A stretch of 58,800 nt of DNA from an uncultured virus (IMG/VR IMGVR_UViG_3300009104_000005) (lineage: Duplodnaviria; Heunggongvirae; Uroviricota; Caudoviricetes): IMG/VR virus record IMGVR_UViG_3300009104_000005; one strand, written 5' to 3'. The notes beneath the pieces were generated by a model. It made no database searches. It saw nothing but the letters and a program-made list of their open reading frames with translations, and was not told the DNA's origin. The translations under genes and the position numbers were made by a program. This document shows positions 1 through 58,800 of the stretch, piece after piece. How positions within the stretch are numbered: the first letter of the stretch is position 1; each line of letters opens with the position of its first letter.

Positions 1-808
1 ACATAGTGGCTACTGGACTACGACCGTATAATTTGGAAGGACTGAACTTGGAAACATGAACAATTTCACCCTCGATATAGTATTGGGTCTTACCAGAACC
101 AGCAGTATTGATAAAATGCACATCCTGTAAATCAAGTTTGCAAACCTCACACTCCTTATCCTCTTCTGAGTACGGGTAGGTCTTATCCCTATGAACTGGA
201 CAAACCAGATACCTACCACCTCTAGTCCCTCTCTTGTCTGCTACAATCCTCATGAAAGTAGGGTCACCTCTCATTATTTCCTTGACCCTGAAAAAGTCAA
301 TCTTACCATTGTCAGGGTTGAGGAAGTATTCCTTGATGAGAACTATGAAACCATCATCTACGATATCCATGTCCCATTCGACCTCTCTCAAGACATCAGT
401 AAAGGACTGGTCCATCCCATTCCTTTGCTTGACGAACCATCGAGGGTACAATATCTGGTCTGCCTCTGGGGACTGGAAATCAGTACCACCGCATATCCTG
501 CATTCAGATATAGTATCATGCTGGTACTCCTCCTCACATTGTCCACACTTCTTGTGGAACTTTTTCTTCCAGTAATGACCCCTCCTGAATATCTCCTGAC
601 AGAGGGTGTTGATTGTGGTTCTGAGAATGATACTCTCTTGCACTGTGGCATAGAGGGCTGGTATGCTCACACCCTGAACTAGGACAGGCTCCTGTATGCC
701 AGCCTTCCAAAGAGGCATTATCGGCTCAGGAGTAGTTTTCTTTCTACGGCTACCAGTTATTCTGTCAATAAACCTAGCAACCATACCCTTGTCATCTTCA
801 CCAGCCAT
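1..808 (-). CDS. Portal protein, HK97-like (N-terminal part, runs off window edge), with two Zn-finger insertions
   Basis: Manual translation from the ATG at 808, which overlaps the upstream stop (TGATG): MAGEDDKGMVARF...QRNGMDQSFTDVLREVEWDMDIVDDGF...EGEIVHVSKFSPSKLYGRSP. The frame stays open to the edge, has portal-like 'EIVH...YGxSP' motifs and lies just downstream of terL. Not in the ORF track. Confidence 0.8.
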   Translation of the reverse strand, partial: MAGEDDKGMVARFIDRITGSRRKKTTPEPIMPLWKAGIQEPVLVQGVSIPALYATVQESIILRTTINTLCQEIFRRGHYWKKKFHKKCGQCEEEYQHDTISECRICGGTDFQSPEADQILYPRWFVKQRNGMDQSFTDVLREVEWDMDIVDDGFIVLIKEYFLNPDNGKIDFFRVKEIMRGDPTFMRIVADKRGTRGGRYLVCPVHRDKTYPYSEEDKECEVCKLDLQDVHFINTAGSGKTQYYIEGEIVHVSKFSPSKLYGRSPVATM

Positions 809-2271
809 CAGATATCACCTACCAACCTACTCATATCGTCAACAAGCCTGATGACCTCGGGGTCACTCCTACCCCACGAGAGGACCTCTTGTTCATCAAC
901 ATTCCACTCGTCAAGCATTTCATCAGACTTGACATCTTTCCAATTCTCCCACTTGACTACCTTGTAGAGTTCATCCCTACGCTTTGTAATCATATCACCA
1001 TTACGGCCTCTCAAATCAAGAAGTTGCAAAACACATTCAGCCTGCTTCTTCTTCAATCTGAGATGGGGTTTGATGCCTACCAATAATTTTCTTAAATCAT
1101 CACCACTATAGAATTGCAATCTGTGCTGGCTTCTCTTACTGTTTTCATGCACCTTCAAGTCTAACTGTAGAATACCACAATTCAGTAAATCATGTATCTG
1201 CTCACAATGAGCACGACCCCTCACCCCAGTGGCTATAATCCCTGCGCGAGGCTCACCCCGCTTCGATATAGTGATATAACCATCAGCATCCAAGAAACCT
1301 GCTGTGTATGCCCAAGGGTCCTTGATGACACTAGAAGAGTCTGTAGGTAACAATTCCCATTTATCTTGGTGCTTGGTGATATTGTACTCAAGCCCATAGG
1401 TCTTGAGTAGAGCACTCAATTTCTGAACTGAGAATGACTTATTCCTACCATCTAAATGAGACATGTTTTCCATAAGGGTTCTAGAATCCATAGCACCATT
1501 GTGAGACAACATATCTGCAGCAGTGTTCAGATAAACAGCCTCAGATTTGCTAAGACTATCTGCCTGATGTAATGTACCCCTCCACATACCCTTGGATTCC
1601 TTCCTCTTACTCATAGACTCCACCCACAAATCTCTTTGCTCATTGTCCCACTCTCCTTCCACTTGAGCAAGCCTCTTGATGACATCATTAGCATTATCCC
1701 ATTGAATACAAGCCTGTTTGAGTGACACTTCTCTATTATTGCCGAACTTTCTCAGTGCCTTCAGGTCTCGGTCACTTATACCTAGCCCTTTGATAGCATC
1801 TAAGTGCCCCGAAGTCCATGGTAAACTATCCAAAACAGAGTCAATCTCTGCCTCCTTAGCCTTTCTCACAGCACCTATTAATTGGTCGATATCCCCAGCA
1901 AACTGTTTATGCACTCGTCTTTTCATGCGTAGGTTTTTGATAAGTTCAGAGGCAGACTTTCCGAATTGGTCCTCGAACCAACCATTCACCACTTCATCTT
2001 CACTCTGCTGTATCTGACCTAATGCGAGCAACCTCTTCCGTCTAGCCTCCTCTGCAGCAGAGGTTTTCTGTGACAAGGGAGTATCGGGGGCCAATTTACC
2101 CCCTCCTTCTTTAGGGGTCTGAGGGGCGTCTCCAAACTGAGGTGCCGTTATCTCCTGTGTCTTGAATAGAGGATGCTGCATGAACTGCTTAATGACCCAA
2201 GCCCTATCAACATCAGGCTCGTCAGTATCAGCATCATAATCGTCACCGATGAGCATGCTACCCCAAGTCAT
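808..2271 (-). CDS. Multi-domain protein: helical N-terminus, probable winged helix, C-terminal LAGLIDADG endonuclease domain
   Basis: WAYTAGFLDADGYITI motif followed by a typical LAGLIDADG tail (IKPHLRLKKKQA). Start moved to 2271 because it gives an ATGA overlap with the upstream stop. Confidence 0.75.
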   Translation of the reverse strand: MTWGSMLIGDDYDADTDEPDVDRAWVIKQFMQHPLFKTQEITAPQFGDAPQTPKEGGGKLAPDTPLSQKTSAAEEARRKRLLALGQIQQSEDEVVNGWFEDQFGKSASELIKNLRMKRRVHKQFAGDIDQLIGAVRKAKEAEIDSVLDSLPWTSGHLDAIKGLGISDRDLKALRKFGNNREVSLKQACIQWDNANDVIKRLAQVEGEWDNEQRDLWVESMSKRKESKGMWRGTLHQADSLSKSEAVYLNTAADMLSHNGAMDSRTLMENMSHLDGRNKSFSVQKLSALLKTYGLEYNITKHQDKWELLPTDSSSVIKDPWAYTAGFLDADGYITISKRGEPRAGIIATGVRGRAHCEQIHDLLNCGILQLDLKVHENSKRSQHRLQFYSGDDLRKLLVGIKPHLRLKKKQAECVLQLLDLRGRNGDMITKRRDELYKVVKWENWKDVKSDEMLDEWNVDEQEVLSWGRSDPEVIRLVDDMSRLVGDI

Positions 2272-2555
2272 TCGACCCACTCTTCTCCATACTGTTGTGC
2301 ACCACACGATATACAACCAAGATTGCCTGACCCGATGGGTAGTTCAAGTATCGAATCCGACCCGCATTTCGGGCAATTCATAATTGGACCGCCCTCTGGC
2401 ATCAATGCTCGTAATGAGTTCAAATCTCGACCAGAGGCTGTTCCCTTTAACGGCCTCTTCCAACCACACATTCCACATTCACCATGCCTTAGTTGTGACT
2501 TGCATTTAGGGCATTCGTCACGCGAACGCTCTTTGAGAACACTCCACCAAGTCAA
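2268..2555 (-). CDS. Small double zinc-ribbon protein with N-terminal WWSVLK tag
   Basis: CPKC..CGMC and CPKC..CISC; ATGA overlaps on both sides. Confidence 0.7.
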   Translation of the reverse strand: MTWWSVLKERSRDECPKCKSQLRHGECGMCGWKRPLKGTASGRDLNSLRALMPEGGPIMNCPKCGSDSILELPIGSGNLGCISCGAQQYGEEWVE

Positions 2556-3949
2556 TCTATCAACCCCGCCATTAGGTCGTCCAAATCTATAATCCTCTCA
2601 CGGAATTCAGTAGTAGCCCAGACAGCCAGAGCCAAGGCTATGGCAAAGTCATCGTGCCGAGCGATACTCTCCAACTTACCTTCTCTGCTCATTCCAAACA
2701 TGATAAGTTCGTGCTCCAATTGGCTGATGAGGTCTCGAGACCTCTCATCACCCCATGGCAGACGCATCTGCTCGCGTTCAAAGCGCAGAACTAATCCCAT
2801 AAGAAGACTCTCCCTCCTTTGCTTGGTACTGATGAATGTCTTGATAGGAAGGTCAGTGTCCGCCCTCAATTCTGTAGCGAACACTCGCTGGAAATGGTTA
2901 GCCTCGAGTTCTATCACCTCAGGTCGGAATCTACTGTTGAGCCTCGTAATCTCAAAAATCTGAGTACGGAAATCCATACCCTTGCGTCTCACAACATGAA
3001 CCAATTCCAGTAACTCAGGGTTATCTGCTGGTCTTCGTAAAACTAGCATCACAGTGAAATCAGCCTGTCGGTCAGAGGATATGGCTGGGTCCCAACCGAT
3101 GAAATACTGGTCATCGCTGTCTGGGTCCTTCCTGTCTATGATATTGAGATACGGGTCCTTACAGGCATTGACAATAGTAGAAGGGAACAGGCTAGACATA
3201 TCGTCCATAGGTTCACAGAGATACTCACGAGTGAATGCTATGGCTGGCATATCCATTCTTCGAGCATCCAAAGCCTCTAATGACCAGCGCCATGGCCAAA
3301 GCGGCTCCCCCTTCTCATTGATGGCTGGATATGTCTCGACTAGGTAACCCTCTCTCCTCTCAAGTTCAGTATACAGGTCAGTAGGTGTGAATGGTGTGCC
3401 GACTATACACAACTGGGAAGTGTGGTGAACTGTAGGTACTAGTACTTCATAGAACCAAGAAGCCACTCTTTGCAATTCAGTCTCTGTAGTTCCCCACAAT
3501 ATGTCATCTAGTAGAACCAAGTCAGGGTGAGCACCACGAACACCACCCCCCACTGACTTGGCATTGATACGAGAGCCATTAGTGAACCCGAAGAATGTCT
3601 TTGACCAAGAGTCCTTGTCCTTCATCTTGGCTAACATGGGGCTGGAATCTATCAGGTCATTGAGATTCCTCATATGACGGATGGACTGGTCTAGACTGTG
3701 GCTGAATATCATAGTATCCAGTCTAGGGGTGAATATGACTTTCCACAACAAATAGCCTAGAAACAAAGTAGATTTACCGTGGTCACGGGCCGCTTTCACA
3801 CAGTATCTGTTGTGGGTGTTTAAGTTGTGAAACCAATCAGCATGGTGGTCAGCCAACTGCCAACCCAATATTTCCTCAAAGAAGAACTTGAAGTCTCTCT
3901 TGGACATCTCCCAATCAATGTCCTCAATAACATCTGTAACTTCAGCCAT
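2552..3949 (-). CDS. terL: Terminase large subunit
   Basis: Walker A AARDHGKST, Walker B LVLLDD, GTP coupling motif, RuvC-like nuclease IGWDPA, ELEAN and HDDFAIAL. Likely start at ATG 3949 after GAGAGTGAG. Confidence 0.95.
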   Translation of the reverse strand: MAEVTDVIEDIDWEMSKRDFKFFFEEILGWQLADHHADWFHNLNTHNRYCVKAARDHGKSTLFLGYLLWKVIFTPRLDTMIFSHSLDQSIRHMRNLNDLIDSSPMLAKMKDKDSWSKTFFGFTNGSRINAKSVGGGVRGAHPDLVLLDDILWGTTETELQRVASWFYEVLVPTVHHTSQLCIVGTPFTPTDLYTELERREGYLVETYPAINEKGEPLWPWRWSLEALDARRMDMPAIAFTREYLCEPMDDMSSLFPSTIVNACKDPYLNIIDRKDPDSDDQYFIGWDPAISSDRQADFTVMLVLRRPADNPELLELVHVVRRKGMDFRTQIFEITRLNSRFRPEVIELEANHFQRVFATELRADTDLPIKTFISTKQRRESLLMGLVLRFEREQMRLPWGDERSRDLISQLEHELIMFGMSREGKLESIARHDDFAIALALAVWATTEFRERIIDLDDLMAGLID

Positions 3950-3953
3950 TAAC

Positions 3954-5324
3954 TCACTCTCCAATCTTGAGTAGAGCCCAAGCACTTTCCAATGGTTGGA
4001 TTTGGTGTAGAGACGCTCTCACTTCATGTAAACCACCTAAGTCAGAAGTGTCACTTGAGCCTGCTGCTTGGGCGGTATCATCCTTCTTCTTACCACGCTT
4101 CTTACTACCCCTCTTTGGTTTGTCTGGAGAGTCTGGAATGAACTCAAAGTCATCTGGTATATTCTCTTCATCAAAACCAGGGTGACTGCGTAGCCAAGCA
4201 ACTACTTCCTTTTGACTCATTTTGTCTAAAGAGGGCCCCATGTACTTCTCGGCATAGTGAGCGTCTTTCCCTCTGAACATATGGTCAGTTAACCAGTCAC
4301 GATGAGTTATCGTCCCTGACTCTGGAGGTTCAACATCGAATGTCCTACCCTTCCAGTGGCCTTTTAGTTTATCATGATACTTACCAACACTCTTTAGATT
4401 TGATATCCCACTGAAATCTTGGTCCTCCACTTCTTTGGAATCTTGGCCATCTACGATTGCACCTTGATGGTCCCCACTTTCGTGTGTCCTCTCTCGCCCC
4501 CCGTCTGTATCAAGGCTGGAAGCACCACCACCATCACCACCATCACCACCATCACCATCAGTAGTATTAGCAGCAGCATCATCATCATCACTACCAGCAG
4601 CACCATCCACCAACGATGACACCTTTGTACGCCTCATCTCACTAGGATGCCTTAGACCAAGTTTGGTTCGAGCAACATCTTCTATCATACCAGGACTCAT
4701 AGTAGCATAGTAGTTTTTCAAATAATCCCATTCACTTGGGGTAATTTGACCATTATTATTCAACTTGTTCTGTAGGAAAGTCGCTCTCCCTGATGCAGTT
4801 GGTTTGCCTGTGAGAGGGGGAGGGCCTGTAGTGAATTTCTCCTTTAGACCTCTCCAATTCCAGTACCGAGGGTCAAGAGGTCTACGAACCTCTTCAAAGC
4901 CACCACTTAGGTGCTCCTGTCTTGTGACATTCTTCCTTTTCTGGTCAGCAGCAGTAGTGTCTTTCTTTCTACCAATAAAGAGTTCAGGTCGTCTCTGCTC
5001 CAATAACTGCCTAGCATCTATGTCTGCAACTCCAGGGACAATAGTCAATGTTGGGGCAGGGGGCTCAACACCAGTAAACTGGCGAGTTCTCTGACCTTCT
5101 AGGTACCTATCCCAAGCCTCCTTAGCAGCCCTCTGCTGTGCTTTGTAAGACCGAATCCTCTGCTTGGTACCTTCATCAAAGAACCTATCTCTGAATCTCT
5201 GTCTTGCTAAAGGAGGCTGGTCTACTATTGTCTGTGCTGAACCTACTCCACTATCTCCTGCTACCCCAGGTATGTATCCTTGGTAGTCCTTTAGCACCTT
5301 CCAGGCCTGTTCAAAATCTATCAT
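3954..5324 (-). CDS. Hypothetical virion-associated protein, WxxLK tag at both termini, Gly/Asp low-complexity linker
   Basis: N-terminus FEQAWKVLKD, C-terminus LESAWALLKIGE; coupled with neighbouring genes. Confidence 0.75.
   Translation of the reverse strand: MIDFEQAWKVLKDYQGYIPGVAGDSGVGSAQTIVDQPPLARQRFRDRFFDEGTKQRIRSYKAQQRAAKEAWDRYLEGQRTRQFTGVEPPAPTLTIVPGVADIDARQLLEQRRPELFIGRKKDTTAADQKRKNVTRQEHLSGGFEEVRRPLDPRYWNWRGLKEKFTTGPPPLTGKPTASGRATFLQNKLNNNGQITPSEWDYLKNYYATMSPGMIEDVARTKLGLRHPSEMRRTKVSSLVDGAAGSDDDDAAANTTDGDGGDGGDGGGASSLDTDGGRERTHESGDHQGAIVDGQDSKEVEDQDFSGISNLKSVGKYHDKLKGHWKGRTFDVEPPESGTITHRDWLTDHMFRGKDAHYAEKYMGPSLDKMSQKEVVAWLRSHPGFDEENIPDDFEFIPDSPDKPKRGSKKRGKKKDDTAQAAGSSDTSDLGGLHEVRASLHQIQPLESAWALLKIGE
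4524..4605. repeat. Coding trinucleotide/9-mer low-complexity repeat (GDGGDGGDGG, AAGSDDDDAAA)
   Basis: accaccatc / gca / tca runs on the + strand. Confidence 0.7.
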
Positions 5325-6889
5325 ATCTCAGACCTCCTGATGATATTAGAACCCGGAGGCCGTATTATAGAGTCTGATATTGGTTGTTGAATGACACCAA
5401 CCTGCCCACCTGGAGTTACACCGCCACCACCACCTTCTGCAAACTCTGCTCTTGCTGGGGTAGTACTAGGCATCTGCCTAAACTTCGCCCCCATATCATC
5501 GGTGGATTTGATGTCTTTGATTTCATCAGGATGTACGGGGGAGATACTTGGAAAATGTGCTGCCATTTGCTGTTTCAGAGGGTGGTCCATGTCGTTCCCC
5601 TCTCTAGCCGAAAGTAGACTAGCGTAAAGTGCCCTAGACAGGGGCTTTCTAGATTCATCATGTCCTGCCATATCAAGTAGTAAGTGTTCAGCATTCAAAT
5701 CGAAATCTCTCTTCCTCTGCGCTTCAATGGAGCCATCTGGGACCCTATTTGAAGGTATGTTGAGGTCAGCAAGTAGAGTATTGAGCCTACTTAACAATCC
5801 GCTACCTTTAGACCTACTAGGTCTAGCGTCACGACTTGATGCATCAGCGAATCCCCTGAACTGGTCAGCGAGTAACTCACCTATGGCAGTTCCAGCCAAA
5901 TCTTGTATGAGTTGAGGTCTGACAGTCAACTTCCCTTGAGCATCGGTGAAACCATCAGCCAAGATATGGGCTCTCTCTTTAATTGCCCTGGCTTGAAATC
6001 TACCTTGGTCGAAGAAAATAGGGTGCAAGGAAAGTAGGGCTCTCAATATATGATACCCATTACCATCAAGTCCTCTATGCTGCTTCTGGTCCCTGGGTAT
6101 CCCACTACCATGTAAGATGTTGCTGGGGTCTTCAGAACTATGTGCTCTAGTGAGAGGGTGGAGAGGCCCTTGCCCACTTATATCCTCCACCTTGACATAT
6201 GGATTGATAATCGCACCACGCAAAGCACGATGAGGGCGATGTATCCCGCGTTCCCTTAGAACCTGCTCAAACTCATGATGGGGGTGGAATTCATCTCCTT
6301 CAATTATCTCACCAATATCAGGGTTGTCTCTATTGCTCAAAGTCTTGGTAGAAAGAACCCACTTACCATTCACTTTCACCTTAGTTAACCTGTTAGCAGG
6401 ATGAACACGCTGAGCCCCTTTACCTGGAGCAACATCCAGAACCATATTACCTTGTGAGTCAAGAATTGGATGTTTCTGGAAATGTTCACTATAATGTGAT
6501 TGCTTGTACTCTGGGTTCAGACCGGGTCTCCCATCTTCATGATACGGCATGGGCAAACGGTGAATATCACCAGGGTGCCTTTTGTCATTGAATCGCTTAG
6601 TGGCTTCATTTATCAACTTCCGAGCCAACATTTGGGCTTCCCCTACATCGTTAGTGTAATTTGGATTTTTCAATATTCCTCGGGCCAACTCACGCATAAG
6701 ACCATCATATGCTGAGTAGACCTTGTACCTGTTAGGGTCAAAATGTGTCCCAGTACGAGGGTCTATGTGATGTGGGTCGATATCAGGAGTGTTAAGTCCC
6801 AAATCTTCCAACTCTTGCCGACTAAGCATATGATGACCATCAATCCATACCCCCCTACCCTTCAGGAAAATTATTGGCTCTAACATCAC
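5321..6889 (-). CDS. Hypothetical protein (His-rich, likely virion-associated)
   Basis: 522-aa ORF with 4-nt overlaps with both neighbours. Confidence 0.75.
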   Translation of the reverse strand: MMLEPIIFLKGRGVWIDGHHMLSRQELEDLGLNTPDIDPHHIDPRTGTHFDPNRYKVYSAYDGLMRELARGILKNPNYTNDVGEAQMLARKLINEATKRFNDKRHPGDIHRLPMPYHEDGRPGLNPEYKQSHYSEHFQKHPILDSQGNMVLDVAPGKGAQRVHPANRLTKVKVNGKWVLSTKTLSNRDNPDIGEIIEGDEFHPHHEFEQVLRERGIHRPHRALRGAIINPYVKVEDISGQGPLHPLTRAHSSEDPSNILHGSGIPRDQKQHRGLDGNGYHILRALLSLHPIFFDQGRFQARAIKERAHILADGFTDAQGKLTVRPQLIQDLAGTAIGELLADQFRGFADASSRDARPSRSKGSGLLSRLNTLLADLNIPSNRVPDGSIEAQRKRDFDLNAEHLLLDMAGHDESRKPLSRALYASLLSAREGNDMDHPLKQQMAAHFPSISPVHPDEIKDIKSTDDMGAKFRQMPSTTPARAEFAEGGGGGVTPGGQVGVIQQPISDSIIRPPGSNIIRRSEI

Positions 6890-8196
6890 TGATGCCCTCT
6901 CCTAGGTGATAGTAAGCCAATTGGGTGAGCACCCCAATATCTGGGGTCATCATCAGGGTCTATTGAAGTAGCCCCAGTGGGTGAGGAAGTGGTCTTTCTG
7001 TGAGCATTGGGTGTAGGTCTTTCATCATCATGTTCAGAATCTTCTAAACCAGATTTTCTGAAAGAGCCTCTTCTCAACATTCTCCTCAATTCTCGAACTA
7101 ACATCTTGAATTCATTCAAATCTGCCGCAGTCAAATTACCTTTCAACATCATACCGTCCAAATAAGATGACATGTCATCATAAGAGGAAGCAATTGGAGA
7201 AGCGATTGGAGAAGCAATTGGAGAAGCAGTTATCTGTGGTACTGTACTAGACAAGGCTTGCATACCCCCCTTCACTTGAGGCTGTTTCGGCCCTCTTAGG
7301 ATAGTAGGACCATGTAGAGCAGAATTACGCTGACTACCCTTGTTGAGACTAGCAAAGGTGTTACCAGACCCAGTCCCTAGACTACCACCAGCACCATATG
7401 GAGTAGGGATAGTGTAAGGGAGTGCAGTCACTCCCATTCTAGATGCTTGACTTCTATGAGTTTTCTGAAGTCTCTTCTGAGGATTAGCCTGCATCCAAAG
7501 CAAGTTCTTACCAGAACGGTGTCTGCTCCTAGTTAGTACTGGGTTCTTAGGCAATCCCTTGGTAGTTCGAGTCCTCTTACTAATCCCGAATCTGTATCTA
7601 GTGGCTCTATCAGGGTGTCTAGTACCGTGTACATTCAGGGATGTCTTTGAGTTGTTACGAGACTGGATAACATCTAATCCCATCTTCTTCCGCTTCTTAG
7701 TGGTTTTCTTATGTCTATCCGTCTGCAACCTATTCTCTATGGTCTTGATACCACTTCTAGTCCTGGACAACTCTCTCTTCTCTATAATGTCACCAGAGAT
7801 ATCAAGTGGTAACCCAGTCATGATATTCGGGCCCCCCATAGCAGAACCACCACCAGTCTTAGCACCACTCGCAACATCTACAGGATAACCAGTACTGCTT
7901 ACTGGTCCAGTCATCTCTGAGAGTTCCTCATCGTTTCTTTGGTTATCCCCTCGAGCACGCCGCTTCTTAGGTATCTTCACATTGAGATGGTGCAAACCAT
8001 GTATCTTCTTCTCACGAATTTCCTTCTCCTTTCTCCGCTTCTCTTCAAATAATTCCTTCCCTTCAGGGTCATCTCTACCTAGATTGCGGTCCTCTTCTGC
8101 GAATTCAGGGGCCTCCCTAGGATTAAATCTGAGACCAGAAGTAGAGCCTCTCAGCCCTCCTCCGACATCCTTGATGACTCTTATCTTACCACCCAT
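6886..8196 (-). CDS. Basic, low-complexity hypothetical protein
   Basis: 436-aa ORF rich in K/R/G/S, in a coupled gene run. Confidence 0.7.
   Translation of the reverse strand: MGGKIRVIKDVGGGLRGSTSGLRFNPREAPEFAEEDRNLGRDDPEGKELFEEKRRKEKEIREKKIHGLHHLNVKIPKKRRARGDNQRNDEELSEMTGPVSSTGYPVDVASGAKTGGGSAMGGPNIMTGLPLDISGDIIEKRELSRTRSGIKTIENRLQTDRHKKTTKKRKKMGLDVIQSRNNSKTSLNVHGTRHPDRATRYRFGISKRTRTTKGLPKNPVLTRSRHRSGKNLLWMQANPQKRLQKTHRSQASRMGVTALPYTIPTPYGAGGSLGTGSGNTFASLNKGSQRNSALHGPTILRGPKQPQVKGGMQALSSTVPQITASPIASPIASPIASSYDDMSSYLDGMMLKGNLTAADLNEFKMLVRELRRMLRRGSFRKSGLEDSEHDDERPTPNAHRKTTSSPTGATSIDPDDDPRYWGAHPIGLLSPRRGHQ
7187..7228. repeat. 12-bp tandem repeat x3.5 (gaagcaattgga), encodes ASPI repeats
   Basis: gaagcaattgga-gaagcgattgga-gaagcaattgga-gaagca. 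Confidence 0.85.
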
Positions 8197-8632
8197 GACT
8201 ACCCTCTATTATACACTCTGCAGTTAACTTGACTCTACTACTGATATTGAAATAAAATTCTCGCAACTCTCTAGGGCCCATGAAAGCAGCAGCGAACGAA
8301 TTCATCAACTCGTCAAATTCATCTATCAACTCACCCAATTTAATCCTAGCATCAAAAGTAGAAGGGGAGTCATCTTCAGAAACATCCTTGAAACACTCTT
8401 GTAATCGCTTTATGATGTCTGCATGGGTTCGATAACTCTCGTAAATGCCTGGATTCATACTCCCTATTGCATCATACCATCGGTCAATAACATCATCCAG
8501 AAGAGTTAGGAAAAGAGGTAATTCTCTTCGGTGTACAGGCCTAATCTCACGAAGAAGTGATGACATTCTCACATCGCCACACATGAGAGTGTTTACTGGC
8601 ACTTGAGAGTTGCCACCTAATTCAATGCTCAT
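8186..8632 (-). CDS. Hypothetical helical protein
   Basis: 148-aa ORF overlapping both neighbours. Confidence 0.7.
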   Translation of the reverse strand: MSIELGGNSQVPVNTLMCGDVRMSSLLREIRPVHRRELPLFLTLLDDVIDRWYDAIGSMNPGIYESYRTHADIIKRLQECFKDVSEDDSPSTFDARIKLGELIDEFDELMNSFAAAFMGPRELREFYFNISSRVKLTAECIIEGSHGW

Positions 8633-9311
8633 CTATTTCCACCACCTCGTCCTCTTGGAGTAACTTATTACGAATCCTCTTCCAAACCTCAGGTGACTCT
8701 TTGGCGAGTTCTACCTTGAGTATATTCACAGTGTCAGCCTGAATAGTCTGTTGGACATCTCCTATGGTCTTCTCTTGGAGTCTCATCATTAATCCCAAAG
8801 TCTCCCTAACCTCTCTATGTAAAGTAGTGATGTTCTTCACATAGGCAGGGTCATTACGGTCAGCATCATCCAAGAAGACCCCCAACTCACCATTCAACCT
8901 CTCAACATTTCCTCTAAGGTTCTCCATCTCTTCTCCTGTTCGGATTGCTATAAGAGGGGCCGCTGTCTTCTGAACTAGTGGTTTAAGATGGTGTCGAATG
9001 TGATGATATACTGTGGATTCGCTACAACCAACTAACTCGGCTATAGCATCACTGGTCATACCACCCTGGAAATAAGCACCCTCAAACTCATGTCTTTCTG
9101 GGTGGGTACATACTACACAATCACTGTTCGAGCCCATGTGATACTCTCCCATATGATTCCGGAAATGGCGGTCTGAAGTGCCCTCACGCCAGTTCTTATC
9201 CTTATCCAATTGCTTGGGGATTACACTACCTTGGAGCAGTCCTTCTTCTAGCAAATCCCTATCAGTATCTTGACAAAGCCGGCAAGAGGACCTAGTAACG
9301 CGTTCGCCCAT
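8622..9311 (-). CDS. Putative terminase small subunit: tandem Zn/HTH domains plus coiled coil
   Basis: Duplicated CxxC...HxxxH units (CRLC..RHFRNH; CVVCTHPER..SESTVYHHIRHH), an HTH and a C-terminal coiled coil. First gene of the run leading to terL and portal. Confidence 0.5.
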   Translation of the reverse strand: MGERVTRSSCRLCQDTDRDLLEEGLLQGSVIPKQLDKDKNWREGTSDRHFRNHMGEYHMGSNSDCVVCTHPERHEFEGAYFQGGMTSDAIAELVGCSESTVYHHIRHHLKPLVQKTAAPLIAIRTGEEMENLRGNVERLNGELGVFLDDADRNDPAYVKNITTLHREVRETLGLMMRLQEKTIGDVQQTIQADTVNILKVELAKESPEVWKRIRNKLLQEDEVVEIDEH

Positions 9312-9328
9312 CTAGTTACCGGATGGGG

Positions 9329-9348
9329 GAAAGCCTCTAAGCCCTTTC
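9329..9348. promoter_or_regulatory. Putative bidirectional BRE/TATA-like promoter
   Basis: Dyad gaaag-cctctaagcc-ctttc centred about 27 nt from both divergent start codons (9311 minus, 9365 plus). Confidence 0.5.
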
Positions 9349-9364
9349 TATCAGTCCACACTTC

Positions 9365-9682
9365 GTGCGAGGTCTAAAGAGGGCTCCCAAGACAGCGACA
9401 CATAAGGCTGCAACCGAGTCGCAGAAGCCCTCTTGGGCCTCCACAATTTCAGACTTGAGCAAGGCTGCTAAGGACATCATAAACGCTAACCATGTGACCA
9501 GTGAAGAACAGAACAGGAGACTGTTGATTTGTGCCCCTTGTGAACACAAGATAGGGACTCGTTGTAATCTCTGTCGTTGCTTCCTCAATTACAAGACTAA
9601 ACTCACGAATAGTGAGTGCCCAATAGGGAAGTGGTCAGCCTCTGTCGGAGAGCCTGCGGTAGACGGCTCCAGTCATCAGTAG
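9365..9682 (+). CDS. DUF6171-like Cys-rich small protein
   Basis: RRLLICAPCEH..RCNLCRCFLNYKTKL..ECPIGKW pattern. Confidence 0.7.
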   Translation: MRGLKRAPKTATHKAATESQKPSWASTISDLSKAAKDIINANHVTSEEQNRRLLICAPCEHKIGTRCNLCRCFLNYKTKLTNSECPIGKWSASVGEPAVDGSSHQ

Positions 9683-9832
9683 ACTGGTAAATAGAATCGC
9701 CATCGAATAAGTGAGTTCGGTCTGCTTCATATCGTTAGCATTGAAGGCTATCATCAGGAATGCACCTAGAGTGATACTGATAACTTGCACCATTATCATA
9801 TCAATCAAGGACGATTTCTTCACATTGGCCAT
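9635..9832 (-). CDS. Small two-TM membrane protein (holin-like size)
   Basis: Two hydrophobic stretches and a basic C-terminus. Start chosen at MANVKK with TTTATT about 35 nt upstream. Confidence 0.6.
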   Translation of the reverse strand: MANVKKSSLIDMIMVQVISITLGAFLMIAFNANDMKQTELTYSMAILFTSLLMTGAVYRRLSDRG

Positions 9833-9905
9833 ATCATGTATCCCATAAAGGACACTGTCCAATGGAATAAACTGCATGGGGTTCATACTAGAGGCTTTCA
9901 TTTAA

Positions 9906-10538
9906 TCACACCACCGGAGGGACTGGAGTTTGTTGTACTGGTAATCCTAGTGCTCCTCTGAACACATTACCAACAGTGCTACCGACATTCTGCATGAAAC
10001 CAGGGTTAGCCATGGCAGCACCAAGTGCATCACTCATCAGATTCTGTTGAACCATATTGAGTATAGCCTGTTGTTGCTGGTGAGCCGCTGTTATGGAAGA
10101 TTGAGCAGCCGTGGCGAGAGTATTGTTCTCCATAGTCACACTATCAGGAGTAGGTAGGAGTGTAGCATCTACGAATTCAAACTTCAACTTACCATCGTCA
10201 GTCTCCACAAGAGTGGTATTCTTCAGAGTCTCAACAGTAGCGAGAGCACTGATTTTGTACATCAGTGAAACAAGCACCTGTAGATTAGGGCCAGCAAACC
10301 ATCTGTCTACTGGTACACTAGTCTGTATAAGAGCAGCCATCACTTCCAAATCGCTCGGTGGAGCCAAAGGTGGTGGCTGTTGATATTGGTATCCCATCCC
10401 CCCCATTATCCCTGCGCCCATTGCACTATAGGGGTTAGCGTAAGGGTCAGTCGTCCCATAAGCGGGCATTGACTGTTGATTATTGGGCAATCCTAGTGGG
10501 GCAGGAGTCGCTGATTGACTAGATTGCCACCAACTCAT
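9906..10538 (-). CDS. Q/P/G-rich hypothetical protein, last gene of GTPase module
   Basis: 210-aa ORF, ATGA-coupled to the upstream gene. Confidence 0.75.
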   Translation of the reverse strand: MSWWQSSQSATPAPLGLPNNQQSMPAYGTTDPYANPYSAMGAGIMGGMGYQYQQPPPLAPPSDLEVMAALIQTSVPVDRWFAGPNLQVLVSLMYKISALATVETLKNTTLVETDDGKLKFEFVDATLLPTPDSVTMENNTLATAAQSSITAAHQQQQAILNMVQQNLMSDALGAAMANPGFMQNVGSTVGNVFRGALGLPVQQTPVPPVV

Positions 10539-11554
10539 TCGACCACCCCTTGCATAGCCTCAGCAGTGTCCATCATCTCCTGCGTAGGGGGTGGCACAGT
10601 TGAAGTTTCCGTCTGAGGTGCTGTCTGTGCCAAGAGTTCTCCAAGTCCCATTGTAGGTGTACCTGAGGAAGCAGAAACACTGTTCATTATGGCCTCGTTT
10701 ATGAGCCTAGAGTTGACACCAGTCTCGAACTGTCTCATATCGAACACAATCACTGTGAGGTCATTGTTCCCATCAACATTCTGTAGTCTCACCACAGGGA
10801 TATTATCCTCCTTCATCATATTGAAGAATGGTTGATATCTCTGCAACGCAAGAGGGGTATTGTCCTTCCCTATCATCCCACCAGCCATACCAGCCACTGG
10901 GACAGTGACCATTGAGACACCCTTATTCAGTCTAGATTTGAGAGTGCTTGTAGTCCCATCTTCCTCATCCTGCTCTGCAGTTTCCCACTTCAGGAGCAAA
11001 TGATAGAGATGGAGATGCTCGGGACAGTATGTACCTCTGATAATTCTACCACTAGTCACACCCTCACGAGCCTGAAACCCTCTAGACTCCCCAGTTACTG
11101 GGTCTGTGAAATAGAGGTCCCACAGGGATTTCCCTGTCTCCTCATCCTTAATCATATCATAGACATTACCAGCAGCCCTCATCAGATTATCTACATCACA
11201 ACCATCAATGCAACAATGGGTAGCATCTCCGGCATACTGGTATTTTCCACCGAACCACCATCTACGCGGAGCAAATAAACTTCGCTTGGTGGGGGTGAGT
11301 AGTCTGTAAGCCTGACGAATATCCGACCTTCGGGCCTTCTTTAGGTTACCATGGTTGGATGGGTAGAAATTGACCTTAGGTATTTCGATATGAGTTTGCA
11401 TCGCTGCTTCCTGCATATAGGTCTGGGCTTGTGCCATCTCTCTCAGTTGCGCTAATGGCACCTGTGAGTTACCGGCTATCTGTAGCATTTGCTGACTATT
11501 ATAAGACCCCAGTGGAGGGACTTCTGCGGGCTGATTAAAGGGGTTCATCACCAT
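10535..11554 (-). CDS. Hypothetical protein with probable Zn site (HCCIDGC...YCPEH)
   Basis: 339-aa ORF starting 4 nt after the GTPase stop. Confidence 0.75.
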   Translation of the reverse strand: MVMNPFNQPAEVPPLGSYNSQQMLQIAGNSQVPLAQLREMAQAQTYMQEAAMQTHIEIPKVNFYPSNHGNLKKARRSDIRQAYRLLTPTKRSLFAPRRWWFGGKYQYAGDATHCCIDGCDVDNLMRAAGNVYDMIKDEETGKSLWDLYFTDPVTGESRGFQAREGVTSGRIIRGTYCPEHLHLYHLLLKWETAEQDEEDGTTSTLKSRLNKGVSMVTVPVAGMAGGMIGKDNTPLALQRYQPFFNMMKEDNIPVVRLQNVDGNNDLTVIVFDMRQFETGVNSRLINEAIMNSVSASSGTPTMGLGELLAQTAPQTETSTVPPPTQEMMDTAEAMQGVVE

Positions 11555-11558
11555 AGTA

Positions 11559-12275
11559 TCACCATGTTAGCATGTCGACCAAGGTCTGCTCTACATTCCA
11601 CCCTATCTTGGTGGCCATCATGCTCACCCGACAGGGTATTCCTGCTTTCTGCAGTTTCACCATTGCTGGTCGATACGGATTGAATATAGGATGCTCCCTT
11701 AGCCTTTGAGATTGCCAAAGAATGTTCGCTTGCTGGTCCCACCATGTGTCTGCCTTGTTTGCTACAACCCATATTTGTTTGGGGGCGTATTTCTGCCCTT
11801 TCCATCGACTTTTCAAACTGCGATATTTCCATCGCCTCTCGATTAAGGCGTCTACGAGATACTCCAGCCCTCCCACTGCGTCGATGGTATCTGAGCCGTT
11901 CCCACTCTGAGCCCTGTCGTCTATCATGAAGATGACCATTTCGACTTGCCTCTCGACCATGTCGTCTATCCAAAGATTCCAGAACCTCTGTTGACCCCCT
12001 AGGTCCGCAGAGTGCACAACACGCTTCTCTCCTTTGTATCGTATTCTCTTGCGAGTGGGATTGGGTAGAACATGTCCTGACCCTAGAAGCCTTTCTGAAT
12101 GACTGGTTCTCTCCTCGACATCTGCCATCTCTCCTGGAGTCGTCATGAATCTGTCCAAGGTGGTCTTCCCTACCATAGTTGGGCCGTATATCCCCAGCCT
12201 GCGTGGTTTCAGGTAATTGTAGAGGTCGTTCCCGAATACTACTGCTGCCATTAGGACAGAGCCACCAACCGCCAT
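11559..12275 (-). CDS. Small GTPase, Ras superfamily (Arf/Arl-like)
   Basis: G1 GPTMVGKTT, G3 DLGGQQRFWNLW, G4 NKAD, G5-like SMMAT; hydrophobic/amphipathic N-terminal helix before RLGIYG. Confidence 0.9.
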   Translation of the reverse strand: MAVGGSVLMAAVVFGNDLYNYLKPRRLGIYGPTMVGKTTLDRFMTTPGEMADVEERTSHSERLLGSGHVLPNPTRKRIRYKGEKRVVHSADLGGQQRFWNLWIDDMVERQVEMVIFMIDDRAQSGNGSDTIDAVGGLEYLVDALIERRWKYRSLKSRWKGQKYAPKQIWVVANKADTWWDQQANILWQSQRLREHPIFNPYRPAMVKLQKAGIPCRVSMMATKIGWNVEQTLVDMLTW

Positions 12276-12281
12276 GCACGC

Positions 12282-12527
12282 TTACACCCAACCGCCGACT
12301 GTCTCCTGAGCCCATGTGATAAAGGAGTCCACTGTATTTTCCCATAGACTCATATCGGCATTGCTCTCTACAGCCGAAGTTATGAATACTGCACCTACAG
12401 TAAAGATGACTGTCCTGAACCAACCCCAACTGTACTCGTAGTAATTATCGAGCGTATTCTGCCAATGAAGGGCTTTGAGAGTTGCTTCAGTAGCATCATC
12501 ACTAGGAGTCTTGAAAAGCCATCCCAT
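12282..12527 (-). CDS. Small membrane protein
   Basis: Central hydrophobic segment WGWFRTVIFTVGAVFITSAV; upstream GGTGTAG RBS-like sequence. Confidence 0.7.
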   Translation of the reverse strand: MGWLFKTPSDDATEATLKALHWQNTLDNYYEYSWGWFRTVIFTVGAVFITSAVESNADMSLWENTVDSFITWAQETVGGWV

Positions 12528-12531
12528 TCAA

Positions 12532-13092
12532 CTACACCTTTTTGGAAGCAAACTGACCACCAGGACCTCTTGGTTGTTTGTCGGACGGACCCAAGTCAAT
12601 AGAACCTTTCTCCTCTGCGGCATGCTGAGGAGGGCCAGGTGGTTGAGGGATTACTAACATATCACCCAGTTGAGTGATATCAGCACCAGTAGACTCCAGT
12701 TCTTGCTGGTGCTCCATCATCTGCATCTGTCGAACGAACTGTGCTTCTTGCATTCTCATCTCTAGTTCCATCTGGCGATTAGCCATTTCCTGTTGCATTT
12801 GTTGCATTCTACGAGTTCTCTCTCTGTCCATGCGTGCGAAGCCCGCTTTATGGTCCATCGAATCTTGCATCAATAATTTGTACAAAACGAAGGACATCCC
12901 TTGTAGGGTGAAAGCGGCCATCGCATATGTGTAAGCGTTAGTCTGGGTATCACTGGCTTTGAGCCAGAGACCAGAATCGAACACAGCGATAGTTGCCCCC
13001 ACGAGTAGGGATACAAAGGTGATTAGACCCAAGACCCTCAATTCATCTGCAGTTGTCTCACTAGGTTGTAGGGGTAGATTTGGCGATGCCAT
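12532..13092 (-). CDS. Two-TM membrane protein with Q/M-rich coiled coil and P-rich tail
   Basis: Two hydrophobic helices followed by RMQQMQQEMANRQMELEMRMQE; GGTGAGG RBS. Confidence 0.8.
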   Translation of the reverse strand: MASPNLPLQPSETTADELRVLGLITFVSLLVGATIAVFDSGLWLKASDTQTNAYTYAMAAFTLQGMSFVLYKLLMQDSMDHKAGFARMDRERTRRMQQMQQEMANRQMELEMRMQEAQFVRQMQMMEHQQELESTGADITQLGDMLVIPQPPGPPQHAAEEKGSIDLGPSDKQPRGPGGQFASKKV

Positions 13093-13126
13093 GATTCTTC
13101 CTCACCCGTGCGATAGGACAGGACCT

Positions 13127-13132
13127 CATATA
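13127..13132 (-). promoter_or_regulatory. Putative TATA box of GTPase operon
   Basis: TTATAT on the minus strand about 35-40 nt upstream of ATG 13092, in the only sizeable intergenic gap there. Confidence 0.4.
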
Positions 13133-13166
13133 ATCTCCGGTTAAGAGGTTGACCGGGTTATCGTTT

Positions 13167-16100
13167 TTATTGGACAATCTTGATATTCTTAAGAATCTTG
13201 TCCCAAGCAAGTGACATTGGCTCATCATCATCTGAACGGGTCCACTGCATAGGGCCTTCTGGTCCCTCTGTAGGATATTTTGGAGGCTCTGGTAATGTAT
13301 CACCTGTCAACCTGCCAGCCTCTTCCGTAGATAGAGTGCCCCTTTCCACAGGAGGAGGTAGTGGGGGTACCTTAATATTAGTACCTTCCAAAGCACTTTC
13401 TAGTCGTGAGTGATATGCTTCAGCATGGTCATGCCGACCTAGACCATGTACCCTATTTCGCTCCTCAATTAGAGCGGCTGGCGTGAAGACTGCATCACGC
13501 TCTACCCTATCAGTTGTCTCTAGCCCCTCCCTAACCGTACCATCCTCTTCCGGAGGTCTCGGTTTCGCACCATATCTGAAATGCCCCTCAGTCCTCTTAT
13601 CTAGAGCATCCATCCTATCGGTGAAAATTGAACCAGCAGTTCCCATAACCCCACCATTAACATGGTATATGTTATGGTCAGTACCGAAATTATTTTCTAG
13701 CATCTCGCTAGCCATCTGTTGGCTAGTCTTACCACCTCTTGACAAGAAAGCGCCATGTAGTAAAGTCATAGGGACATCACGCACTATCCCTGGTTTGGAA
13801 TGGTCAGCAATTTCTAGCCTATAGATTTTAGTCCCAGTCTGCATTTTATTCAAGAGTGCTATAGGATGCCCCTGTTCAGTGAATTGCTCTGTTAAACCAA
13901 GAAGTAATCGAGCATCATTCAACTTACCCTGCTCATAATCACTTAGTTTCTTCTTATCCTCATACTTGGTGATATGGCCCTTAGCCTGACCAATCTTCCT
14001 CTTGAGCAAAGCACTCTTGGTCCAACCTGGGAGCCCCCCTATGTTTTCAGCAGCGCTAGGTTTTCCCAAATCACTGAATGAAGTAGCCCCTGTTATTCTG
14101 AATAAATCACTAGTACCCACACCAGAAGAGGAGCCTGCTAGGAGCGAACTGAGTCTACGAACCTTCTTCTCGGCAGAACGATAGCCGGTGAAATATGCCT
14201 TGTTGAATTTAGGATGGCTCCAGCCGTTACCAGAGAAAAATCCAGAGTTGAGAGTAGGTATTACAGTATTGGGGTCCAGTAAAGCCTTCAACTCATGCTC
14301 TGCTTTCGTTGCAGCCTTGTCATTAACGACATCATGAACCCCTCGTAACTCCTTCCCTGTCAGTCTTCTATTGACATCTGGCATGAATAATGTATCAGAT
14401 ATCTGTGACCCCCCTGCTGCTAATCTCAATGCGTCAATAACCTGTTGCATCTCATCACCTTTAACAGGACTGAAGGAAGCCTCATCGCCCGCAAAGCCTG
14501 AGGTAATCTGATAATTTGGCCTATGATATTGGACTATCGCATACTTGTCCCACTCATTACTAGTGACACCACCGCTTATATGCTCACCCAAGGCTACATG
14601 CCCCATACCTGGGATTTCTGCACAATGTTGACAAGAATGTTTGTTATTCTGTTTATCTCTGAACCAACCTCTACCACCACACATACCACAGGATACTAGT
14701 GCGGGGTCTCTCAACCCTCCCTCATACGCTCCTGGTGTAAGAGTAGCCATGTATTGAGCCCTACTCTTTAGACTATCTCTGTTATCGAGTGCCGGAGCAA
14801 TCCAATTTATACCATCAGTGTTAAGGTGGCCTCCAAAACCCTTCCCAGGATAAATGTAGTCTTGATTGGGCTCACTGAAACTATCATGACAATGTGGGCA
14901 TTCGCCGTTGTCAACATCATCCCGACTGAGTTTCATAAAGCACCTAGGACATACTGATACAGGTTTTACTCCACTAAGAAAAAGTGTAGTGTCTCCGAAT
15001 TTGACTCTATTTCTCTCTTGAGGATTAGTATGGTCAAAGCCATGCTCTATGTAATTGAAAGTTGAAATATCATTTGGTATACTTCCTGAATGGAAAACAT
15101 CGAACGGTGAATGAGGTATTTCATTACCATCATCATCTACTAAATCGGGGTGAGTGAAATAGGGTATGTGCATGTCCAATTTCTCAAACCCGTTTAGCCA
15201 TTCAGAAGTAGCATCCTGAAGCGCCTCGAAATGCTCGTCTTCCACTTTCTCCTTCTTCTTATCAAACTCTTCTCTAGTGATACCCCCTTGTTTGTACTCA
15301 CTTTCAAGCCGTTTAATCTGAGCCCATTTTGACCCACCAACATCTTCCAAATCAGAATCCCGGAAGTGGTCCATCCACATCTGAAAACCATCTGCCACAT
15401 CTGACTTGAATTTTTCAGGGTCTAGATGTAGTACTGTACCATAGGCTTTGCTACTTACCATACTGAACCCTAATTCAATCATATTCCGAATAGCCTCATG
15501 TCCTCCATAGTATTGCTTACTAGGTATTTCAGTGTTCATCGCCTCTTGCATCCTAGGGCTAGCCATGAGACTCTTATGGTCAGGGGCTGGATTGTTACTA
15601 TGACGAAGTTCTAACATCTTCTTACCTTGACCAACAGTACTCGCATGCTCATACAATTCAGTAGGGCCGCAGTAACTCTCAGCCTCTGGGATAATCTGTT
15701 CGCAACCAGGATACTGACACTGTCCCATCTTAGGTTTCTCTCCACCTACCCACTCGGTAGGCTCAGGCTTTTTCCTTTCTCCCAATAATGGGGGCTCAGG
15801 TTTGAAAGTCATTGACTCTTTCAAATCCTCGAGTTTTCTGTCTTGAGCCTCAGAACCAGCAGGGAGTCCCCAACCCTCCTGTGGTGGAGGCCCAATATTA
15901 CCCGCACCCCAGAACTCATCTGCCGGCACCTTCTCTAGTTGCCTGTTGAAAGAGGTCCCAGTACCCATACCTCCAGTATGACTGTACCAAGGGTCACGGA
16001 TAGTATAAATCACTCCAGTAGGCTCACCTTTGTCGTCTTTCTCTTCATACCAAAGCACCCCTGGTATTTGCTTAGTTGCTCCTGGTAAGTGAGTTCTAGG

Positions 16101-19100
16101 AGGAATGTAACCACTTTCGTCGAGTACATCATCTGGGAGTTTGTTAATCACAGCCTTACTGGGGTCGACCACTAATTCTGTAGGCCCTGAAGGGTCCATT
16201 GGATACTTGATGGTTTTACCTAGTAGTTCTCTACCTTGTTGGGAAAGCCAATTCAAGGCTGTCCATAACTTCTCTCGTACATGTTCGGGAATGGGAGTGC
16301 CGGTATTACCATCACATCCAGGGCAGACATGAGTGCCATTACAACCTGGGCATTGCATTGATACTCCTTCTCTCGTGAACCAAGTGGGGTCCTCTGGGTC
16401 AAAATTAGGATGGTCCTCCCACTCAGAATGAGTATGTGTACGAGCATGCTCTTTGAAGAACTGGATTACTCTAGGGTCACCATATTCAATCTCACCACTT
16501 CTCATGATAGGTCTACCTTCAGCATCTAATGCCAACCAAGAACGCTCTCCATCTGTGGTTCTGAATTGAATGAATGCTGGGGACTTTTTGATAAAATCTT
16601 CAGGGCTTATATGGCCCATGCCATCACAAGCAGTGCAAGAGGTAGCATAACCCCAGGGGTTCAACCCCGTTACTCGGTCCCTGTGAGGTAAGATGGCTTT
16701 GAGAGCCTTCGCGGACCCCTCAGGGTCTGAAGAGCGTCTCATAAGCATATCACGAACTCTGAACCAAGCATCCTCATCTGCTGCATTTACACCTGATGAC
16801 TTAGGTTCACCCTTCATAGGAGCAGGTCCACGATAGTCCAATTCCCCATACCCTTCTTTCAAATCTTCAAGTGTTAAAGGGAATTCATCAGTCCCAAGGG
16901 GCTCACCTCTAAGAGCACACCAAATATAGTCAGCGATAGGTTTCATCTCCTCCAATGTCCTACCTTTGGTAGCGAATAAACCATTACTTTTCTTATAAAA
17001 ATCATGGTCAGGGTCACTGAGCCCTTCATCATGAGCAATCCAGGCTTTACCTATCCAAGCAGGTATGTTTGGGTTGTTGAGAAAGAGTGTCATATCTGGG
17101 AAATGATTAGTAGTAGGCATGAAACCATGGTGGTCTTGAGAGACATAACCATATCTCAAAGCCTCTTCACAATCTCGATAGTGACCTCTTAGTTCGCCAA
17201 ACACTCTCTCTAAGGTCTGTGGTTTCAAGAAGGGGGCCTTAGAATCAGTGGTATTGAATATCGACTCTGGCCAACCCTTCTCGATTTGCTCTTCTCTAGG
17301 CGCTAAGTAATAATGGGACCACTCTTTCTCTGCTACCAACAAGGGGGAGAGAAGATGCAAGTTGTTTTTGAGTAATCTCTTGTGAGCATCATTTACTTTT
17401 TCACCCTTATCCATATCTAGAGTCTTTCGAGCCCAATCTTGCATACCCTTCTCATCTTCACCCCCCGTCAACCATAGTGGGTTACCATGAGCATGTACGA
17501 GATAGTCAGGCGTGAGAATATGTATAGCATAGAGTTCCTTGAGCAACTCATCATGTTCAGGGTCTAGAATCCCGTCATCGTGAATCCTATCCAGATGCCG
17601 TTCACCATACGAATAGTTCTCCCTATCAGTCTCAGTAGTACCATGGAGAGCCTGCCTGTCACTGTTTGTATTGTAGTACCTACTATGGAACTTATGAGTA
17701 AATTGCTCATCAGGAGTGGGTTTACCACCCCGTCTTCTCATAGCCGCAAACTTACCAAAGTCTAAATCTCCTCTATGTTGTTTGTAGAGGGGACTATGGG
17801 TAAACTCCTGTCTCTTATTTATCCTCAACTTCTCGTACTCTTCACCAATATCCTTCCCCTGCTCCCTCCACTCTTCCCTTTGCTCAGGAGTAACAAGACC
17901 TATTTCCTCGTGAGTGTCTTGCAACTCGTCTAGAAGTGGACCTCTAGCCCAACTCGCTTCTTGTAATGCATACATATCCTTATCCATAATCGCTCTATGT
18001 ATCATTGACTCGAATATCTTGGTACCGTCCTCCGATTGGGGGTCATTGGGACAACCTTCTCCTGATGACATCATATTGGGACCCTGGTGATAACCATCCT
18101 TATCACCGAGATTGGGTATGTCTAGAGAATTTGAACCTGGCATAGGAGGTCTCCCCATCATAGCCTCAACCTTACAGAAGGGGCATTCTGTGTTACTGGG
18201 TAGAGCATCCTCATCATCCTGCATCGCACTTGCAATGGTATCGAATTGCTCTATGGCTTTCTCACCACGCTTATACTTCTCCAAAGCCTGCTGATGGGTT
18301 TCCCCATCAAAAACCGACTGGAATTCTTCCCCTTCCCTCTCTATCAAGTCCTTCATAGCCATATCTAATTGCTGGATTTGCTGCTTCAACTCTGGTGAAG
18401 GGTCCTCAGTGTAAGCATCACTTTTCATTTTGATATCCTCATGCAACTCCTTGTACTTGTCCAGAACAGCCAATGTGAGTCTATTGATATCCATCGGATT
18501 ATGGTATATCCTGGACTTAGGGCCTACACCAGCAACTATCCTCCTATTGTGACCATCACCACAACAAGCACAGGATGGCTTCATATCTCTCATGAGAGAA
18601 TTATTCGTAACAGCAGAGATGACCTTATTGCCACCATACCTTTGGACACCAGTACTTTCATGACCATACACACCTCCACCCAGGTCTACTTTCTTCCGGC
18701 AGGCTGGACATGGGTGTCCCTCCAAATAATTACCAGTGCCTGATTCTCTAGCCTGTCGCGACCCATGACATACTCCACATGGTGCAATCGCAGGTCTAGA
18801 ATCAAATCTCCCAGGATGCCTAACCGTCTCCAAATGATTAGATATTCTCTGATTTATCGCCTCAGGATGATTTGGTAGGTGTGGGTCATAAGAGAGTATC
18901 TCACATAGTTTATTGAACCAAGAAGAATGGACAGCATCTCTCAAGAAGAAACCTGGCACACCAAGATTATTATCTATCAACTTGAAGTCCTCAACTAAGG
19001 ACTTAGCAATCTCATCACGAATGTGAGTAATAGGAGCCCCTTTATTCTCGAGCATAACTTTTCTTCTCAAATCCATAAGATTGCGATTGGTAAGAACTCC

Positions 19101-21833
19101 TCCTCTTGTGATACCATCTGAACCTAACTCTTCTGTATGCAACCCGTTATGATGCAGTAAGAAGTGGACACCATCAGGTAATATACCACGATTACTGAAA
19201 TTAGCAATCTCTCTATCCCTTTGTTCTTTCCTTTGAGCAAAGCGCAAGGTAGAATGAGCACCTTCCAACTCTTTGGCCATAGCCTCCAAAGCATCAGTTG
19301 CTGTGAACCCCTCGAAGTCTATCTTAGCCAAGATTTTGTGGAGAAATCCTGATGGGTTAACAAACTCTTTATTACCATCACAAATGAAACATTCCTCATT
19401 AAGATACGGGTCTATACCAGTAGGCTTCCCAGTCTCTTCGTCAATACACTCAGTGCAAGGTTCGTAGAAATCATTATCTCGGGCCAATTGTATGATATTT
19501 CTATCATGCACATTTTTGAGTACATCATACTCTTTCTTCAAGTCCTCTACAATCTTATGCTTCTGACTATCACTGAGTGTGGTCTCACTTATCCCAGGGA
19601 CTTCCCCTGAGGCATCACATCTATTACAAGGGATAGGTCTCTTAGCCCTACTATTCTTCGTATATTCCTTACTACCCTTGCATTTAGGGCATTCAACCAT
19701 TGAAACATCAACTGGTCTCTCTCCAGTGATTGGGTCCTTACCATAAGTCCTTTGAGTTCCTAGAAGCATATGCCGCGCCATAGTACCAGCATCACTACTC
19801 AGAATAACTGAGGGTGTATTCTCAATATCGTGTTTGTTGTACAAAGCCTTCTTCAGCATCAAAAATCTTGAGCCCTCTTTAGTTTTCAGAAAAGCCAACT
19901 CTCTAATCGCGAACTCCAGTAGAGTTGGTGATATCCCACTCTCGTGGGCTCTCTCGTCAAAACGATGATGGACTTTTTCTCTCTCCTTGGACAATTCACT
20001 CTCAGCATCTTTCAACATTCGCTGTTGAGCCTGTGGTGTAGCCCTAGTAGTGAGGTGTTCAACCATAGCGTGATTATCTAGGAGTATCTCCATATCCTTC
20101 TCAGTGAGATGTAGAGGATGGCTTTCATGTGCATACGGCCCATCCCCAATGGAATCATCAACTCGACCCTGTAACTCCTTCTCAAATTCTCGATAAGCCC
20201 TTTCCCAGTCCTCATCGTCATATCGCATGTCGTAAGTGTTGAATGGTATTCCGGAACTAACTCTATCCCTCTCCACCCCAGCCATCTCATTTGGGTCTAA
20301 TGGTGAGTCCCCTCCTGCCTCAAAGTAATCTTCATCTTCCAGTAGGTCACGGCCCCCTCTATCTTTGACATGCTGTGGTTTCTCAGGCTCTCCTTCATAG
20401 GTACCCTCACCTCCAGTAGATGCTTGAGCCCCTGCACCAGACCCTTCCAAAGAGTCGAACTCATCAGGAGCGTCTCCTCCCCCAGCAGCATGTTGAGGAC
20501 GAGGGTCGTGATTCAGATATTTGAACAAATCTCGGGAACCCCAATCACCTATGATTGAATTAGTCTCAATAGCATGCTTCTGACCACGAGCAGCCTCCTT
20601 GGCTTTATCTCCCTCAAAGTCGGATATTGCATGAAAAATATCATCCCTCTCTTCTGCTGGGAGCCTCCAAGTAGCAAATAGAACTTTGAGCAGAGTCTCT
20701 GGGCCAGAACCGAAATCAATACGACAACCTAGTATAATCCTCCTAACTTCCCAAGGCTGGTCTTCCCACCAATTAACTATTCGATGGTATCTACTATCCA
20801 GTTTCCCTTTCTTCATCTTAGGATTCTGGGGGGCATCTCTGAGAATCTTACCTAGACTCATTATGGCTAGATTAGTCCTTTCTTGGTCCACTAAGTTCCC
20901 ATAACTATTGATATCATGCCTAGAACCCATCTTCTCTTCACGGCTTTGCCTCAGAGAACCCTTAGACTGTAAGATGCTAGGACAGTCACAAGACGAGGCC
21001 CCTTTCCCTAGTTCGCAATCATCAATATGCTCCTGATGTCCTTGCATAGCCAATAACACATCAGCACAAGCATTATCTTTATAATACCCTTTCAGAACCT
21101 GAAGCCTGTTAGAGTTATGGATTGTATCTTCTACCTTCGCTCTCTCACTTTCGTCTTTGCCCCTCATCATTGCTCTTATAGCGTTCTTAGTCCTAGGGGT
21201 TTGGTTCATTCTCTCTATTCTTGAATCAAGAGTTTTGAGTATAGCGGACTTACTTTCATCATGCTCATCAGGGTGTTGCTTAGCCAATTCCAAACATCTC
21301 AGGTTCCAAAGAGCGTGAACCTTCTTATCCTTATGTGCCATGAGTGCCAACGCATTCTTACTAGTCTCATACCTATTTGGGAATACATAGTTCTTGTAGT
21401 GATTGTCACCCATCTTGCTGTGTTCATGTAAGATTGAGTTCCAAGCCTTGGGGCTAAAGACTGAGGAACCATCTTCCCCTACTGCACTCACGATGGGCTC
21501 ATCTTGGTTAATTCTCCCCCTACCAGACGAACTCCCACATTGTTCACAATGTCTCCCCTCTTCACCCTCTTTCTCACATGTGGGGCACTCAATACCTGTC
21601 TTGGAAGCCAGTTCCCACTTAGGAGTATACTTCTGGAGTATCTCATACAATCTAATGAATTTGTGGTCATCAGTCCTATACTTCGACAAGATATGTCTAG
21701 CATCCCTAGCATCACAATTACTGAGTCTTCTGATAAGGTCCTTCTCATCCTTGTCTGGTGGTTCACCACGAGCCGCTTTGAGAAGCAACTCTTTGAGAAT
21801 TTGCCAAGAAGACTCTACAGGGCTAACTAGCAC
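13167..21833 (-). CDS. Giant (~2,890 aa) protein with many CxxC / DnaJ-type CxxCxGxG Zn-finger repeats; likely internal virion protein
   Basis: Uninterrupted ORF with CPKCKG, CNRCDASG, CGVCHG, CTACDGMG, CPGCNG, CPGCDG and CGMCGGRG. WxxLK-type tags at both ends. GTG 21833 preferred from promoter spacing (track gives TTG 21845). Confidence 0.85.
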   Translation of the reverse strand: MLVSPVESSWQILKELLLKAARGEPPDKDEKDLIRRLSNCDARDARHILSKYRTDDHKFIRLYEILQKYTPKWELASKTGIECPTCEKEGEEGRHCEQCGSSSGRGRINQDEPIVSAVGEDGSSVFSPKAWNSILHEHSKMGDNHYKNYVFPNRYETSKNALALMAHKDKKVHALWNLRCLELAKQHPDEHDESKSAILKTLDSRIERMNQTPRTKNAIRAMMRGKDESERAKVEDTIHNSNRLQVLKGYYKDNACADVLLAMQGHQEHIDDCELGKGASSCDCPSILQSKGSLRQSREEKMGSRHDINSYGNLVDQERTNLAIMSLGKILRDAPQNPKMKKGKLDSRYHRIVNWWEDQPWEVRRIILGCRIDFGSGPETLLKVLFATWRLPAEERDDIFHAISDFEGDKAKEAARGQKHAIETNSIIGDWGSRDLFKYLNHDPRPQHAAGGGDAPDEFDSLEGSGAGAQASTGGEGTYEGEPEKPQHVKDRGGRDLLEDEDYFEAGGDSPLDPNEMAGVERDRVSSGIPFNTYDMRYDDEDWERAYREFEKELQGRVDDSIGDGPYAHESHPLHLTEKDMEILLDNHAMVEHLTTRATPQAQQRMLKDAESELSKEREKVHHRFDERAHESGISPTLLEFAIRELAFLKTKEGSRFLMLKKALYNKHDIENTPSVILSSDAGTMARHMLLGTQRTYGKDPITGERPVDVSMVECPKCKGSKEYTKNSRAKRPIPCNRCDASGEVPGISETTLSDSQKHKIVEDLKKEYDVLKNVHDRNIIQLARDNDFYEPCTECIDEETGKPTGIDPYLNEECFICDGNKEFVNPSGFLHKILAKIDFEGFTATDALEAMAKELEGAHSTLRFAQRKEQRDREIANFSNRGILPDGVHFLLHHNGLHTEELGSDGITRGGVLTNRNLMDLRRKVMLENKGAPITHIRDEIAKSLVEDFKLIDNNLGVPGFFLRDAVHSSWFNKLCEILSYDPHLPNHPEAINQRISNHLETVRHPGRFDSRPAIAPCGVCHGSRQARESGTGNYLEGHPCPACRKKVDLGGGVYGHESTGVQRYGGNKVISAVTNNSLMRDMKPSCACCGDGHNRRIVAGVGPKSRIYHNPMDINRLTLAVLDKYKELHEDIKMKSDAYTEDPSPELKQQIQQLDMAMKDLIEREGEEFQSVFDGETHQQALEKYKRGEKAIEQFDTIASAMQDDEDALPSNTECPFCKVEAMMGRPPMPGSNSLDIPNLGDKDGYHQGPNMMSSGEGCPNDPQSEDGTKIFESMIHRAIMDKDMYALQEASWARGPLLDELQDTHEEIGLVTPEQREEWREQGKDIGEEYEKLRINKRQEFTHSPLYKQHRGDLDFGKFAAMRRRGGKPTPDEQFTHKFHSRYYNTNSDRQALHGTTETDRENYSYGERHLDRIHDDGILDPEHDELLKELYAIHILTPDYLVHAHGNPLWLTGGEDEKGMQDWARKTLDMDKGEKVNDAHKRLLKNNLHLLSPLLVAEKEWSHYYLAPREEQIEKGWPESIFNTTDSKAPFLKPQTLERVFGELRGHYRDCEEALRYGYVSQDHHGFMPTTNHFPDMTLFLNNPNIPAWIGKAWIAHDEGLSDPDHDFYKKSNGLFATKGRTLEEMKPIADYIWCALRGEPLGTDEFPLTLEDLKEGYGELDYRGPAPMKGEPKSSGVNAADEDAWFRVRDMLMRRSSDPEGSAKALKAILPHRDRVTGLNPWGYATSCTACDGMGHISPEDFIKKSPAFIQFRTTDGERSWLALDAEGRPIMRSGEIEYGDPRVIQFFKEHARTHTHSEWEDHPNFDPEDPTWFTREGVSMQCPGCNGTHVCPGCDGNTGTPIPEHVREKLWTALNWLSQQGRELLGKTIKYPMDPSGPTELVVDPSKAVINKLPDDVLDESGYIPPRTHLPGATKQIPGVLWYEEKDDKGEPTGVIYTIRDPWYSHTGGMGTGTSFNRQLEKVPADEFWGAGNIGPPPQEGWGLPAGSEAQDRKLEDLKESMTFKPEPPLLGERKKPEPTEWVGGEKPKMGQCQYPGCEQIIPEAESYCGPTELYEHASTVGQGKKMLELRHSNNPAPDHKSLMASPRMQEAMNTEIPSKQYYGGHEAIRNMIELGFSMVSSKAYGTVLHLDPEKFKSDVADGFQMWMDHFRDSDLEDVGGSKWAQIKRLESEYKQGGITREEFDKKKEKVEDEHFEALQDATSEWLNGFEKLDMHIPYFTHPDLVDDDGNEIPHSPFDVFHSGSIPNDISTFNYIEHGFDHTNPQERNRVKFGDTTLFLSGVKPVSVCPRCFMKLSRDDVDNGECPHCHDSFSEPNQDYIYPGKGFGGHLNTDGINWIAPALDNRDSLKSRAQYMATLTPGAYEGGLRDPALVSCGMCGGRGWFRDKQNNKHSCQHCAEIPGMGHVALGEHISGGVTSNEWDKYAIVQYHRPNYQITSGFAGDEASFSPVKGDEMQQVIDALRLAAGGSQISDTLFMPDVNRRLTGKELRGVHDVVNDKAATKAEHELKALLDPNTVIPTLNSGFFSGNGWSHPKFNKAYFTGYRSAEKKVRRLSSLLAGSSSGVGTSDLFRITGATSFSDLGKPSAAENIGGLPGWTKSALLKRKIGQAKGHITKYEDKKKLSDYEQGKLNDARLLLGLTEQFTEQGHPIALLNKMQTGTKIYRLEIADHSKPGIVRDVPMTLLHGAFLSRGGKTSQQMASEMLENNFGTDHNIYHVNGGVMGTAGSIFTDRMDALDKRTEGHFRYGAKPRPPEEDGTVREGLETTDRVERDAVFTPAALIEERNRVHGLGRHDHAEAYHSRLESALEGTNIKVPPLPPPVERGTLSTEEAGRLTGDTLPEPPKYPTEGPEGPMQWTRSDDDEPMSLAWDKILKNIKIVQ

Positions 21834-21835
21834 AT

Positions 21836-21855
21836 ATGACCCCAAGAGGGGTCAT
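21836..21855. other. Perfect 8-bp hairpin just upstream of the giant gene
   Basis: atgacccc-aaga-ggggtcat. Confidence 0.6.
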
Positions 21856-21869
21856 CGCATCAATCTATC

Positions 21870-22055
21870 TCAAGGCTTGAGGGATTCCCAAGCAACATCG
21901 AAAGCCTTTCTGGTAATACCATGGCTTGGGTAATCTTTGGTATGGAATTCTAAGGCTACTCTCTTACTAGGGAGTTTCTTACGAGCCTTCTTAGGTTTCC
22001 AACCATGGGCTATAGCAGCCATCATGCTTTTCTGTTTAGGGCTTACGGAAGGCAT
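21870..22055 (-). CDS. Small basic protein (MPSVSPKQ..MMAAIAH type seen in phages) with C-terminal AWESLK tag
   Basis: 61 aa; AAGGGG RBS-like sequence upstream; ends AFDVAWESLKP. Confidence 0.7.
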   Translation of the reverse strand: MPSVSPKQKSMMAAIAHGWKPKKARKKLPSKRVALEFHTKDYPSHGITRKAFDVAWESLKP

Positions 22056-23736
22056 TGATTATCCCCTTATTCATGTCCTGCCAGTTCGAGTTAAACCCAG
22101 GGTCAGTAGAACTGTCATCATCCTCACCTGACACTATTGAAGGTATTCCGCTCCTACCCCTTCCTTTCCCAGGAGTATCATTCTTATGTGAAGTGATATG
22201 AGCAATCATCTCGTCAATCTTCTGACCAGCCCTTTCCATAGGTTTTAGGTTCTTACTGTGGTTGGGGTCATGGATAGCGACCCCTGGAGTCCAAATTGCT
22301 CTTGCTAATTTGCTTCTGAACTCAAGAGCATCTGGTAATATAGAGTCAAACCACTGTTGAGTAGATTCATTGTTAGTACTCAAACTGTGTTCCATCTCAG
22401 CCTTGCGTCTCTTCTCATCAGGGTCCTCAGTCTGCGGCTCCCCACCTCCTGAAGTGTTTTCTGCACTAGCGGGCATGAATGACCCATCCCCACTACCTTC
22501 GCCCTGCCATTGTGCAGCAGTCATGGCTGGACTTTTGAGGATGGACCACCAACCCCTACTTAATTGGTCACTTGAGGTTGCAACTCGGTGTTGAGTCGCA
22601 GCAACAGCCGCTGCACGATTTCGTTCGGCCATCTCCTGTGCCCTCCTTTGTTCCGAGAGGATTGTTTCTACTAAGCGTTGCGCTCCTTCAGTATCTGCAC
22701 CTTGAGCCGCTAATCTATCTATGATGGGTTTGAAATTGCTATCGGAAGTGGCTTTTCGACCAACCAAATCGACGGGAGGCTGGGAACGCTCCGCTATACC
22801 CATGGCTAAATTTGGGTTAAGTGTCACCTGGGGGTACCCACCACCACCACCTACTGACATAGGGGCATCAATATGTTTTTGCCTCTCGTCTTCTATCCGA
22901 GCCCAACGAGCATCATCTGCACGACTCTTGACATTCTTACCAGCCCTAAGTTCACCTTCACTATCCCCATGCTCAGCACCCAGTCTATGGAAAGGGGCAT
23001 TTGTCATCCAGTCTTGCAGACGCTCATGACCCATTAATTCCTGCAGACGCTCATGCTCTTGTTCAGTCAATCCATCCTTACCGGCTTTACGGCTGAGTTT
23101 CCTCTGCTCTTCAGCAAGACCCGTCATCTCTTTCTTATGAGCCCTGGCGGCTTTTGCTCCTTCTTTCTTCTGAGTATCTTGGTATTCAGTAAGCCACGCA
23201 TCAACGGGTACCTCCTGAACCTCTCTTCGGATAGCAGCCCTCTTCCTATTGTATGCGCCAGTCAGTCTCCCATAATCATGTACCGCTGATTCGTAGGCCT
23301 GCTGAGCAGCATCTACTTTCTCTTTAGGGGCATCCTTGGGTAAAGAGTTCAGGTCGTCTGCAGCAACCTTGACTGGGTCATATGATGGTTTATCCCCAGC
23401 CCTTTGGTCAACCAATTCGTTACGCTTCATACTCACGAAGTCGCTTTGTTCAGGATTGCTTGTCCAATGATTTTTCAACTGAGCCCTTGCTGCCCTTCTC
23501 TCTCCTTGGGATGTCGGTGCATGTTCACCAAACTCCACAGCACGATTATCAGGTGCTATGAATGGGTTTAGGGTAGTAAGAAGTCTACGAATCTCATCTG
23601 CCGTGGTATCGCCATGCTCATCGGCCACCATCCTGGCCTGTCTCTCAACCTCCTCCTGATGCTCATCCCAAGGCTGCCAATCGTCAGTATAGCGCCTTAT
23701 CTTGAGTACTTCCCACGACTGATGGAATGCGCTCAT
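22036..23736 (-). CDS. Hypothetical virion-associated protein with two WxxLK tags
   Basis: MSAFHQSWEVLKI at the likely start (23736) and internal RGWWSILKS. Confidence 0.75.
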   Translation of the reverse strand: MSAFHQSWEVLKIRRYTDDWQPWDEHQEEVERQARMVADEHGDTTADEIRRLLTTLNPFIAPDNRAVEFGEHAPTSQGERRAARAQLKNHWTSNPEQSDFVSMKRNELVDQRAGDKPSYDPVKVAADDLNSLPKDAPKEKVDAAQQAYESAVHDYGRLTGAYNRKRAAIRREVQEVPVDAWLTEYQDTQKKEGAKAARAHKKEMTGLAEEQRKLSRKAGKDGLTEQEHERLQELMGHERLQDWMTNAPFHRLGAEHGDSEGELRAGKNVKSRADDARWARIEDERQKHIDAPMSVGGGGGYPQVTLNPNLAMGIAERSQPPVDLVGRKATSDSNFKPIIDRLAAQGADTEGAQRLVETILSEQRRAQEMAERNRAAAVAATQHRVATSSDQLSRGWWSILKSPAMTAAQWQGEGSGDGSFMPASAENTSGGGEPQTEDPDEKRRKAEMEHSLSTNNESTQQWFDSILPDALEFRSKLARAIWTPGVAIHDPNHSKNLKPMERAGQKIDEMIAHITSHKNDTPGKGRGRSGIPSIVSGEDDDSSTDPGFNSNWQDMNKGIINAFRKP

Positions 23737-23745
23737 TGGTGTCCC

Positions 23746-23767
23746 GATAGGGTATCCGCGTATGAGA
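23746..23767 (-). promoter_or_regulatory. Conserved upstream motif (putative late promoter), copy 1
   Basis: tctcatacgcggataccctatc, 9 nt before ATG 23736; 18/22 identical to the copy at 24500. Confidence 0.6.
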
Positions 23768-23777
23768 TTATTGGTCA

Positions 23778-24257
23778 TCATTGTCTCCTGGGTTCAAGAG
23801 CCCCCGAGCCAATGTAGGCTCCTTTTTGATTCATTATTTCTTCAGGAACCTCATGCTCACCCACATATCTGTGTTCCGGTGGTGGAAGGTCATCGACAGG
23901 AGTCACACGAACTACACCTTCACTTTTCTTTCTTCCATGGGGCTCCCTACCTCTAAGTCCCACTACAGTGAACTTCCCCCCTTCCTGCCTTGCTCTACCA
24001 AATTGCTGGACAACTGGTGAGTCAGGGTCTGATACCATACGCTTATCGCGTGCAACAGACCATTGTATGTTTTTGGGGAGTTTTATCTCGTCTGCTAACC
24101 ATTTTTGCCTATCACCAGGTGGATATGCAGTCCAGTTACTCACTGGAGGCACTCCAGGCCACCCTGTCTCCTCAGAAAGTCGCCAATCGTGCTCTGGAAG
24201 AGTGGTCTGGCGCCACTTTTTCGCTGCCTTGAGGATAGTCCACCAATCAACTATCAT
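23778..24257 (-). CDS. Hypothetical protein with N-terminal WWTILKA tag
   Basis: 159 aa; GAGAGAG RBS; coupled to neighbours. Confidence 0.7.
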   Translation of the reverse strand: MIVDWWTILKAAKKWRQTTLPEHDWRLSEETGWPGVPPVSNWTAYPPGDRQKWLADEIKLPKNIQWSVARDKRMVSDPDSPVVQQFGRARQEGGKFTVVGLRGREPHGRKKSEGVVRVTPVDDLPPPEHRYVGEHEVPEEIMNQKGAYIGSGALEPRRQ

Positions 24258-24480
24258 CGTACTCTCTCACTTCAGGAGAGCCTTCTCCATATTGCTCTAC
24301 TTGAGCACATCGTCCACACATGGGGAAAGCCTCATCTGTATCGTAGTTCAAGTCCTTCTTACAATGAGCACACTTTTTCGTTGCCTTCAAGAGTTTGAGT
24401 AAGGCCCAAGATTCCCCCAACGCATCTTTGCTTTGTAGCAAAGTAAACCCTTTGAGGTAGTCACTATCTGACTGTTCCAT
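24247..24480 (-). CDS. Small Zn-finger protein with SWALLK tag
   Basis: CAHC...CGRC; GTGAGGG RBS. Confidence 0.7.
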   Translation of the reverse strand: MEQSDSDYLKGFTLLQSKDALGESWALLKLLKATKKCAHCKKDLNYDTDEAFPMCGRCAQVEQYGEGSPEVREYDDS

Positions 24481-24499
24481 CTACCCTCACACCCAACCG

Positions 24500-24521
24500 G
24501 ATAGGGTGTGCGCGTATCATA
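24500..24521 (-). promoter_or_regulatory. Conserved upstream motif (putative late promoter), copy 2
   Basis: tatgatacgcgcacaccctatc upstream of ATG 24480. Confidence 0.55.
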
Positions 24522-25350
24522 TTTGTGATGGAGGGGCATGTTGCGGATATTTTCGCCAACCTCTAGTTTTGACACCTATAGGCCTACTTCTATTCCTGAG
24601 GGGACCTAGTTGAGCGAAAAATCGTTCATAATCTTTAGGACCCCAATCATCTGCTGCCCCCACCGGCTGAGCCACGACTTCTGGAGGGTCCTCGAGGCTC
24701 TCTGTCTGTTCAGCATGTCTGTCTTCTTCTACTTGATTAGATATTGCCCGCTGTTGAGAATTCCAGCCACCAGGGTTATACGCTGTGTGGGGGTTCCTCT
24801 TAAACGGCCTACTACCACCCCCAGTGGGTGCGATTGGCATACTCAGACTACCAGTATGCTCTCTACCAGCAGCCTTGACAAAATCCCATGCTGCATCTAT
24901 GTGCATTGGCTCTCCAGCATTCTTCTGTTGCCAATCATAGAATGCTTCACGCTCTCCAGTGGGGTTCCCATATGGAGTTCCTATCGGGACTGTGACATCT
25001 ACCTGTGGCCTACCTTTGGGTGTGATAGTAACCTTGTGTTGTTTCCAAGGCTCCGCTGGGTCGGGCGCTGTCACTCCTTCTCGTCTATATCCAAACATAC
25101 CATTCTCTCTTCCAAATCTACTGTGTGCAAGTCGCCTTTCCATGCTGAGGGCCCGAGCATTGTCTTCCATAGATGTGAAATCAGGGATATCGGGGTCTTC
25201 ATCATCACGATATACCCCCTCTCCCAATCGCCGCATCATCTCATCATAGGCTTTCTCATCACCATCGCGAGTCATCCCCATCAACTTGTTGCTATCCATG
25301 AGGTGATACCTCTTTTCCTTGAGAAGCGACCACGCTTGCTCTAGGGCCAT
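24517..25350 (-). CDS. Hypothetical protein with two WxxLK-type tags; first gene of left arm
   Basis: MALEQAWSLLKE and internal IDAAWDFVKA. Confidence 0.75.
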   Translation of the reverse strand: MALEQAWSLLKEKRYHLMDSNKLMGMTRDGDEKAYDEMMRRLGEGVYRDDEDPDIPDFTSMEDNARALSMERRLAHSRFGRENGMFGYRREGVTAPDPAEPWKQHKVTITPKGRPQVDVTVPIGTPYGNPTGEREAFYDWQQKNAGEPMHIDAAWDFVKAAGREHTGSLSMPIAPTGGGSRPFKRNPHTAYNPGGWNSQQRAISNQVEEDRHAEQTESLEDPPEVVAQPVGAADDWGPKDYERFFAQLGPLRNRSRPIGVKTRGWRKYPQHAPPSQI

Positions 25351-25358
25351 GATAGACG

Positions 25359-25380
25359 CAAAGGGTATGCGGCTTTGAGA
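25359..25380 (-). promoter_or_regulatory. Conserved upstream motif (putative late promoter), copy 3
   Basis: tctcaaagccgcataccctttg, 16/22 identical to copy 1, 8 nt before ATG 25350. Confidence 0.55.
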
Positions 25381-25389
25381 GTTGCTGAG

Positions 25390-25425
25390 CAGTATTATAA
25401 ATAAATTTCTAAAAAAAATTTCTGT
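25390..25425. other. AT-rich tract at the divergence of the two genome arms
   Basis: tattataaataaatttctaaaaaaaatttct, with aaatttct occurring twice; coding strand switches here. Confidence 0.6.
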
Positions 25426-25553
25426 AGGTCGTGTGCTACTAGGAGGGCAACTCTGAGGTGCAACAGGCCGTTTCTCCGGTTAGTGGGGGGCAACAACGGC
25501 ATGGTGCAAACGAGGGGCCAACAGGCTCGCAGGGGCACGGTTTTACCTACCAT

Positions 25554-26327
25554 ATGGTCATTGACTACTCGACAACTCTACCCCCTATCTCCCTAAATGA
25601 TGTGACCAAGGAATTGGAAGCAAGGAACAATGGCGTAATAGTAGAAAGCAAAGCCCACACCGGAGTGGCCGTCTTAGCCGAGCGTAATGGCTTGAAGATG
25701 TGTTTGACACCATACCTGCCGACCAACGGAAATGAGGTCGTTAGCGGTGTTCATACAGACCTCGCTGATGGAACATCAGCGGATGCGATAGTAAATCGTG
25801 GAATCAGAGTAGTGAAAGGGAGCAAGCAGGTCAATGGCCTAACTGCCTCAATTATCTTCGCTGAAAACTACGGTTCTACGATTGATGAGGGAGATTGGGA
25901 GATTATGAACGCTCTCAGCATCCTGGATTCTGTGATATACAAGGCAGTTTCGGGCCTTGTTGAATTGGTCAAAGTCCCTGCAAGGGCTAAGGCCAGCGTC
26001 AATCAGACTATCAGCGGAATGAAGTTTATTGTTGAAGGGCTACTGTCCCCGAAGGCATTCAAGTCAAACAAGGAGTGGATTGCTCGCAATATCCGTTCTG
26101 TTGATGAGGGTGACGAGTGGGTATGGAGCACCGGGGACATGAATGACGAGGTCATCAGCCTGAACCAAGCACAAGCCAACGAAATCGGCATGAGCAAGGG
26201 CAAGACCACAGTCGGTGAGGTGCTCGACCATGCCTCAACCCTGTTCTCTTGGACTCCCTACGGGGAATCCGATGGAACCGAGCAGGGTTCAAACCCAATG
26301 GCCGGACTGAAGTCCGCATCTAACTGA
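25554..26327 (+). CDS. Hypothetical protein, first gene of right arm
   Basis: Long ORF; first ATG at 25554 (track uses GTG 25458). Confidence 0.75.
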   Translation: MVIDYSTTLPPISLNDVTKELEARNNGVIVESKAHTGVAVLAERNGLKMCLTPYLPTNGNEVVSGVHTDLADGTSADAIVNRGIRVVKGSKQVNGLTASIIFAENYGSTIDEGDWEIMNALSILDSVIYKAVSGLVELVKVPARAKASVNQTISGMKFIVEGLLSPKAFKSNKEWIARNIRSVDEGDEWVWSTGDMNDEVISLNQAQANEIGMSKGKTTVGEVLDHASTLFSWTPYGESDGTEQGSNPMAGLKSASN

Positions 26328-26362
26328 TTGAGTCACCCGGTGACTCTCTCGGTTGTCGTAAA

Positions 26363-26394
26363 GGCGGGGCAGGGGCTTAGGCCTCTGCTCCGCC
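26363..26394 (+). other. 14-bp GC-rich hairpin (terminator or processing site)
   Basis: ggcggggcaggggc-ttag-gcctctgctccgcc with 2 G:U pairs, preceded by a 7-bp hairpin at 26330-26346. Confidence 0.65.
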
Positions 26395-26817
26395 CCCACA
26401 CACCCTAATGCGTGTATACGCGTTTGGTGATTAACATCCCCAACCATACGGTTGGTTCTAATACCGTTGAACAAATTAGGACATTCATAGGTGATTTGAT
26501 GAGCAAAGACGCACAAAAACACACTCCACAGCATAGGCATTTGCCCTGCTACATACCATTCACGGGATTGACCGCATCCAATAAGGATTGCAGCACACAC
26601 ATGGGGGGTTCTCATTCGCTGCATCCCAGCGGTCTTCTCCTACTTCATGAGAGAGATGGGACAATCATACCCAGTCGGAGACTACGAGTTTCCACCCCCC
26701 ACCCACTCACACTCGCTATTGAGATTCTTATGGTTCTCTTGAAGAATAACTATGTATTATCATATAACAATAACAAGAGAATATTGCTAAACACCCACTC
26801 CCAAAGGAGATAACAAC

Positions 26818-26910
26818 ATGAACAGAAACCAGTGGTACACGGAAAGACACGGAAATGCATACATTTGGAGATACGGACTGCAGAGGAGGCAAGCAGTATG
26901 GCTTGCGTAG
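26818..26910 (+). CDS. 30-aa peptide
   Basis: AAGGAG RBS; MNRNQWYTERHGNAYIWRYGLQRRQAVWLA. Confidence 0.45.
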   Translation: MNRNQWYTERHGNAYIWRYGLQRRQAVWLA

Positions 26911-27185
26911 ACCGACTAACCGAAGAGCAAGCGGAAGTCGTGACTGAAGCAGTCACTGACCTTGCATTGGAGGTCTTGCAAGCAGCGAGAAAGGAGGAGA
27001 AGGACACAGTGCACTACTTCATACTACTATGCTGGAAGTGCGACACTCCATTGAGCAACAATAGAGTGGAAGAAGGAGTCGTAGTCCTAGGTTGCCCAGA
27101 TTGCGGTATCGAAGTAGGACAGCAAGGCTGTGTAATGGGCAAAGACGAGTTCATTAGGATACATGGTAAAGGAGATGATGCTTGA
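26898..27185 (+). CDS. Zn-ribbon protein
   Basis: CWKC...CPDC; GAGGAGG RBS before ATG 26898. Confidence 0.65.
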   Translation: MACVDRLTEEQAEVVTEAVTDLALEVLQAARKEEKDTVHYFILLCWKCDTPLSNNRVEEGVVVLGCPDCGIEVGQQGCVMGKDEFIRIHGKGDDA

Positions 27186-27568
27186 TGTCTTCCCAAAACA
27201 ACGGAGAACTGCTAGAGCACTTGGTCTTGGAGAAGATTGACATTCTTTTGAGTGCAGTAAACCTGCTACACCATCGTGTGAACAATATCTTGCGAGAGAC
27301 GAATGAACTCCAAGCAACCCTGTTCCCCCTGAATCTAGATTGCTACACAGCAGAAGATGAGGGTAGGCAGGTCGAAGTCACTTTAGACGGATTCACCCGA
27401 ACCGACACAATAGTTCGTGCAAACTTCCCAATACTTGGGGAAAAGTATGCCCCTGAATGCATACTGCTCCGTCAGACAGCACTAGAGTCAATGAGAGAAG
27501 TGATGTTCCAAATGACTCTACAGCAAGACATGCTTCAAGCAGTGATGGAAGAAGGAGATGATGAGTAA
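27182..27568 (+). CDS. Hypothetical protein
   Basis: 128-aa ORF in a coupled run. Confidence 0.65.
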   Translation: MMSSQNNGELLEHLVLEKIDILLSAVNLLHHRVNNILRETNELQATLFPLNLDCYTAEDEGRQVEVTLDGFTRTDTIVRANFPILGEKYAPECILLRQTALESMREVMFQMTLQQDMLQAVMEEGDDE

Positions 27569-28095
27569 TGTCAGTGAACATAGAGCAAAACTCATCCTTG
27601 GGGCCTGATGACCCTGAGATGTCTGTAATCAGCGACACTAAATTGTACGAGGTCACTCCAAAGTGCATGTGCAAGAGTAAGCGTGGTAGGAGAATGCATC
27701 CGATACTAGAGTTTCGTTATCCAAATCAGCATAACCACTGTTTGTCTCCGAGAAAGGTCTACTTCCGACAGTTCGTGAAAACCGGGGCATGGATACAGAT
27801 GAACAAGATACTCGGATGGCAATGTCCCAACTGCTACAGGGAACAGGAGCACTACCGAATAGTCTCAATCGTCAATGGAGAAACAGGAGAGACAAGGACT
27901 GAGGAGAGAACCAACGAAGGGATAGTCATAAGCCGTGGGAGAGTAGAGGACATTCAGTATGAAAACATTGACCTTGTTCCCGATGAACTGTCTCACCTGA
28001 TTCCAGATGAGTGGAAGATTAGAGTCGCTAATGCAGAACCTGGAGTGAGTGTTTGGGGCCAACTAATGCCCCACCCAGATGGAGGAATAGCATGA
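27568..28095 (+). CDS. Hypothetical protein with Cys motifs
   Basis: CMC...CPNC; TAATG overlap. Confidence 0.7.
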   Translation: MSVNIEQNSSLGPDDPEMSVISDTKLYEVTPKCMCKSKRGRRMHPILEFRYPNQHNHCLSPRKVYFRQFVKTGAWIQMNKILGWQCPNCYREQEHYRIVSIVNGETGETRTEERTNEGIVISRGRVEDIQYENIDLVPDELSHLIPDEWKIRVANAEPGVSVWGQLMPHPDGGIA

Positions 28096-28229
28096 GAACA
28101 GATACGGAGAAAGACGCTTACAAGATATGGTTTCACTACAACATGAGGTTGAACACCAGATGCACATGGTCAGTAGCAATTGACCTTGCCCTACGGGGCT
28201 TTACGATTCCAAAGGAGAATAAAACATGA
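28092..28229 (+). CDS. 45-aa peptide
   Basis: GGAGG RBS; ATGA overlaps at both ends. Confidence 0.5.
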   Translation: MRTDTEKDAYKIWFHYNMRLNTRCTWSVAIDLALRGFTIPKENKT

Positions 28230-28942
28230 ATGATACACCAGATAGACCAGAACCGCCAGAGGAGATACAACTGCCCGACAATATCGTAGAGTGCTACAAC
28301 TGTAGTGGCTACAAGGATGTTGATGACCCAGAGAACAGGGACATACCACACGAACTTGACCTTTGCACTTGCGATGATGCCCTAAAGCGAGATGCCGCAG
28401 CAGTAGCCTTCATTCACGAAGGAGGTGCGATGACGGACCATTACCCCGCCGTCTCTCCTGATATGTTGCTCGTCGTGCGCCGCTCCACCAATGAAACCTC
28501 TCATCACGGCCTATGGGAGTTGCCCGGTGGTAAAGTCGAGGATGGGAAGACCATCCTTCAAACGGCCTTCGATGAACTCCATGAGGAGACCGGAATCAAC
28601 CCCCACGACATCGAGTGTGATGAATGCAACCTCTACATCACTAACGGTAATCACGCATCGGTATATGTGGCTGACGAAATCTTCACACACGAAACAGAAG
28701 ATAAGCGGTATCATGTGGTTAAGATGTTGTTTGATAGTGCCCCACGCCCCGCCGTCATCCTATCGGATGAGCATGATGAATACGGGTGGTTCTCGGTTGC
28801 GGAGTTGCTAAGAATGAACCCCGATAAACTCAGCCATCACCTATACTCGCTGATAATGACCGAGTTCAGAACAGCAGAAACCGGAATAGGCCCAGCGACT
28901 CCCGTTAAGGTGACGCTTGCGAAGCACGATGAGGAGGAGTAG
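28226..28942 (+). CDS. Nudix hydrolase
   Basis: WELPGGKVEDGKTILQTAFDELHEETGI Nudix box and LSDEHDEYGWF. Confidence 0.9.
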   Translation: MNDTPDRPEPPEEIQLPDNIVECYNCSGYKDVDDPENRDIPHELDLCTCDDALKRDAAAVAFIHEGGAMTDHYPAVSPDMLLVVRRSTNETSHHGLWELPGGKVEDGKTILQTAFDELHEETGINPHDIECDECNLYITNGNHASVYVADEIFTHETEDKRYHVVKMLFDSAPRPAVILSDEHDEYGWFSVAELLRMNPDKLSHHLYSLIMTEFRTAETGIGPATPVKVTLAKHDEEE

Positions 28943-28944
28943 AC

Positions 28945-29808
28945 ATGACATTGGACATTAAGGATGCATACGAACAGAGCCTGAAGAAGAACAGTCTTGC
29001 TCGGAGAAATCCAAACGCTGACGCAGGCACTAACGCCACAGTCAGATACATGAGGTCTACAGTAGACATGGAGCAGTTCACACCGGGAGTAGGTAAAATA
29101 CTCCACAACTTCGGTAAGGGAGTGATGATTGGAGAGGAGGAGATTAACGGCATCGAGGATGTCATTGAGTCTAACCCAGATGTGACCATCATAGACAACA
29201 CCACAGGTTATGCAGTTAGGATTAGGAGTGATGTTAGACTGTATGAGCCAGCATTATTGGATGAGGAGGCAATCACCCGTATGACGGAAGAGTTCATTGA
29301 AGAGAATGGTAGAGAGCCAAATGATAAGGAACAAACGAAAATCTTGCGTAAAGGGACAATTACTCCAGCAGTATACGAGGGAGATGCAGAGCACTTCAAT
29401 CCAAGTGATACCCAGAGATTGCTGAGAAAGACCAGTGGTCACGGCTACAAGAGATTCGGTATGAAGGTGCAGAGAAACACCCAGCGACTCAACATGAAGG
29501 TGCTCTTGGTGATGTTCGCAGAGACAACAGCCTCAATCCTCAAACTCGATGGTGAACAGATAGGCAGACTACTCAACAGCGTCTACAAGAAGTCCAAGAG
29601 GATGAACGACAAGATTAACTCGATGGAGAAGGCTCAGGGTAGCAGGCATATCAGGGACTACATCAACAACACCAAGCATGGTGGTGATATGGTTGAAGCC
29701 ATGTATACCCATGCTACTGGTAAGCAGATTCTTTCGGAGAAGGTTGGAGACACCCATCTCGCAATCTTGGTCGAGGAACTCAAAATGGTAGGTGCAGTAG
29801 ATGAGTGA
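28945..29808 (+). CDS. Hypothetical protein
   Basis: 287-aa ORF with GAGGAGG RBS. Confidence 0.75.
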   Translation: MTLDIKDAYEQSLKKNSLARRNPNADAGTNATVRYMRSTVDMEQFTPGVGKILHNFGKGVMIGEEEINGIEDVIESNPDVTIIDNTTGYAVRIRSDVRLYEPALLDEEAITRMTEEFIEENGREPNDKEQTKILRKGTITPAVYEGDAEHFNPSDTQRLLRKTSGHGYKRFGMKVQRNTQRLNMKVLLVMFAETTASILKLDGEQIGRLLNSVYKKSKRMNDKINSMEKAQGSRHIRDYINNTKHGGDMVEAMYTHATGKQILSEKVGDTHLAILVEELKMVGAVDE

Positions 29809-29906
29809 GCACAACGAGTTAGACAATTACTTGAAACCATTCACAGACAAGCAAATTATGTTCATCGCTGTGATATGGAGAGATGCAAAGGAGCAGGTGA
29901 AGAAGA

Positions 29907-30356
29907 ATGAGTGATGTGCTACACATTGGACTGTGCGATGGGAGACACCCAATCAAGCAGAACGATTCCCTGTTCAATATTGATGGGTCATACACAAGGG
30001 GAGATAATCCCACAGCCGGAGAGCCGATGGACTTGTTCGTGTTCCCATCCGAGGTGGATGAACCACTCAATTTCGATGGTCACAGGGCCCTTGTATACGA
30101 GTTGCTTTCTGGTAAGCATCCCGATGAACTATCCTACGCAGATGAAGGTGCAGGTATAGAATTCGCAAGGGAAGGAGGGCTTGAAAAAATGGAGGACTTA
30201 GAGAGAGTCTATCTCTATGTGACCGGACTCTCATCACTACTCACATCATTCTTGTGGGTATGGATTCACAATGATTACCTTTGGAACAAAGTCCCATTGG
30301 TGCTGATGCACTACGACAGAGACACAGGTGAGTACAAGGAGGAATACTGGGGATGA
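29907..30356 (+). CDS. Conserved phage protein (GLCxGRH...LYVTGL...HYDR), possibly CARF/Csx3/SAVED-like
   Basis: Motifs GLCDGRH, YLYVTGL and LMHYDRDTGEY. Confidence 0.6.
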   Translation: MSDVLHIGLCDGRHPIKQNDSLFNIDGSYTRGDNPTAGEPMDLFVFPSEVDEPLNFDGHRALVYELLSGKHPDELSYADEGAGIEFAREGGLEKMEDLERVYLYVTGLSSLLTSFLWVWIHNDYLWNKVPLVLMHYDRDTGEYKEEYWG

Positions 30357-30538
30357 ACGATAGATACTACTACGACCAGTATGGAAATCTCTGGAGGGAG
30401 ATGGATGGCCTGTCCGGGAGAATCAAAATCATCATGCCTAAGGGTTCCACTATACCCGGTAGTCTTCGTGCTAACTGCTTATGCCATGGTATGTCAGTAG
30501 TAGAGGCAGTAGCAGACCATACAAGGAGGCGGAGATAG
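30353..30538 (+). CDS. Small hypothetical protein
   Basis: ATGA-coupled 61-aa ORF. Confidence 0.55.
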   Translation: MNDRYYYDQYGNLWREMDGLSGRIKIIMPKGSTIPGSLRANCLCHGMSVVEAVADHTRRRR

Positions 30539-31732
30539 ATGTGTAGGTTAGAGGGATGTTCTGAGCCAGCCCCTATGGGGGAGCACGGTCGTAGGCTATT
30601 GTATTGCCCTGACTGTTATACTGCACATCGTCTTATGCCTCGGGCAAAGAGATTGGAAGAGCATCTTGCTGCAGTCAAGCGAAAGCGAGAATTAACCGAG
30701 AGATTTGAGGAGGAAATGGAGAACGGAACTCGTAAAGTCTGCAAGTTAATGGGTTGCCCCGAGATTGTCCCATTAGCGAATACTAAGCATATTGACGACA
30801 AAAAGAAGTATTGCTGTCGTAAGCACAAGAACAAGCACCGTGAACTTTTCAAACACTTGCACTCTACAATGAGCAATGTAGTAAGGGGAGAGAGAATAAC
30901 TTTCTCTATGACCGGAGAACTCAAGAGGTTCGGAATTACCCCCGAAGGTTTGAATCAACACCTATCCGAGAAGTATCTCTCCGACTACAAGAGAGGTCTC
31001 CGATACACATCAAGCCCCCCTGATGAGCGTGGATTGCCTACTGATATGGTTCACAAAGAGAGAATGAAGGGATACGCCATAGACCACATCATAAGCAAAG
31101 AACACCATGAAAGATTGTTTGGACCATTAGTCGATAAGAATGGCTTTACACCAATAGGTATAGTTTGCAACTGCTTGGAGAACCTACGATTGATAGTGGG
31201 CCGAGAGAACAGTGAGAAGGGTATGTTAAGCGGAGAGAATTGGAGGACTCACCCCATGACTGACGAAGAGATGCGAGCCATCATACTACAACGGCTAGAG
31301 GACTATGATTTGCAACTGCTTGAAAACCCAGAGAGATATGTACATCTCTGCGAGGCTTGTGAGGAAAAGCCTGTAGCACCTACGAGATTGAAGTTCTGTA
31401 GTCAGAAGTGCGCTACTGCGAAGAGAAATGAGAGAAAAACGATAGCGAGACATGGGGTGGCTGTTCGCATTTGCACTTATTGCAATGATAAGCCTGTAGG
31501 ATATAGAAGGCAGAAATACTGTGGAGATGAGTGTGCTCATCTTGCAATGCTACGCCAACATAGGGAAGCATGGCCCACTTGGAGTGTGGAGAACATGAAA
31601 AAGCATAACGCTTCAACATGGACAGAATGGATGGAGAATCGTCGTGGAGGGGACCATAGGAGAAAGCCCGTAATCACTATGAACCCCCCAAAACAATCAA
31701 CAAAGTCAGGAGAGATGAACAATGGTAGTTAA
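30539..31732 (+). CDS. HNH endonuclease with multiple Zn-finger repeats (homing-endonuclease-like)
   Basis: YAIDHII...CLENLRLI..RENSEKG; repeats YCPDC, YCCRKH, FCSQKC, YCGDEC. Confidence 0.75.
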   Translation: MCRLEGCSEPAPMGEHGRRLLYCPDCYTAHRLMPRAKRLEEHLAAVKRKRELTERFEEEMENGTRKVCKLMGCPEIVPLANTKHIDDKKKYCCRKHKNKHRELFKHLHSTMSNVVRGERITFSMTGELKRFGITPEGLNQHLSEKYLSDYKRGLRYTSSPPDERGLPTDMVHKERMKGYAIDHIISKEHHERLFGPLVDKNGFTPIGIVCNCLENLRLIVGRENSEKGMLSGENWRTHPMTDEEMRAIILQRLEDYDLQLLENPERYVHLCEACEEKPVAPTRLKFCSQKCATAKRNERKTIARHGVAVRICTYCNDKPVGYRRQKYCGDECAHLAMLRQHREAWPTWSVENMKKHNASTWTEWMENRRGGDHRRKPVITMNPPKQSTKSGEMNNGS

Positions 31733-34700
31733 GAGTGCAACCAAGAAGAAACTGATGGACCTTGGGATAGCGGAGAAGGATGCACACCTTCTTGCCGATG
31801 ACCGGAAGTGGGCTGATGTCAAGGAACTTACAGTCAAAGAAATCCATGCAATATTGTTCAACGAAGAAATACCCTTCAGTATTGGGGGAGAACATGCAGA
31901 GGAAGTCAAGGCAAAGATAGACTGGGCAAGTCAGCCTGAAATAAATCAGGGTATAGATGAATACATCACGAGTATTTTCCAGAGTGCGCTTGACTCTATC
32001 GTGAATCCTGATGATGGAGATAATCTACCCCATCTTGGACCAGAGTATGGCAGTTTGTTCTCTCCATCTCCAGAAGATGAGGAGTTGGTCATTACACTCA
32101 CATTCAGTCAGGTATCCTTCCTCAGGACATATGATAGTGAAGGCCCTGACGATGAACCCTTCCTTGACCCAAATTGGGACCATTGTAGTGACAGTAGTTG
32201 CGGTCACTGTCCTATCCATACTTTGCATCACGGCATACAGCATGCTGCACACAATCCAGATGGTAAGCAGATGAACATTTGGAAGCAATGCTTTGAGCAG
32301 TTTGGAGATGTGGATTCCAACGGCACACACATTAATGTTGCGATACTCTATGCTTACTCAAGCAAGCAAGAATACACATACGAAGGGAAGAAAGTCAGAT
32401 TCAAACCGCTTAACAGTGTGCAGCAACCATCACAATCAACAAAACCAAAGAAGGGCGTTTTTGCCAAAAGAAAGGAGAAGAAAACCATGAATACTATAGT
32501 AGGAAGTAAGAAAAGAGCAGAGATAATATTGAAAGTAGTCGAGAGATTCGATGTTAGTTGGAGTGAGAGAGGAGAAGAAGGGTTCTACAATACCCTACGA
32601 GTGTCACCCATATACTTGGAGCAATTCATAGAGACACTGTTGGAGAACCTCTTGAAGCAAGAAGCGATGGATGTGTTCAGGAGAGGGATGATAACCTTGG
32701 GCATACCATGGTCAGCGAATGAGCATATGATAGTGGAGTACTACGCTATTCCATCTTATGCAAGAAATAGGATTCCGAGTGATGAGAAGAAGGAGATAAC
32801 CCACAAACTCACACAAACATTCGCTCAAGCGATTCATGATAAGATAGACGAGTCATTGGAGAGTGGCACAGACATGGGTCATGTTCACAGATTCGCAGCC
32901 ACTATGGGTAAGGCTCGCAAGGGTGAGAACCCAAGAGTGGTGTTAGATTACTATCTCGCTAGTAGGTATCATACTAGCCTCATTGATGTCCCCTTCGTGA
33001 AGGCATACCTCACTTACGACAACAATGAGGGCACTACACTACCAATCTCACAGAAGGCGAGAGGTATTCACTCAATTGGGAGAAACACCACCGGACTGAG
33101 GATGTTCAACAAACTACCCTCACTACACATCTCCCTGAATGTTGCACTCGGTTCCACTAACAGAGAACTGATTATGAGTATAGCAAGAACTTGGCAGGGC
33201 AGGAGGGTGGAGAATACATTGGCCAATGGTCTCTACATCAGAACCTGCCCTGCAACACCTCGCCCCGGAGCACTACCAAATGTGTTGGCTAAGACACCAA
33301 AACAATTCTTGGATGGAGTAAGAATGCTTGGAGATTGCATGACTAACCCAGACCATGTGGATTACGACCCAGATGGTTGTTTGGTAGTTCAGCAATACAT
33401 CAAGCCTGTCTGTTCAGCAGTAGTAGTCAAGGGTTCTGATACATTCACCATTGGCCCCAACAACGATGGAGTCACAGCAGGTGGAGGTAGCAATATCGTA
33501 TTCACACTCAATAAATCAGGTCAGAGAAACCTAAGCCAAGATATCAAGAGACTTGAACTCAATGATGGGATGGAACACCACGAGATTGAGTTAGTATACG
33601 ACTCCTCAGGTATTCTACAGAAACCGTTGGCTTGGTTCAGGGCGCTTGCAGACCAAAGGCACAGAGGTAAGGAAGGGAGAATCAAGCCTACCATCACACA
33701 GATGAGAGGACTACATACAGCGAAGGCTGACCTTGTCCCACCACCAATGGTAAATGGAGAGGCACTCTACATCAGGGGTAATGTCCCAATGGGAGTAGTC
33801 GAGCAATTGGCTGTAATGGATGTGGGTAAAGGCTCACTTGATGAGTGTCTCGAATTGGAACAGATGGCCAAGAATGGAGAACTGCCTGAAGGACTCGTAG
33901 TCTATGCACCATCAGGAACCAATGCAGCCCATGTGGCAGGAGTAGGTCTGGACTTCCACTTCCCCGTCATCTACGGTATCAAACCAGCAAGGAATGGGAC
34001 TATCTGGACAGAGATAGAAGGTTGGGTCACAGACCAACCGGGGGCAGAGCCTCAACCATACGACCCAACACCATTCATGGACTTCTACAAGATAGGATTG
34101 AGAGATGGAGACAGGTTCTGGACATACAATCTCGCTCCACTATCACAGTTCTTCCACAATTACATCTCAGGGCCTGTCAATGACCCTCGATTGGAGGCTT
34201 ATCTTGCTGGTGTATTCACCACATGGATAATCAAGGCTGCAATCGGTGTATCAATGGCTGAGTTCAGGCATGGTATAGGCAGTAGCAGGGCAGAGATTAG
34301 TCCCCATAGAGCATTCAGTCACATACTGATACAGCAGTGCATCGCTGGAGAATCTGGGGTAGACAACCTATTCCAAAGAGGAGAATACTACCAGAGATTG
34401 AACTACAATGAACTGGGATACGATTTGATACACTCACTATCCGAATTCTACTCAGATGCTTACGATGGTAGCGTAGTAGAGTGGGGTGATGGTTCATTCG
34501 GTGGGCAGAAATATTACAATTCAACATATCCAACCAGAGATGCGAGTAGTTTGATACTCAAACTCCTTCAGGGAGGAGATGTAGATTTGAAAAGTATTCT
34601 CGCCTCAGTCAATAAATTGGAGAACGCTGTGCATAACACAGGCTTCTTCTTCAACAAGTTCCTCGGAGATAAGAGCGCATTTGATATAGGCACAACGGGT

Positions 34701-35684
34701 CACTCAGACTTCACAACAGCCTCTGAGCATTGGTTGGTCACAGCACCATTCTATGCTCTATTCTACACTAACTATGTGGATGAACCACACAGGGTGGCTA
34801 AGGGCCACGACAAACTCGTAGTCCATATCATGAAGATGGCTAGAGAGAGATGCAATACTTCCATGGTTGATGAGATGCCGAAGTTTCTATCTTTGGCTGA
34901 CGGACACGGGACACTCAAGGATGATATCCATTCGGCTTGCCTGAAGCACCACGAGCACTTCTTCGTTGAACAATTGGAAGCAGACTTCAGAATGCACAAG
35001 TCAGGACTGTGTGGATTTGACGAGTGCAAATCACTAGAATGTAGGAGAATGGCATCATTGGTGAAGATGGGTATTGACTTGGACACACTCAATAAACTGC
35101 TGGAGCAACTGAACGGATTCATGTCCGCCTCATCCTTCTCATTCCCTCATGACCCTGACTCATTGGAGTTCGTCACCAATGAACTAACTGCACAGGGTAG
35201 TAGAGCAGTGAGTCAGACAGCATTCACAAAGACCACGAGAAAGGTGGAGACACCTGATGTATCAGTCACCAAGATTTTCGATAGAGTCTTTCTGATACAG
35301 CCCAACAACAGCGAGATTGCCCATGTCTACATGGACTGGAAAATGAGTGAGTGGTGGACTGAAGTAGAAGAGACTGTATGTGAGATAGAAGATTGTAGTC
35401 CAGAGGAGCAATACTACGCTTGGAAAGACCCAACACCTTGGATTGGAGAAGACATCATGGGTGAGGTGAAAGAACTTGAAGAGATACTCAACGGTATCGA
35501 CAAGCCTTGGAGAGCATATTCACGATACTGGAATACCAGTCATGATGGGTTCTCTACCCCTACTAAAATCATACAGGCTATGATGACCTGCCACGAAGGC
35601 AGATACCACTACGATACACATTCCTTGCTTCAGAGATTACACGAAGCAGGCAAAATTAATGAAACAAAAGGAGAGATAAAATGA
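31722..35684 (+). CDS. Large PEP-utiliser/dikinase-like phosphotransferase (ATP-grasp plus phospho-His swivel domain, with unknown N- and C-terminal domains)
   Basis: YIRTCP..RPG, LVVQQYI, GPNNDGVTAG and ITQMRG resemble the PPDK N-terminal domain; VYAPSGTNAAHVAGVGLDFHFPVIYG resembles the GGxTSHAAI..GIP swivel motif. Confidence 0.65.
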   Translation: MVVKSATKKKLMDLGIAEKDAHLLADDRKWADVKELTVKEIHAILFNEEIPFSIGGEHAEEVKAKIDWASQPEINQGIDEYITSIFQSALDSIVNPDDGDNLPHLGPEYGSLFSPSPEDEELVITLTFSQVSFLRTYDSEGPDDEPFLDPNWDHCSDSSCGHCPIHTLHHGIQHAAHNPDGKQMNIWKQCFEQFGDVDSNGTHINVAILYAYSSKQEYTYEGKKVRFKPLNSVQQPSQSTKPKKGVFAKRKEKKTMNTIVGSKKRAEIILKVVERFDVSWSERGEEGFYNTLRVSPIYLEQFIETLLENLLKQEAMDVFRRGMITLGIPWSANEHMIVEYYAIPSYARNRIPSDEKKEITHKLTQTFAQAIHDKIDESLESGTDMGHVHRFAATMGKARKGENPRVVLDYYLASRYHTSLIDVPFVKAYLTYDNNEGTTLPISQKARGIHSIGRNTTGLRMFNKLPSLHISLNVALGSTNRELIMSIARTWQGRRVENTLANGLYIRTCPATPRPGALPNVLAKTPKQFLDGVRMLGDCMTNPDHVDYDPDGCLVVQQYIKPVCSAVVVKGSDTFTIGPNNDGVTAGGGSNIVFTLNKSGQRNLSQDIKRLELNDGMEHHEIELVYDSSGILQKPLAWFRALADQRHRGKEGRIKPTITQMRGLHTAKADLVPPPMVNGEALYIRGNVPMGVVEQLAVMDVGKGSLDECLELEQMAKNGELPEGLVVYAPSGTNAAHVAGVGLDFHFPVIYGIKPARNGTIWTEIEGWVTDQPGAEPQPYDPTPFMDFYKIGLRDGDRFWTYNLAPLSQFFHNYISGPVNDPRLEAYLAGVFTTWIIKAAIGVSMAEFRHGIGSSRAEISPHRAFSHILIQQCIAGESGVDNLFQRGEYYQRLNYNELGYDLIHSLSEFYSDAYDGSVVEWGDGSFGGQKYYNSTYPTRDASSLILKLLQGGDVDLKSILASVNKLENAVHNTGFFFNKFLGDKSAFDIGTTGHSDFTTASEHWLVTAPFYALFYTNYVDEPHRVAKGHDKLVVHIMKMARERCNTSMVDEMPKFLSLADGHGTLKDDIHSACLKHHEHFFVEQLEADFRMHKSGLCGFDECKSLECRRMASLVKMGIDLDTLNKLLEQLNGFMSASSFSFPHDPDSLEFVTNELTAQGSRAVSQTAFTKTTRKVETPDVSVTKIFDRVFLIQPNNSEIAHVYMDWKMSEWWTEVEETVCEIEDCSPEEQYYAWKDPTPWIGEDIMGEVKELEEILNGIDKPWRAYSRYWNTSHDGFSTPTKIIQAMMTCHEGRYHYDTHSLLQRLHEAGKINETKGEIK

Positions 35685-37174
35685 CAGTATACAAAAGACA
35701 TGGAACAACAACAACGACAGGGACAGGAACGACCTGGAAAGAATGCCATAAAGGTGTTAATCTTGTGTTCACCACCCATGACGGCATAGAGGTATATGCC
35801 GGAGGCAGCAGCCGTACTGGTGGCTGGTGGCTAATGGAGAACCCACCCGATTTGGCGATGGGGCCGGACAGCGAGGTCTTGAAGGGCATGCCTAAAGGTA
35901 ATGCCAGCCGAGGCTTAGAAACAGCCTCTTGGCCATGCATGGACAAGATAGAGATAGTGGAGCCGCCAAAGAACATCTTGGCGATGGACTTCCCGGATTT
36001 CAATGTCCCTGCAGACTTGGGTAAGGAGTTCTGGGAACAATTGGTGATAGACATCAGAAAGAATGGAATTAAGACCATCCACTGCATGTGTATGGGAGGA
36101 CACGGAAGAACTGGTGTGCAACTGGCTATTCTGAGATACCTATTGGCTACAGAAAAGGAGAGAGAGGATTGGGAGAACTCCTATGATGTAGTGAAGGCCA
36201 TCAGAGGACCTTATTGCGACAAGGCAGTAGAAGCCACAAAGCAACAAGAGTATGTTGCTGATATGTGTGGAATACCTATTGGCCCGGCACTAAGTTTTCA
36301 CAAGGCTCAGTATGGTGGTACGACTACTAGTTATGGTAAGTCCTCTGTGAAGAAGACTAATTTCAACACGAAACTGGTAGAGTGTACAATCTGTGACTTC
36401 TCTACTTGGGAAGATAGTGAAAACGAACTTGAGAAGGGTGACTGGTGCTACGACTTTGCATGCAATGGTAAACTGACTGATGTTCACGAGTTCTGCATTG
36501 AGAGAAACAAGGCCAGTATAGAGAAGGACGCTTGTATGTGTCTGAACTGCCTACAACCAATCAGCGATATACAGGTAATGAGTTTGAACCACCTTAACGG
36601 CAACCTAATGGAAGTGCTACACGGTGAAGATTGGTCTACACTATTGGCCAGCCAGATGAAACTGAATCCTGCTGGAAACTTGAAGGGAAAATTACTGAGA
36701 AATCTTAGCCAACTCCTCCTCGACCTCAAAGAGGGAGATGATGTAGTAGTAGTTGACTCTTGCATCTTATGCAACTTCAACATGAAGGATAACTCAGATG
36801 CTCCTGACTACGAGAAGGGGGATAAGGGATATGTATGTCATGTGAAGTGTGATTACTGCTACAAGAAAGTGAGTCCTCACATATTGACTATGGCTTTAGA
36901 TGTGAAAAGCAATACAAATTGCAAGGCTTGTCCTGAATGCATTGCTGATAGTAAGAGTCAATTCTATTTCCAAGATAACATGACTGAGGAAGATGGTATG
37001 AGGATTGACGGTATTAGCCCACAGAGATGGCTCAGATTGACCCACATAGATGTGTTCAATGTATTGAAGGATAAAGCAGCAGGAGTGACCAAGGGTGATA
37101 AAACATCTGATGAAACACCTGAGGCACAACCAACTAACAGCAAAGGAGTGAATGAAGATGACTACGAACTCTGA
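35681..37174 (+). CDS. Cys-based protein tyrosine/dual-specificity phosphatase with Cys-rich C-terminus
   Basis: CX5R loop CMGGHGRTG, FPD acid loop, VEATKQ; several downstream CxxC pairs. Confidence 0.85.
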   Translation: MTVYKRHGTTTTTGTGTTWKECHKGVNLVFTTHDGIEVYAGGSSRTGGWWLMENPPDLAMGPDSEVLKGMPKGNASRGLETASWPCMDKIEIVEPPKNILAMDFPDFNVPADLGKEFWEQLVIDIRKNGIKTIHCMCMGGHGRTGVQLAILRYLLATEKEREDWENSYDVVKAIRGPYCDKAVEATKQQEYVADMCGIPIGPALSFHKAQYGGTTTSYGKSSVKKTNFNTKLVECTICDFSTWEDSENELEKGDWCYDFACNGKLTDVHEFCIERNKASIEKDACMCLNCLQPISDIQVMSLNHLNGNLMEVLHGEDWSTLLASQMKLNPAGNLKGKLLRNLSQLLLDLKEGDDVVVVDSCILCNFNMKDNSDAPDYEKGDKGYVCHVKCDYCYKKVSPHILTMALDVKSNTNCKACPECIADSKSQFYFQDNMTEEDGMRIDGISPQRWLRLTHIDVFNVLKDKAAGVTKGDKTSDETPEAQPTNSKGVNEDDYEL

Positions 37175-37412
37175 AACAACAGATTTTGACTCCGCGGTCA
37201 TTATGTATAACGAGAGTTATTGGGTGAGGGAAACCGCATACATAGTGAATGAAATGCTATACGCTATTGAGCAGAGTAAGAATCCTGAACTAACTGATGA
37301 GCAGAGAAAAGGCTACGCTAAGAGAGGTAGAGACCTGCGTGATAAAACGATAATGTGCATCAACAATGCATACAACGACTCCACCAAACAGGAGAATGAA
37401 GAAAATGAGTGA
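37152..37412 (+). CDS. Hypothetical protein
   Basis: Short coupled ORF. Confidence 0.6.
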   Translation: MKMTTNSETTDFDSAVIMYNESYWVRETAYIVNEMLYAIEQSKNPELTDEQRKGYAKRGRDLRDKTIMCINNAYNDSTKQENEENE

Positions 37413-38022
37413 AATAGAGAAGAACATGAAGAATATAACCAAGATTGAAGCAGATAATCCGAACCCGGATATATTCAGCGAGAACATAGAGGGAGAGAAG
37501 GGAGCACCTACGGAATTAGAGAACCCTGAGTTCAGGGTAAAAGCCGCTACCTTGAAGGGTAATGGGAGTCTACACATACAGTTAGGCCACCCTCAACCTT
37601 CCAAGGTCTGGAAGTTTATGGAGCAGAAATTTGGAACTCCATTTTCTCAGACTAACTCGGACAGAGTGCTAAGAAAGTATGGAGCAGCCTTCAACATCCC
37701 GACAGCCAATGGTTCGATAGACCAGCACGAGATGCAGGAACTCGGACACAGGTTGATAGAAGCAGGAGCCTTGGTAACTAGTTTTGCTAGTGCAGCCAAT
37801 GACTATGTGACGATGAAGTTCGTTGGAGTGGTTGATGGTAAGGATAACCGTGAGAAGGATGTGAAGATGATGGAGTTCGTGGTTGGAGATGATGAGCAAC
37901 TGTTCGTAGCCTTCAGTCACCTCGATGTGTTGAGCAAGACAGACAACGAAAACTATCCTTGTGTAAGACAAGAGTGCCTACTAGCCCTATTGGTAGATGA
38001 GTTCACCGGAGTTGATGCTTGA
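37405..38022 (+). CDS. Hypothetical protein
   Basis: ORF with GGAG RBS; start MSEIEK. Confidence 0.7.
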   Translation: MSEIEKNMKNITKIEADNPNPDIFSENIEGEKGAPTELENPEFRVKAATLKGNGSLHIQLGHPQPSKVWKFMEQKFGTPFSQTNSDRVLRKYGAAFNIPTANGSIDQHEMQELGHRLIEAGALVTSFASAANDYVTMKFVGVVDGKDNREKDVKMMEFVVGDDEQLFVAFSHLDVLSKTDNENYPCVRQECLLALLVDEFTGVDA

Positions 38023-38315
38023 TGGGAATGCCTGATATGACACCAAATGTGATTGCTAACATCATGTTTCAAGCCGCCAAAGGGGATGCTAAACTACCTC
38101 CTCTAAGGCAGGTATGTAGCGACTTCCCACCCAGCGTCACGCTGATGTGTAGGGATATGTTCATTGATAAGGTTAAGGAGAAGGATATGCCTACCAAAGA
38201 CCTCAAGGCTATGGAGAAGATAGTGGTGGCTATTGATAAGAGATTCAAACTGGGTAAGACTGTCTGTCGTTCCCCATCACCATCACTACACCGACTACTG
38301 AAGGAGGAGAAGTAG
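38019..38315 (+). CDS. Hypothetical protein
   Basis: Coupled ORF. Confidence 0.6.
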   Translation: MMGMPDMTPNVIANIMFQAAKGDAKLPPLRQVCSDFPPSVTLMCRDMFIDKVKEKDMPTKDLKAMEKIVVAIDKRFKLGKTVCRSPSPSLHRLLKEEK

Positions 38316-38426
38316 ATGTCTTGCCTGCACGAGAGGAATCGTTTTTGGCGCTACGCCCTCATGGATGGGAATGGGTGGTGCAAGCACTGCAACACAATGA
38401 CTGCCGTAAAGGAGAATTCACAATGA
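38316..38426 (+). CDS. 36-aa Cys/His peptide
   Basis: GGAGGAG RBS; MSCLH...WCKHC; ATGA overlap with the next gene. Confidence 0.5.
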   Translation: MSCLHERNRFWRYALMDGNGWCKHCNTMTAVKENSQ

Positions 38427-38587
38427 GTAAGATACTGATACTATGGCCAGAGAGTCAGCGTATTATGGCTCATCCTGAGGCGGTTCTTGACCTCAATATA
38501 CCTGATGAATCATCGGCATATTGGATTCCAGAGCACATTTGGGAAAAATATGAGAACTCATACTATCAAGGGGAGGAAGAGGAATGA
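38423..38587 (+). CDS. Small hypothetical protein
   Basis: AAGGAG RBS; MSKILILWPESQ; ends GEEEE. Confidence 0.6.
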   Translation: MSKILILWPESQRIMAHPEAVLDLNIPDESSAYWIPEHIWEKYENSYYQGEEEE

Positions 38588-38928
38588 ATTATCCACTAAC
38601 AGGCGAAGCGACAGAGAGATTCTTTGAAGAATGGGGTTTCATAATCCACGAGAAAGAAGACCAAGACGGAGGCTACTACGGATGGGAGAGGTGGCAGTTG
38701 AGTGCTGTCCTCAATAACCCCAAGAACATGTATTCTGGGAAAGACTACAAGAGAATCTGGTCAGTAGTAGAATCAGGAGAGTGTGGCTGTCTGTGGATAT
38801 GTGCTGGAGAGAAAAGCGTCAATGTTGTCCATCACATGGTTAGCACCAAACCTTGGGATGATATCAAGTTGGAGTGGCTCGATTATGAGTGCTATGAATG
38901 CCAAGAGAAGGAGAGTGAGGAAGAATGA
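38584..38928 (+). CDS. Hypothetical protein
   Basis: ATGA-coupled; ends SEEE. Confidence 0.7.
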   Translation: MNYPLTGEATERFFEEWGFIIHEKEDQDGGYYGWERWQLSAVLNNPKNMYSGKDYKRIWSVVESGECGCLWICAGEKSVNVVHHMVSTKPWDDIKLEWLDYECYECQEKESEEE

Positions 38929-39224
38929 GTAAAGAGGCAATTATCGCATATCTAGTGGAGAATAGCCATGGCTATGATGACCCCAAGTTTCACAGTGTGA
39001 ACAGGGAGAATTGGACTATCGCTGACCTGTTCATCAGACAACACTTAAACAACGGCTGTGATGGCTTTGGCATGGAGAATGTCGCTACAATATACAAGTA
39101 TCTAGTGAAACACAAGCAGGAACTGATTGAATACAACCTTCTTTCAAAAGATGGGGTGAACAATTTCGGTTTCACCCTGTGGGAGAATTACGATATAGGA
39201 TGGTATGAGGGGGAGGAAGAATGA
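38925..39224 (+). CDS. Hypothetical protein
   Basis: ATGA-coupled; ends GEEE. Confidence 0.7.
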   Translation: MSKEAIIAYLVENSHGYDDPKFHSVNRENWTIADLFIRQHLNNGCDGFGMENVATIYKYLVKHKQELIEYNLLSKDGVNNFGFTLWENYDIGWYEGEEE

Positions 39225-39301
39225 TTAGGTCAATGAAATTATTCTGGAGAAGAATCAGAGGCAAAGAACCAGTATTAGGTGCAGCAAGGGAGGAGGAGTG
39301 A

Positions 39302-39838
39302 ATGGGATTAGACCAATATCTCAGGAGAAGCACAAGTGTCCACAATTTCTGGTTAAAATCTCCAAAGATGAAGGAGTTAGGGCTTGAACCCAAGATAATC
39401 TTGGAGGACTTAGAGGACATAGACCCAGAGAAGATATGCTCAATAGTGGAAGAAATAGGCTATTGGAGAAAGTGTAATGCGATTCACAATTGGTTCGTGG
39501 AGAATGTACAAGATGGGGAAGATGACTGTGGAACCTATTCTGTAAGTCGGGACGAACTAAAGACATTACTCACAACCTGTGAGGAAATATGGGAGTTCTA
39601 CTTGGAGAACAAGAATAATCATGGCCAACCTAATGAGGAGGCTAAGGAGTTTGCAGAGGAGAACCTACCTAATGTTGAGGGCTTCTTCTTTGGTAATCAG
39701 TCATATGACAAGGACTACTTCGAGTGGCAGATTGAGTCAACAATAGAGATTCTCAAGCCAATAGTTGGTAATTATGGAACTGTTGATGGGTCTGAGAGCC
39801 TGTTGTTCCAACACTACGAATATCAGTCGAGTTGGTAG
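39302..39838 (+). CDS. Conserved phage protein of unknown function (MGLDQYL...YWRKxNAIHxWF family)
   Basis: MGLDQYL, EIGYWRKCNAIHNWFV, GFFFG and YQSSW motifs. Confidence 0.8.
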   Translation: MGLDQYLRRSTSVHNFWLKSPKMKELGLEPKIILEDLEDIDPEKICSIVEEIGYWRKCNAIHNWFVENVQDGEDDCGTYSVSRDELKTLLTTCEEIWEFYLENKNNHGQPNEEAKEFAEENLPNVEGFFFGNQSYDKDYFEWQIESTIEILKPIVGNYGTVDGSESLLFQHYEYQSSW

Positions 39839-40134
39839 ATATGGAAAGATACGAAGAAGCCGGAAAATATCATGATGTTCTCATATGTCCAGGGTGTAAG
39901 GCACTATACATTGATAGTGATGGGTGTCCAAACTACTGTATCGAATGTGAGAATTGCAACAAAATAACTGTTATCCAAAATCTGGACTCAACATTACTCT
40001 TGGAACTGGACTTGGAGATATGTATTACCTGTGCTGCCGTATGGATGGAGGAGTCTAAGACTAAACTTCCACCGAAGTCAGTTGTGGAACATGTCCAAGT
40101 CTCAGATATGGGGGACCATAAGGGGAGAAAGTAA
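39832..40134 (+). CDS. Cys-rich Zn-finger protein
   Basis: CPGC, CPNYC, CENC, CITC. Confidence 0.6.
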   Translation: MVDMERYEEAGKYHDVLICPGCKALYIDSDGCPNYCIECENCNKITVIQNLDSTLLLELDLEICITCAAVWMEESKTKLPPKSVVEHVQVSDMGDHKGRK

Positions 40135-40170
40135 TGAAACTATTAAATGAAATGATATGGGCGAGGTGAT

Positions 40171-40734
40171 ATGATGAGGAAGAAAACGATAGAAGAATAT
40201 AGAGAAGAAGTTGCAAATAGACCCTTTGAAACACATAATGAGTATAGGAATAGGGCTGGCACAGTAAGCCGTTATGTCCATCTCAAGAACCGAGATGTGC
40301 CTCATTGGGTAAGAGCCCGAGAGGTCAAGGAATACAAGGAAGCGTCTCTTAGAGCAGAAGCAAAGATTGCGGCAGAGGTAGCAAGAATAAAGTCCGAACA
40401 GCCCACATTCCATGAGAAGCAAATAGCATATGATGAGGCTCGTGGGGCTTACAGGTCGAGAACCTTCTTGGAAGGAACTCTGAAAATGAACGGTATCGAG
40501 CCTCGCGAATCAATTGAAGGTATGCGTGCACAGTTCGAGGACTGGAAAGAAACACTAAGAGTGAGGGCTGAAAAGGAGGCTGAGAGAATAGAATTTTTAA
40601 CTGGTCAGACCCAAGAAGAGGCTATACAGAAGGAGTTACAGTATCGGCAGAGACCAGAATCTCTGGAATTGCATGATGAAGAGGATGAGGAATTAGATGC
40701 CCTCCAACAGTTCAGTATTATGGAGGAGGAATGA
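40171..40734 (+). CDS. Hypothetical charged/coiled protein
   Basis: GAGGTGA RBS. Confidence 0.7.
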   Translation: MMRKKTIEEYREEVANRPFETHNEYRNRAGTVSRYVHLKNRDVPHWVRAREVKEYKEASLRAEAKIAAEVARIKSEQPTFHEKQIAYDEARGAYRSRTFLEGTLKMNGIEPRESIEGMRAQFEDWKETLRVRAEKEAERIEFLTGQTQEEAIQKELQYRQRPESLELHDEEDEELDALQQFSIMEEE

Positions 40735-40737
40735 TAC

Positions 40738-40851
40738 ATGTGGGGAATGAGTCAATTTGGAGACCTGATAGTAGGGGTCATGGGCGCTCTATTCATCTGG
40801 TTCTTTGCCTATGTGATATTTTTCCTCAAGGAAGGTGAGAAAAGTGAGTGA
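40738..40851 (+). CDS. 37-aa single-TM peptide
   Basis: GGAGGAGG RBS; LIVGVMGALFIWFFAYVIFFL. Confidence 0.5.
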   Translation: MWGMSQFGDLIVGVMGALFIWFFAYVIFFLKEGEKSE

Positions 40852-41074
40852 AATTAGTAGCAAGTGTGTAGAATGTGGAAAGAAAATCCCCTATGGGGGG
40901 AAAGGTAGACCTAGGACGAGGCATGAGAAGTGCATGACTCCTAGGCAGAGAAGCCAGAGAAAATATATGAAATCGTATATGCCCAAATATCATGATAGGC
41001 CTGGTAATAGGGAGAAACACAACAAGATTTCTAGAGAGTATCACAAGAGGAAGAGAGAGGAGTCACATGGCTGA
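40835..41074 (+). CDS. Basic Zn-ribbon protein
   Basis: CVECG..GRPR..HEKC. Confidence 0.6.
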   Translation: MRKVSEISSKCVECGKKIPYGGKGRPRTRHEKCMTPRQRSQRKYMKSYMPKYHDRPGNREKHNKISREYHKRKREESHG

Positions 41075-41229
41075 CTTCATGAGGATTCGACTGATAACGC
41101 AAGAGTGGCGGTATGAGGAGTGGGACATAGATTCCACCCCCAACCCTTCACTTTATCCTTTGCAGCAAGGCAAAGTAAATAAGAGTCAAGTCCCCGTAGG
41201 GGATTACCAAAGACAAGGAGAGATAGAAA

Positions 41230-42819
41230 ATGACAAAACAGCAAGTAATAATGATAGCAGACAAGGTCAAGAAGAATGACTCTGGGACAGTAGTATCGCT
41301 ACACTACTCGGCTATAGGGGGAGACGATACAGTCACCCTAGTCCCATTCAATTCTTTGACCACCTTCAAGATTAAGGAGGGGGAATGGCTCTGTAAGGTG
41401 TCCGAGTTTGAGACACCCGGAGGAGTATTCAGACCCGAAATGGTCTTCAAGGGAGAGAGAGAACCAGTGCAACCAAGTAGCGAATTGCACATAGACCTGA
41501 TAGACATGGTAGAACAAGGTGCAGCAGAGCAGAATCTCAAAAAGCGCATCAAAGCGGACGAGACCATAACTACTGGAGATAACAATGTAGGAATAGGTCA
41601 TGAAGCCGGAGATGATGTATGGGATGGAGCACTACTGAAGGGAGGGAGAGCCAAGAAAACGGCTCCTTGGAACTTCACACCAGAGTTCCTACCTAACTTC
41701 GTGTTTGATGGTCAGACAGAGGAGTTCGTAAGGGTGAACAAAGCCAATGGTAACGCAGCCACTTGGAGTATATTCAATCCTGCCATGAAGACAGAGAAAA
41801 GGCCTGCTGGGGCCCTATTGGGTTCAGTTAGCGACAGATACCATGTGCTTCCACACCCTCAATGGGTTGAGCCGATGCTGAGATACGCAGAGATGTCCAG
41901 CATCAACTCGTCAGTCACGGCTTGGAATGATGGTGCTCGTTGTAGAGTGGACTTGGATGTGACCCAAGCGGCACAGACAAGGAAAGCAGCAGCAGCGCAG
42001 TTAAGGGAGAAGGGACACAGTTTCCTAAACACAGATGCATTTAGTGAGGCTGCCCAGAACCTGGATGGGCTCTACAAGTTTGGATTTACGATTAACAACA
42101 GCCTAGATGGGAGAGGTTCATTCAGCGTTCATGGAGGAGCCCTGAGAACCTACTGCAGCAACCTTGCAGTCGCTGGAGGTATCAAGACAGCCCTGAGCCT
42201 TAGACATACTAAGGGAGTCATGGCTGATATTGATTGGGATGTACTGGGTCTAGACCTAGTGAACGCTACAGCACAACTCAATGAGTGGTTGGTCAATACC
42301 GAACTACTCTCTTGGGTCCCAATGGATATCCAACTGATGGACAAGATGATGTATGTAATGTCAGAGAACAACATAGGCCTGTCTCCACCTAGAATCGTTA
42401 AGGATAAGGAGACACAAGAGGTCAAGAATGTCAACAGGGGCCACATGGATTTGGCTCTGGCACAGGGTTGGAAAGACCCTAACCTATACTATGTGAAGGC
42501 GGCTGATGAGAAGAATACAGCGTATCATGCGCTACAATGCTTCACAGGAGCCATAACTCACAAGCCTACTGTGTTTGATGATAAGAGGAAACTCGATGGA
42601 ACAGCATTGGGTATGGACACCCTAGATGGGAGACTCAAGAGAGTCAATGATGAGTTCATGAAGATGTTCGATTATGTCACTCAAGAGTATGAGGGGGCTG
42701 ACATGTCGATTGAAGATAAAGAGAGTTTCAGAGACCTCGTTAGGAAAGAGAACCTAGTAGAGGCATACCTGGATGGTATTCCAGGATATACGGAGGTGCA
42801 CGGTATTAGTGCACTATGA
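41230..42819 (+). CDS. DUF932-family protein with N-terminal extension
   Basis: LLGSVSDRYHVL, INNSLDGRGSF, LRTYCSN and LRHT motifs. Confidence 0.8.
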   Translation: MTKQQVIMIADKVKKNDSGTVVSLHYSAIGGDDTVTLVPFNSLTTFKIKEGEWLCKVSEFETPGGVFRPEMVFKGEREPVQPSSELHIDLIDMVEQGAAEQNLKKRIKADETITTGDNNVGIGHEAGDDVWDGALLKGGRAKKTAPWNFTPEFLPNFVFDGQTEEFVRVNKANGNAATWSIFNPAMKTEKRPAGALLGSVSDRYHVLPHPQWVEPMLRYAEMSSINSSVTAWNDGARCRVDLDVTQAAQTRKAAAAQLREKGHSFLNTDAFSEAAQNLDGLYKFGFTINNSLDGRGSFSVHGGALRTYCSNLAVAGGIKTALSLRHTKGVMADIDWDVLGLDLVNATAQLNEWLVNTELLSWVPMDIQLMDKMMYVMSENNIGLSPPRIVKDKETQEVKNVNRGHMDLALAQGWKDPNLYYVKAADEKNTAYHALQCFTGAITHKPTVFDDKRKLDGTALGMDTLDGRLKRVNDEFMKMFDYVTQEYEGADMSIEDKESFRDLVRKENLVEAYLDGIPGYTEVHGISAL

Positions 42820-42935
42820 TACTCGCACCCGTTGGAACGGGGCGAGGGAGTATAAACCAACGATAAGTGTGAGAAGCATTTTGGTTTGTGTTGTGTTGGG
42901 TTTACCAAACTCCCTCGTCCCACCTATTGGGAGTA
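42820..42935 (+). ncRNA. Candidate structured intergenic RNA
   Basis: 13-bp stem (42839-42851 with 42909-42921) enclosing a 9-bp stem (ataaaccaa/ttggtttgt) and a ttgg/ccaa mini-stem. Confidence 0.45.
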
Positions 42936-42942
42936 GAGGAGA

Positions 42943-43410
42943 ATGATGAAAATGAGTGAGAAAACTTGGAGCAAGAAAAGAAAACTGAAAGAGAAGAAGA
43001 TAAGGCAAGCCTTGAAGTGGGCGACTGGTAAAGAGTCGTTCACCAAGAGGGACTTGCGTGCTGGCCCTTGGAAGGGAATGCCGCCTGGACAGGCTGTTAG
43101 ATTCCTCAAGGAAATGCGTGATAGAGGAGTAGTTGTGATGCATGGGAGCACAAGGAAAGCCTACTACACTTTGGCTAACGCTGAAGTAGCACCTGAAATC
43201 ACTGCATCTGCAGATGATGCCAGAGAAGAAGTTGAGGAGGAAGTACAGAACCCTTGGCTAGTGGCTAGGACTGTAACAGGCCAGAGAGCATTGAACATCG
43301 CTACGATATGTGATGCACTGCTCGCTGGAGAGGCTGGGCTGAACGCCTTGGCCGAAATCAAGAACCAAGCGGTTCTTATCCTTGGAGACCTAGAACTTCT
43401 GGAGGAATAA
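42943..43410 (+). CDS. Winged-helix DNA-binding protein
   Basis: FTKRDL..QAVRFLKEMRDRGVV..GSTRKAYYTL wHTH pattern. Confidence 0.65.
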   Translation: MMKMSEKTWSKKRKLKEKKIRQALKWATGKESFTKRDLRAGPWKGMPPGQAVRFLKEMRDRGVVVMHGSTRKAYYTLANAEVAPEITASADDAREEVEEEVQNPWLVARTVTGQRALNIATICDALLAGEAGLNALAEIKNQAVLILGDLELLEE

Positions 43411-43412
43411 TC

Positions 43413-43760
43413 GTGAAGATGGCGGAGGCTGAAGGGCCTTGCCCTTGCGGAGGAACCGTTTGTAAGAACGCCTTCGGATGGGTATTCGGAAACATCCACG
43501 ACCTTGCAGGGAACATACACAGCGGACGCTACGATGTGAAAGTGTGTGAGATGTTCCCTCAGGAGTTGATGGAGTGGGATGCGGAGGACGGTATATTCCT
43601 ACCTCCACCCCCACCCGGAATGAGTATTGAGACCATCAAGGGTTTCATGGGGATATTCGCAAACACCGAGAAGGACTTGCAGAAGGGGGATAGTGGTATC
43701 ACCACCTCCGAAAGGAAACACGAACAGTTTGAAGGAGGATGGCAAGATGGAAACGCATGA
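43413..43760 (+). CDS. Hypothetical protein
   Basis: GGAGG RBS; CPCGG motif. Confidence 0.6.
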   Translation: MKMAEAEGPCPCGGTVCKNAFGWVFGNIHDLAGNIHSGRYDVKVCEMFPQELMEWDAEDGIFLPPPPPGMSIETIKGFMGIFANTEKDLQKGDSGITTSERKHEQFEGGWQDGNA

Positions 43761-43920
43761 CAGATTGGTGTTTAGGGAATGGCTAACTGAGATGGCTAGT
43801 TCCTTAGAGGCTGAGTTCATCGAAAGATTGACTGATGCTGGACTGATAATGACAGTAAGACAGGACTCGTGGAAGGCAGGTCCTGTCATGAATATCTACC
43901 TCCGAAAGGAGAAAGACTGA
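43747..43920 (+). CDS. Small hypothetical protein
   Basis: GGAGG RBS before METHDRL. Confidence 0.55.
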   Translation: METHDRLVFREWLTEMASSLEAEFIERLTDAGLIMTVRQDSWKAGPVMNIYLRKEKD

Positions 43921-43926
43921 CACAAA

Positions 43927-43961
43927 ACTGGGTCGGGGAGAAGGAAACTCCTCGGCCCAGT
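43927..43961 (+). other. 14-bp intergenic hairpin
   Basis: actgggtcggggag-aaggaaa-ctcctcggcccagt. Confidence 0.65.
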
Positions 43962-43996
43962 GCCTACACACAAAACCAAAACAAGGAGAAAAGAAA

Positions 43997-44479
43997 ATGA
44001 CAATTGAAATTGGAAATGAAGAGAAAACTAACAATGAAAGCGGAGCAATGGCGTGTGGTATCGTACTACCAAAGGACAAGTATGACCATGCTATTGACTA
44101 TCTGATAGCGCATCCTGAAGACATCCACGATGCATGGGCTAGTCCGGGTGCATACGAAGGTAGAGGAGGCGAACTCTTTGGGTTCGTAGCACCTGTATGG
44201 TCTGACTCTAGCGCTACGGCCTACGGCAAAGACGGAGTTAGAGTCGGAACCTGTGGCTGCTTACAACAAATACGCGCTGCTAAGGTGGACGACGGTATGA
44301 CTGCTAGGTCAGCCGAAGGGTCTCAGGTAATGTCATACTGGAACAGACTATGGGATGCAATCGCCAGCGATAGGCGACTCCCATCAGATGCTACAGACAT
44401 AACCGTAGAAGACCTACCCGTCTTTGCTGAATGGCAGAGAGAGATAGACCAGAAGAGGAAGCAGGATGGATTCCTATGA
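43997..44479 (+). CDS. Hypothetical phage protein
   Basis: AAGGAG RBS; GCLQQIR...LPVFAEWQREID. Confidence 0.7.
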   Translation: MTIEIGNEEKTNNESGAMACGIVLPKDKYDHAIDYLIAHPEDIHDAWASPGAYEGRGGELFGFVAPVWSDSSATAYGKDGVRVGTCGCLQQIRAAKVDDGMTARSAEGSQVMSYWNRLWDAIASDRRLPSDATDITVEDLPVFAEWQREIDQKRKQDGFL

Positions 44480-44829
44480 GTGAGGAAACGCAAAACCTGG
44501 AGTCGGAGGGTTCGCCCTCCGGCTCCGGCCAACCGGGTAAGATAAACCAATACAAAACTATCCTCACATGTACATGTGTAGGGCGCCCCGCTATGGGAAC
44601 TGGGGGAGCAGTGGGTATAACTCTGAAGGACTGGGGTAGAATCAAGTGCGGTAAGGTAATCGAGATACCTGTAAAACACAACATCCCCTTTAGCAAACAG
44701 ACTAAGCCATTTCTGGAGGCTAACGGGTGGAAGAACCTGAAGACTTTGGGCTTCTTCCAGCGACTATGTCCAGATTGCTCAGAGTTTGTGCTGAACATGA
44801 GAGCCCGAGACAAGAGCACATGGGGCTGA
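44476..44829 (+). CDS. Zn-binding hypothetical protein; 5' coding region carries a UUCG hairpin
   Basis: ATGA overlap; CTC..CPDC. Confidence 0.6.
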   Translation: MSEETQNLESEGSPSGSGQPGKINQYKTILTCTCVGRPAMGTGGAVGITLKDWGRIKCGKVIEIPVKHNIPFSKQTKPFLEANGWKNLKTLGFFQRLCPDCSEFVLNMRARDKSTWG

Positions 44830-44834
44830 TTGTT

Positions 44835-45248
44835 ATGACAATAACAAATGAAAACCCGGAGTCAGGGGATGAAAACCCTGGCTCCGGCCAAATAGACAAG
44901 TATGGGAACAAGGTGACTAACATGCAAGGGTTTGACCCCGATGGAGATATTATGTCTCCTGGTTTTGCCCTGTTCAACAGTCACAAGAACGATGCCTACA
45001 ACAAGGCTAAGACCGACATGATTAGGGTATTGGGGCAGGACGATTGGGATGAGTATATCGAACCCCTAGAAGAGGATGGTATAATGGCTATCTTCGATGA
45101 AGACCCTATGCATGAAACATACTGGTTCGTCATGAGAGTGACGATGTATGTGAACGAGAACATGTCCTTTGAGATGGATGATGAGATAGGCACATTCTGT
45201 CCAGCATGGCACAAGGAGACAATGGAGGCATTTGATGAAGATAACTGA
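44835..45248 (+). CDS. Acidic hypothetical protein; 5' coding region carries a related hairpin
   Basis: GGGG RBS-like sequence; MTITNENPESG. Confidence 0.65.
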   Translation: MTITNENPESGDENPGSGQIDKYGNKVTNMQGFDPDGDIMSPGFALFNSHKNDAYNKAKTDMIRVLGQDDWDEYIEPLEEDGIMAIFDEDPMHETYWFVMRVTMYVNENMSFEMDDEIGTFCPAWHKETMEAFDEDN

Positions 45249-45492
45249 TATAATCCATCACGAACACTTTGAACTGTTCATTCTAGGCTGTTGCTTAGGA
45301 TTAGTAGGGATGCTATACTTCAAAATGAATGAATTACTGATTGACTACAAGAAAATCAACAGAGAGAATCTAGCACATGTCATGGCCATTAACACCTTTG
45401 TGGCTGCTGACATAATCACCATAGAACAGTATGACAGCATGTTTGACTTGTATCACGATGCACTAATTGCCGCAGAGGAGGAAGAGGAATGA
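45235..45492 (+). CDS. Small membrane protein
   Basis: TM LFILGCCLGLVGMLYF; ends EEEEE. Confidence 0.65.
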   Translation: MKITDIIHHEHFELFILGCCLGLVGMLYFKMNELLIDYKKINRENLAHVMAINTFVAADIITIEQYDSMFDLYHDALIAAEEEEE

Positions 45493-45662
45493 CCGCACCA
45501 CACCATGTATTGAAGATTGAAGAACTTGATAAGAGGCTGAAAGCACTTGAAGAACTAGTCTTGAAGCAACACGATATCATTGGGATATTGATTAAGGCAG
45601 GGCAATCGCACTCCGAATACTTCGCACAGCATGTGCAGAACAAATTGGAGGAAGAAGAATGA
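45489..45662 (+). CDS. 57-aa coiled-coil peptide
   Basis: ATGA overlaps at both ends; IEELDKRLKALEELVL; ends EEEE. Confidence 0.6.
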   Translation: MTAPHHVLKIEELDKRLKALEELVLKQHDIIGILIKAGQSHSEYFAQHVQNKLEEEE

Positions 45663-46000
45663 ACCGTCTTTCCTGTTTAGATAAGGAACACTTGGGACTG
45701 GAAATAGACTCCCTCAAGTGTGACCCTTGCATATGGAATGGAGAGTTGGCTAACTTACTCGATGAGTTAGATGCCGAGGCACTCAAGCAGATACCAGAAG
45801 AGTATGCACAAGAGCGATTCGGTGTGAGTCGTGATGAATTAGACTACACACACTTAGAGGCAATGTGTGATGGTGTAGAGTTATCACCCCATTGGTTCGC
45901 CGCCTTCGTTATTTTGCAGAAGATTGATGTATTAGTTGCTTTAGAGGGGCTAGACTACACGCCCTGTGAATCTCCTACGAGTATGGAGGAAGAAGAATGA
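45659..46000 (+). CDS. Hypothetical protein
   Basis: Coupled; ends MEEEE. Confidence 0.65.
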   Translation: MNRLSCLDKEHLGLEIDSLKCDPCIWNGELANLLDELDAEALKQIPEEYAQERFGVSRDELDYTHLEAMCDGVELSPHWFAAFVILQKIDVLVALEGLDYTPCESPTSMEEEE

Positions 46001-46212
46001 AGAAGAAGATTAGATGTCCAGAATGTGGTGAAAACAGTATCATAATGTGGTGCTCAGGAGAGATGGGGTATCATGTTAGATACGACAAATATCGCAGGGA
46101 GATAGTCCGTGATGGTATAGAATACGATGAAGTGTCCTTTGAGACTTACACATGCGGTTGTGGATATGAGACAACAAGAGGTATAGATATTCTTGTAGAG
46201 GTGAGAGAATGA
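45997..46212 (+). CDS. Zn-ribbon protein
   Basis: CPECG...CGCG. Confidence 0.65.
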   Translation: MKKKIRCPECGENSIIMWCSGEMGYHVRYDKYRREIVRDGIEYDEVSFETYTCGCGYETTRGIDILVEVRE

Positions 46213-46301
46213 GAGACAAAACGAAATGTAAGTATTGCGACTGTCCTATTCCGAGAGGACATGACAGGCGATTCAAATGTCAGAGGTGCAACATATGGTA
46301 A
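46209..46301 (+). CDS. 30-aa Zn-finger peptide
   Basis: MRDKTKCKYCDCPIPRGHDRRFKCQRCNIW; GAGGTG RBS. Confidence 0.5.
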   Translation: MRDKTKCKYCDCPIPRGHDRRFKCQRCNIW

Positions 46302-46528
46302 AGATTGACACAAGTGAATTAGAAGGAATACAATGCTACGATTGTGGTACAATTAGGACTCAATTATACTTTAATCATGAAGTACATGATTATGCGTATA
46401 AACAGGTCACTTGTCTAGAATGCTATAAATTGCGGATGAAACCCTGTGACTGTGGGTGCGAGGAGAGAGAAGAATGATAGAAAATCTTGGTATTACCATC
46501 CTCATTCAGAGGTGCAACATATGGTAAA
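46280..46528 (+). repeat. Exact 23-bp direct repeat (46280-46302, 46506-46528)
   Basis: tcagaggtgcaacatatggtaaa occurs twice; contains GAGGTG RBS and ATG. Confidence 0.9.
46295..46477 (+). CDS. Small Zn-finger protein
   Basis: CYDC..CLEC..CDCGC. Confidence 0.6.
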   Translation: MVKIDTSELEGIQCYDCGTIRTQLYFNHEVHDYAYKQVTCLECYKLRMKPCDCGCEEREE

Positions 46529-46655
46529 TGGAGAGAGTATAGACAGATGGTCAGAGAAGCATGTAGGTAGCCTAGCATTGACGAGAACTATAGTAGGGTT
46601 CGTCAATGTGGCCTTGAGCGTCATAGTAGTGGCGAAACTATTCGGGTGGATATGA
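46521..46655 (+). CDS. Small single-TM protein
   Basis: TIVGFVNVALSVIVVAKLFGWI. Confidence 0.6.
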   Translation: MVNGESIDRWSEKHVGSLALTRTIVGFVNVALSVIVVAKLFGWI

Positions 46656-46984
46656 TGAAAATGCCACAAGTAGCACCTCATTGTGAGTATTGCGGGAGAA
46701 TAATGTGGGGTAGAGCCTGCAATTGTGATAAGCAACCAAGCCTCAAGAAGAAACTCACAGGCTGGTTCGATGTGAACTCAGACGGAGAACTCACAGTAGA
46801 TGACCTCAGCATAATGGCTGTGGGCCATCATTGGATGCTCATAGGTGGACTATTCATCTTCATCGGCTCGATAGGCAATGTGTTAGGTTGGTGGGCCATC
46901 AATTCAGATGCATTTTGGGCAGCAGCAGGGCTTGCAGCCATAATGGAATATAGAGATGACATCATGAGGGGGAGAAGGAAATGA
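46652..46984 (+). CDS. Membrane protein with EF-hand-like loop and N-terminal Zn knuckle
   Basis: CEYC..CNC, DVNSDGELTVDD, two TM helices. Confidence 0.65.
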   Translation: MMKMPQVAPHCEYCGRIMWGRACNCDKQPSLKKKLTGWFDVNSDGELTVDDLSIMAVGHHWMLIGGLFIFIGSIGNVLGWWAINSDAFWAAAGLAAIMEYRDDIMRGRRK

Positions 46985-47220
46985 GCACAGACGGCTACGA
47001 TAAATGGTCTGTTCGGGAAGTAATAGAGTTCTTAGAAGATAATGAGCAATACGGCGATGATTGGAGCGAACAGAAAAAAGGGTTGAATGCCCTGCTCGCA
47101 GAAGTCAAGCGGTTACAGAAGCGCAACGAATGGTTGGAGGAAGTAGTGGCTCTCGCTCAAGAGCATGGGGCCATTGACCTGTCCGACTATGGATGGCCTC
47201 GATGGGAGGAAGAAGAATGA
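46981..47220 (+). CDS. Small coiled-coil protein
   Basis: LLAEVKRLQKRNEWLE; ends WEEEE. Confidence 0.65.
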   Translation: MSTDGYDKWSVREVIEFLEDNEQYGDDWSEQKKGLNALLAEVKRLQKRNEWLEEVVALAQEHGAIDLSDYGWPRWEEEE

Positions 47221-47573
47221 ATTACATCGGTGCTGGTGCGCTTGAAGACGAGTGGGCAGCGATTGTTGTGGATATCAACATGCATAGACTCAAGAATCGG
47301 GTGAAGAAGGCCCGAAAAATCATAGAGGAGCATGACTTCATCACTATGATTGAGATAAATGCGAATGACCCTGACGAGATAGATTCAGAGATAGTGGATG
47401 ACCTTAACCTTGAGTCTTACCAACTCCACCCATTTCGTGGGGAATACAAAGAAGAACCAGAACACCACTTGAGATACGCGTCCTTTGAAGTGACGAGATG
47501 GAGTGTCTACTATGTGTGCAGTCCTAAGCATTGGAACGCTAGGATGAGTCTCAGTATAGAGGTGAAGACATGA
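47217..47573 (+). CDS. Hypothetical protein
   Basis: ATGA-coupled. Confidence 0.6.
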   Translation: MNYIGAGALEDEWAAIVVDINMHRLKNRVKKARKIIEEHDFITMIEINANDPDEIDSEIVDDLNLESYQLHPFRGEYKEEPEHHLRYASFEVTRWSVYYVCSPKHWNARMSLSIEVKT

Positions 47574-49288
47574 CCAAGACAATTACAGTTAGTTTCAAAC
47601 CACCTGACCGATTAGCGATGAAGTGGCCATACAAACCAAACTATGCAGACATCAACGCTGCTGTGAAGTCCTGTGGGCAGGCTAGATTCAACGGCAACAG
47701 GAAGGAGTGGTCAATACCAGCCAGCGCAGGAGTGCAGGTGGCTAAAGCCATCAAGCCCCACTACCCTGAACTCTCCGAGGCCATCCTAGAGATACCGGAG
47801 ATAGTCACGGCTAACTCAGTAGCAGCAGAGAGAGTGCTTCTCAGTAGTGCGATAGAGGCTGAGCCGATTTGGCTCGCTGGTCTCAAGCATGGAGAACTAG
47901 TGAGGCCTTACCAGTGGGTAGCACCACACATGTTCTCTGCTGGTGGACATAACAGATTGCTCATAGCAGATGACATGGGTTTGGGCAAGTCCCTCCAGGC
48001 TCTCCTGTGTATTCTCTCCGGCCAGTATCAGAGAGTGCTCATCGTCTGCCCCTCTGTGGTCAAGGTGAACTGGGCTAACGAGGTGGAGAAGTGGACAGAG
48101 ATGAATGCATCATTGATATACGGTCAGACGAAGGAATACGAAGTATCCGACATCACAATTATCAATTATGATTTGCTACACGCTAGAGTAGATGAACTTC
48201 TAGCGGACGATTACGACTGTATCGTCTTCGATGAGTGTCACACACTCAAGAATCAAAAGGCCCAGAGAACGAAAGCCGCCAAGAGATTGGCGACTTGGCC
48301 TACAGTCAAGGGGATGATAGCCATGAGTGGCACACCCATTCTGAACAGACCTTCAGAGATATTCACAGTTCTCAACATGCTCAAGCCAGCCACCTTCACC
48401 AACTACTACTTGTTCGGGAAGAAATATTGTGGAGCAATCCACAACGGATATGGCTGGGACTTCGGAGGGGCTAGCAATATAGAGACTAGCGACGATGGGG
48501 TGACCGCACCTCTCAACCACCTACTCAAGGACATCATGCTAAGGAGAACGATGGATGACCCAAGACTGTCAGACCAAATGCCTGACCTGTTGCAGACCAT
48601 CGTGGAGGTAGACATCTCACGCTCGCAGTATGATATAGTCTACAACACACTGATGGATGAGTTGGAGCATTACAGGACAACGGGTAGCGGAAGCATACCC
48701 CCTGGCCTCCTATTGAACATCCTCACAGACCTCAGACACGCCGCTGGAAGAGCCAAGGTAAAGGCGGCAATAGATTGGATTTTGAACTACATACGCACAT
48801 ACGACAAACCGATAGTGGTTTTCGCTCATCACAAAGATGTGGTCGAAGACCTACTCGCTGGTCTCAAGATAGAACTAGCGGGAGACAATTTCGTCTGTGG
48901 TATCACAGGTTCTACCCCAGATAAGCATAGGCAGGACTACATCCAATTATTCCAAGAGGGCTACTGTAAAGTCCTAGTTTGTAGCACACTAGCCATGAAA
49001 GAAGGAGTCAATCTCGACGCTGCAGACACCACACTATTCGTAGAGAGAGAGTGGGTTCCGGCCCATGAGAGGCAAGCAGCCTCGCGTGTGAGACGCATAA
49101 CACAAGAGAGTGATGTGTGCCACCAAGTCATTCTGAGTGCCGCCAACACGGTAGACACCCACTTCGACAAAGTCGTCAGCGAGAAGGAGGCCATCGTAAA
49201 AGCCGCTTTAGATGGCTCAGAGGGCGATAAGATGATAGTCGCTCAAGCAGTCGCAGACTCCCTACTAGCCGGGAGAACGCTGTTATGA
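47570..49288 (+). CDS. SNF2-family helicase with N-terminal HARP-like domain (SMARCAL1-like)
   Basis: ADDMGLGKS, DECH, SGTPILN, EGVNL, QAASRVRR; N-terminal ARFNGNRKEWSIP. Confidence 0.9.
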   Translation: MTKTITVSFKPPDRLAMKWPYKPNYADINAAVKSCGQARFNGNRKEWSIPASAGVQVAKAIKPHYPELSEAILEIPEIVTANSVAAERVLLSSAIEAEPIWLAGLKHGELVRPYQWVAPHMFSAGGHNRLLIADDMGLGKSLQALLCILSGQYQRVLIVCPSVVKVNWANEVEKWTEMNASLIYGQTKEYEVSDITIINYDLLHARVDELLADDYDCIVFDECHTLKNQKAQRTKAAKRLATWPTVKGMIAMSGTPILNRPSEIFTVLNMLKPATFTNYYLFGKKYCGAIHNGYGWDFGGASNIETSDDGVTAPLNHLLKDIMLRRTMDDPRLSDQMPDLLQTIVEVDISRSQYDIVYNTLMDELEHYRTTGSGSIPPGLLLNILTDLRHAAGRAKVKAAIDWILNYIRTYDKPIVVFAHHKDVVEDLLAGLKIELAGDNFVCGITGSTPDKHRQDYIQLFQEGYCKVLVCSTLAMKEGVNLDAADTTLFVEREWVPAHERQAASRVRRITQESDVCHQVILSAANTVDTHFDKVVSEKEAIVKAALDGSEGDKMIVAQAVADSLLAGRTLL

Positions 49289-49497
49289 GGACTGTTAAGA
49301 AATGCTCAGAATGCGGCAACAGAGCCCCTATCCATATAGGCATAGGGACTCGATATTGGTGCAAGGACTGTGCCCACCTAGCACCTGAGACACCGAAACC
49401 TAAGAAGAAGGTGGTGTCAGATGGGCGCGTTAGAATTAGATACAAACTAGGAGAAGAGAAAGATGAGAGCAAAGAGTCAAAAACACGCAGAGTATGA
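49285..49497 (+). CDS. Zn-ribbon protein
   Basis: CSEC...CKDC. Confidence 0.6.
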   Translation: MRTVKKCSECGNRAPIHIGIGTRYWCKDCAHLAPETPKPKKKVVSDGRVRIRYKLGEEKDESKESKTRRV

Positions 49498-49714
49498 GAT
49501 AGTTGAGCATATATTGAATGGTATGCCAGGCTCCCTTACAACAAGAACAGGGGTCTATGAGAGTTTAGGCCCAGAACATGACAAAGCCGCCTACAATAGG
49601 GTAACAATGGCTTGCAACAAACTAAGAGAGGAACTCGAGAGAAAGCAGGAGAAACTTAGGAAGTATCTTCCCAAGGGCCATGCTGACTTTGAAGAGAAAG
49701 GAGAAGAAATATGA
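49463..49714 (+). CDS. Hypothetical protein
   Basis: GGAGAAG RBS. Confidence 0.65.
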   Translation: MRAKSQKHAEYEIVEHILNGMPGSLTTRTGVYESLGPEHDKAAYNRVTMACNKLREELERKQEKLRKYLPKGHADFEEKGEEI

Positions 49715-50010
49715 CGATAATAGAGAAGTTAAACGAGATAGAAGAAGAGACGAAAGCACTAGCACACCAAGCGCAGTTGCTAGAGGAGAATAAGAGGAAC
49801 TACGAAGGTCTCCTAGAGTGCGAGGTTCATGACCATGTATGGAAACTAGGGGGAGTAGGTTCCAACCTTAGACATGTGCAGACGGTACACATAGAGTGTG
49901 AGAGATGTAAATGCTATGTATTGTATACTGTAGGAATAGTTGGGGAAATGCCAATCAGACACCACACGGAGGTTCTCGTAAGAGACCTAATCCCAGAGGA
50001 GGACGAGTGA
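49711..50010 (+). CDS. Hypothetical coiled-coil/Zn protein
   Basis: CEVHDH..CERC. Confidence 0.65.
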   Translation: MTIIEKLNEIEEETKALAHQAQLLEENKRNYEGLLECEVHDHVWKLGGVGSNLRHVQTVHIECERCKCYVLYTVGIVGEMPIRHHTEVLVRDLIPEEDE

Positions 50011-50346
50011 ATGGGACTGGTTCATACACCTCTAAGTGTTTTTGACCTAAATGAAGACGGTTTCGTTGAACACGAAGGGGAGACAATGGTAATAGACGAA
50101 TTCACCATAGACAATGAAATGGTGAAAATTGAAAGTGTAATGACTGCTGAGACTGCACCAGGTTTCAACTACAAATTGAGAAACATGGGATGTGCATGTA
50201 AGAAAACGGTGGGGCGAGACATGATAACTCTCTTGGCTAGAAGGCACTACATAGGCCCTTGCTATGAGTGTGAGAAGTGGAACTCTTGGGTGCGTAGCAG
50301 AAAGCGAAGTCTATATGAGTTGTACAAAGAGGGGTTGGGCCTATGA
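50011..50346 (+). CDS. Hypothetical protein
   Basis: CAC..CYEC; GGAGG RBS. Confidence 0.6.
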   Translation: MGLVHTPLSVFDLNEDGFVEHEGETMVIDEFTIDNEMVKIESVMTAETAPGFNYKLRNMGCACKKTVGRDMITLLARRHYIGPCYECEKWNSWVRSRKRSLYELYKEGLGL

Positions 50347-51017
50347 GCGAGAAACATTGGGAGCCTACCGAGGAAGATTTAGAATGGACTAGAGGGGTAG
50401 TCGAAAGTCTAGAGATGGGGCAAGACTGGATGGAGGGGGAGATGGCGTTTCGCAAGACGGGGGACGCCACTCTCACCCTCCTCACTAGGACTGAGAGAGC
50501 CGAGAGCGCTATGCGCAGAGTAGAAGTTGTGTTGCAAATGATAGGTTGGCATCTAGAAATGGGGCAAGCCAAAATAATCCCCGATGACCCCCAACTAGCC
50601 GCCGAGATGATGCAGAAAGAAGCACAATCTTGGTTATGCCCCCATTGTAATGAAATACCAGTAGTCAATATGGACTTAGAGAATGCTGGGTGGGATATAG
50701 TAGGTAACAACCAATTCGTAGATGAGAGTGGACACGAGACGGTCACCGATAGATGGGTGATAGGGGTCACTTGCGATTGTGAGGAAGTGATATATCTCAG
50801 CCCCGATGACTACTATCTGATTGCTGGAGATGAACTCTTTTACATTTGGGAGGGCTGGTTTCCCATCCAACCTGAGCAAATCGTGGAAGCAGTAGATAAA
50901 GGATATTGGGAAGACCTATATGCTCAGCCTCTTGGTAGCGAGTGGGACGGCAAACCCGTCCCCCTGCACATGAGAGGACTCATGTGTGTAAGAAGAAAAG
51001 GAGAGGAAGAAGAATGA
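50343..51017 (+). CDS. Acidic hypothetical protein with Zn ribbon
   Basis: CPHC..CDC; ends GEEEE. Confidence 0.75.
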   Translation: MSEKHWEPTEEDLEWTRGVVESLEMGQDWMEGEMAFRKTGDATLTLLTRTERAESAMRRVEVVLQMIGWHLEMGQAKIIPDDPQLAAEMMQKEAQSWLCPHCNEIPVVNMDLENAGWDIVGNNQFVDESGHETVTDRWVIGVTCDCEEVIYLSPDDYYLIAGDELFYIWEGWFPIQPEQIVEAVDKGYWEDLYAQPLGSEWDGKPVPLHMRGLMCVRRKGEEEE

Positions 51018-51262
51018 GAACTACACGCCTAAGACAGAACATTAAGAAATACCTAGCAACAAACGGTGAGTGCAATACCACACAAATACTGGAGCACATC
51101 AATAACACTATGAGGCACGGCACAACTCCCCAGCAATTGGGGAATGTGCTGTCCAAAGATAAGGACATTGTGAAAGTCAGTAGCACTCGTCGCGCAGGTG
51201 CGCTCAGCGGACGCTATGAGATATGCGTGTGGGCGCTCGCGTCCGCGCCCGCGCTTGAGTGA
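51014..51262 (+). CDS. Small winged-helix protein resembling a conserved Thermoplasmata family (DUF3860-like)
   Basis: MRTTRLRQNIKKYL..NTTQILEHIN..RHGTTPQQLGNVLSKDKDI..SGRYEICVW. Confidence 0.7.
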   Translation: MRTTRLRQNIKKYLATNGECNTTQILEHINNTMRHGTTPQQLGNVLSKDKDIVKVSSTRRAGALSGRYEICVWALASAPALE

Positions 51263-51423
51263 TGCGCGTGGGCGGGTTGAGAAACCCTCGCACGCATTGC
51301 GATGACTGCGGGGTCTTACTGACTAACGGGAACACCAGAGGTAACCTGAGGAACGCAATAACCTGTGGGAAATGCTATTTGGCATGGAAACAGAGGAAAA
51401 GGGAGAGGGAGAGAGAAAAATGA
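51262..51423 (+). CDS. 53-aa Zn-finger peptide
   Basis: CDDC...CGKC; TGATG and ATGA overlaps. Confidence 0.55.
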   Translation: MRVGGLRNPRTHCDDCGVLLTNGNTRGNLRNAITCGKCYLAWKQRKREREREK

Positions 51424-52763
51424 TGCTCGATGATGCTGCTATCTTAGTTGCTGCTGTTAACACAGCAGAGAATAGGGAGCAAGAGAGATTGCTTTACGAC
51501 TTCCTAGTGGAGAACAAAGTGGAGATAGAGGAGTTTTGTTCCCTACTCTATGGGCCAGCCATTCTCAAACCTGAACACATCATGAGTGCTCTCCACAGAG
51601 GACTAGGTATGTTCCCCGAGGAGTTTGAACTCATAGAGGGAACACCACTAGTCCCTGCACTAGTATCAGAATCACCAGATGAATGTGAAGATAGTATGAC
51701 TATCCCAGAGGCCCTATCATGTGTCTCAGAACTGAGAGTGATAGAGACAGCCCCTGACATCAGGGCCATCTTCGCTAAGATGGATAAGAGGTCTGCTGAA
51801 GCCCTATGGTGCAGAGCACTCGGGGAAAGGCCAGTTTTGCCTCGAAAGAGGCTGCTCAGGGCCGTTGCTCACGGCGGAGGTAAATACCCCCCTGAGAGAC
51901 TTACAAGCGCTCTAGCAGTGGAGAATATCGCTGTGGTCTTAGAGAGGGCTATCGAAGAGACTCTTTCTGATGAGTTTCGCATCCAACCCGGACACCCATT
52001 CAGAGCCCCATCATTTGGCCCCTGGAAATATTGGTCTGTCCCATTTCTGAACACCTACTATGAGATAGTATCAGGCCCACGCAGGTACGCACACCAAGTT
52101 GACGAAAAAGTCTTCGTCTATGATGGGATGGGGGAATTGGTCCCCAATGCCCCTGTAAACATCACTATAGGTGGAGATTGTGTAGTTTTGGTAGATGAAG
52201 AAGGTGATGTGATTGAATGGCTCCACTCCGAGGCTAACCCCGACCAATGGGAGATGGACTACAGAGGGAGGTCAGTTAATCCTCAGAGAGTGAGAGATGC
52301 CGCACATCTCAGGGCATTATCACAGAGCCTAGAGGATGGGGAAGTACTCAGACTGATTGACGGAGAAAAACCACACATCCATGGCCAGCATAGAGGGGGC
52401 TTCATCCAGCCAAAAAGAATCTATGAGATGCCACTTCTCATAACCCAAGCCCGAGAGCAGAAGAACGGGGAATGGATAGACTTGAGGATAGAGGCCCTAG
52501 ATGGCTTCGACCCCATTCATGTAGGGTATGCCAATGTCAAGAGAGAGAATCTCCCTAACCACCCTATACTCACAGAAGGTTGTAAGAGAAAGGTGTGGAC
52601 TGAACTTGAAACACCCTTAGTGGGCTTATTCCATGCCCTGAGATGTAGAGACCACAGACTTGAGGGGGCTTACCTAGTCCGCATAGACACAGGGCTAGGA
52701 GTAAGTGACGCTCTCCAATACGGGGATATCATAGAGAGGGAAGGTAATGGACAGGCACGATGA
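51420..52763 (+). CDS. ATP-dependent DNA ligase homolog, apparently catalytically inactive
   Basis: Ligase-like layout (helical DNA-binding domain, IQPGHPF, then EIVSGPRRYAH where ExKxDGxR is expected, OB-like C-terminus ending VRIDT). Confidence 0.55.
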   Translation: MMLDDAAILVAAVNTAENREQERLLYDFLVENKVEIEEFCSLLYGPAILKPEHIMSALHRGLGMFPEEFELIEGTPLVPALVSESPDECEDSMTIPEALSCVSELRVIETAPDIRAIFAKMDKRSAEALWCRALGERPVLPRKRLLRAVAHGGGKYPPERLTSALAVENIAVVLERAIEETLSDEFRIQPGHPFRAPSFGPWKYWSVPFLNTYYEIVSGPRRYAHQVDEKVFVYDGMGELVPNAPVNITIGGDCVVLVDEEGDVIEWLHSEANPDQWEMDYRGRSVNPQRVRDAAHLRALSQSLEDGEVLRLIDGEKPHIHGQHRGGFIQPKRIYEMPLLITQAREQKNGEWIDLRIEALDGFDPIHVGYANVKRENLPNHPILTEGCKRKVWTELETPLVGLFHALRCRDHRLEGAYLVRIDTGLGVSDALQYGDIIEREGNGQAR

Positions 52764-53106
52764 TTTCTTCCTAGCATGGCTAGCCCGAGATGCTCGCTTC
52801 CAAGCCAGCATCCACTTTTCACCCAAGCGAAAACTGGGTTACAAAGTACATCGGAAGGTGTATACCAGTATGGAAGACGAGCCCGAATTGAATTTATGGC
52901 TTGCAACAAAGGGTGTACACGGTAGAGTGTTGAAGGATACAGAGCAGATACAGAAGGTCCTATCCCTTCTAGCGCCCGTGTGGGAGGCTGTGAAGGACAG
53001 GGGCAACCTACAGAAGTTGCTACTCACTATGGACGCCCCAACTGCTCGTAAGATGAATCACGACGATATTGCTGACCTCATGAGACAGTTCGAGGAAATA
53101 GTATAA
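52747..53106 (+). CDS. Degenerate LAGLIDADG-fold protein
   Basis: FFLAWLARDARFQASIHFSPKRKLGYKV aligns with I-CreI-type LAGFVDGDGSF..I......GY.V. Confidence 0.5.
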   Translation: MDRHDDFFLAWLARDARFQASIHFSPKRKLGYKVHRKVYTSMEDEPELNLWLATKGVHGRVLKDTEQIQKVLSLLAPVWEAVKDRGNLQKLLLTMDAPTARKMNHDDIADLMRQFEEIV

Positions 53107-53107
53107 G
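53095..53107 (+). promoter_or_regulatory. BRE/TATA-like promoter for RFC operon
   Basis: gaaatagtataag about 30 nt before ATG 53134. Confidence 0.45.
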
Positions 53108-53133
53108 CACTAGGGGTACATCGGAGGGTTTCC

Positions 53134-54057
53134 ATGTTGACATTTGACGACTTAATTGGGAGCGATGACTCCACTCACCCTATCTACAAGGTAAAGGGGA
53201 TGTGCGAATCAGGGTCTGTCCCTGACCTTCTGTTCGTGGGCCCTCCGGGCACTGGTAAGACATCTACAGCACTAGCCATAGGTCATTTACTAGACGCTGA
53301 AGTCCATGAGTTTAATGCCTCTGACGAGCGTGGTATAGACTTCATACGCACGCGTGTAAAACAGGTAGCAACACAGCGTGGCTACAACGATATCACCATC
53401 ATACTACTCGATGAGGCTGACGGCCTCACAAGACAGGCCCAAGACGCCCTACGCAGGACGATAGAGAAGGGCCATGCACTTTTCATACTCACAGCCAACG
53501 AGGAGGCTAACATCATACCCGCGTTGCGCTCGCGCTGCCACACACTACATTTCGAGCCATATGGGACCACACATGTGCATGCATTTCTGCAGAAGAACTT
53601 CAGACACCTGTGTAAGTCAACATACGGGTGGAACGGCTACAATATTGGCAAGATAGGTATGGCTTTCAATGGAGACCTCCGTAGTATCGGCATAGCGGCC
53701 CAAACTGTGCAGGATGCTAGAGAACTCGAGAATATGGCTACCATCAAAGCAGAAATGTTGTCTGAGGCATCCCTCTCCGTTGCTGGTGGAGATTGGGCAT
53801 CATTGAGAGAGGAACTCTACTCACTCAACCAGCCCGGCAGAAATATGATGACTATACTCAATATGTTGCACGATAGAGTGCGCGATTTAGACATGGAGCC
53901 AGATAGGTTCCACCACTACTCCAAGGTATGGGGGGACGCAGTCCTTTCGACCCACCAATGGCCCTTAGATAACAGAGGGTTTATTGACTGGTTCGTGGGG
54001 TCTCTGTCCCTCCCTAACGGGAGAGAAGAGAAGAGTATGAGGAGTGAAAATGAGTAG
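53134..54057 (+). CDS. rfcS: Replication factor C small subunit (clamp loader)
   Basis: GPPGTGKT, EFNASDERG, LLDEADGL, SRC, GDLR. Confidence 0.93.
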   Translation: MLTFDDLIGSDDSTHPIYKVKGMCESGSVPDLLFVGPPGTGKTSTALAIGHLLDAEVHEFNASDERGIDFIRTRVKQVATQRGYNDITIILLDEADGLTRQAQDALRRTIEKGHALFILTANEEANIIPALRSRCHTLHFEPYGTTHVHAFLQKNFRHLCKSTYGWNGYNIGKIGMAFNGDLRSIGIAAQTVQDARELENMATIKAEMLSEASLSVAGGDWASLREELYSLNQPGRNMMTILNMLHDRVRDLDMEPDRFHHYSKVWGDAVLSTHQWPLDNRGFIDWFVGSLSLPNGREEKSMRSENE

Positions 54058-55381
54058 CCTGAAGAAAGAAGAGAATAAACTGCCAGAAGAAGTATTGGAA
54101 AGACTACATTGGTATGCCGAACAGCATAGTATCAGCCAAGACAAAGCCGTAGAGCAATACCTCGGTTATATCGAGGAGCATCTAGGTATAGTCAATACCC
54201 AAGAGGAAGATGATGACTTCCTAGTGGATGCCGCTGAGACCTTTGTTGTCGAGAGAAGGGTAATGAGCACACCGGGAGGTAGTTCCACAGAGTTAGTGGG
54301 ATGCTTCGTGGCTGTTGAACCCAAGATACGAGACAAAAGAGAGAATGTAAGAGAGTATGCTATACAATCCGCCAAAGAAGACCTAGGTGCTGCTATCGAG
54401 AAAGGTACAGTAGCCAGAGCCTTCGTGGAAAACGGAGTATGGATGCTTGAGAAGGCCATGGGAATAGTGGCGTCAACCCAAGAGAGGTTTGACGAGGACA
54501 ATGACCCTTGGTTCCTAGTTAGGGACAGTGGGATGACATTAGCCATTCTACAAGAGAACCCTGATTGGGCCAGACATGGTGAGCCTATCTCACCCTATCT
54601 GTTCAGTAGAACCTACCGATTCTATGGTAACGCCCCCGAGAAGTTCGAGGATGAAATGCAACTGTTCAGAATTGATGTGAGTGGCTCCACTGAGTTGAGC
54701 GTATCTCAAGAAGTAGTGTTCGGTGAGCCTTGCACCGTTAAGGTGAGGCCTCAAGGAGACAATGTGAGTCCCGGTTGGGAGGATATGTGGCGAGGAGTGA
54801 GCAATTTCTTCAAGTCAATCAACTACAACAAGGAGTTCGTGAGCGAGGATGATAGGGAATACCTCAAGGGTGACCTGTTAATGGGTGGTATGGACTGCTA
54901 TGTGTCAGACCTATCTGACCTGATGGATGTCTATCGTGCAGAGTCTGAGACCATAGAAGGGTTCGACAACCCCATCGGTCCTTTAGTTTGCATTAAGGGA
55001 AAAGTCACAGATATCAACCAGACAGGATATGAGAGCGAATATGACCCAGCAGGTGTCAATTACACCATGAGAGTGTCATCATTCGCCCTACAAAGGGAGT
55101 TCCCGGACAACATGTGGAGACAAGAGGTCTCTGTTAGGGTCCATGGGTTCCTAGGTCAGGATTGTCATGCATTCGACTACAAGGGTCGAAAGGGCTGGAA
55201 ACCCTACGCAGTGAAATCAACAGTCTACATCTTTGGTAGGTTGGGATTGAGAGCCGTAGAGGATGGTCAACAAGAAGTGCCCACAATCAGGGCTTTGGGA
55301 GTATATGCCCCACCTAGGCTAGCCATACCGGCTGGTGAAGGTGGGAATACTTCACTAGACCAGTTCAAGGGGGTAGAGTGA
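54050..55381 (+). CDS. Putative ssDNA-binding (RPA-like OB-fold) replication protein
   Basis: Position between RFC and recombinase/PCNA; beta-rich OB-like segments (VCIKGKVTDI, TVYIFGRL). Confidence 0.45.
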   Translation: MSSLKKEENKLPEEVLERLHWYAEQHSISQDKAVEQYLGYIEEHLGIVNTQEEDDDFLVDAAETFVVERRVMSTPGGSSTELVGCFVAVEPKIRDKRENVREYAIQSAKEDLGAAIEKGTVARAFVENGVWMLEKAMGIVASTQERFDEDNDPWFLVRDSGMTLAILQENPDWARHGEPISPYLFSRTYRFYGNAPEKFEDEMQLFRIDVSGSTELSVSQEVVFGEPCTVKVRPQGDNVSPGWEDMWRGVSNFFKSINYNKEFVSEDDREYLKGDLLMGGMDCYVSDLSDLMDVYRAESETIEGFDNPIGPLVCIKGKVTDINQTGYESEYDPAGVNYTMRVSSFALQREFPDNMWRQEVSVRVHGFLGQDCHAFDYKGRKGWKPYAVKSTVYIFGRLGLRAVEDGQQEVPTIRALGVYAPPRLAIPAGEGGNTSLDQFKGVE

Positions 55382-55569
55382 TGGGGTTCTTCAAGAATAT
55401 AGACATCATGCTACACAATGGTGAGGATGACAAAACCATCGCTAAGTGGATTCGTGAGAATGCTAAGGACCCGAATATCAGTAAGGAGGAGTCTCTAGAC
55501 ATGACAGCCGAAATGAGGCATATGTGGGAATCTGCTCGTGAGAATCACTATAGGGGGTTCAACCAATGA
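55378..55569 (+). CDS. Small hypothetical protein
   Basis: Coupled at both ends. Confidence 0.6.
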   Translation: MMGFFKNIDIMLHNGEDDKTIAKWIRENAKDPNISKEESLDMTAEMRHMWESARENHYRGFNQ

Positions 55570-56555
55570 GTGGTTTCAAGAATCTAAAGGACAAAGAGGT
55601 AGAGGACGCTAAAGTCACCAAAGAGATACTACAAGGGGGACCTCCGGGGGGTATGAGTCCTGTGCAAGAGCAGAAGGCTAAGCAGTATCGAGGCGACGAA
55701 TACTTCGCTGAGGAGGTAGCGCCTATCACTGGCGAGTTCGGTGGTATAGTAGGTGACGATGGAACCTGCAAAACCGCCATAATCCTGAACAGCATACCTG
55801 AGGGTGAAGCCTGTGTCATCATAGATTTCGATGGTGGCGGAGCATCCCTTAGGGACGCCTTCTACAAGCATAGGAGGTCAGACTTCAAGTCGGTTAATCC
55901 ATGGGTGATGCAGGACGAGGCTCGAACCGCCTACAACTACCCTGCTACACACGACAAAGTGATGGAAATAGGGAGGGAGTCCCTAAATTGGGCTAGGGAC
56001 CAACTAGAACCTGGCTACAAGGGCCAGAGGCTGAATACAGTCCTAGTGACTGCTACAGACCTTTGGGACTCGGTAGCAATGGCCTGTATGTTCATCGAGG
56101 ACCTAGGCACTGCTCCTGACGGAATTGGTGCTAAAATCAGCCCTCACGAGAAAGTGGGTATGAGGTTCAATTGGCAGATTCGCAGTACGCGCTTTCACCA
56201 ACTAACTTCACTATGTCGAGAATTGACCCGTTTGGGAGTCAATGTGTGGTATGAAACACACTGGCAATACGAACAAAGGGCCGATGGAACTGCTACTGGT
56301 GCTAAGAAGCCAAAATGGGAAAAGCAGACTAGCAATTATCTACATACCATCATAGAGATGAAGAAAACGCAGGTTCGTGACGATGAGGGTTTCCCTACAG
56401 GTGAGACTACCTATGAGGCCACATTTGCCAAGGCTCGTAATCTACCTGAGATGTTGGATAAGACCCGACTGGTGATGAGCACATATGACGACAAGCCACT
56501 GAAGTGGCATGGACTCCCTGAACTTAGTGCCCATCAGAATCCGGTTAAGGGGTGA
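55566..56555 (+). CDS. RecA-fold ATPase, AAA_24/Sak4-like
   Basis: GIVGDDGTCKT Walker A, IIDFDGG, VWYETH, AKAR. Confidence 0.7.
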   Translation: MSGFKNLKDKEVEDAKVTKEILQGGPPGGMSPVQEQKAKQYRGDEYFAEEVAPITGEFGGIVGDDGTCKTAIILNSIPEGEACVIIDFDGGGASLRDAFYKHRRSDFKSVNPWVMQDEARTAYNYPATHDKVMEIGRESLNWARDQLEPGYKGQRLNTVLVTATDLWDSVAMACMFIEDLGTAPDGIGAKISPHEKVGMRFNWQIRSTRFHQLTSLCRELTRLGVNVWYETHWQYEQRADGTATGAKKPKWEKQTSNYLHTIIEMKKTQVRDDEGFPTGETTYEATFAKARNLPEMLDKTRLVMSTYDDKPLKWHGLPELSAHQNPVKG

Positions 56556-56558
56556 TAC

Positions 56559-56564
56559 TATAAA
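56559..56564 (+). promoter_or_regulatory. TATA box upstream of PCNA-polB
   Basis: tataaa in the intergenic gap. Confidence 0.45.
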
Positions 56565-56606
56565 GACTCTAATACACGAGGCTGCGCCAAAATTGGGGGT
56601 AGGCGC

Positions 56607-57362
56607 TTGGCTCGAGTAAATATCGGCAAGGAAGCGCTCCTCGTTCTATTGAACGGCTTTGGGCCTGGGGTGGGGGACCTCAGGCTCGAGGCTCAGGACA
56701 TGTCTCTTACTGGGACTGTTGCACTCAAGACACACATGTTGCACACGAGAGTGAGTGCTGATGTTGAGGACTCAGGTCCAATAGTCATCTCAGACCTAAG
56801 TAAGGTACTGACATTCACCAAGGCTCTACCTAAAGAGTCCATAGTGAGCCTTTACCAGCCTTTGGAGACACCTTTGCGTGTCCTCTCGGGGAACATGGAC
56901 CTCACCCTACCATACAGTGACTATGTGCACTCTAATGTGAGGACAAGTAAGGCTCTGGCTCTCAAGGAGGACAGTGAGCGCGATAACTGGAAGCATTGGG
57001 GAGGGGAGCCTCTGACATGTTATGGTAAGTTGCACACCTCTGACCTCGCACAGGTACAGACTCTTGAGAAGATAGTGGGGAAGAACCACACCATCAACAC
57101 TCGATTCTCTGTGAAAGACAAGACATGGGATATTACTGCAGGTGAGAAGGGGACTGCTAACATGACACTGAGTGTAGACATAGAAGACTGTGCTGGACCA
57201 CCTAGGTCTTGTAAGTCAAGTTTCGGTGGTTGGTTCCCAAGTGTCGTTGATTGTATCCCTTCGGGAGTGGTAGAATTATACACCTCACACAAGTTCGTCC
57301 TGATACTGCGCCACACGGAGAAGGAGCACCTACTAGTTATCTTGGACCAAAGAGGGGATTGA
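56607..57362 (+). CDS. pcna: Sliding clamp (PCNA-like)
   Basis: 251 aa with a clamp-like alternating beta/alpha pattern; sits between RFC and PolB. Confidence 0.6.
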   Translation: MARVNIGKEALLVLLNGFGPGVGDLRLEAQDMSLTGTVALKTHMLHTRVSADVEDSGPIVISDLSKVLTFTKALPKESIVSLYQPLETPLRVLSGNMDLTLPYSDYVHSNVRTSKALALKEDSERDNWKHWGGEPLTCYGKLHTSDLAQVQTLEKIVGKNHTINTRFSVKDKTWDITAGEKGTANMTLSVDIEDCAGPPRSCKSSFGGWFPSVVDCIPSGVVELYTSHKFVLILRHTEKEHLLVILDQRGD

Positions 57363-57449
57363 ATGGATAGAGATTGGGATTGGGCTTTGGTACTACTCGG
57401 TGGAGTAGCCCTTGCCCTGATGATGTGGAATATGAGTGTGGCAATATGA
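57363..57449 (+). CDS. 28-aa TM peptide
   Basis: GAGGGG RBS; WALVLLGGVALALMMW. Confidence 0.45.
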   Translation: MDRDWDWALVLLGGVALALMMWNMSVAI

Positions 57450-57550
57450 AAGTAGTGCATTGCTGGTGTGGTTGGCAAGGAGTTGACACTACTCACTGTC
57501 GTGCGTGCGGCAGAGCGATTGCTCCAAGATGTGATGGGTGTTCAGAATGA
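57446..57550 (+). CDS. 34-aa Cys-rich peptide
   Basis: MKVVHCWCGWQGVDTTHCRACGRAIAPRCDGCSE; ATGA overlaps on both sides. Confidence 0.5.
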   Translation: MKVVHCWCGWQGVDTTHCRACGRAIAPRCDGCSE

Positions 57551-58800
57551 TAGTCGATGATTACTATGAGAGTGGTGAGCAACCCATCATATACTCACGA
57601 TACCGTGACGAGAATGGTGAACTCGTAGAGCACACAGACAGGAGTTACAAGCCATACTTCTGGGTACCAAAGAACTCTCCTGACTTCCAGTTTAGGAGGG
57701 TAATGACTAGATTCCCGGAAAGTAGGGTCATCTATGAGGAACAAGCCACTGGCCTTGATGGCACACCACTGGTGAAAGTAGAGGCAGTATCCCCCTTTGA
57801 GATTACAAGGATGAGGGAACAATTCAGCAAAACATACGAGGCTGATGTTAGATTCACAGACCGCTGGCTGATAGACAATGTCCAAGTCATGCCAGACTGG
57901 AAGCCACGGAAGTGGTGGTTCGACATAGAAGCAGACACCAAGGAGGGGTTCACCACAGTCATCGCTGTGATAGACAGTGACCTAGACATACCAGTGGTAT
58001 TCGCTTGGGCTGACCAGCGCACTAATGTGTGGGACTACATACCTCATGGTGACACCCAAATGAGAATGGCTCGTGATGTAGAGTATGAACTGAGATTCTT
58101 TGATTCTGAGTCTGACCTCCATGAGGCGTTCGTATCATTCATGCGCGAGCGCGACCCCGACATGCTGATTGCACACGCGGGTACATTCTTCGACATACCC
58201 CACCTCATCAACAGGATTCCATATCCTGAGCGAATGAGTCCAGTGGGACAGGTCAGAAGGTTCAGGAAGGGTAAGGATAGATACGACCCAACAGACCAAC
58301 CTATAGTAGGCAGGTGGCAGTTCGATACTGCGGCACAGGCCAGCAGTGGTACAGGATTCGAGCGAGTGTGGAAGGACAGTGGCGGTGGTCAACTACCATC
58401 TCTCAAACTCAACGACATAGCAGAGACGCTAGGTCTAGGTTCCAAACTCACTGAGGACATAGAGGGTATGGATGTCCACAATGGATGGTACGAGTACTGG
58501 GGTGAGTTCGTGGACTACTGCCTACTAGACACCCACCTACTCAGAGGGATAGATGAGGCCAAGAATGTCACTGACTTCTACATACAGATGGTCAGACTCT
58601 GTGGAGTCACTCTACCCTCAGCATGCAATGTGACCAACTTTGCTAGGGGTCTGCTCTCAAGGAGGACAGACAAGAAAGCCCCAAGCAGAGCCAAGGGTGA
58701 CAGTGGAGCACTACGAGGTGCAGAAGTAGGACTGAATCTTGTAACTGGTTTGCATCAAGGCGTTGGGGTGATAGACTACAAGGGTTTGTACCCCTCACTA
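57547..58800 (+). CDS. polB: Family B DNA polymerase (N-terminal part, runs off window)
   Basis: Manual translation: YKPYFW, YEADV, ExoI FDIE, ExoII HAGTFFD, ExoIII YCLLD, motif A VIDYKGLYPS. Not in the ORF track. Confidence 0.95.
   Translation, partial: MIVDDYYESGEQPIIYSRYRDENGELVEHTDRSYKPYFWVPKNSPDFQFRRVMTRFPESRVIYEEQATGLDGTPLVKVEAVSPFEITRMREQFSKTYEADVRFTDRWLIDNVQVMPDWKPRKWWFDIEADTKEGFTTVIAVIDSDLDIPVVFAWADQRTNVWDYIPHGDTQMRMARDVEYELRFFDSESDLHEAFVSFMRERDPDMLIAHAGTFFDIPHLINRIPYPERMSPVGQVRRFRKGKDRYDPTDQPIVGRWQFDTAAQASSGTGFERVWKDSGGGQLPSLKLNDIAETLGLGSKLTEDIEGMDVHNGWYEYWGEFVDYCLLDTHLLRGIDEAKNVTDFYIQMVRLCGVTLPSACNVTNFARGLLSRRTDKKAPSRAKGDSGALRGAEVGLNLVTGLHQGVGVIDYKGLYPSL

What the first reader, a model, noticed from the sequence alone, without database searches (positions are those of the whole stretch)
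9906..13132. Virus-encoded Arf-like small GTPase in a 5-gene membrane module
Seen: a compact operon (gaps of 4-6 nt or an ATGA overlap) with its own TATA-like box. It encodes a 2-TM coiled-coil protein, a small TM protein, a small GTPase with intact G1/G3/G4 motifs, a Zn-site protein and a Q/P-rich protein. The switch II segment DLGGQQRFWNLW and the hydrophobic N-terminal helix look like eukaryotic Arf/Arl/Sar1 proteins. No roadblock/MglB partner is recognisable. Known: Arf-family GTPases drive membrane recruitment and remodelling. Inference: this is a viral GTPase-controlled membrane system for egress/lysis, vesicle formation or a replication compartment, placed among late genes of an archaeal tailed virus.
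Basis: partly seen in the sequence, partly recalled or inferred. Interest (0 to 1): 0.9.

Follow-up and report, generated by a model that had tools for sequence, protein, structure and literature searches.

The report
Arf-like GTPase cassette in magroviruses
A family of abundant marine archaeal tailed viruses always carries a compact gene cassette: a very divergent Arf-like small GTPase, small membrane proteins and two proteins of unknown fold. It may be a viral membrane switch, perhaps for cell exit, but its function has not been tested.

Summary
Five minus-strand ORFs (12532-13092, 12282-12527, 11559-12275, 10535-11554, 9906-10538) are packed with 4-6 nt gaps or an ATGA overlap. A sixth small membrane ORF (9635-9901) follows after 4 nt.

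The 238-aa protein is a real small GTPase. G1, G3 and G4 are invariant, and the AF2 model scores pLDDT 86. It forms its own family: 466 proteins at E<=1e-3, none reaching a Pfam threshold. Its nearest known relatives by profile and by model are Arf-family proteins (Asgard GerdArfR1, Arl8, Arl1), by a modest margin. Arf membership is not shown.

Synteny is strong. All five genes lie in the same order in 78-80 of 80 viral loci. A second virus group, with a GTPase only about 32% identical, has the same five-gene layout directly after the capsid gene.

No cellular relative was found.

The membrane/egress function remains inference. The Zn-site protein has no known fold, and the complex prediction gave no verdict.

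This is a new variant of a known kind, and interesting.

The parts
13128..13134 (-). TATA-like box ATTATAT, 36-42 nt before the g1 ATG
   Evidence: Sequence read. The same box is in L001 and L002 at -42. A/T-rich boxes (CTTTAT, GCTTATG, GTATATG) sit at a like position in orthologous upstream regions. The strict pattern is in 27 of 65 regions against 76 of 2000 control windows.
13100..13106 (-). Shine-Dalgarno-like GGTGAGG, 8-14 nt before the g1 ATG
   Evidence: GAGG/GGAG-type words lie before the chosen start in most orthologues. The start was chosen partly by this criterion, so this is weak evidence.
12532..13092 (-). g1: 186-aa membrane protein with one strong and one weak hydrophobic segment, then a Q/M/E/R-rich helical tail
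   Evidence: KD segments 20-38 (2.48) and 57-75 (1.34). Found in 78 of 80 loci in the same place. A positional analogue with 2 TM is in 14 of 14 sampled loci of the distant group at KD>=1.3.
12282..12527 (-). g2: 81-aa protein with one moderately hydrophobic segment (35-53)
   Evidence: Found in 79 of 80 loci. A positional analogue of about 74 aa is in the distant group.
11559..12275 (-). g3: 238-aa divergent small GTPase of the Ras superfamily, nearest to the Arf family
   Evidence: Found in 80 of 80 loci.
12210..12269 (-). N-terminal hydrophobic helix of the GTPase (residues 3-22)
   Evidence: Helix 3-22 in the AF2 model, pLDDT 63-80. KD19 maximum is 1.37 here, and 0.3-1.4 in 46 of the 47 aligned sequences (one with an N-terminal extension reaches 2.2). 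This is below the usual 1.6 for a membrane span.
12162..12185 (-). G1 / P-loop GPTMVGKT (residues 31-38)
   Evidence: G31, G36 and K37 invariant, T38 at least 90%.
11991..12005 (-). G3 / switch II start DLGGQ (residues 91-95)
   Evidence: D91 and G94 invariant. Position 95 varies: Q 133, E 95, D 21, H 11, A 1, S 1 of 262.
11748..11759 (-). G4 NKAD (residues 173-176)
   Evidence: N173 and K174 invariant, D176 at least 90%. NKxD in 260 of 262 distinct sequences.
10535..11554 (-). g4: 339-aa protein with a confident core (residues about 65-205), no known fold and Q-rich disordered ends
11000..11026 (-). Invariant CPEHLHLYH motif of g4 (C177, H180, H182, H185); with C114 (11213-11215) the likely metal site
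   Evidence: Invariant columns in 27 sequences. GTYCEKH occupies the same place in the distant group. Metal binding is inferred.
9906..10538 (-). g5: 210-aa protein with G/Q/M/P-rich ends, an invariant PPS[DE] motif, a helical core and a Gly-rich C-terminus
   Evidence: Alignment A4 and composition. Found in 79 of 80 loci. Profile match to the distant analogue: probability 86.6%, E 4.5e-6.
9635..9901 (-). g6: 88-aa protein with two hydrophobic segments. It is part of the tight cluster in this virus group only.
   Evidence: Found in 79 of 80 loci. No counterpart was seen after g5 in the distant group.

Best explanation
This is a conserved cassette of magrovirus-like archaeal tailed viruses. It lies on the structural (presumably late) arm of the genome.

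Its centre is a very divergent small GTPase of the Ras superfamily, closest to the Arf/Sar/SRbeta branch.

Proposed mechanism (inferred): the GTPase acts as a nucleotide switch whose hydrophobic N-terminal helix takes it to the host cytoplasmic membrane. There it works with the co-encoded small membrane proteins (g1, g2, and g6 in this group). The two soluble partners, g4 (Zn site, very basic helix, unknown fold) and g5 (disordered Q/G-rich ends), would act as regulator or effector.

The most likely output is late remodelling or rupture of the host membrane for virion release.

Shown: the genes, the GTPase fold and motifs, the family, the synteny, the position in the genome, and the lack of cellular relatives in the searches run here.

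Inferred: membrane binding, partnership among the five proteins, timing and egress. My odds are about 0.6 that it acts at the membrane and about 0.3 that the output is egress.
For: GTPase:
- G1, G3 and G4 are invariant.
- AF2 model: pLDDT 86.1, pTM 0.83.
- At least 500 Foldseek matches to small GTPases at E<=1e-3.

Arf-like:
- The family profile's best real PDB hit is GerdArfR1, E 2.4e-6 and 4.9e-6. The match includes the N-terminal helix plus P-loop and switch II. Arl8A/B follow at 1.6e-4 to 9e-3, Rab33B at 2e-3 and KRas at 0.02 or above.

N-terminus: predicted helix 3-22, apolar then aromatic-amphipathic.

Membrane neighbours: hydrophobic segments are conserved in g1 (27 of 27 with at least one), g2 (26 of 27 at KD>=1.3) and g6 (26 of 26).

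Functional unit:
- The same order in 78-80 of 80 loci.
- The same five-part layout in 14 of 14 sampled loci of a group whose GTPase is about 32% identical. There g4 and g5 are confirmed by profile (91.4% and 86.6%), against at most 20% for 12 non-cognate pairs.
- g1, g3 and g4 are in the same order in 4 of 4 loci of a third group.

Late arm: the cassette is on the same strand as TerL and portal. In the complete relative G001 it lies 23 kb before the capsid gene on the same strand. In the distant group it lies directly after the capsid gene.

Precedent and gap:
- ArvA, an Arf-like GTPase with an N-terminal amphipathic helix, drives vesicle formation in Euryarchaeota. It sits in an operon with a Zn-ribbon protein (passages of PMC10927574).
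- The egress machinery of tailed archaeal viruses is described as completely uncharacterised (passages of PMC10791045).
Against: - No result here shows membrane binding, GTP binding or any contact between the five proteins.
- The N-terminal segment is below the usual hydropathy threshold for a membrane span. Its first half is apolar rather than amphipathic.
- The Arf affinity is modest. The Pfam Arf score is sub-threshold in all 17 members scanned, with 8 of 17 giving any hit (best E 0.0048); MMR_HSR1 hits 5 of 17 and Roc 4 of 17.
- Foldseek's own ranking puts Rab, Rap and Rho first.
- The profile of the distant subgroup alone gives no significant PDB hit: KRas 0.53, GerdArfR1 0.62.
- The switch II Gln is replaced by E, D, H, A or S in 129 of 262 sequences. 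This departs from Arf (Gln, recalled) and Sar1/SRbeta (His, recalled) and may mean a different or partner-supplied catalytic mechanism.
- No holin, lysin or other lysis family was found in any of the genes (Pfam, PHROGs).
- In other groups the cassette neighbours a capsid gene or a chaperonin gene. That fits a morphogenesis role as well as a lysis role.
Confidence: 0.45

Rival explanations
1. Morphogenesis factor. The GTPase and its partners form a membrane-attached or chaperone-like assembly platform for heads or tails, comparable in principle to membrane-initiated prohead assembly in phage T4 (recalled). They would not be an exit device.
For: - In the distant group the cassette lies between the capsid gene plus three small ORFs and a large protein of variable length (450-1326 aa), on the same strand. 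This is where head-completion and tail genes usually lie.
- In a third group a chaperonin gene lies directly upstream.
- In the window a 2892-aa protein with DnaJ-type CxxCxGxG motifs lies directly upstream.
- All genes are on the structural arm.
Against: - No similarity to any head, tail or scaffold family in PHROGs or Pfam.
- Small membrane proteins are not expected parts of a tailed virion.
- The cassette moves as a block relative to capsid genes (23 kb away in G001). This argues for a self-contained function.
Confidence: 0.25
2. Host take-over at the membrane without lysis. Possibilities are superinfection exclusion, control of host vesicle production or protein targeting, or an anchor for the replication or packaging site.
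For: - ArvA controls vesicle production in Euryarchaeota.
- Conserved small membrane proteins.
Against: - The cassette is on the structural arm, not with the replication genes on the other arm.
- There is no relative in cellular genomes from which a host-mimicking function could be read.
- No defence or anti-defence family was found.
Confidence: 0.15
3. A degenerate G domain that binds nucleotide constitutively or not at all. It would serve as a structural subunit rather than a switch.
For: - The switch II Gln is not conserved: Q in 133 of 262.
- There are large inserts: switch I of about 30 residues, and extra helices at 127-162 and 181-210.
- All family-database scores are sub-threshold.
Against: - P-loop GxxxxGK[ST], DxxG and NKxD are kept in 163 of 164 loci over sequence identities down to about 30%. 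This is the pattern of a protein that still binds guanine nucleotide specifically.
- R56, T57 and H59 in switch I are at least 90% conserved.
Confidence: 0.1

Closest known systems
Arf family in the wide sense: eukaryotic Arf/Arl (Arl1, Arl2, Arl8), Sar1, SRbeta, and the Asgard ArfR proteins (GerdArfR1 8OUN/8OUM, HodArfR1 8OUK)
   Same: - Ras-superfamily G domain preceded by an N-terminal helix.
- Best profile-to-sequence hits and best structural hits.
- The switch II segment DxGGQxxFxNLW aligns with GerdArfR1.
   Different: - About 55 residues longer, through inserts in switch I, after beta4 and between G4 and G5.
- Below the Pfam Arf threshold.
- The switch II Gln is often E, D or H.
- The N-terminal helix is more apolar than amphipathic.
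- It is encoded by viruses of non-Asgard archaea, whereas ArfR is described as almost exclusive to Asgard archaea (abstract and passages).
- Placement in the clade was not tested.
ArvA-ArvB-ArvC (OapA/B/C) of Haloferax volcanii and other Euryarchaeota
   Same: - A small Arf-like GTPase with a hydrophobic N-terminal helix, in an operon with a Zn-binding protein.
- It acts on the archaeal cytoplasmic membrane in vesicle formation (passages of PMC10927574).
   Different: - No DUF2072 or DUF2073 in the cassette, and no PF09845 match in the complete relative G001.
- The cassette has small membrane proteins that the arv operon, as described, lacks.
- It is viral.
- A direct sequence comparison with ArvA could not be made, because no ArvA sequence was available to the tools.
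Small GTPases of giant viruses of eukaryotes (for example mimivirus Rab, 5XC5)
   Different: - Those are recognisable Rab, Ras or Ran members, by their BFVD names, acquired from eukaryotic hosts (recalled).
- This family has no recognisable cellular source and belongs to a tailed virus of archaea.
- No PHROG family matches it.
Holin-based lysis cassettes of tailed phages
   Same: Small proteins with one or two membrane segments and charged tails (g1, g2, g6), clustered on the late arm close to packaging or structural genes.
   Different: - No holin, endolysin or spanin family hit.
- No phage lysis cassette is known to me to contain a small GTPase (recalled, not searched beyond).

Membership tests
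Ras-superfamily small GTPase (G domain) | G1 P-loop GxxxxGK[ST] | tested here: met
   G31, G36 and K37 invariant, T38 at least 90%. GKT or GKS in 262 of 262 motif-bearing distinct sequences. 163 of 164 loci carry all three motifs.
Ras-superfamily small GTPase (G domain) | G3 DxxG and G4 NKxD | tested here: met
   D91, G94, N173 and K174 invariant, D176 at least 90%. NKxD in 260 of 262.
Ras-superfamily small GTPase (G domain) | Six-stranded sheet with five helices, Ras-like fold | tested here: met
Arf family (Arf/Arl/Sar1/SRbeta/ArfR) | Score above the curated threshold of Pfam PF00025 | tested here: not met
   14.1 bits against a cut-off of 22.3 for the window protein. 8 of 17 members give any Arf hit, best E 0.0048, all sub-threshold.
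Arf family (Arf/Arl/Sar1/SRbeta/ArfR) | N-terminal amphipathic helix that binds membranes in a nucleotide-dependent way (called the hallmark in the ArfR preprint) | tested here: inconclusive
   A helix 3-22 is predicted and aligns in range with the N-terminal helices of Arl2 and GerdArfR1. Its first 13 residues are apolar and Gly/Ala-rich, and only the second half is amphipathic. Membrane binding is not testable here.
Arf family (Arf/Arl/Sar1/SRbeta/ArfR) | Closest known sequences and structures are Arf-family members | tested here: met
Arf family (Arf/Arl/Sar1/SRbeta/ArfR) | Conserved catalytic Gln (Arf/Arl) or His (Sar1, SRbeta) after DxxG (recalled) | tested here: not met
   Q 133, H 11, E 95, D 21, A 1, S 1 of 262 distinct sequences.
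Arf family (Arf/Arl/Sar1/SRbeta/ArfR) | Interswitch toggle between the GDP and GTP forms | not testable with these tools
   This needs structures or models in both nucleotide states.
Arf family (Arf/Arl/Sar1/SRbeta/ArfR) | Placement inside the ArfR/Arf clade in a Ras-superfamily tree | not tested
   No reference Arf, ArfR, MglA, Rag or ArvA sequences could be obtained.
ArvA/OapA vesiculating GTPase system | Operon partners ArvB (DUF2073) and ArvC (DUF2072 Zn ribbon) | tested here: not met
   No such Pfam hit in g1, g2, g4, g5 or g6 at E<=1. PF09845 has no match in the 118-kb complete relative G001, while the control rings in Haloferax, Methanocaldococcus and Methanosarcina.
ArvA/OapA vesiculating GTPase system | Sequence relationship of the GTPase to HVO_3014 | not tested
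MglA/MglB-type prokaryotic GTPase pair | Adjacent roadblock/LC7 (MglB) partner | tested here: inconclusive
Phage holin | Small protein with 1-3 membrane segments and a charged C-terminus, encoded with a lysin, causing lysis | tested here: inconclusive
   The architecture fits g2, g6 and partly g1. There is no holin or lysin family hit. Lysis is not testable here.

The most novel reading that the evidence does not exclude
Magroviruses carry a self-contained, virus-specific Arf-like GTPase machine: the switch, its membrane receptors, and a regulator and effector of new fold. This machine vesiculates or ruptures the host membrane and is the missing exit system of tailed archaeal viruses. It would also be a deep, non-Asgard, virus-borne branch of the Arf/SRbeta lineage, bearing on where Arf-type membrane switches came from.
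Probability: 0.17. Interest if true: 0.88.

Novelty: new variant of a known kind. Interest (0 to 1): 0.72.

Why it matters
Magroviruses are described as among the most abundant viruses of surface-ocean archaea (PMC5434244, abstract and part 1 of the text). A review states that the players of egress in tailed archaeal viruses are completely uncharacterised (PMC10791045, passages).

This cassette is present in hundreds of viral contigs, and its centre is a recognisable molecular switch. That gives a concrete, testable candidate for a virus-controlled membrane process.

It also adds a virus-borne family to the short list of Arf-like GTPases outside eukaryotes and Asgard archaea.

I found no mention of a GTPase in the four magrovirus or archaeal tailed-virus papers searched by term. 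No paper in the library holds both 'GTPase' and 'Magrovirales', and none holds 'virus-encoded', 'Arf-like' and 'archaea' together. One automatic JGI annotation already calls a family member 'GTPase SAR1 family protein'. So the GTPase nature is not wholly unseen, but it has not been discussed in print that I could find. I did not look at supplementary gene tables of the magrovirus papers, and they might list it.

Tried and rejected
- Complex prediction of the GTPase with g4 residues 55-285: no verdict, ipSAE 0.01 in both runs, controls not run. This says nothing either way.
- Sequencing runs: 20 marine DNA holders, no RNA holder listed. Read laying was not used, so there is nothing on expression.
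- Cellular relatives. A scan of one genome per 185,579 species with alignment A5 found 44 pattern matches, none a relative (only two peptide patterns were used, so this is weak).
- A scan with the window's RFC-like protein, meant to obtain archaeal genome handles, found nothing. As a result no host genomes, no ArvA and no Arf reference sequences could be reached, and no tree was built.
- GenBank phage collection, tblastn with the GTPase: no match.
- Fused or longer forms of the GTPase (418-2000 aa): none (weak evidence).
- g5: no usable Atlas hit.
- P0162-type GTPase: not found in viral contigs.
- NCBIfam: only the generic small_GTP domain, sub-threshold.
- PADLOC: nothing.
- The large proteins next to the cassette in the distant groups share no BLAST similarity with any window ORF.
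- g1 and g2 homology between the two main groups was not detected by profile comparison. Only position and architecture agree.
- Rejected reading, classical membrane anchor as in SRbeta: the hydropathy of the N-terminus is too low.
- Rejected reading, recent capture of a host GTPase: only 75 hits at E<=1e-3 among 1.84 billion representatives. All are at most 277 aa, and the full-length ones I aligned carry the family's motifs.

Full report
WHAT IS THERE

On the minus strand, five ORFs follow each other with gaps of 4, 6 and 4 nt and then a 4-nt ATGA overlap:
- g1, 12532-13092, 186 aa
- g2, 12282-12527, 81 aa
- g3, 11559-12275, 238 aa
- g4, 10535-11554, 339 aa
- g5, 9906-10538, 210 aa

A sixth ORF, g6 (9635-9901, 88 aa), follows after 4 nt.

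Upstream, 74 nt separate g1 from a 2892-aa ORF (13167-21845). In that spacer ATTATAT lies at 13128-13134 and GGTGAGG at 13100-13106.

Downstream, the cluster is closed by a convergent Cys-rich gene (9365-9682, plus strand). It matches phrog_13558 at E 3e-12 and is present on the opposite strand in 73 of 80 related loci.

THE GENOME AROUND IT

The minus-strand arm from about 25.3 kb down to base 1 carries three recognisable packaging genes:
- a large terminase (2552-3985; Pfam Terminase_6N/6C; phrog_38, E 1e-57)
- an HNH-like ORF (808-2316)
- a portal (2-808; phrog_18178, E 6e-32)

The plus-strand arm carries NUDIX, DUF932, an SNF2 helicase, an RFC-like AAA ATPase and a family B polymerase. GC skew changes sign at about 25-26 kb.

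This is the layout described for magroviruses: a head-tail structural module plus an archaeal-type replication module on genomes of about 100 kb (PMC5434244, part 1 of the text). Relatives lie on viral contigs of up to 118 kb and in marine metagenomes. I call it magrovirus-like by these features. I did not compare it with named magrovirus genomes.

THE GTPASE

Pfam gives only sub-threshold hits: Arf at E 0.034 (14.1 bits against a cut-off of 22.3) and SRPRB at E 0.2. NCBIfam gives only the generic small_GTP domain, and PHROGs gives nothing.

The protein nevertheless has a large family.
- 466 proteins score E<=1e-3 among 1014 candidates. They are nearly all 223-254 aa and none has a precomputed Pfam domain.
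- Among 1.84 billion representative proteins, phmmer finds 75 at E<=1e-3 (52 at 1e-10, 11 at 1e-30), none longer than 277 aa.

In alignments of 17 and 47 members:
- G31, G36, K37, D91, G94, N173 and K174 are invariant.
- T38, T39, D176, R56, T57, H59, W99 and W102 are at least 90% conserved.

All three motifs occur in 163 of 164 fetched loci (the exception is cut at its 5' end) and in 157 of 163 stored family proteins of 200 aa or more.

The residue after DxxG, the catalytic Gln of Ras and Arf (recalled), is Q in 133, E in 95, D in 21, H in 11, A in 1 and S in 1 of 262 distinct sequences.

The AF2 model built on 47 sequences has pLDDT 86.1 and pTM 0.83. It shows:
- an N-terminal helix (3-22)
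- the six strands and five helices of a G domain
- a long switch I (45-73, lower confidence)
- extra helices at 127-162 and 181-210

WHICH GTPASE IS IT MOST LIKE?

Sequence profiles against all PDB sequences. The best real hit is 8OUN (E 2.4e-6 with 17 sequences, 4.9e-6 with 47). It matches over the N-terminal helix plus P-loop and over switch II. Next come Arl8A/Arl8B (1.6e-4 to 9e-3), Rab33B (about 2e-3), Gs-alpha (0.014) and KRas (0.02 or above). RecA rows are repeated P-loop noise with no stretch passing on its own. 8OUN is GerdArfR1, an Asgard Arf-related protein (passages of bioRxiv 10.1101/2024.02.28.582541).

Structure.
- Foldseek ranks Rab1, Rap1, Sec4 and RhoA first (E about 2e-8, TM-score to query 0.41-0.52).

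So two partly independent lines agree on the Arf/Sar/SRbeta branch. The margins are small, and the profile of the distant subgroup alone gives no significant hit.

Against the features that define the Arf family, the results are:
- The Pfam threshold is not met.
- The catalytic residue is not conserved.
- The interswitch toggle cannot be tested here.
- No tree could be built.

I therefore file it as a new, very divergent family that resembles Arf-type GTPases, not as an Arf-family member.

THE N-TERMINUS

The first 22 residues are predicted helical. The Kyte-Doolittle 19-residue maximum is 1.37 here, and 0.3-1.4 in 46 of the 47 aligned sequences. One member with an N-terminal extension reaches 2.2. 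These values are below the usual 1.6 for a membrane span.

The pattern is about 13 small or apolar residues (GGSALVGG-like) followed by an aromatic, amphipathic KELYNYWKPRR-like stretch. This fits a peripheral membrane helix better than an SRbeta-type anchor, but it is not a textbook amphipathic helix either.

THE NEIGHBOURS

g1, g2 and g6 carry conserved hydrophobic segments:
- g1: at least one strong segment in 27 of 27 orthologues, and two or more at KD>=1.3 in 13 of 27
- g2: one segment in 26 of 27 at KD>=1.3
- g6: two segments in 26 of 26

The g1 tail is rich in Q, M, E and R.

g5 has disordered G/Q/M/P-rich ends, an invariant PPS[DE] motif, a helical core and a Gly-rich C-terminus.

SYNTENY

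154 of 155 pattern matches in IMG/VR encode a relative of the GTPase, and the best 80 loci were kept. In these 80 loci, tblastn finds the genes in the same order and on the same strand as follows:

| gene | loci with the gene (of 80) |
|---|---|
| g1 | 78 |
| g2 | 79 |
| g3 | 80 |
| g4 | 80 |
| g5 | 79 |
| g6 | 79 |
| g7 (HTH protein) | 80 |

GTPase identity across these loci runs from 95% down to 57%. Three loci have 0.6-1 kb inserted between g3 and g4. In the two I looked at, the insert carries small ORFs, one of which looks AbrB/MazE-like by eye.

A second group has a 223-aa GTPase about 32% identical to the window's. The profile-profile probability of homology is 99.9%, E 3e-32. It is found in 140 viral loci, of which 80 were kept.

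In 14 of 14 sampled loci of this group the layout is:
- a 2-TM protein of 135-165 aa
- a protein of about 74 aa with one TM segment
- the GTPase
- a protein of about 225 aa (YC[PE][EK]H, here GTYCEKH, in 10 of the 14)
- a protein of about 235 aa
- a large protein of variable length (450-1326 aa)

Profile comparison confirms the fourth and fifth as homologues of g4 (91.4%, E 9e-7) and g5 (86.6%, E 4.5e-6). The 12 non-cognate pairs score 20% or less. g1 and g2 are not detected this way and agree only in position and architecture.

In this group the cassette begins about 1.2 kb after the major capsid gene on the same strand (phrog_24667, E 1e-25).

A third group (4 loci) has g1, g3 and g4 in order, directly after a chaperonin gene in L081 (phrog_5725, E 6e-42).

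In the complete 118-kb relative of the window (G001, CheckV 100%), the cassette lies at about 15-17 kb and the capsid gene at 39.1-40.3 kb on the same strand.

The five genes therefore travel as one block within the structural arm. g6 and g7 are specific to the window's group.

ORIGIN

No relative was found in one genome each of 185,579 prokaryotic species, though the search was limited to two peptide patterns. None was found in GenBank phage records, and none as a longer fused protein. The would-be refutation that 'the GTPase groups with a host housekeeping operon' finds no support.

HOW IT MOST LIKELY WORKS

The following are shown:
- a guanine-nucleotide-binding switch protein with an apolar N-terminal helix
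- invariable linkage to two small membrane proteins and two soluble proteins of unknown fold
- a position on the structural arm

From these I infer that the GTPase is recruited to the host membrane in one nucleotide state. There it controls a process that needs the co-encoded membrane proteins, with g4 and g5 as regulator or effector.

The precedent is ArvA. It is an Arf-like GTPase with an N-terminal amphipathic helix. Deleting it abolishes vesicle formation in Haloferax and overexpressing it increases vesicle formation. It sits in an operon with a Zn-ribbon protein (passages of PMC10927574).

The exit machinery of tailed archaeal viruses is unknown (passages of PMC10791045), and small 1-2 TM proteins with charged tails are what holins look like. 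Virion release is therefore my first choice of output, at about 0.3. Action at the membrane in general I put at about 0.6.

The main rival is a role in morphogenesis. It is favoured by the capsid, chaperonin and giant zinc-motif neighbours.

The non-conserved switch II Gln suggests that hydrolysis is slow or partner-assisted, or uses another residue. The conserved R56, T57 and H59 in switch I are candidates, but this is speculation.

COMPARISON AND NOVELTY

The cassette works like an Arf/Sar/ArvA-type membrane switch, as far as anatomy can tell. It is not shown to be a member of any of those families, and it lacks the ArvB and ArvC partners.

Virus-encoded small GTPases are known from giant viruses of eukaryotes; the top 50 BFVD neighbours are all of that kind.

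I found none described for viruses of archaea or bacteria:
- There was no PHROG hit.
- None of the terms 'GTPase', 'GTP', 'GTP-binding', 'Arf' or 'small G', as searched in each paper, occurs in four relevant papers.
- No paper holds both 'GTPase' and 'Magrovirales', and none holds 'virus-encoded', 'Arf-like' and 'archaea' together.
- The 15 listed of the 16 papers holding both 'archaeal virus' and 'small GTPase' include none, by title and start of abstract, about a virus-encoded GTPase (search listing only, except PMC10791045, whose passages I read).

One automatic JGI label, 'GTPase SAR1 family protein', exists for a family member.

I rate it a new variant of a known kind.

Noticed in passing
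window 13167-21845 (-): Giant 2892-aa ORF directly upstream of the cassette, with 17 CxxC motifs, two of them of the DnaJ type CxxCxGxG. It has no Pfam family and only a weak phrog_127 hit. In the closest relatives the upstream ORF is over 1600 aa and runs off the locus. In distant ones it is 329-1056 aa with few or no CxxC.
   Followed up: partly
window 9365-9682 (+): Small Cys-rich gene convergent with g6. It matches phrog_13558 at E 3e-12 and is conserved on the opposite strand in 73 of 80 loci. Its 3' end overlaps the end of g6 by about 48 nt.
   Followed up: partly
window 8622-9311 (-): g7, a 229-aa helix-turn-helix protein (phrog_664 'DNA binding protein', E 7e-8; several sub-threshold Pfam HTH families). 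It is conserved downstream of the cassette in 80 of 80 loci of this group but was not seen in the distant group.
   Followed up: partly
L081 3250-4782 (+): In the third GTPase group a chaperonin gene (phrog_5725, E 6e-42) lies directly upstream of the cassette.
   Followed up: no
L049 6727-7394 and L069 6715-7768 (+): Two or three small ORFs are inserted between the GTPase and g4. One or two carry an N-terminal F-D/E-x-AW-x-LLK motif. One of 74-79 aa looks, by eye, like an AbrB/MazE-type DNA-binding domain. A similar gap between g3 and g4 is seen in L051. No family search was run.
   Followed up: no
window 808-2316 (-): A 502-aa ORF with an HNH endonuclease-like part (phrog_5046, E 2e-8) lies between the large terminase and the portal gene.
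   Followed up: no
L092 8138-9571, L123 8092-12069 and like positions: In the distant group the gene after g5 varies from 450 to 1326 aa between loci. It has no family hit, no CxxC motif and no similarity to window ORFs. A conserved protein of about 358 aa follows it (phrog_17057).
   Followed up: partly
window about 24000-26000: GC skew and AT skew change sign where the two divergently transcribed arms meet. The cumulative GC skew minimum is at about 24-26 kb.
   Followed up: no

Follow-up and report, generated by a model that had tools for sequence, protein, structure and literature searches.

Which molecule would a virus phosphorylate, and dephosphorylate again, with a large dikinase-like protein whose gene overlaps that of a cysteine phosphatase? 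Two adjacent genes of the window (the whole 58,800-nucleotide stretch of viral DNA analysed here) raise this question (Table 1), and the original prediction answered it with an early viral system acting reversibly on a host target. Because the larger ORF has no family in Pfam, PHROGs, NCBIfam or PADLOC and no sequence match in the PDB, a reading of its motifs could be checked by fold only. The PPDK-like ATP-grasp motifs and the swivel His were found where they had been placed, and the two corresponding folds, on which the prediction had been made to depend, were both present in the predicted structure by Foldseek and VIA-align. The AlphaFold model of residues 430-1120 (pTM 0.88, mean pLDDT 80.5) had RPH (E 6e-6) and PPDK (E 5e-5, 1ggo) as best Foldseek matches. 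By VIA-align, residues 430-667 matched RPH 5hv1 (Z 8.2, rmsd 3.2, 196 aligned) and residues 681-776 the N-terminal part of Enzyme I-Ntr 5t12 (Z 5.5, rmsd 3.9, 88 aligned). PF01326 and PF00391 were present among the ESM Atlas neighbours (scores 0.89-0.90), and PF00391 weakly matched one kinase homologue (P0090, E 6e-4).

Table 1. Positions of the genes, domains and sites discussed in the text.
Feature	Positions	Strand	Details
Dikinase-type phosphotransferase (predicted)	31722..35684	+	1,320 aa; fold, structural matches, homologue clusters
N-terminal tag, aa 1-45	31722..31856	+	Homologous to the N-terminus of Poseidoniales RNA polymerase subunit A''
ATP-grasp domain, aa ~430-667	33009..33722	+	VIA-align, alignments
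Swivel phosphohistidine domain, aa ~681-776	33762..34049	+	His737 at 33930
Helical acceptor domain, aa ~781-991	34062..34694	+	AlphaFold model, alignments
His/Cys cluster H1092, C1097, C1102, C1107	34995..35042	+	Possible Zn site
CX5R phosphatase, domain aa ~20-195 and Cys-rich tail (5 CxxC)	35681..37174	+	497 aa
ORF between phosphatase and third gene	37152..37412	+	86 aa, no family match
T3	37366..38022	+	218 aa; Ser139 (codon 37780), Gln72, Tyr147; stand-alone in the window

Sequence searches returned 1,034 cluster representatives of kinase homologues at E<=0.001, and a tblastn search of GenBank phages with the kinase core gave zero matches. Among 133 aligned proteins, K445, R507, T585, E623, Q660 and R662 were conserved in 125-128, the remainder being almost all gaps (the invariant R507, T585, E623, Q660 and R662 are codons 33240-33705); His737 was found in 129 (4 gaps) and G732 in 119. 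A regulatory Thr at -2 from His737 was not conserved, position 735 being L in 44, A in 34, N in 13 and S in 11 of the 133. Judging by residue order within the aligned range rather than by residue-level superposition, K445, R507, T585 and E623 would be the counterparts of RPH Lys22, Arg117, Thr136 and Glu297. Dikinase-type chemistry of this predicted enzyme is well supported by the model and the alignments.

RPH-Lm (5fbs, 5hv1-3; PMC4844700) and the two-component dikinases HpeHI, CreHI and PpsAB (PMC12167813) share with the viral kinase the ATP-grasp fold, the swivel His domain, a replaced pyruvate barrel, the lack of the regulatory Thr and the existence of split forms. However, RPH is ordered ATP-grasp/RIF-binding/swivel, with the swivel domain C-terminal as in its family, whereas in the viral kinase this domain is central (ATP-grasp/swivel/acceptor, the PPDK order). 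Identity is 10-13%, E-x-R, YGG and HN motifs mark the viral acceptor domain of ~210 aa, and the viral kinase, unlike RPH, has an obligate cysteine-phosphatase neighbour and occurs in viruses and mobile elements. With PPDK and PEP synthase it has in common the order of ATP-grasp and swivel domains and the invariant His, but it has no TIM barrel, no Pfam match, a shortened ATP-grasp domain and no conserved regulatory Thr.

The predicted absence of a pyruvate-binding barrel was borne out by the AlphaFold model, where residues ~781-1017 were helical with no TIM barrel, and PEP-utilizers_C was absent from a Pfam search of the window kinase and its homologues. Within the whole-model structure search, the acceptor domain gave weak helical-bundle matches only (Z<=5.5). 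Its invariant residues are E847, R849, R886, W921, G927, G928, N964, H971 (132/133 aligned kinases), N972 and K979, and the acceptor-site residues are conserved from archaeal viruses to those of Proteobacteria, and also in elements of Acidobacteria and Chloroflexi. The RPH comparison covered RPH residues 4-316, with the RIF-binding domain lying outside; the acceptor domain holds the invariant E-x-R pair. The kinase does not end in this new region, as had been proposed, since ~340 residues come after FGGQKYY..HNTGFFFNKF. The His/Cys cluster was invariant in alignments A1 and A2, yet present in 51-55 of 133 proteins in the wide alignment; from these residues, it may be a Zn site confined to part of the kinase family.

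The phosphatase carries the intact CMGGHGRTG loop that had been read from its sequence, with both C137 and R143, and its ORF overlaps that of the kinase at 35681-35684 through the predicted ATGA. D106 of the [WF]PD loop, C137, R143, E184 and Q188 were found in 57/57 phosphatases, and C22, H23, H141 and C179 in 54-55. P-loop position 141 is His or Lys in all 57, which we take to resemble the basic P-loop residue of PTEN. The window phosphatase itself has no Pfam match; the nearest models are PTP-SAK, whose cut-off is exceeded by homologues, and Tc-R-P, while the match to SsoPTP is weak (E 0.44). With these members of the PTP/DSP superfamily it shares the CX5R loop, the [WF]PD general acid and the Q-loop, whereas the viral proteins have their own CxGGHGRT signature, conserved C22, H23 and C179 and, in the marine clade, a Cys-rich tail. 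Substrates of the superfamily also include lipids, glycans and RNA. A dikinase is likewise opposed by CX5R phosphatases in eukaryotes, where SEX4, LSF2 and laforin counter glucan-water dikinase, an enzyme of reverse domain order. In contrast to that system, no carbohydrate-binding module or glycan gene was found for the viral module, the former being sought in the kinase (P0001), the phosphatase (P0002) and the third component described below.

Co-occurrence of the two genes in other viruses had been set as a further test, and it held almost without exception: the phosphatase adjoins the kinase in 57/59 distant clusters (50% identity) and in 71/75 at 90%. One of the two unpaired clusters is truncated, and the other has neither acceptor motifs nor phosphatase. 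L077-L079 provide a natural control, as they have no phosphatase and retain the motifs of the ATP-grasp and swivel domains but no longer E-x-R, YGG and HN. The pair is also found in 4/4 bacterial-genome loci, which an exact motif scan of cellular genomes revealed and a single-protein scan did not, and in one GenBank podovirus record. Kinase and phosphatase identities were correlated (rho 0.54, 0/1,000 permutations), a result that common genome ancestry alone could produce. No conserved metabolic neighbour was seen among 117 flanking proteins scanned, and scattered neighbours comprised RapZ-C in 7/59 clusters and one HAD_SAK_2. With profiles seeded from two ligases, RNA ligases were detected near 3/59 clusters and in L178, and none in the fetched flanks of the other 56 clusters or of 84 split-type loci; this differs from Pnkp-type RNA end-healing, with its conserved RNA ligase partner. 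The evidence for a coupled phosphotransferase/phosphatase pair is good, and gene position, taken by itself, suggests that its timing is early.

The third component, T3, was found in 31/59 clusters, that is 28 at i-E<0.02, a threshold giving 0 matches in a reversed database, plus the window, L001 and L006 from earlier profiles. Ser139 is the sole invariant column of 40 T3 sequences with a mean column identity of 16%, an invariance that is partly a product of profile alignment; Gln72 and Tyr147 are near-invariant. T3 is fused to the kinase C-terminus in 19 of 100 representative kinase tails, occurs in the gene orders K-P-T3, K-T3-P and T3-K-P, and is present in L060 as fused and stand-alone copies together. 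By profile, it was undetected in ~28/59 clusters, ~7 further cases being visible by eye; a search of 10 whole records, of which 5 were >=90% complete, did not find it either. Since the control search found 3/5, all alignment members, and missed one known non-member, absence of T3 is uncertain; minimal kinase and phosphatase loci do exist (L030, L048). Its structure had no Foldseek match at E<=0.001 and a best VIA Z of 3.2, and there was no match in Atlas, Pfam or PDB. The set of kinase, phosphatase and T3 recurs in dozens of unrelated viruses and is likely to be a phosphorylation switch.

At its N-terminus, the window kinase bears a 45-residue tag that is 55-80% identical to Ca. Poseidoniaceae proteins annotated as RpoA''. 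By sequence, the tag appears to have been taken from Poseidoniales RpoA'' and points to the host. For a comparison with magroviruses, the tailed viruses of Poseidoniales, the window offers a terminase, a clamp loader, an SNF2 helicase, this host-derived tag and an occurrence in marine metagenomes; it is probably from a virus of marine archaea. The tag was found in 4/37 long kinases (P0003, P0004, P0011 and the window's own), is missing from the close relatives P0005 and P0006 (83-85% core identity) and also heads unrelated proteins. Being so sporadic, it cannot define the target of the kinase family. Other contigs align at 31714-31775 and then diverge on both sides; the region is covered piecewise by contigs of four DNA runs, and among the matches listed none bridges the tag-to-kinase junction. 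We nevertheless judged an assembly chimera unlikely, because P0003, P0004 and P0011 begin with versions of the tag that have diverged but stay in frame (11 members, contigs of 5-30 kb) and the same 70 residues are encoded on an independent 925-base contig (P0222). Neither protein nor DNA patterns confirmed the tag in IMG/VR contigs, and the datasets listed as containing the region include marine metagenomes and none of RNA.

A split version of the module, made of a barrel-less PPDK, a stand-alone acceptor domain and phosphatases, is found in cultured phages (Vibrio J26, VH2_2019, SIO-2 and VHS1, Stenotrophomonas DLP3 and DLP5, Rhizobium RHph_Y1_11 and Rhodobacter RcZahn; families phrog_18609, 20946, 17568 and 25950). 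The acceptor domain of the window is homologous to the stand-alone proteins of phrog_20946 (hhalign 88%, E 3e-6; HMM E 5e-13 to 3e-9), and the phosphatases belong to the same CxGGHGRT clade. In contrast to the window, however, the acceptor is separate, the donor is a host-like PPDK_N/swivel protein without barrel, there are usually two phosphatases, and a CsrA-like gene (51/51 cassettes) and a different small last gene are present, the latter with a conserved G-T-S-x-x-S-x-Y-like loop in 51/51 full-context clusters. In phage J26, the CxGGHGRT-type phosphatase is absent and the other type alone remains. A circular permutation relating T3 to the last gene was not supported (hhalign 0.2% and <0.1%), and no homology between the two was demonstrable.

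We propose that the module is a self-contained on/off switch, in which the beta-phosphate of ATP would pass via His737 to Ser139 of T3 and be removed by the phosphatase; for this whole chain we estimate a probability of about 0.4. Its first two steps, comprising the domains, conserved residues, linkage and a phosphotransfer chemistry taken from RPH and PPDK, are highly probable. By analogy with these enzymes, ATP would be held by the ATP-grasp domain (K445, R507, T585, E623) and His737 would take up phosphate while AMP and Pi (or PPi) are set free. The swivel domain would then bring the phosphate to the helical domain, where E847, R849, R886, H971, N972 and K979 may position the phospho-His and the acceptor as Glu667, Arg666 and Lys670 do in RPH (roles of these residues and of Lys22, Arg117, Thr136 and Glu297 are given in the accessible part of PMC4844700). 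The third step is the weakest: the acceptor would be Ser139 or Tyr147 of T3, a putative receiver-like module present as a separate protein, as a fusion acting in cis, or in both forms within a genome. As dikinase chemistry is near-reversible, the phospho-state would report the host ATP/AMP balance to the infection decision. We consider it possible, though somewhat doubtful, that this is a new class of protein-phosphorylation switch, found solely in archaeal and bacterial viruses and mobile elements, in which a dikinase sends the beta-phosphate of ATP over a swinging His to a receiver-like Ser, a cysteine phosphatase reverses it and host energy charge is read, the acceptor having recruited its donor twice independently and one lineage having gained an RNA polymerase docking tag.

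Against transfer to a Ser of T3 stand the many clusters where T3 is undetected and the minimal loci. Moreover, a small ligand would be an equally good match for the numerous polar and aromatic residues that are invariant in the acceptor domain, the Pfam models nearest to the phosphatase are PTP-SAK and Tc-R-P and not those of protein-specific DSPs, and phage J26 does without the CxGGHGRT type. Instead, the phosphate could go to a universally occurring hydroxyl on a nucleotide, a sugar or an RNA end, examples being signalling nucleotides, derivatives of NAD or ADP-ribose, and broken RNA. T3 would then be a ligand-binding reader; the kinase would add a phosphate and the phosphatase remove the same or a different one, as in end healing or activation then release. 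We regard this as a tentative alternative. The characterised ATP-grasp/swivel enzymes with a swapped third domain (RPH, HpeHI, CreHI, PpsAB) have small-molecule substrates in the accessible part of PMC12167813, and a co-located kinase and phosphatase perform sequential steps of the Hpe/Acv pathway (accessible parts of PMC12167813 and PMC12624787). The R/R/K/H/N/N and W/Y that are invariant in the acceptor domain whether the host is archaeal or bacterial, the His/Lys at position 141, the PTP-SAK scores, the scattered RapZ-C, RNA ligase and HAD_SAK_2 neighbours and the CsrA-like gene of the split cassettes are in its favour, but RNA ligases went undetected near 56/59 clusters and the 84 split-type loci (two-ligase profiles), no conserved third enzyme completes a pathway, and a stand-alone T3 with one invariant Ser fits a binding module less easily. 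The original prediction is thus partly supported: the coupled pair stands, the two enzymes may act on one and the same phosphate, and a target encoded by the virus or universally present is more probable than one of the host, given that archaeal viruses share their acceptor-site residues with viruses of unrelated bacteria. A host protein, here possibly the transcription machinery tethered through the RpoA'' tag with T3 as adaptor, is rather unlikely, despite the likeness of the tag to host RpoA'', the position among small genes between strand switch and replication genes, the classical [WF]PD general-acid loop and Q-loop, and the precedent of the phage T7 kinase (accessible part of PMC13645617). 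Indeed, P0005, P0006 and most long kinases are without the tag, unrelated proteins have it, and the acceptor site does not differ between archaeal viruses, viruses of Proteobacteria and Acidobacteria/Chloroflexi elements.

It is improbable that phosphate is relayed from one His to another and stays on the helical domain (His737 to His971 or His850; compare Enzyme I to HPr), or that the enzyme is a carbonyl-activating ligase of PigC/HapC type. The near-invariance of H971, the separate acceptor protein of the split cassette and the swivel match to Enzyme I-Ntr would fit, but neither a carrier further down the chain nor biosynthetic genes are conserved, and to our knowledge a CX5R phosphatase would be an unusual partner for either. 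HapC does turn up in the accessible RPH literature. Least probable by far is an auxiliary metabolic PPDK or PEP synthase interconverting pyruvate and PEP, with the phosphatase as regulator or bystander. In the accessible part of PMC12038007, ORF98 of Vibrio phage J26 is named PPDK and has PEP docked into it, and GenBank labels of the cultured-phage relatives also read PPDK. However, the overlap with PPDK published there is limited to residues 1-527 of 691, the cultured-phage proteins match PPDK_N and PEP-utilizers and no pyruvate-barrel family, the adjacent protein, annotated as hypothetical or as a membrane protein, is the acceptor domain, and the J26 'pyruvate decarboxylase' is the conserved last gene of the split cassette (E 5e-22). 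Since the third domain of the window kinase is helical and its family has no regulatory Thr, the metabolic reading is largely refuted for the window, and for the split cassette the published assignment to glycolysis, as an auxiliary gene, is probably mistaken.

The module is undescribed in the literature searched, of which PMC12038007, in its accessible part, alone touches it; Burroughs and Aravind 2023 (NAR Genom Bioinform 5:lqad029), which deals with this phosphatase superfamily, may cover the phosphatase clade. The text of PMC9503650 does not contain 'dikinase', nor do the main texts of the magrovirus papers PMC11706807 and PMC10160649 contain 'kinase' or 'dikinase'. The original prediction had missed T3 and the RpoA''-derived tag; the split version in cultured phages is a further addition. 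With ~1,000 clusters (50% identity) lacking a Pfam model and a phosphatase bond tighter than that of most operon pairs, the module is a putative widespread viral phospho-circuit. Either outcome would be new, be it a dikinase acting on protein or a universal small-molecule or RNA target modified by viruses of two domains. As the acceptor gene is present in 40 GenBank phage records, the split form is experimentally testable now. Several of these phages infect harmless laboratory bacteria (Rhodobacter capsulatus, Vibrio natriegens).

By modelling residues 430-1120 of the kinase from a 19-sequence alignment, we obtained a confident prediction (pTM 0.88), for which Foldseek ranked rifampin phosphotransferase (RPH, E 6e-6) and pyruvate phosphate dikinase (PPDK, E 5e-5) at the top. 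VIA-align superposed RPH on residues 430-667 (Z 8.2, rmsd 3.2, 196 aligned; by the tool's own guidance a Z of about 8 is middling on its own) and the N-terminal part of Enzyme I-Ntr on residues 681-776 (Z 5.5, rmsd 3.9, 88 aligned), and its whole-model search returned nothing beyond generic helical-bundle rows for residues 781-991 (Z ≤ 5.5). No profile library recognised the kinase, and a Pfam scan of 66 distant representatives gave one weak PF00391 match and one unrelated weak match. A profile search found 1,034 representatives at E ≤ 0.001 (893 at 1e-10) among 1.84 billion. In an alignment of the query and 132 proteins of at least 480 aa, K445, R507, T585, E623, Q660, R662 and H737 were conserved in 125-129 of the 133 sequences, the remainder being nearly all gaps, as were E847, R849, R886, W921, G927, G928, N964, H971, N972 and K979 of the helical domain in 127-132. 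Since the two aligners agree, ESM Atlas neighbours carry PF01326/PF00391 and the residues are conserved, the PPDK-like ATP-grasp and swivel domains of the original prediction are upheld. The window sequence also agrees with it on the swivel His737 (codon 33930), the ATGA overlap of the two ORFs and the intact CMGGHGRTG loop of the phosphatase.

The two genes had been expected to co-occur elsewhere, and in 92 loci (the window, IMG/VR contigs and one GenBank record; median kinase identity 28%) they adjoin in 71 of 75 clusters at 90% identity and 57 of 59 at 50%. Three of the four exceptions at 90% stop at a contig edge; in the fourth, loci L077-L079, the ATP-grasp and swivel motifs survive, but the acceptor domain has degenerated and the phosphatase is missing from the neighbourhood. 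The phosphatases group into a single clade, in which D106 (of a [WF]PD loop), C137, R143, E184 and Q188 occur in 57/57 and residue 141 of the P-loop is His or Lys in every one. Four loci with the pair lie in named bacterial genomes, near integrase, PRTRC or helicase/methylase genes, three of them in a mobile-element context. RapZ C-terminal-domain genes occur near the pair in L029, L037, L055, L057, L060, L069 and L072, and DUF7296 in three other clusters. Four loci also have, a few kb from the pair, a further CX5R phosphatase of another kind. The module is real and well conserved, and the kinase is a swivel-histidine dikinase variant within a gene system for which we found no description in the literature searched, of which coverage was incomplete.

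Coordinates of features in the window and at surveyed loci
Sequence	Feature	Coordinates	Strand
Window	502-aa ORF adjoining terminase	808-2316	-
Window	2,892-aa ORF	13167-21845	-
Window	NUDIX gene	28226-28942	+
Window	397-aa Cys-rich ORF	30539-31732	+
Window	RpoA'' tag	31722-31856	
Window	T3	37366-38022	+
Window	DUF932 gene	41230-42819	+
Window	DUF3860 gene (E 2e-34)	50942-51262	+
L003	second CX5R phosphatase	12248-12718	
L014	second CX5R phosphatase	14433-14906	
L019	second CX5R phosphatase	20074-20610	
L067	second CX5R phosphatase	13356-13901	
L042	481-aa protein with T3-like C-terminus	5650-7095	
L079	kinase relative with degenerate acceptor domain	7860-9401	

The phosphatase search also matched eight cultured phages. 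The four inspected share a cassette of a PPDK-like gene, a CsrA-like gene, phosphatase 1, a hypothetical gene, phosphatase 2 and a conserved last gene. Their PPDK-like proteins match PPDK_N and PEP-utilizers, with no Pfam match to a barrel family, and the hypothetical gene encodes the acceptor domain by itself (HMM E 5e-13 to 3e-9; hhalign 88%), which is present in 40 GenBank phage records. The 84 split loci fall into 69 clusters at 70%, of which 18 had short flanks and were left out; the other 51, with full flanks, each contain the donor, the CsrA-like gene, both phosphatases and the last gene. Phage J26, with one phosphatase, is an exception. Pfam clearly identifies the split donor as PPDK-like but has no match for the fused donor, so the acceptor domain and phosphatase look like the core unit, to which a donor would have been recruited twice. 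Two GenBank labels did not hold: the J26 'pyruvate decarboxylase', named with an auxiliary PPDK and a PTP in PMC12038007, is the conserved last gene, and a 'thymidylate synthase' (DLP3_141, phrog_17568) is a CX5R phosphatase. The split cassettes (loci L092-L175 and L180) always include the CsrA-like gene, and most (41 of the 51 clusters) also have a small gene whose motif resembles GNRRF.

By neighbour clustering and iterated profiles, we found a third component, T3, a domain of about 100-140 aa. It is a separate protein in the marine clade and also in L031, L074 and L060; 19 of 100 representative tail-bearing kinases, and 10 locus clusters, have it as a fusion at the C-terminus of the kinase. 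The last profile detected it in 28 of 59 clusters (31 with the window's own insert-bearing subgroup), with zero matches in decoy sets, and about seven more were visible by eye; the search that missed it in the remaining clusters, including 10 whole records, also missed a known copy. Ser139 is the sole invariant column of a 40-sequence alignment, with Gln72 and Tyr147 near-invariant. The predicted structure is confident (pTM 0.76) and matched no known structure. The L042 protein has a borderline T3 score and a different N-terminal part, and lies upstream of phosphatase and kinase.

The fold, the conserved residues, the gene linkage and the double loss in L077-L079 strongly support a predicted dikinase-type reaction in which phosphate passes by way of His737 to the helical domain and which is coupled to the phosphatase. 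We favour the serine of T3 as the phosphate acceptor (probability about 0.4), since T3 has the distribution of a receiver module and the neighbourhood holds no conserved pathway gene. Close behind, though itself doubtful, comes a hydroxyl on a nucleotide, a sugar or an RNA end: the relatives that have been characterised use small-molecule substrates, in some cases with a phosphatase acting at a later step (PMC12167813 and PMC12624787), the module's phosphatase is similar to PTP-SAK, and genes for RapZ-C and RNA ligase lie nearby at low rates (7/59 and 3/59 clusters). A host protein target is unlikely, a His relay or ligase more so, and an ordinary PPDK very improbable. The 133-protein alignment shows no conservation of the regulatory Thr of PPDK, so that residue is an unlikely site of action for the phosphatase.

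Over its first 45 residues the window kinase is 55-80% identical to the N-terminus of subunit A'' of the Ca. Poseidoniaceae RNA polymerase, which makes a Poseidoniales host probable. This RpoA'' tag occurs on three of 37 other long kinases and is absent from relatives at 83-85% core identity; it is a recent, mobile, host-derived addition. It hints that this lineage tethers the kinase to the transcription machinery or its partner, or merely borrowed a gene start, and it cannot define the substrate of the kinase family. The same stretch of about 45 residues also heads unrelated proteins of 160-380 aa (e.g. P0223, P0225, P0227, P0278 and P0287).

The window comes from the genome of a tailed virus, with profile matches to terminase large subunit, SNF2 helicase, clamp loader and NUDIX genes, minus-strand genes up to about 25.4 kb and plus-strand genes beyond; no tRNA genes were found within it. 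Marine metagenome runs contain matching sequence, and we infer, apart from any classification, that the virus may be a 'magrovirus'. The 2,892-aa ORF, in the virion region, had no Pfam, NCBIfam or convincing PHROG match. Residues 335-438 of the 502-aa ORF weakly match a LAGLIDADG/HNH-type endonuclease, and it may be an intein or homing endonuclease. The 397-aa ORF, overlapping the kinase start, carries repeated CxxC/FCSxxC-like motifs and an HNH-like stretch, and its sole library match is a weak one in PADLOC.
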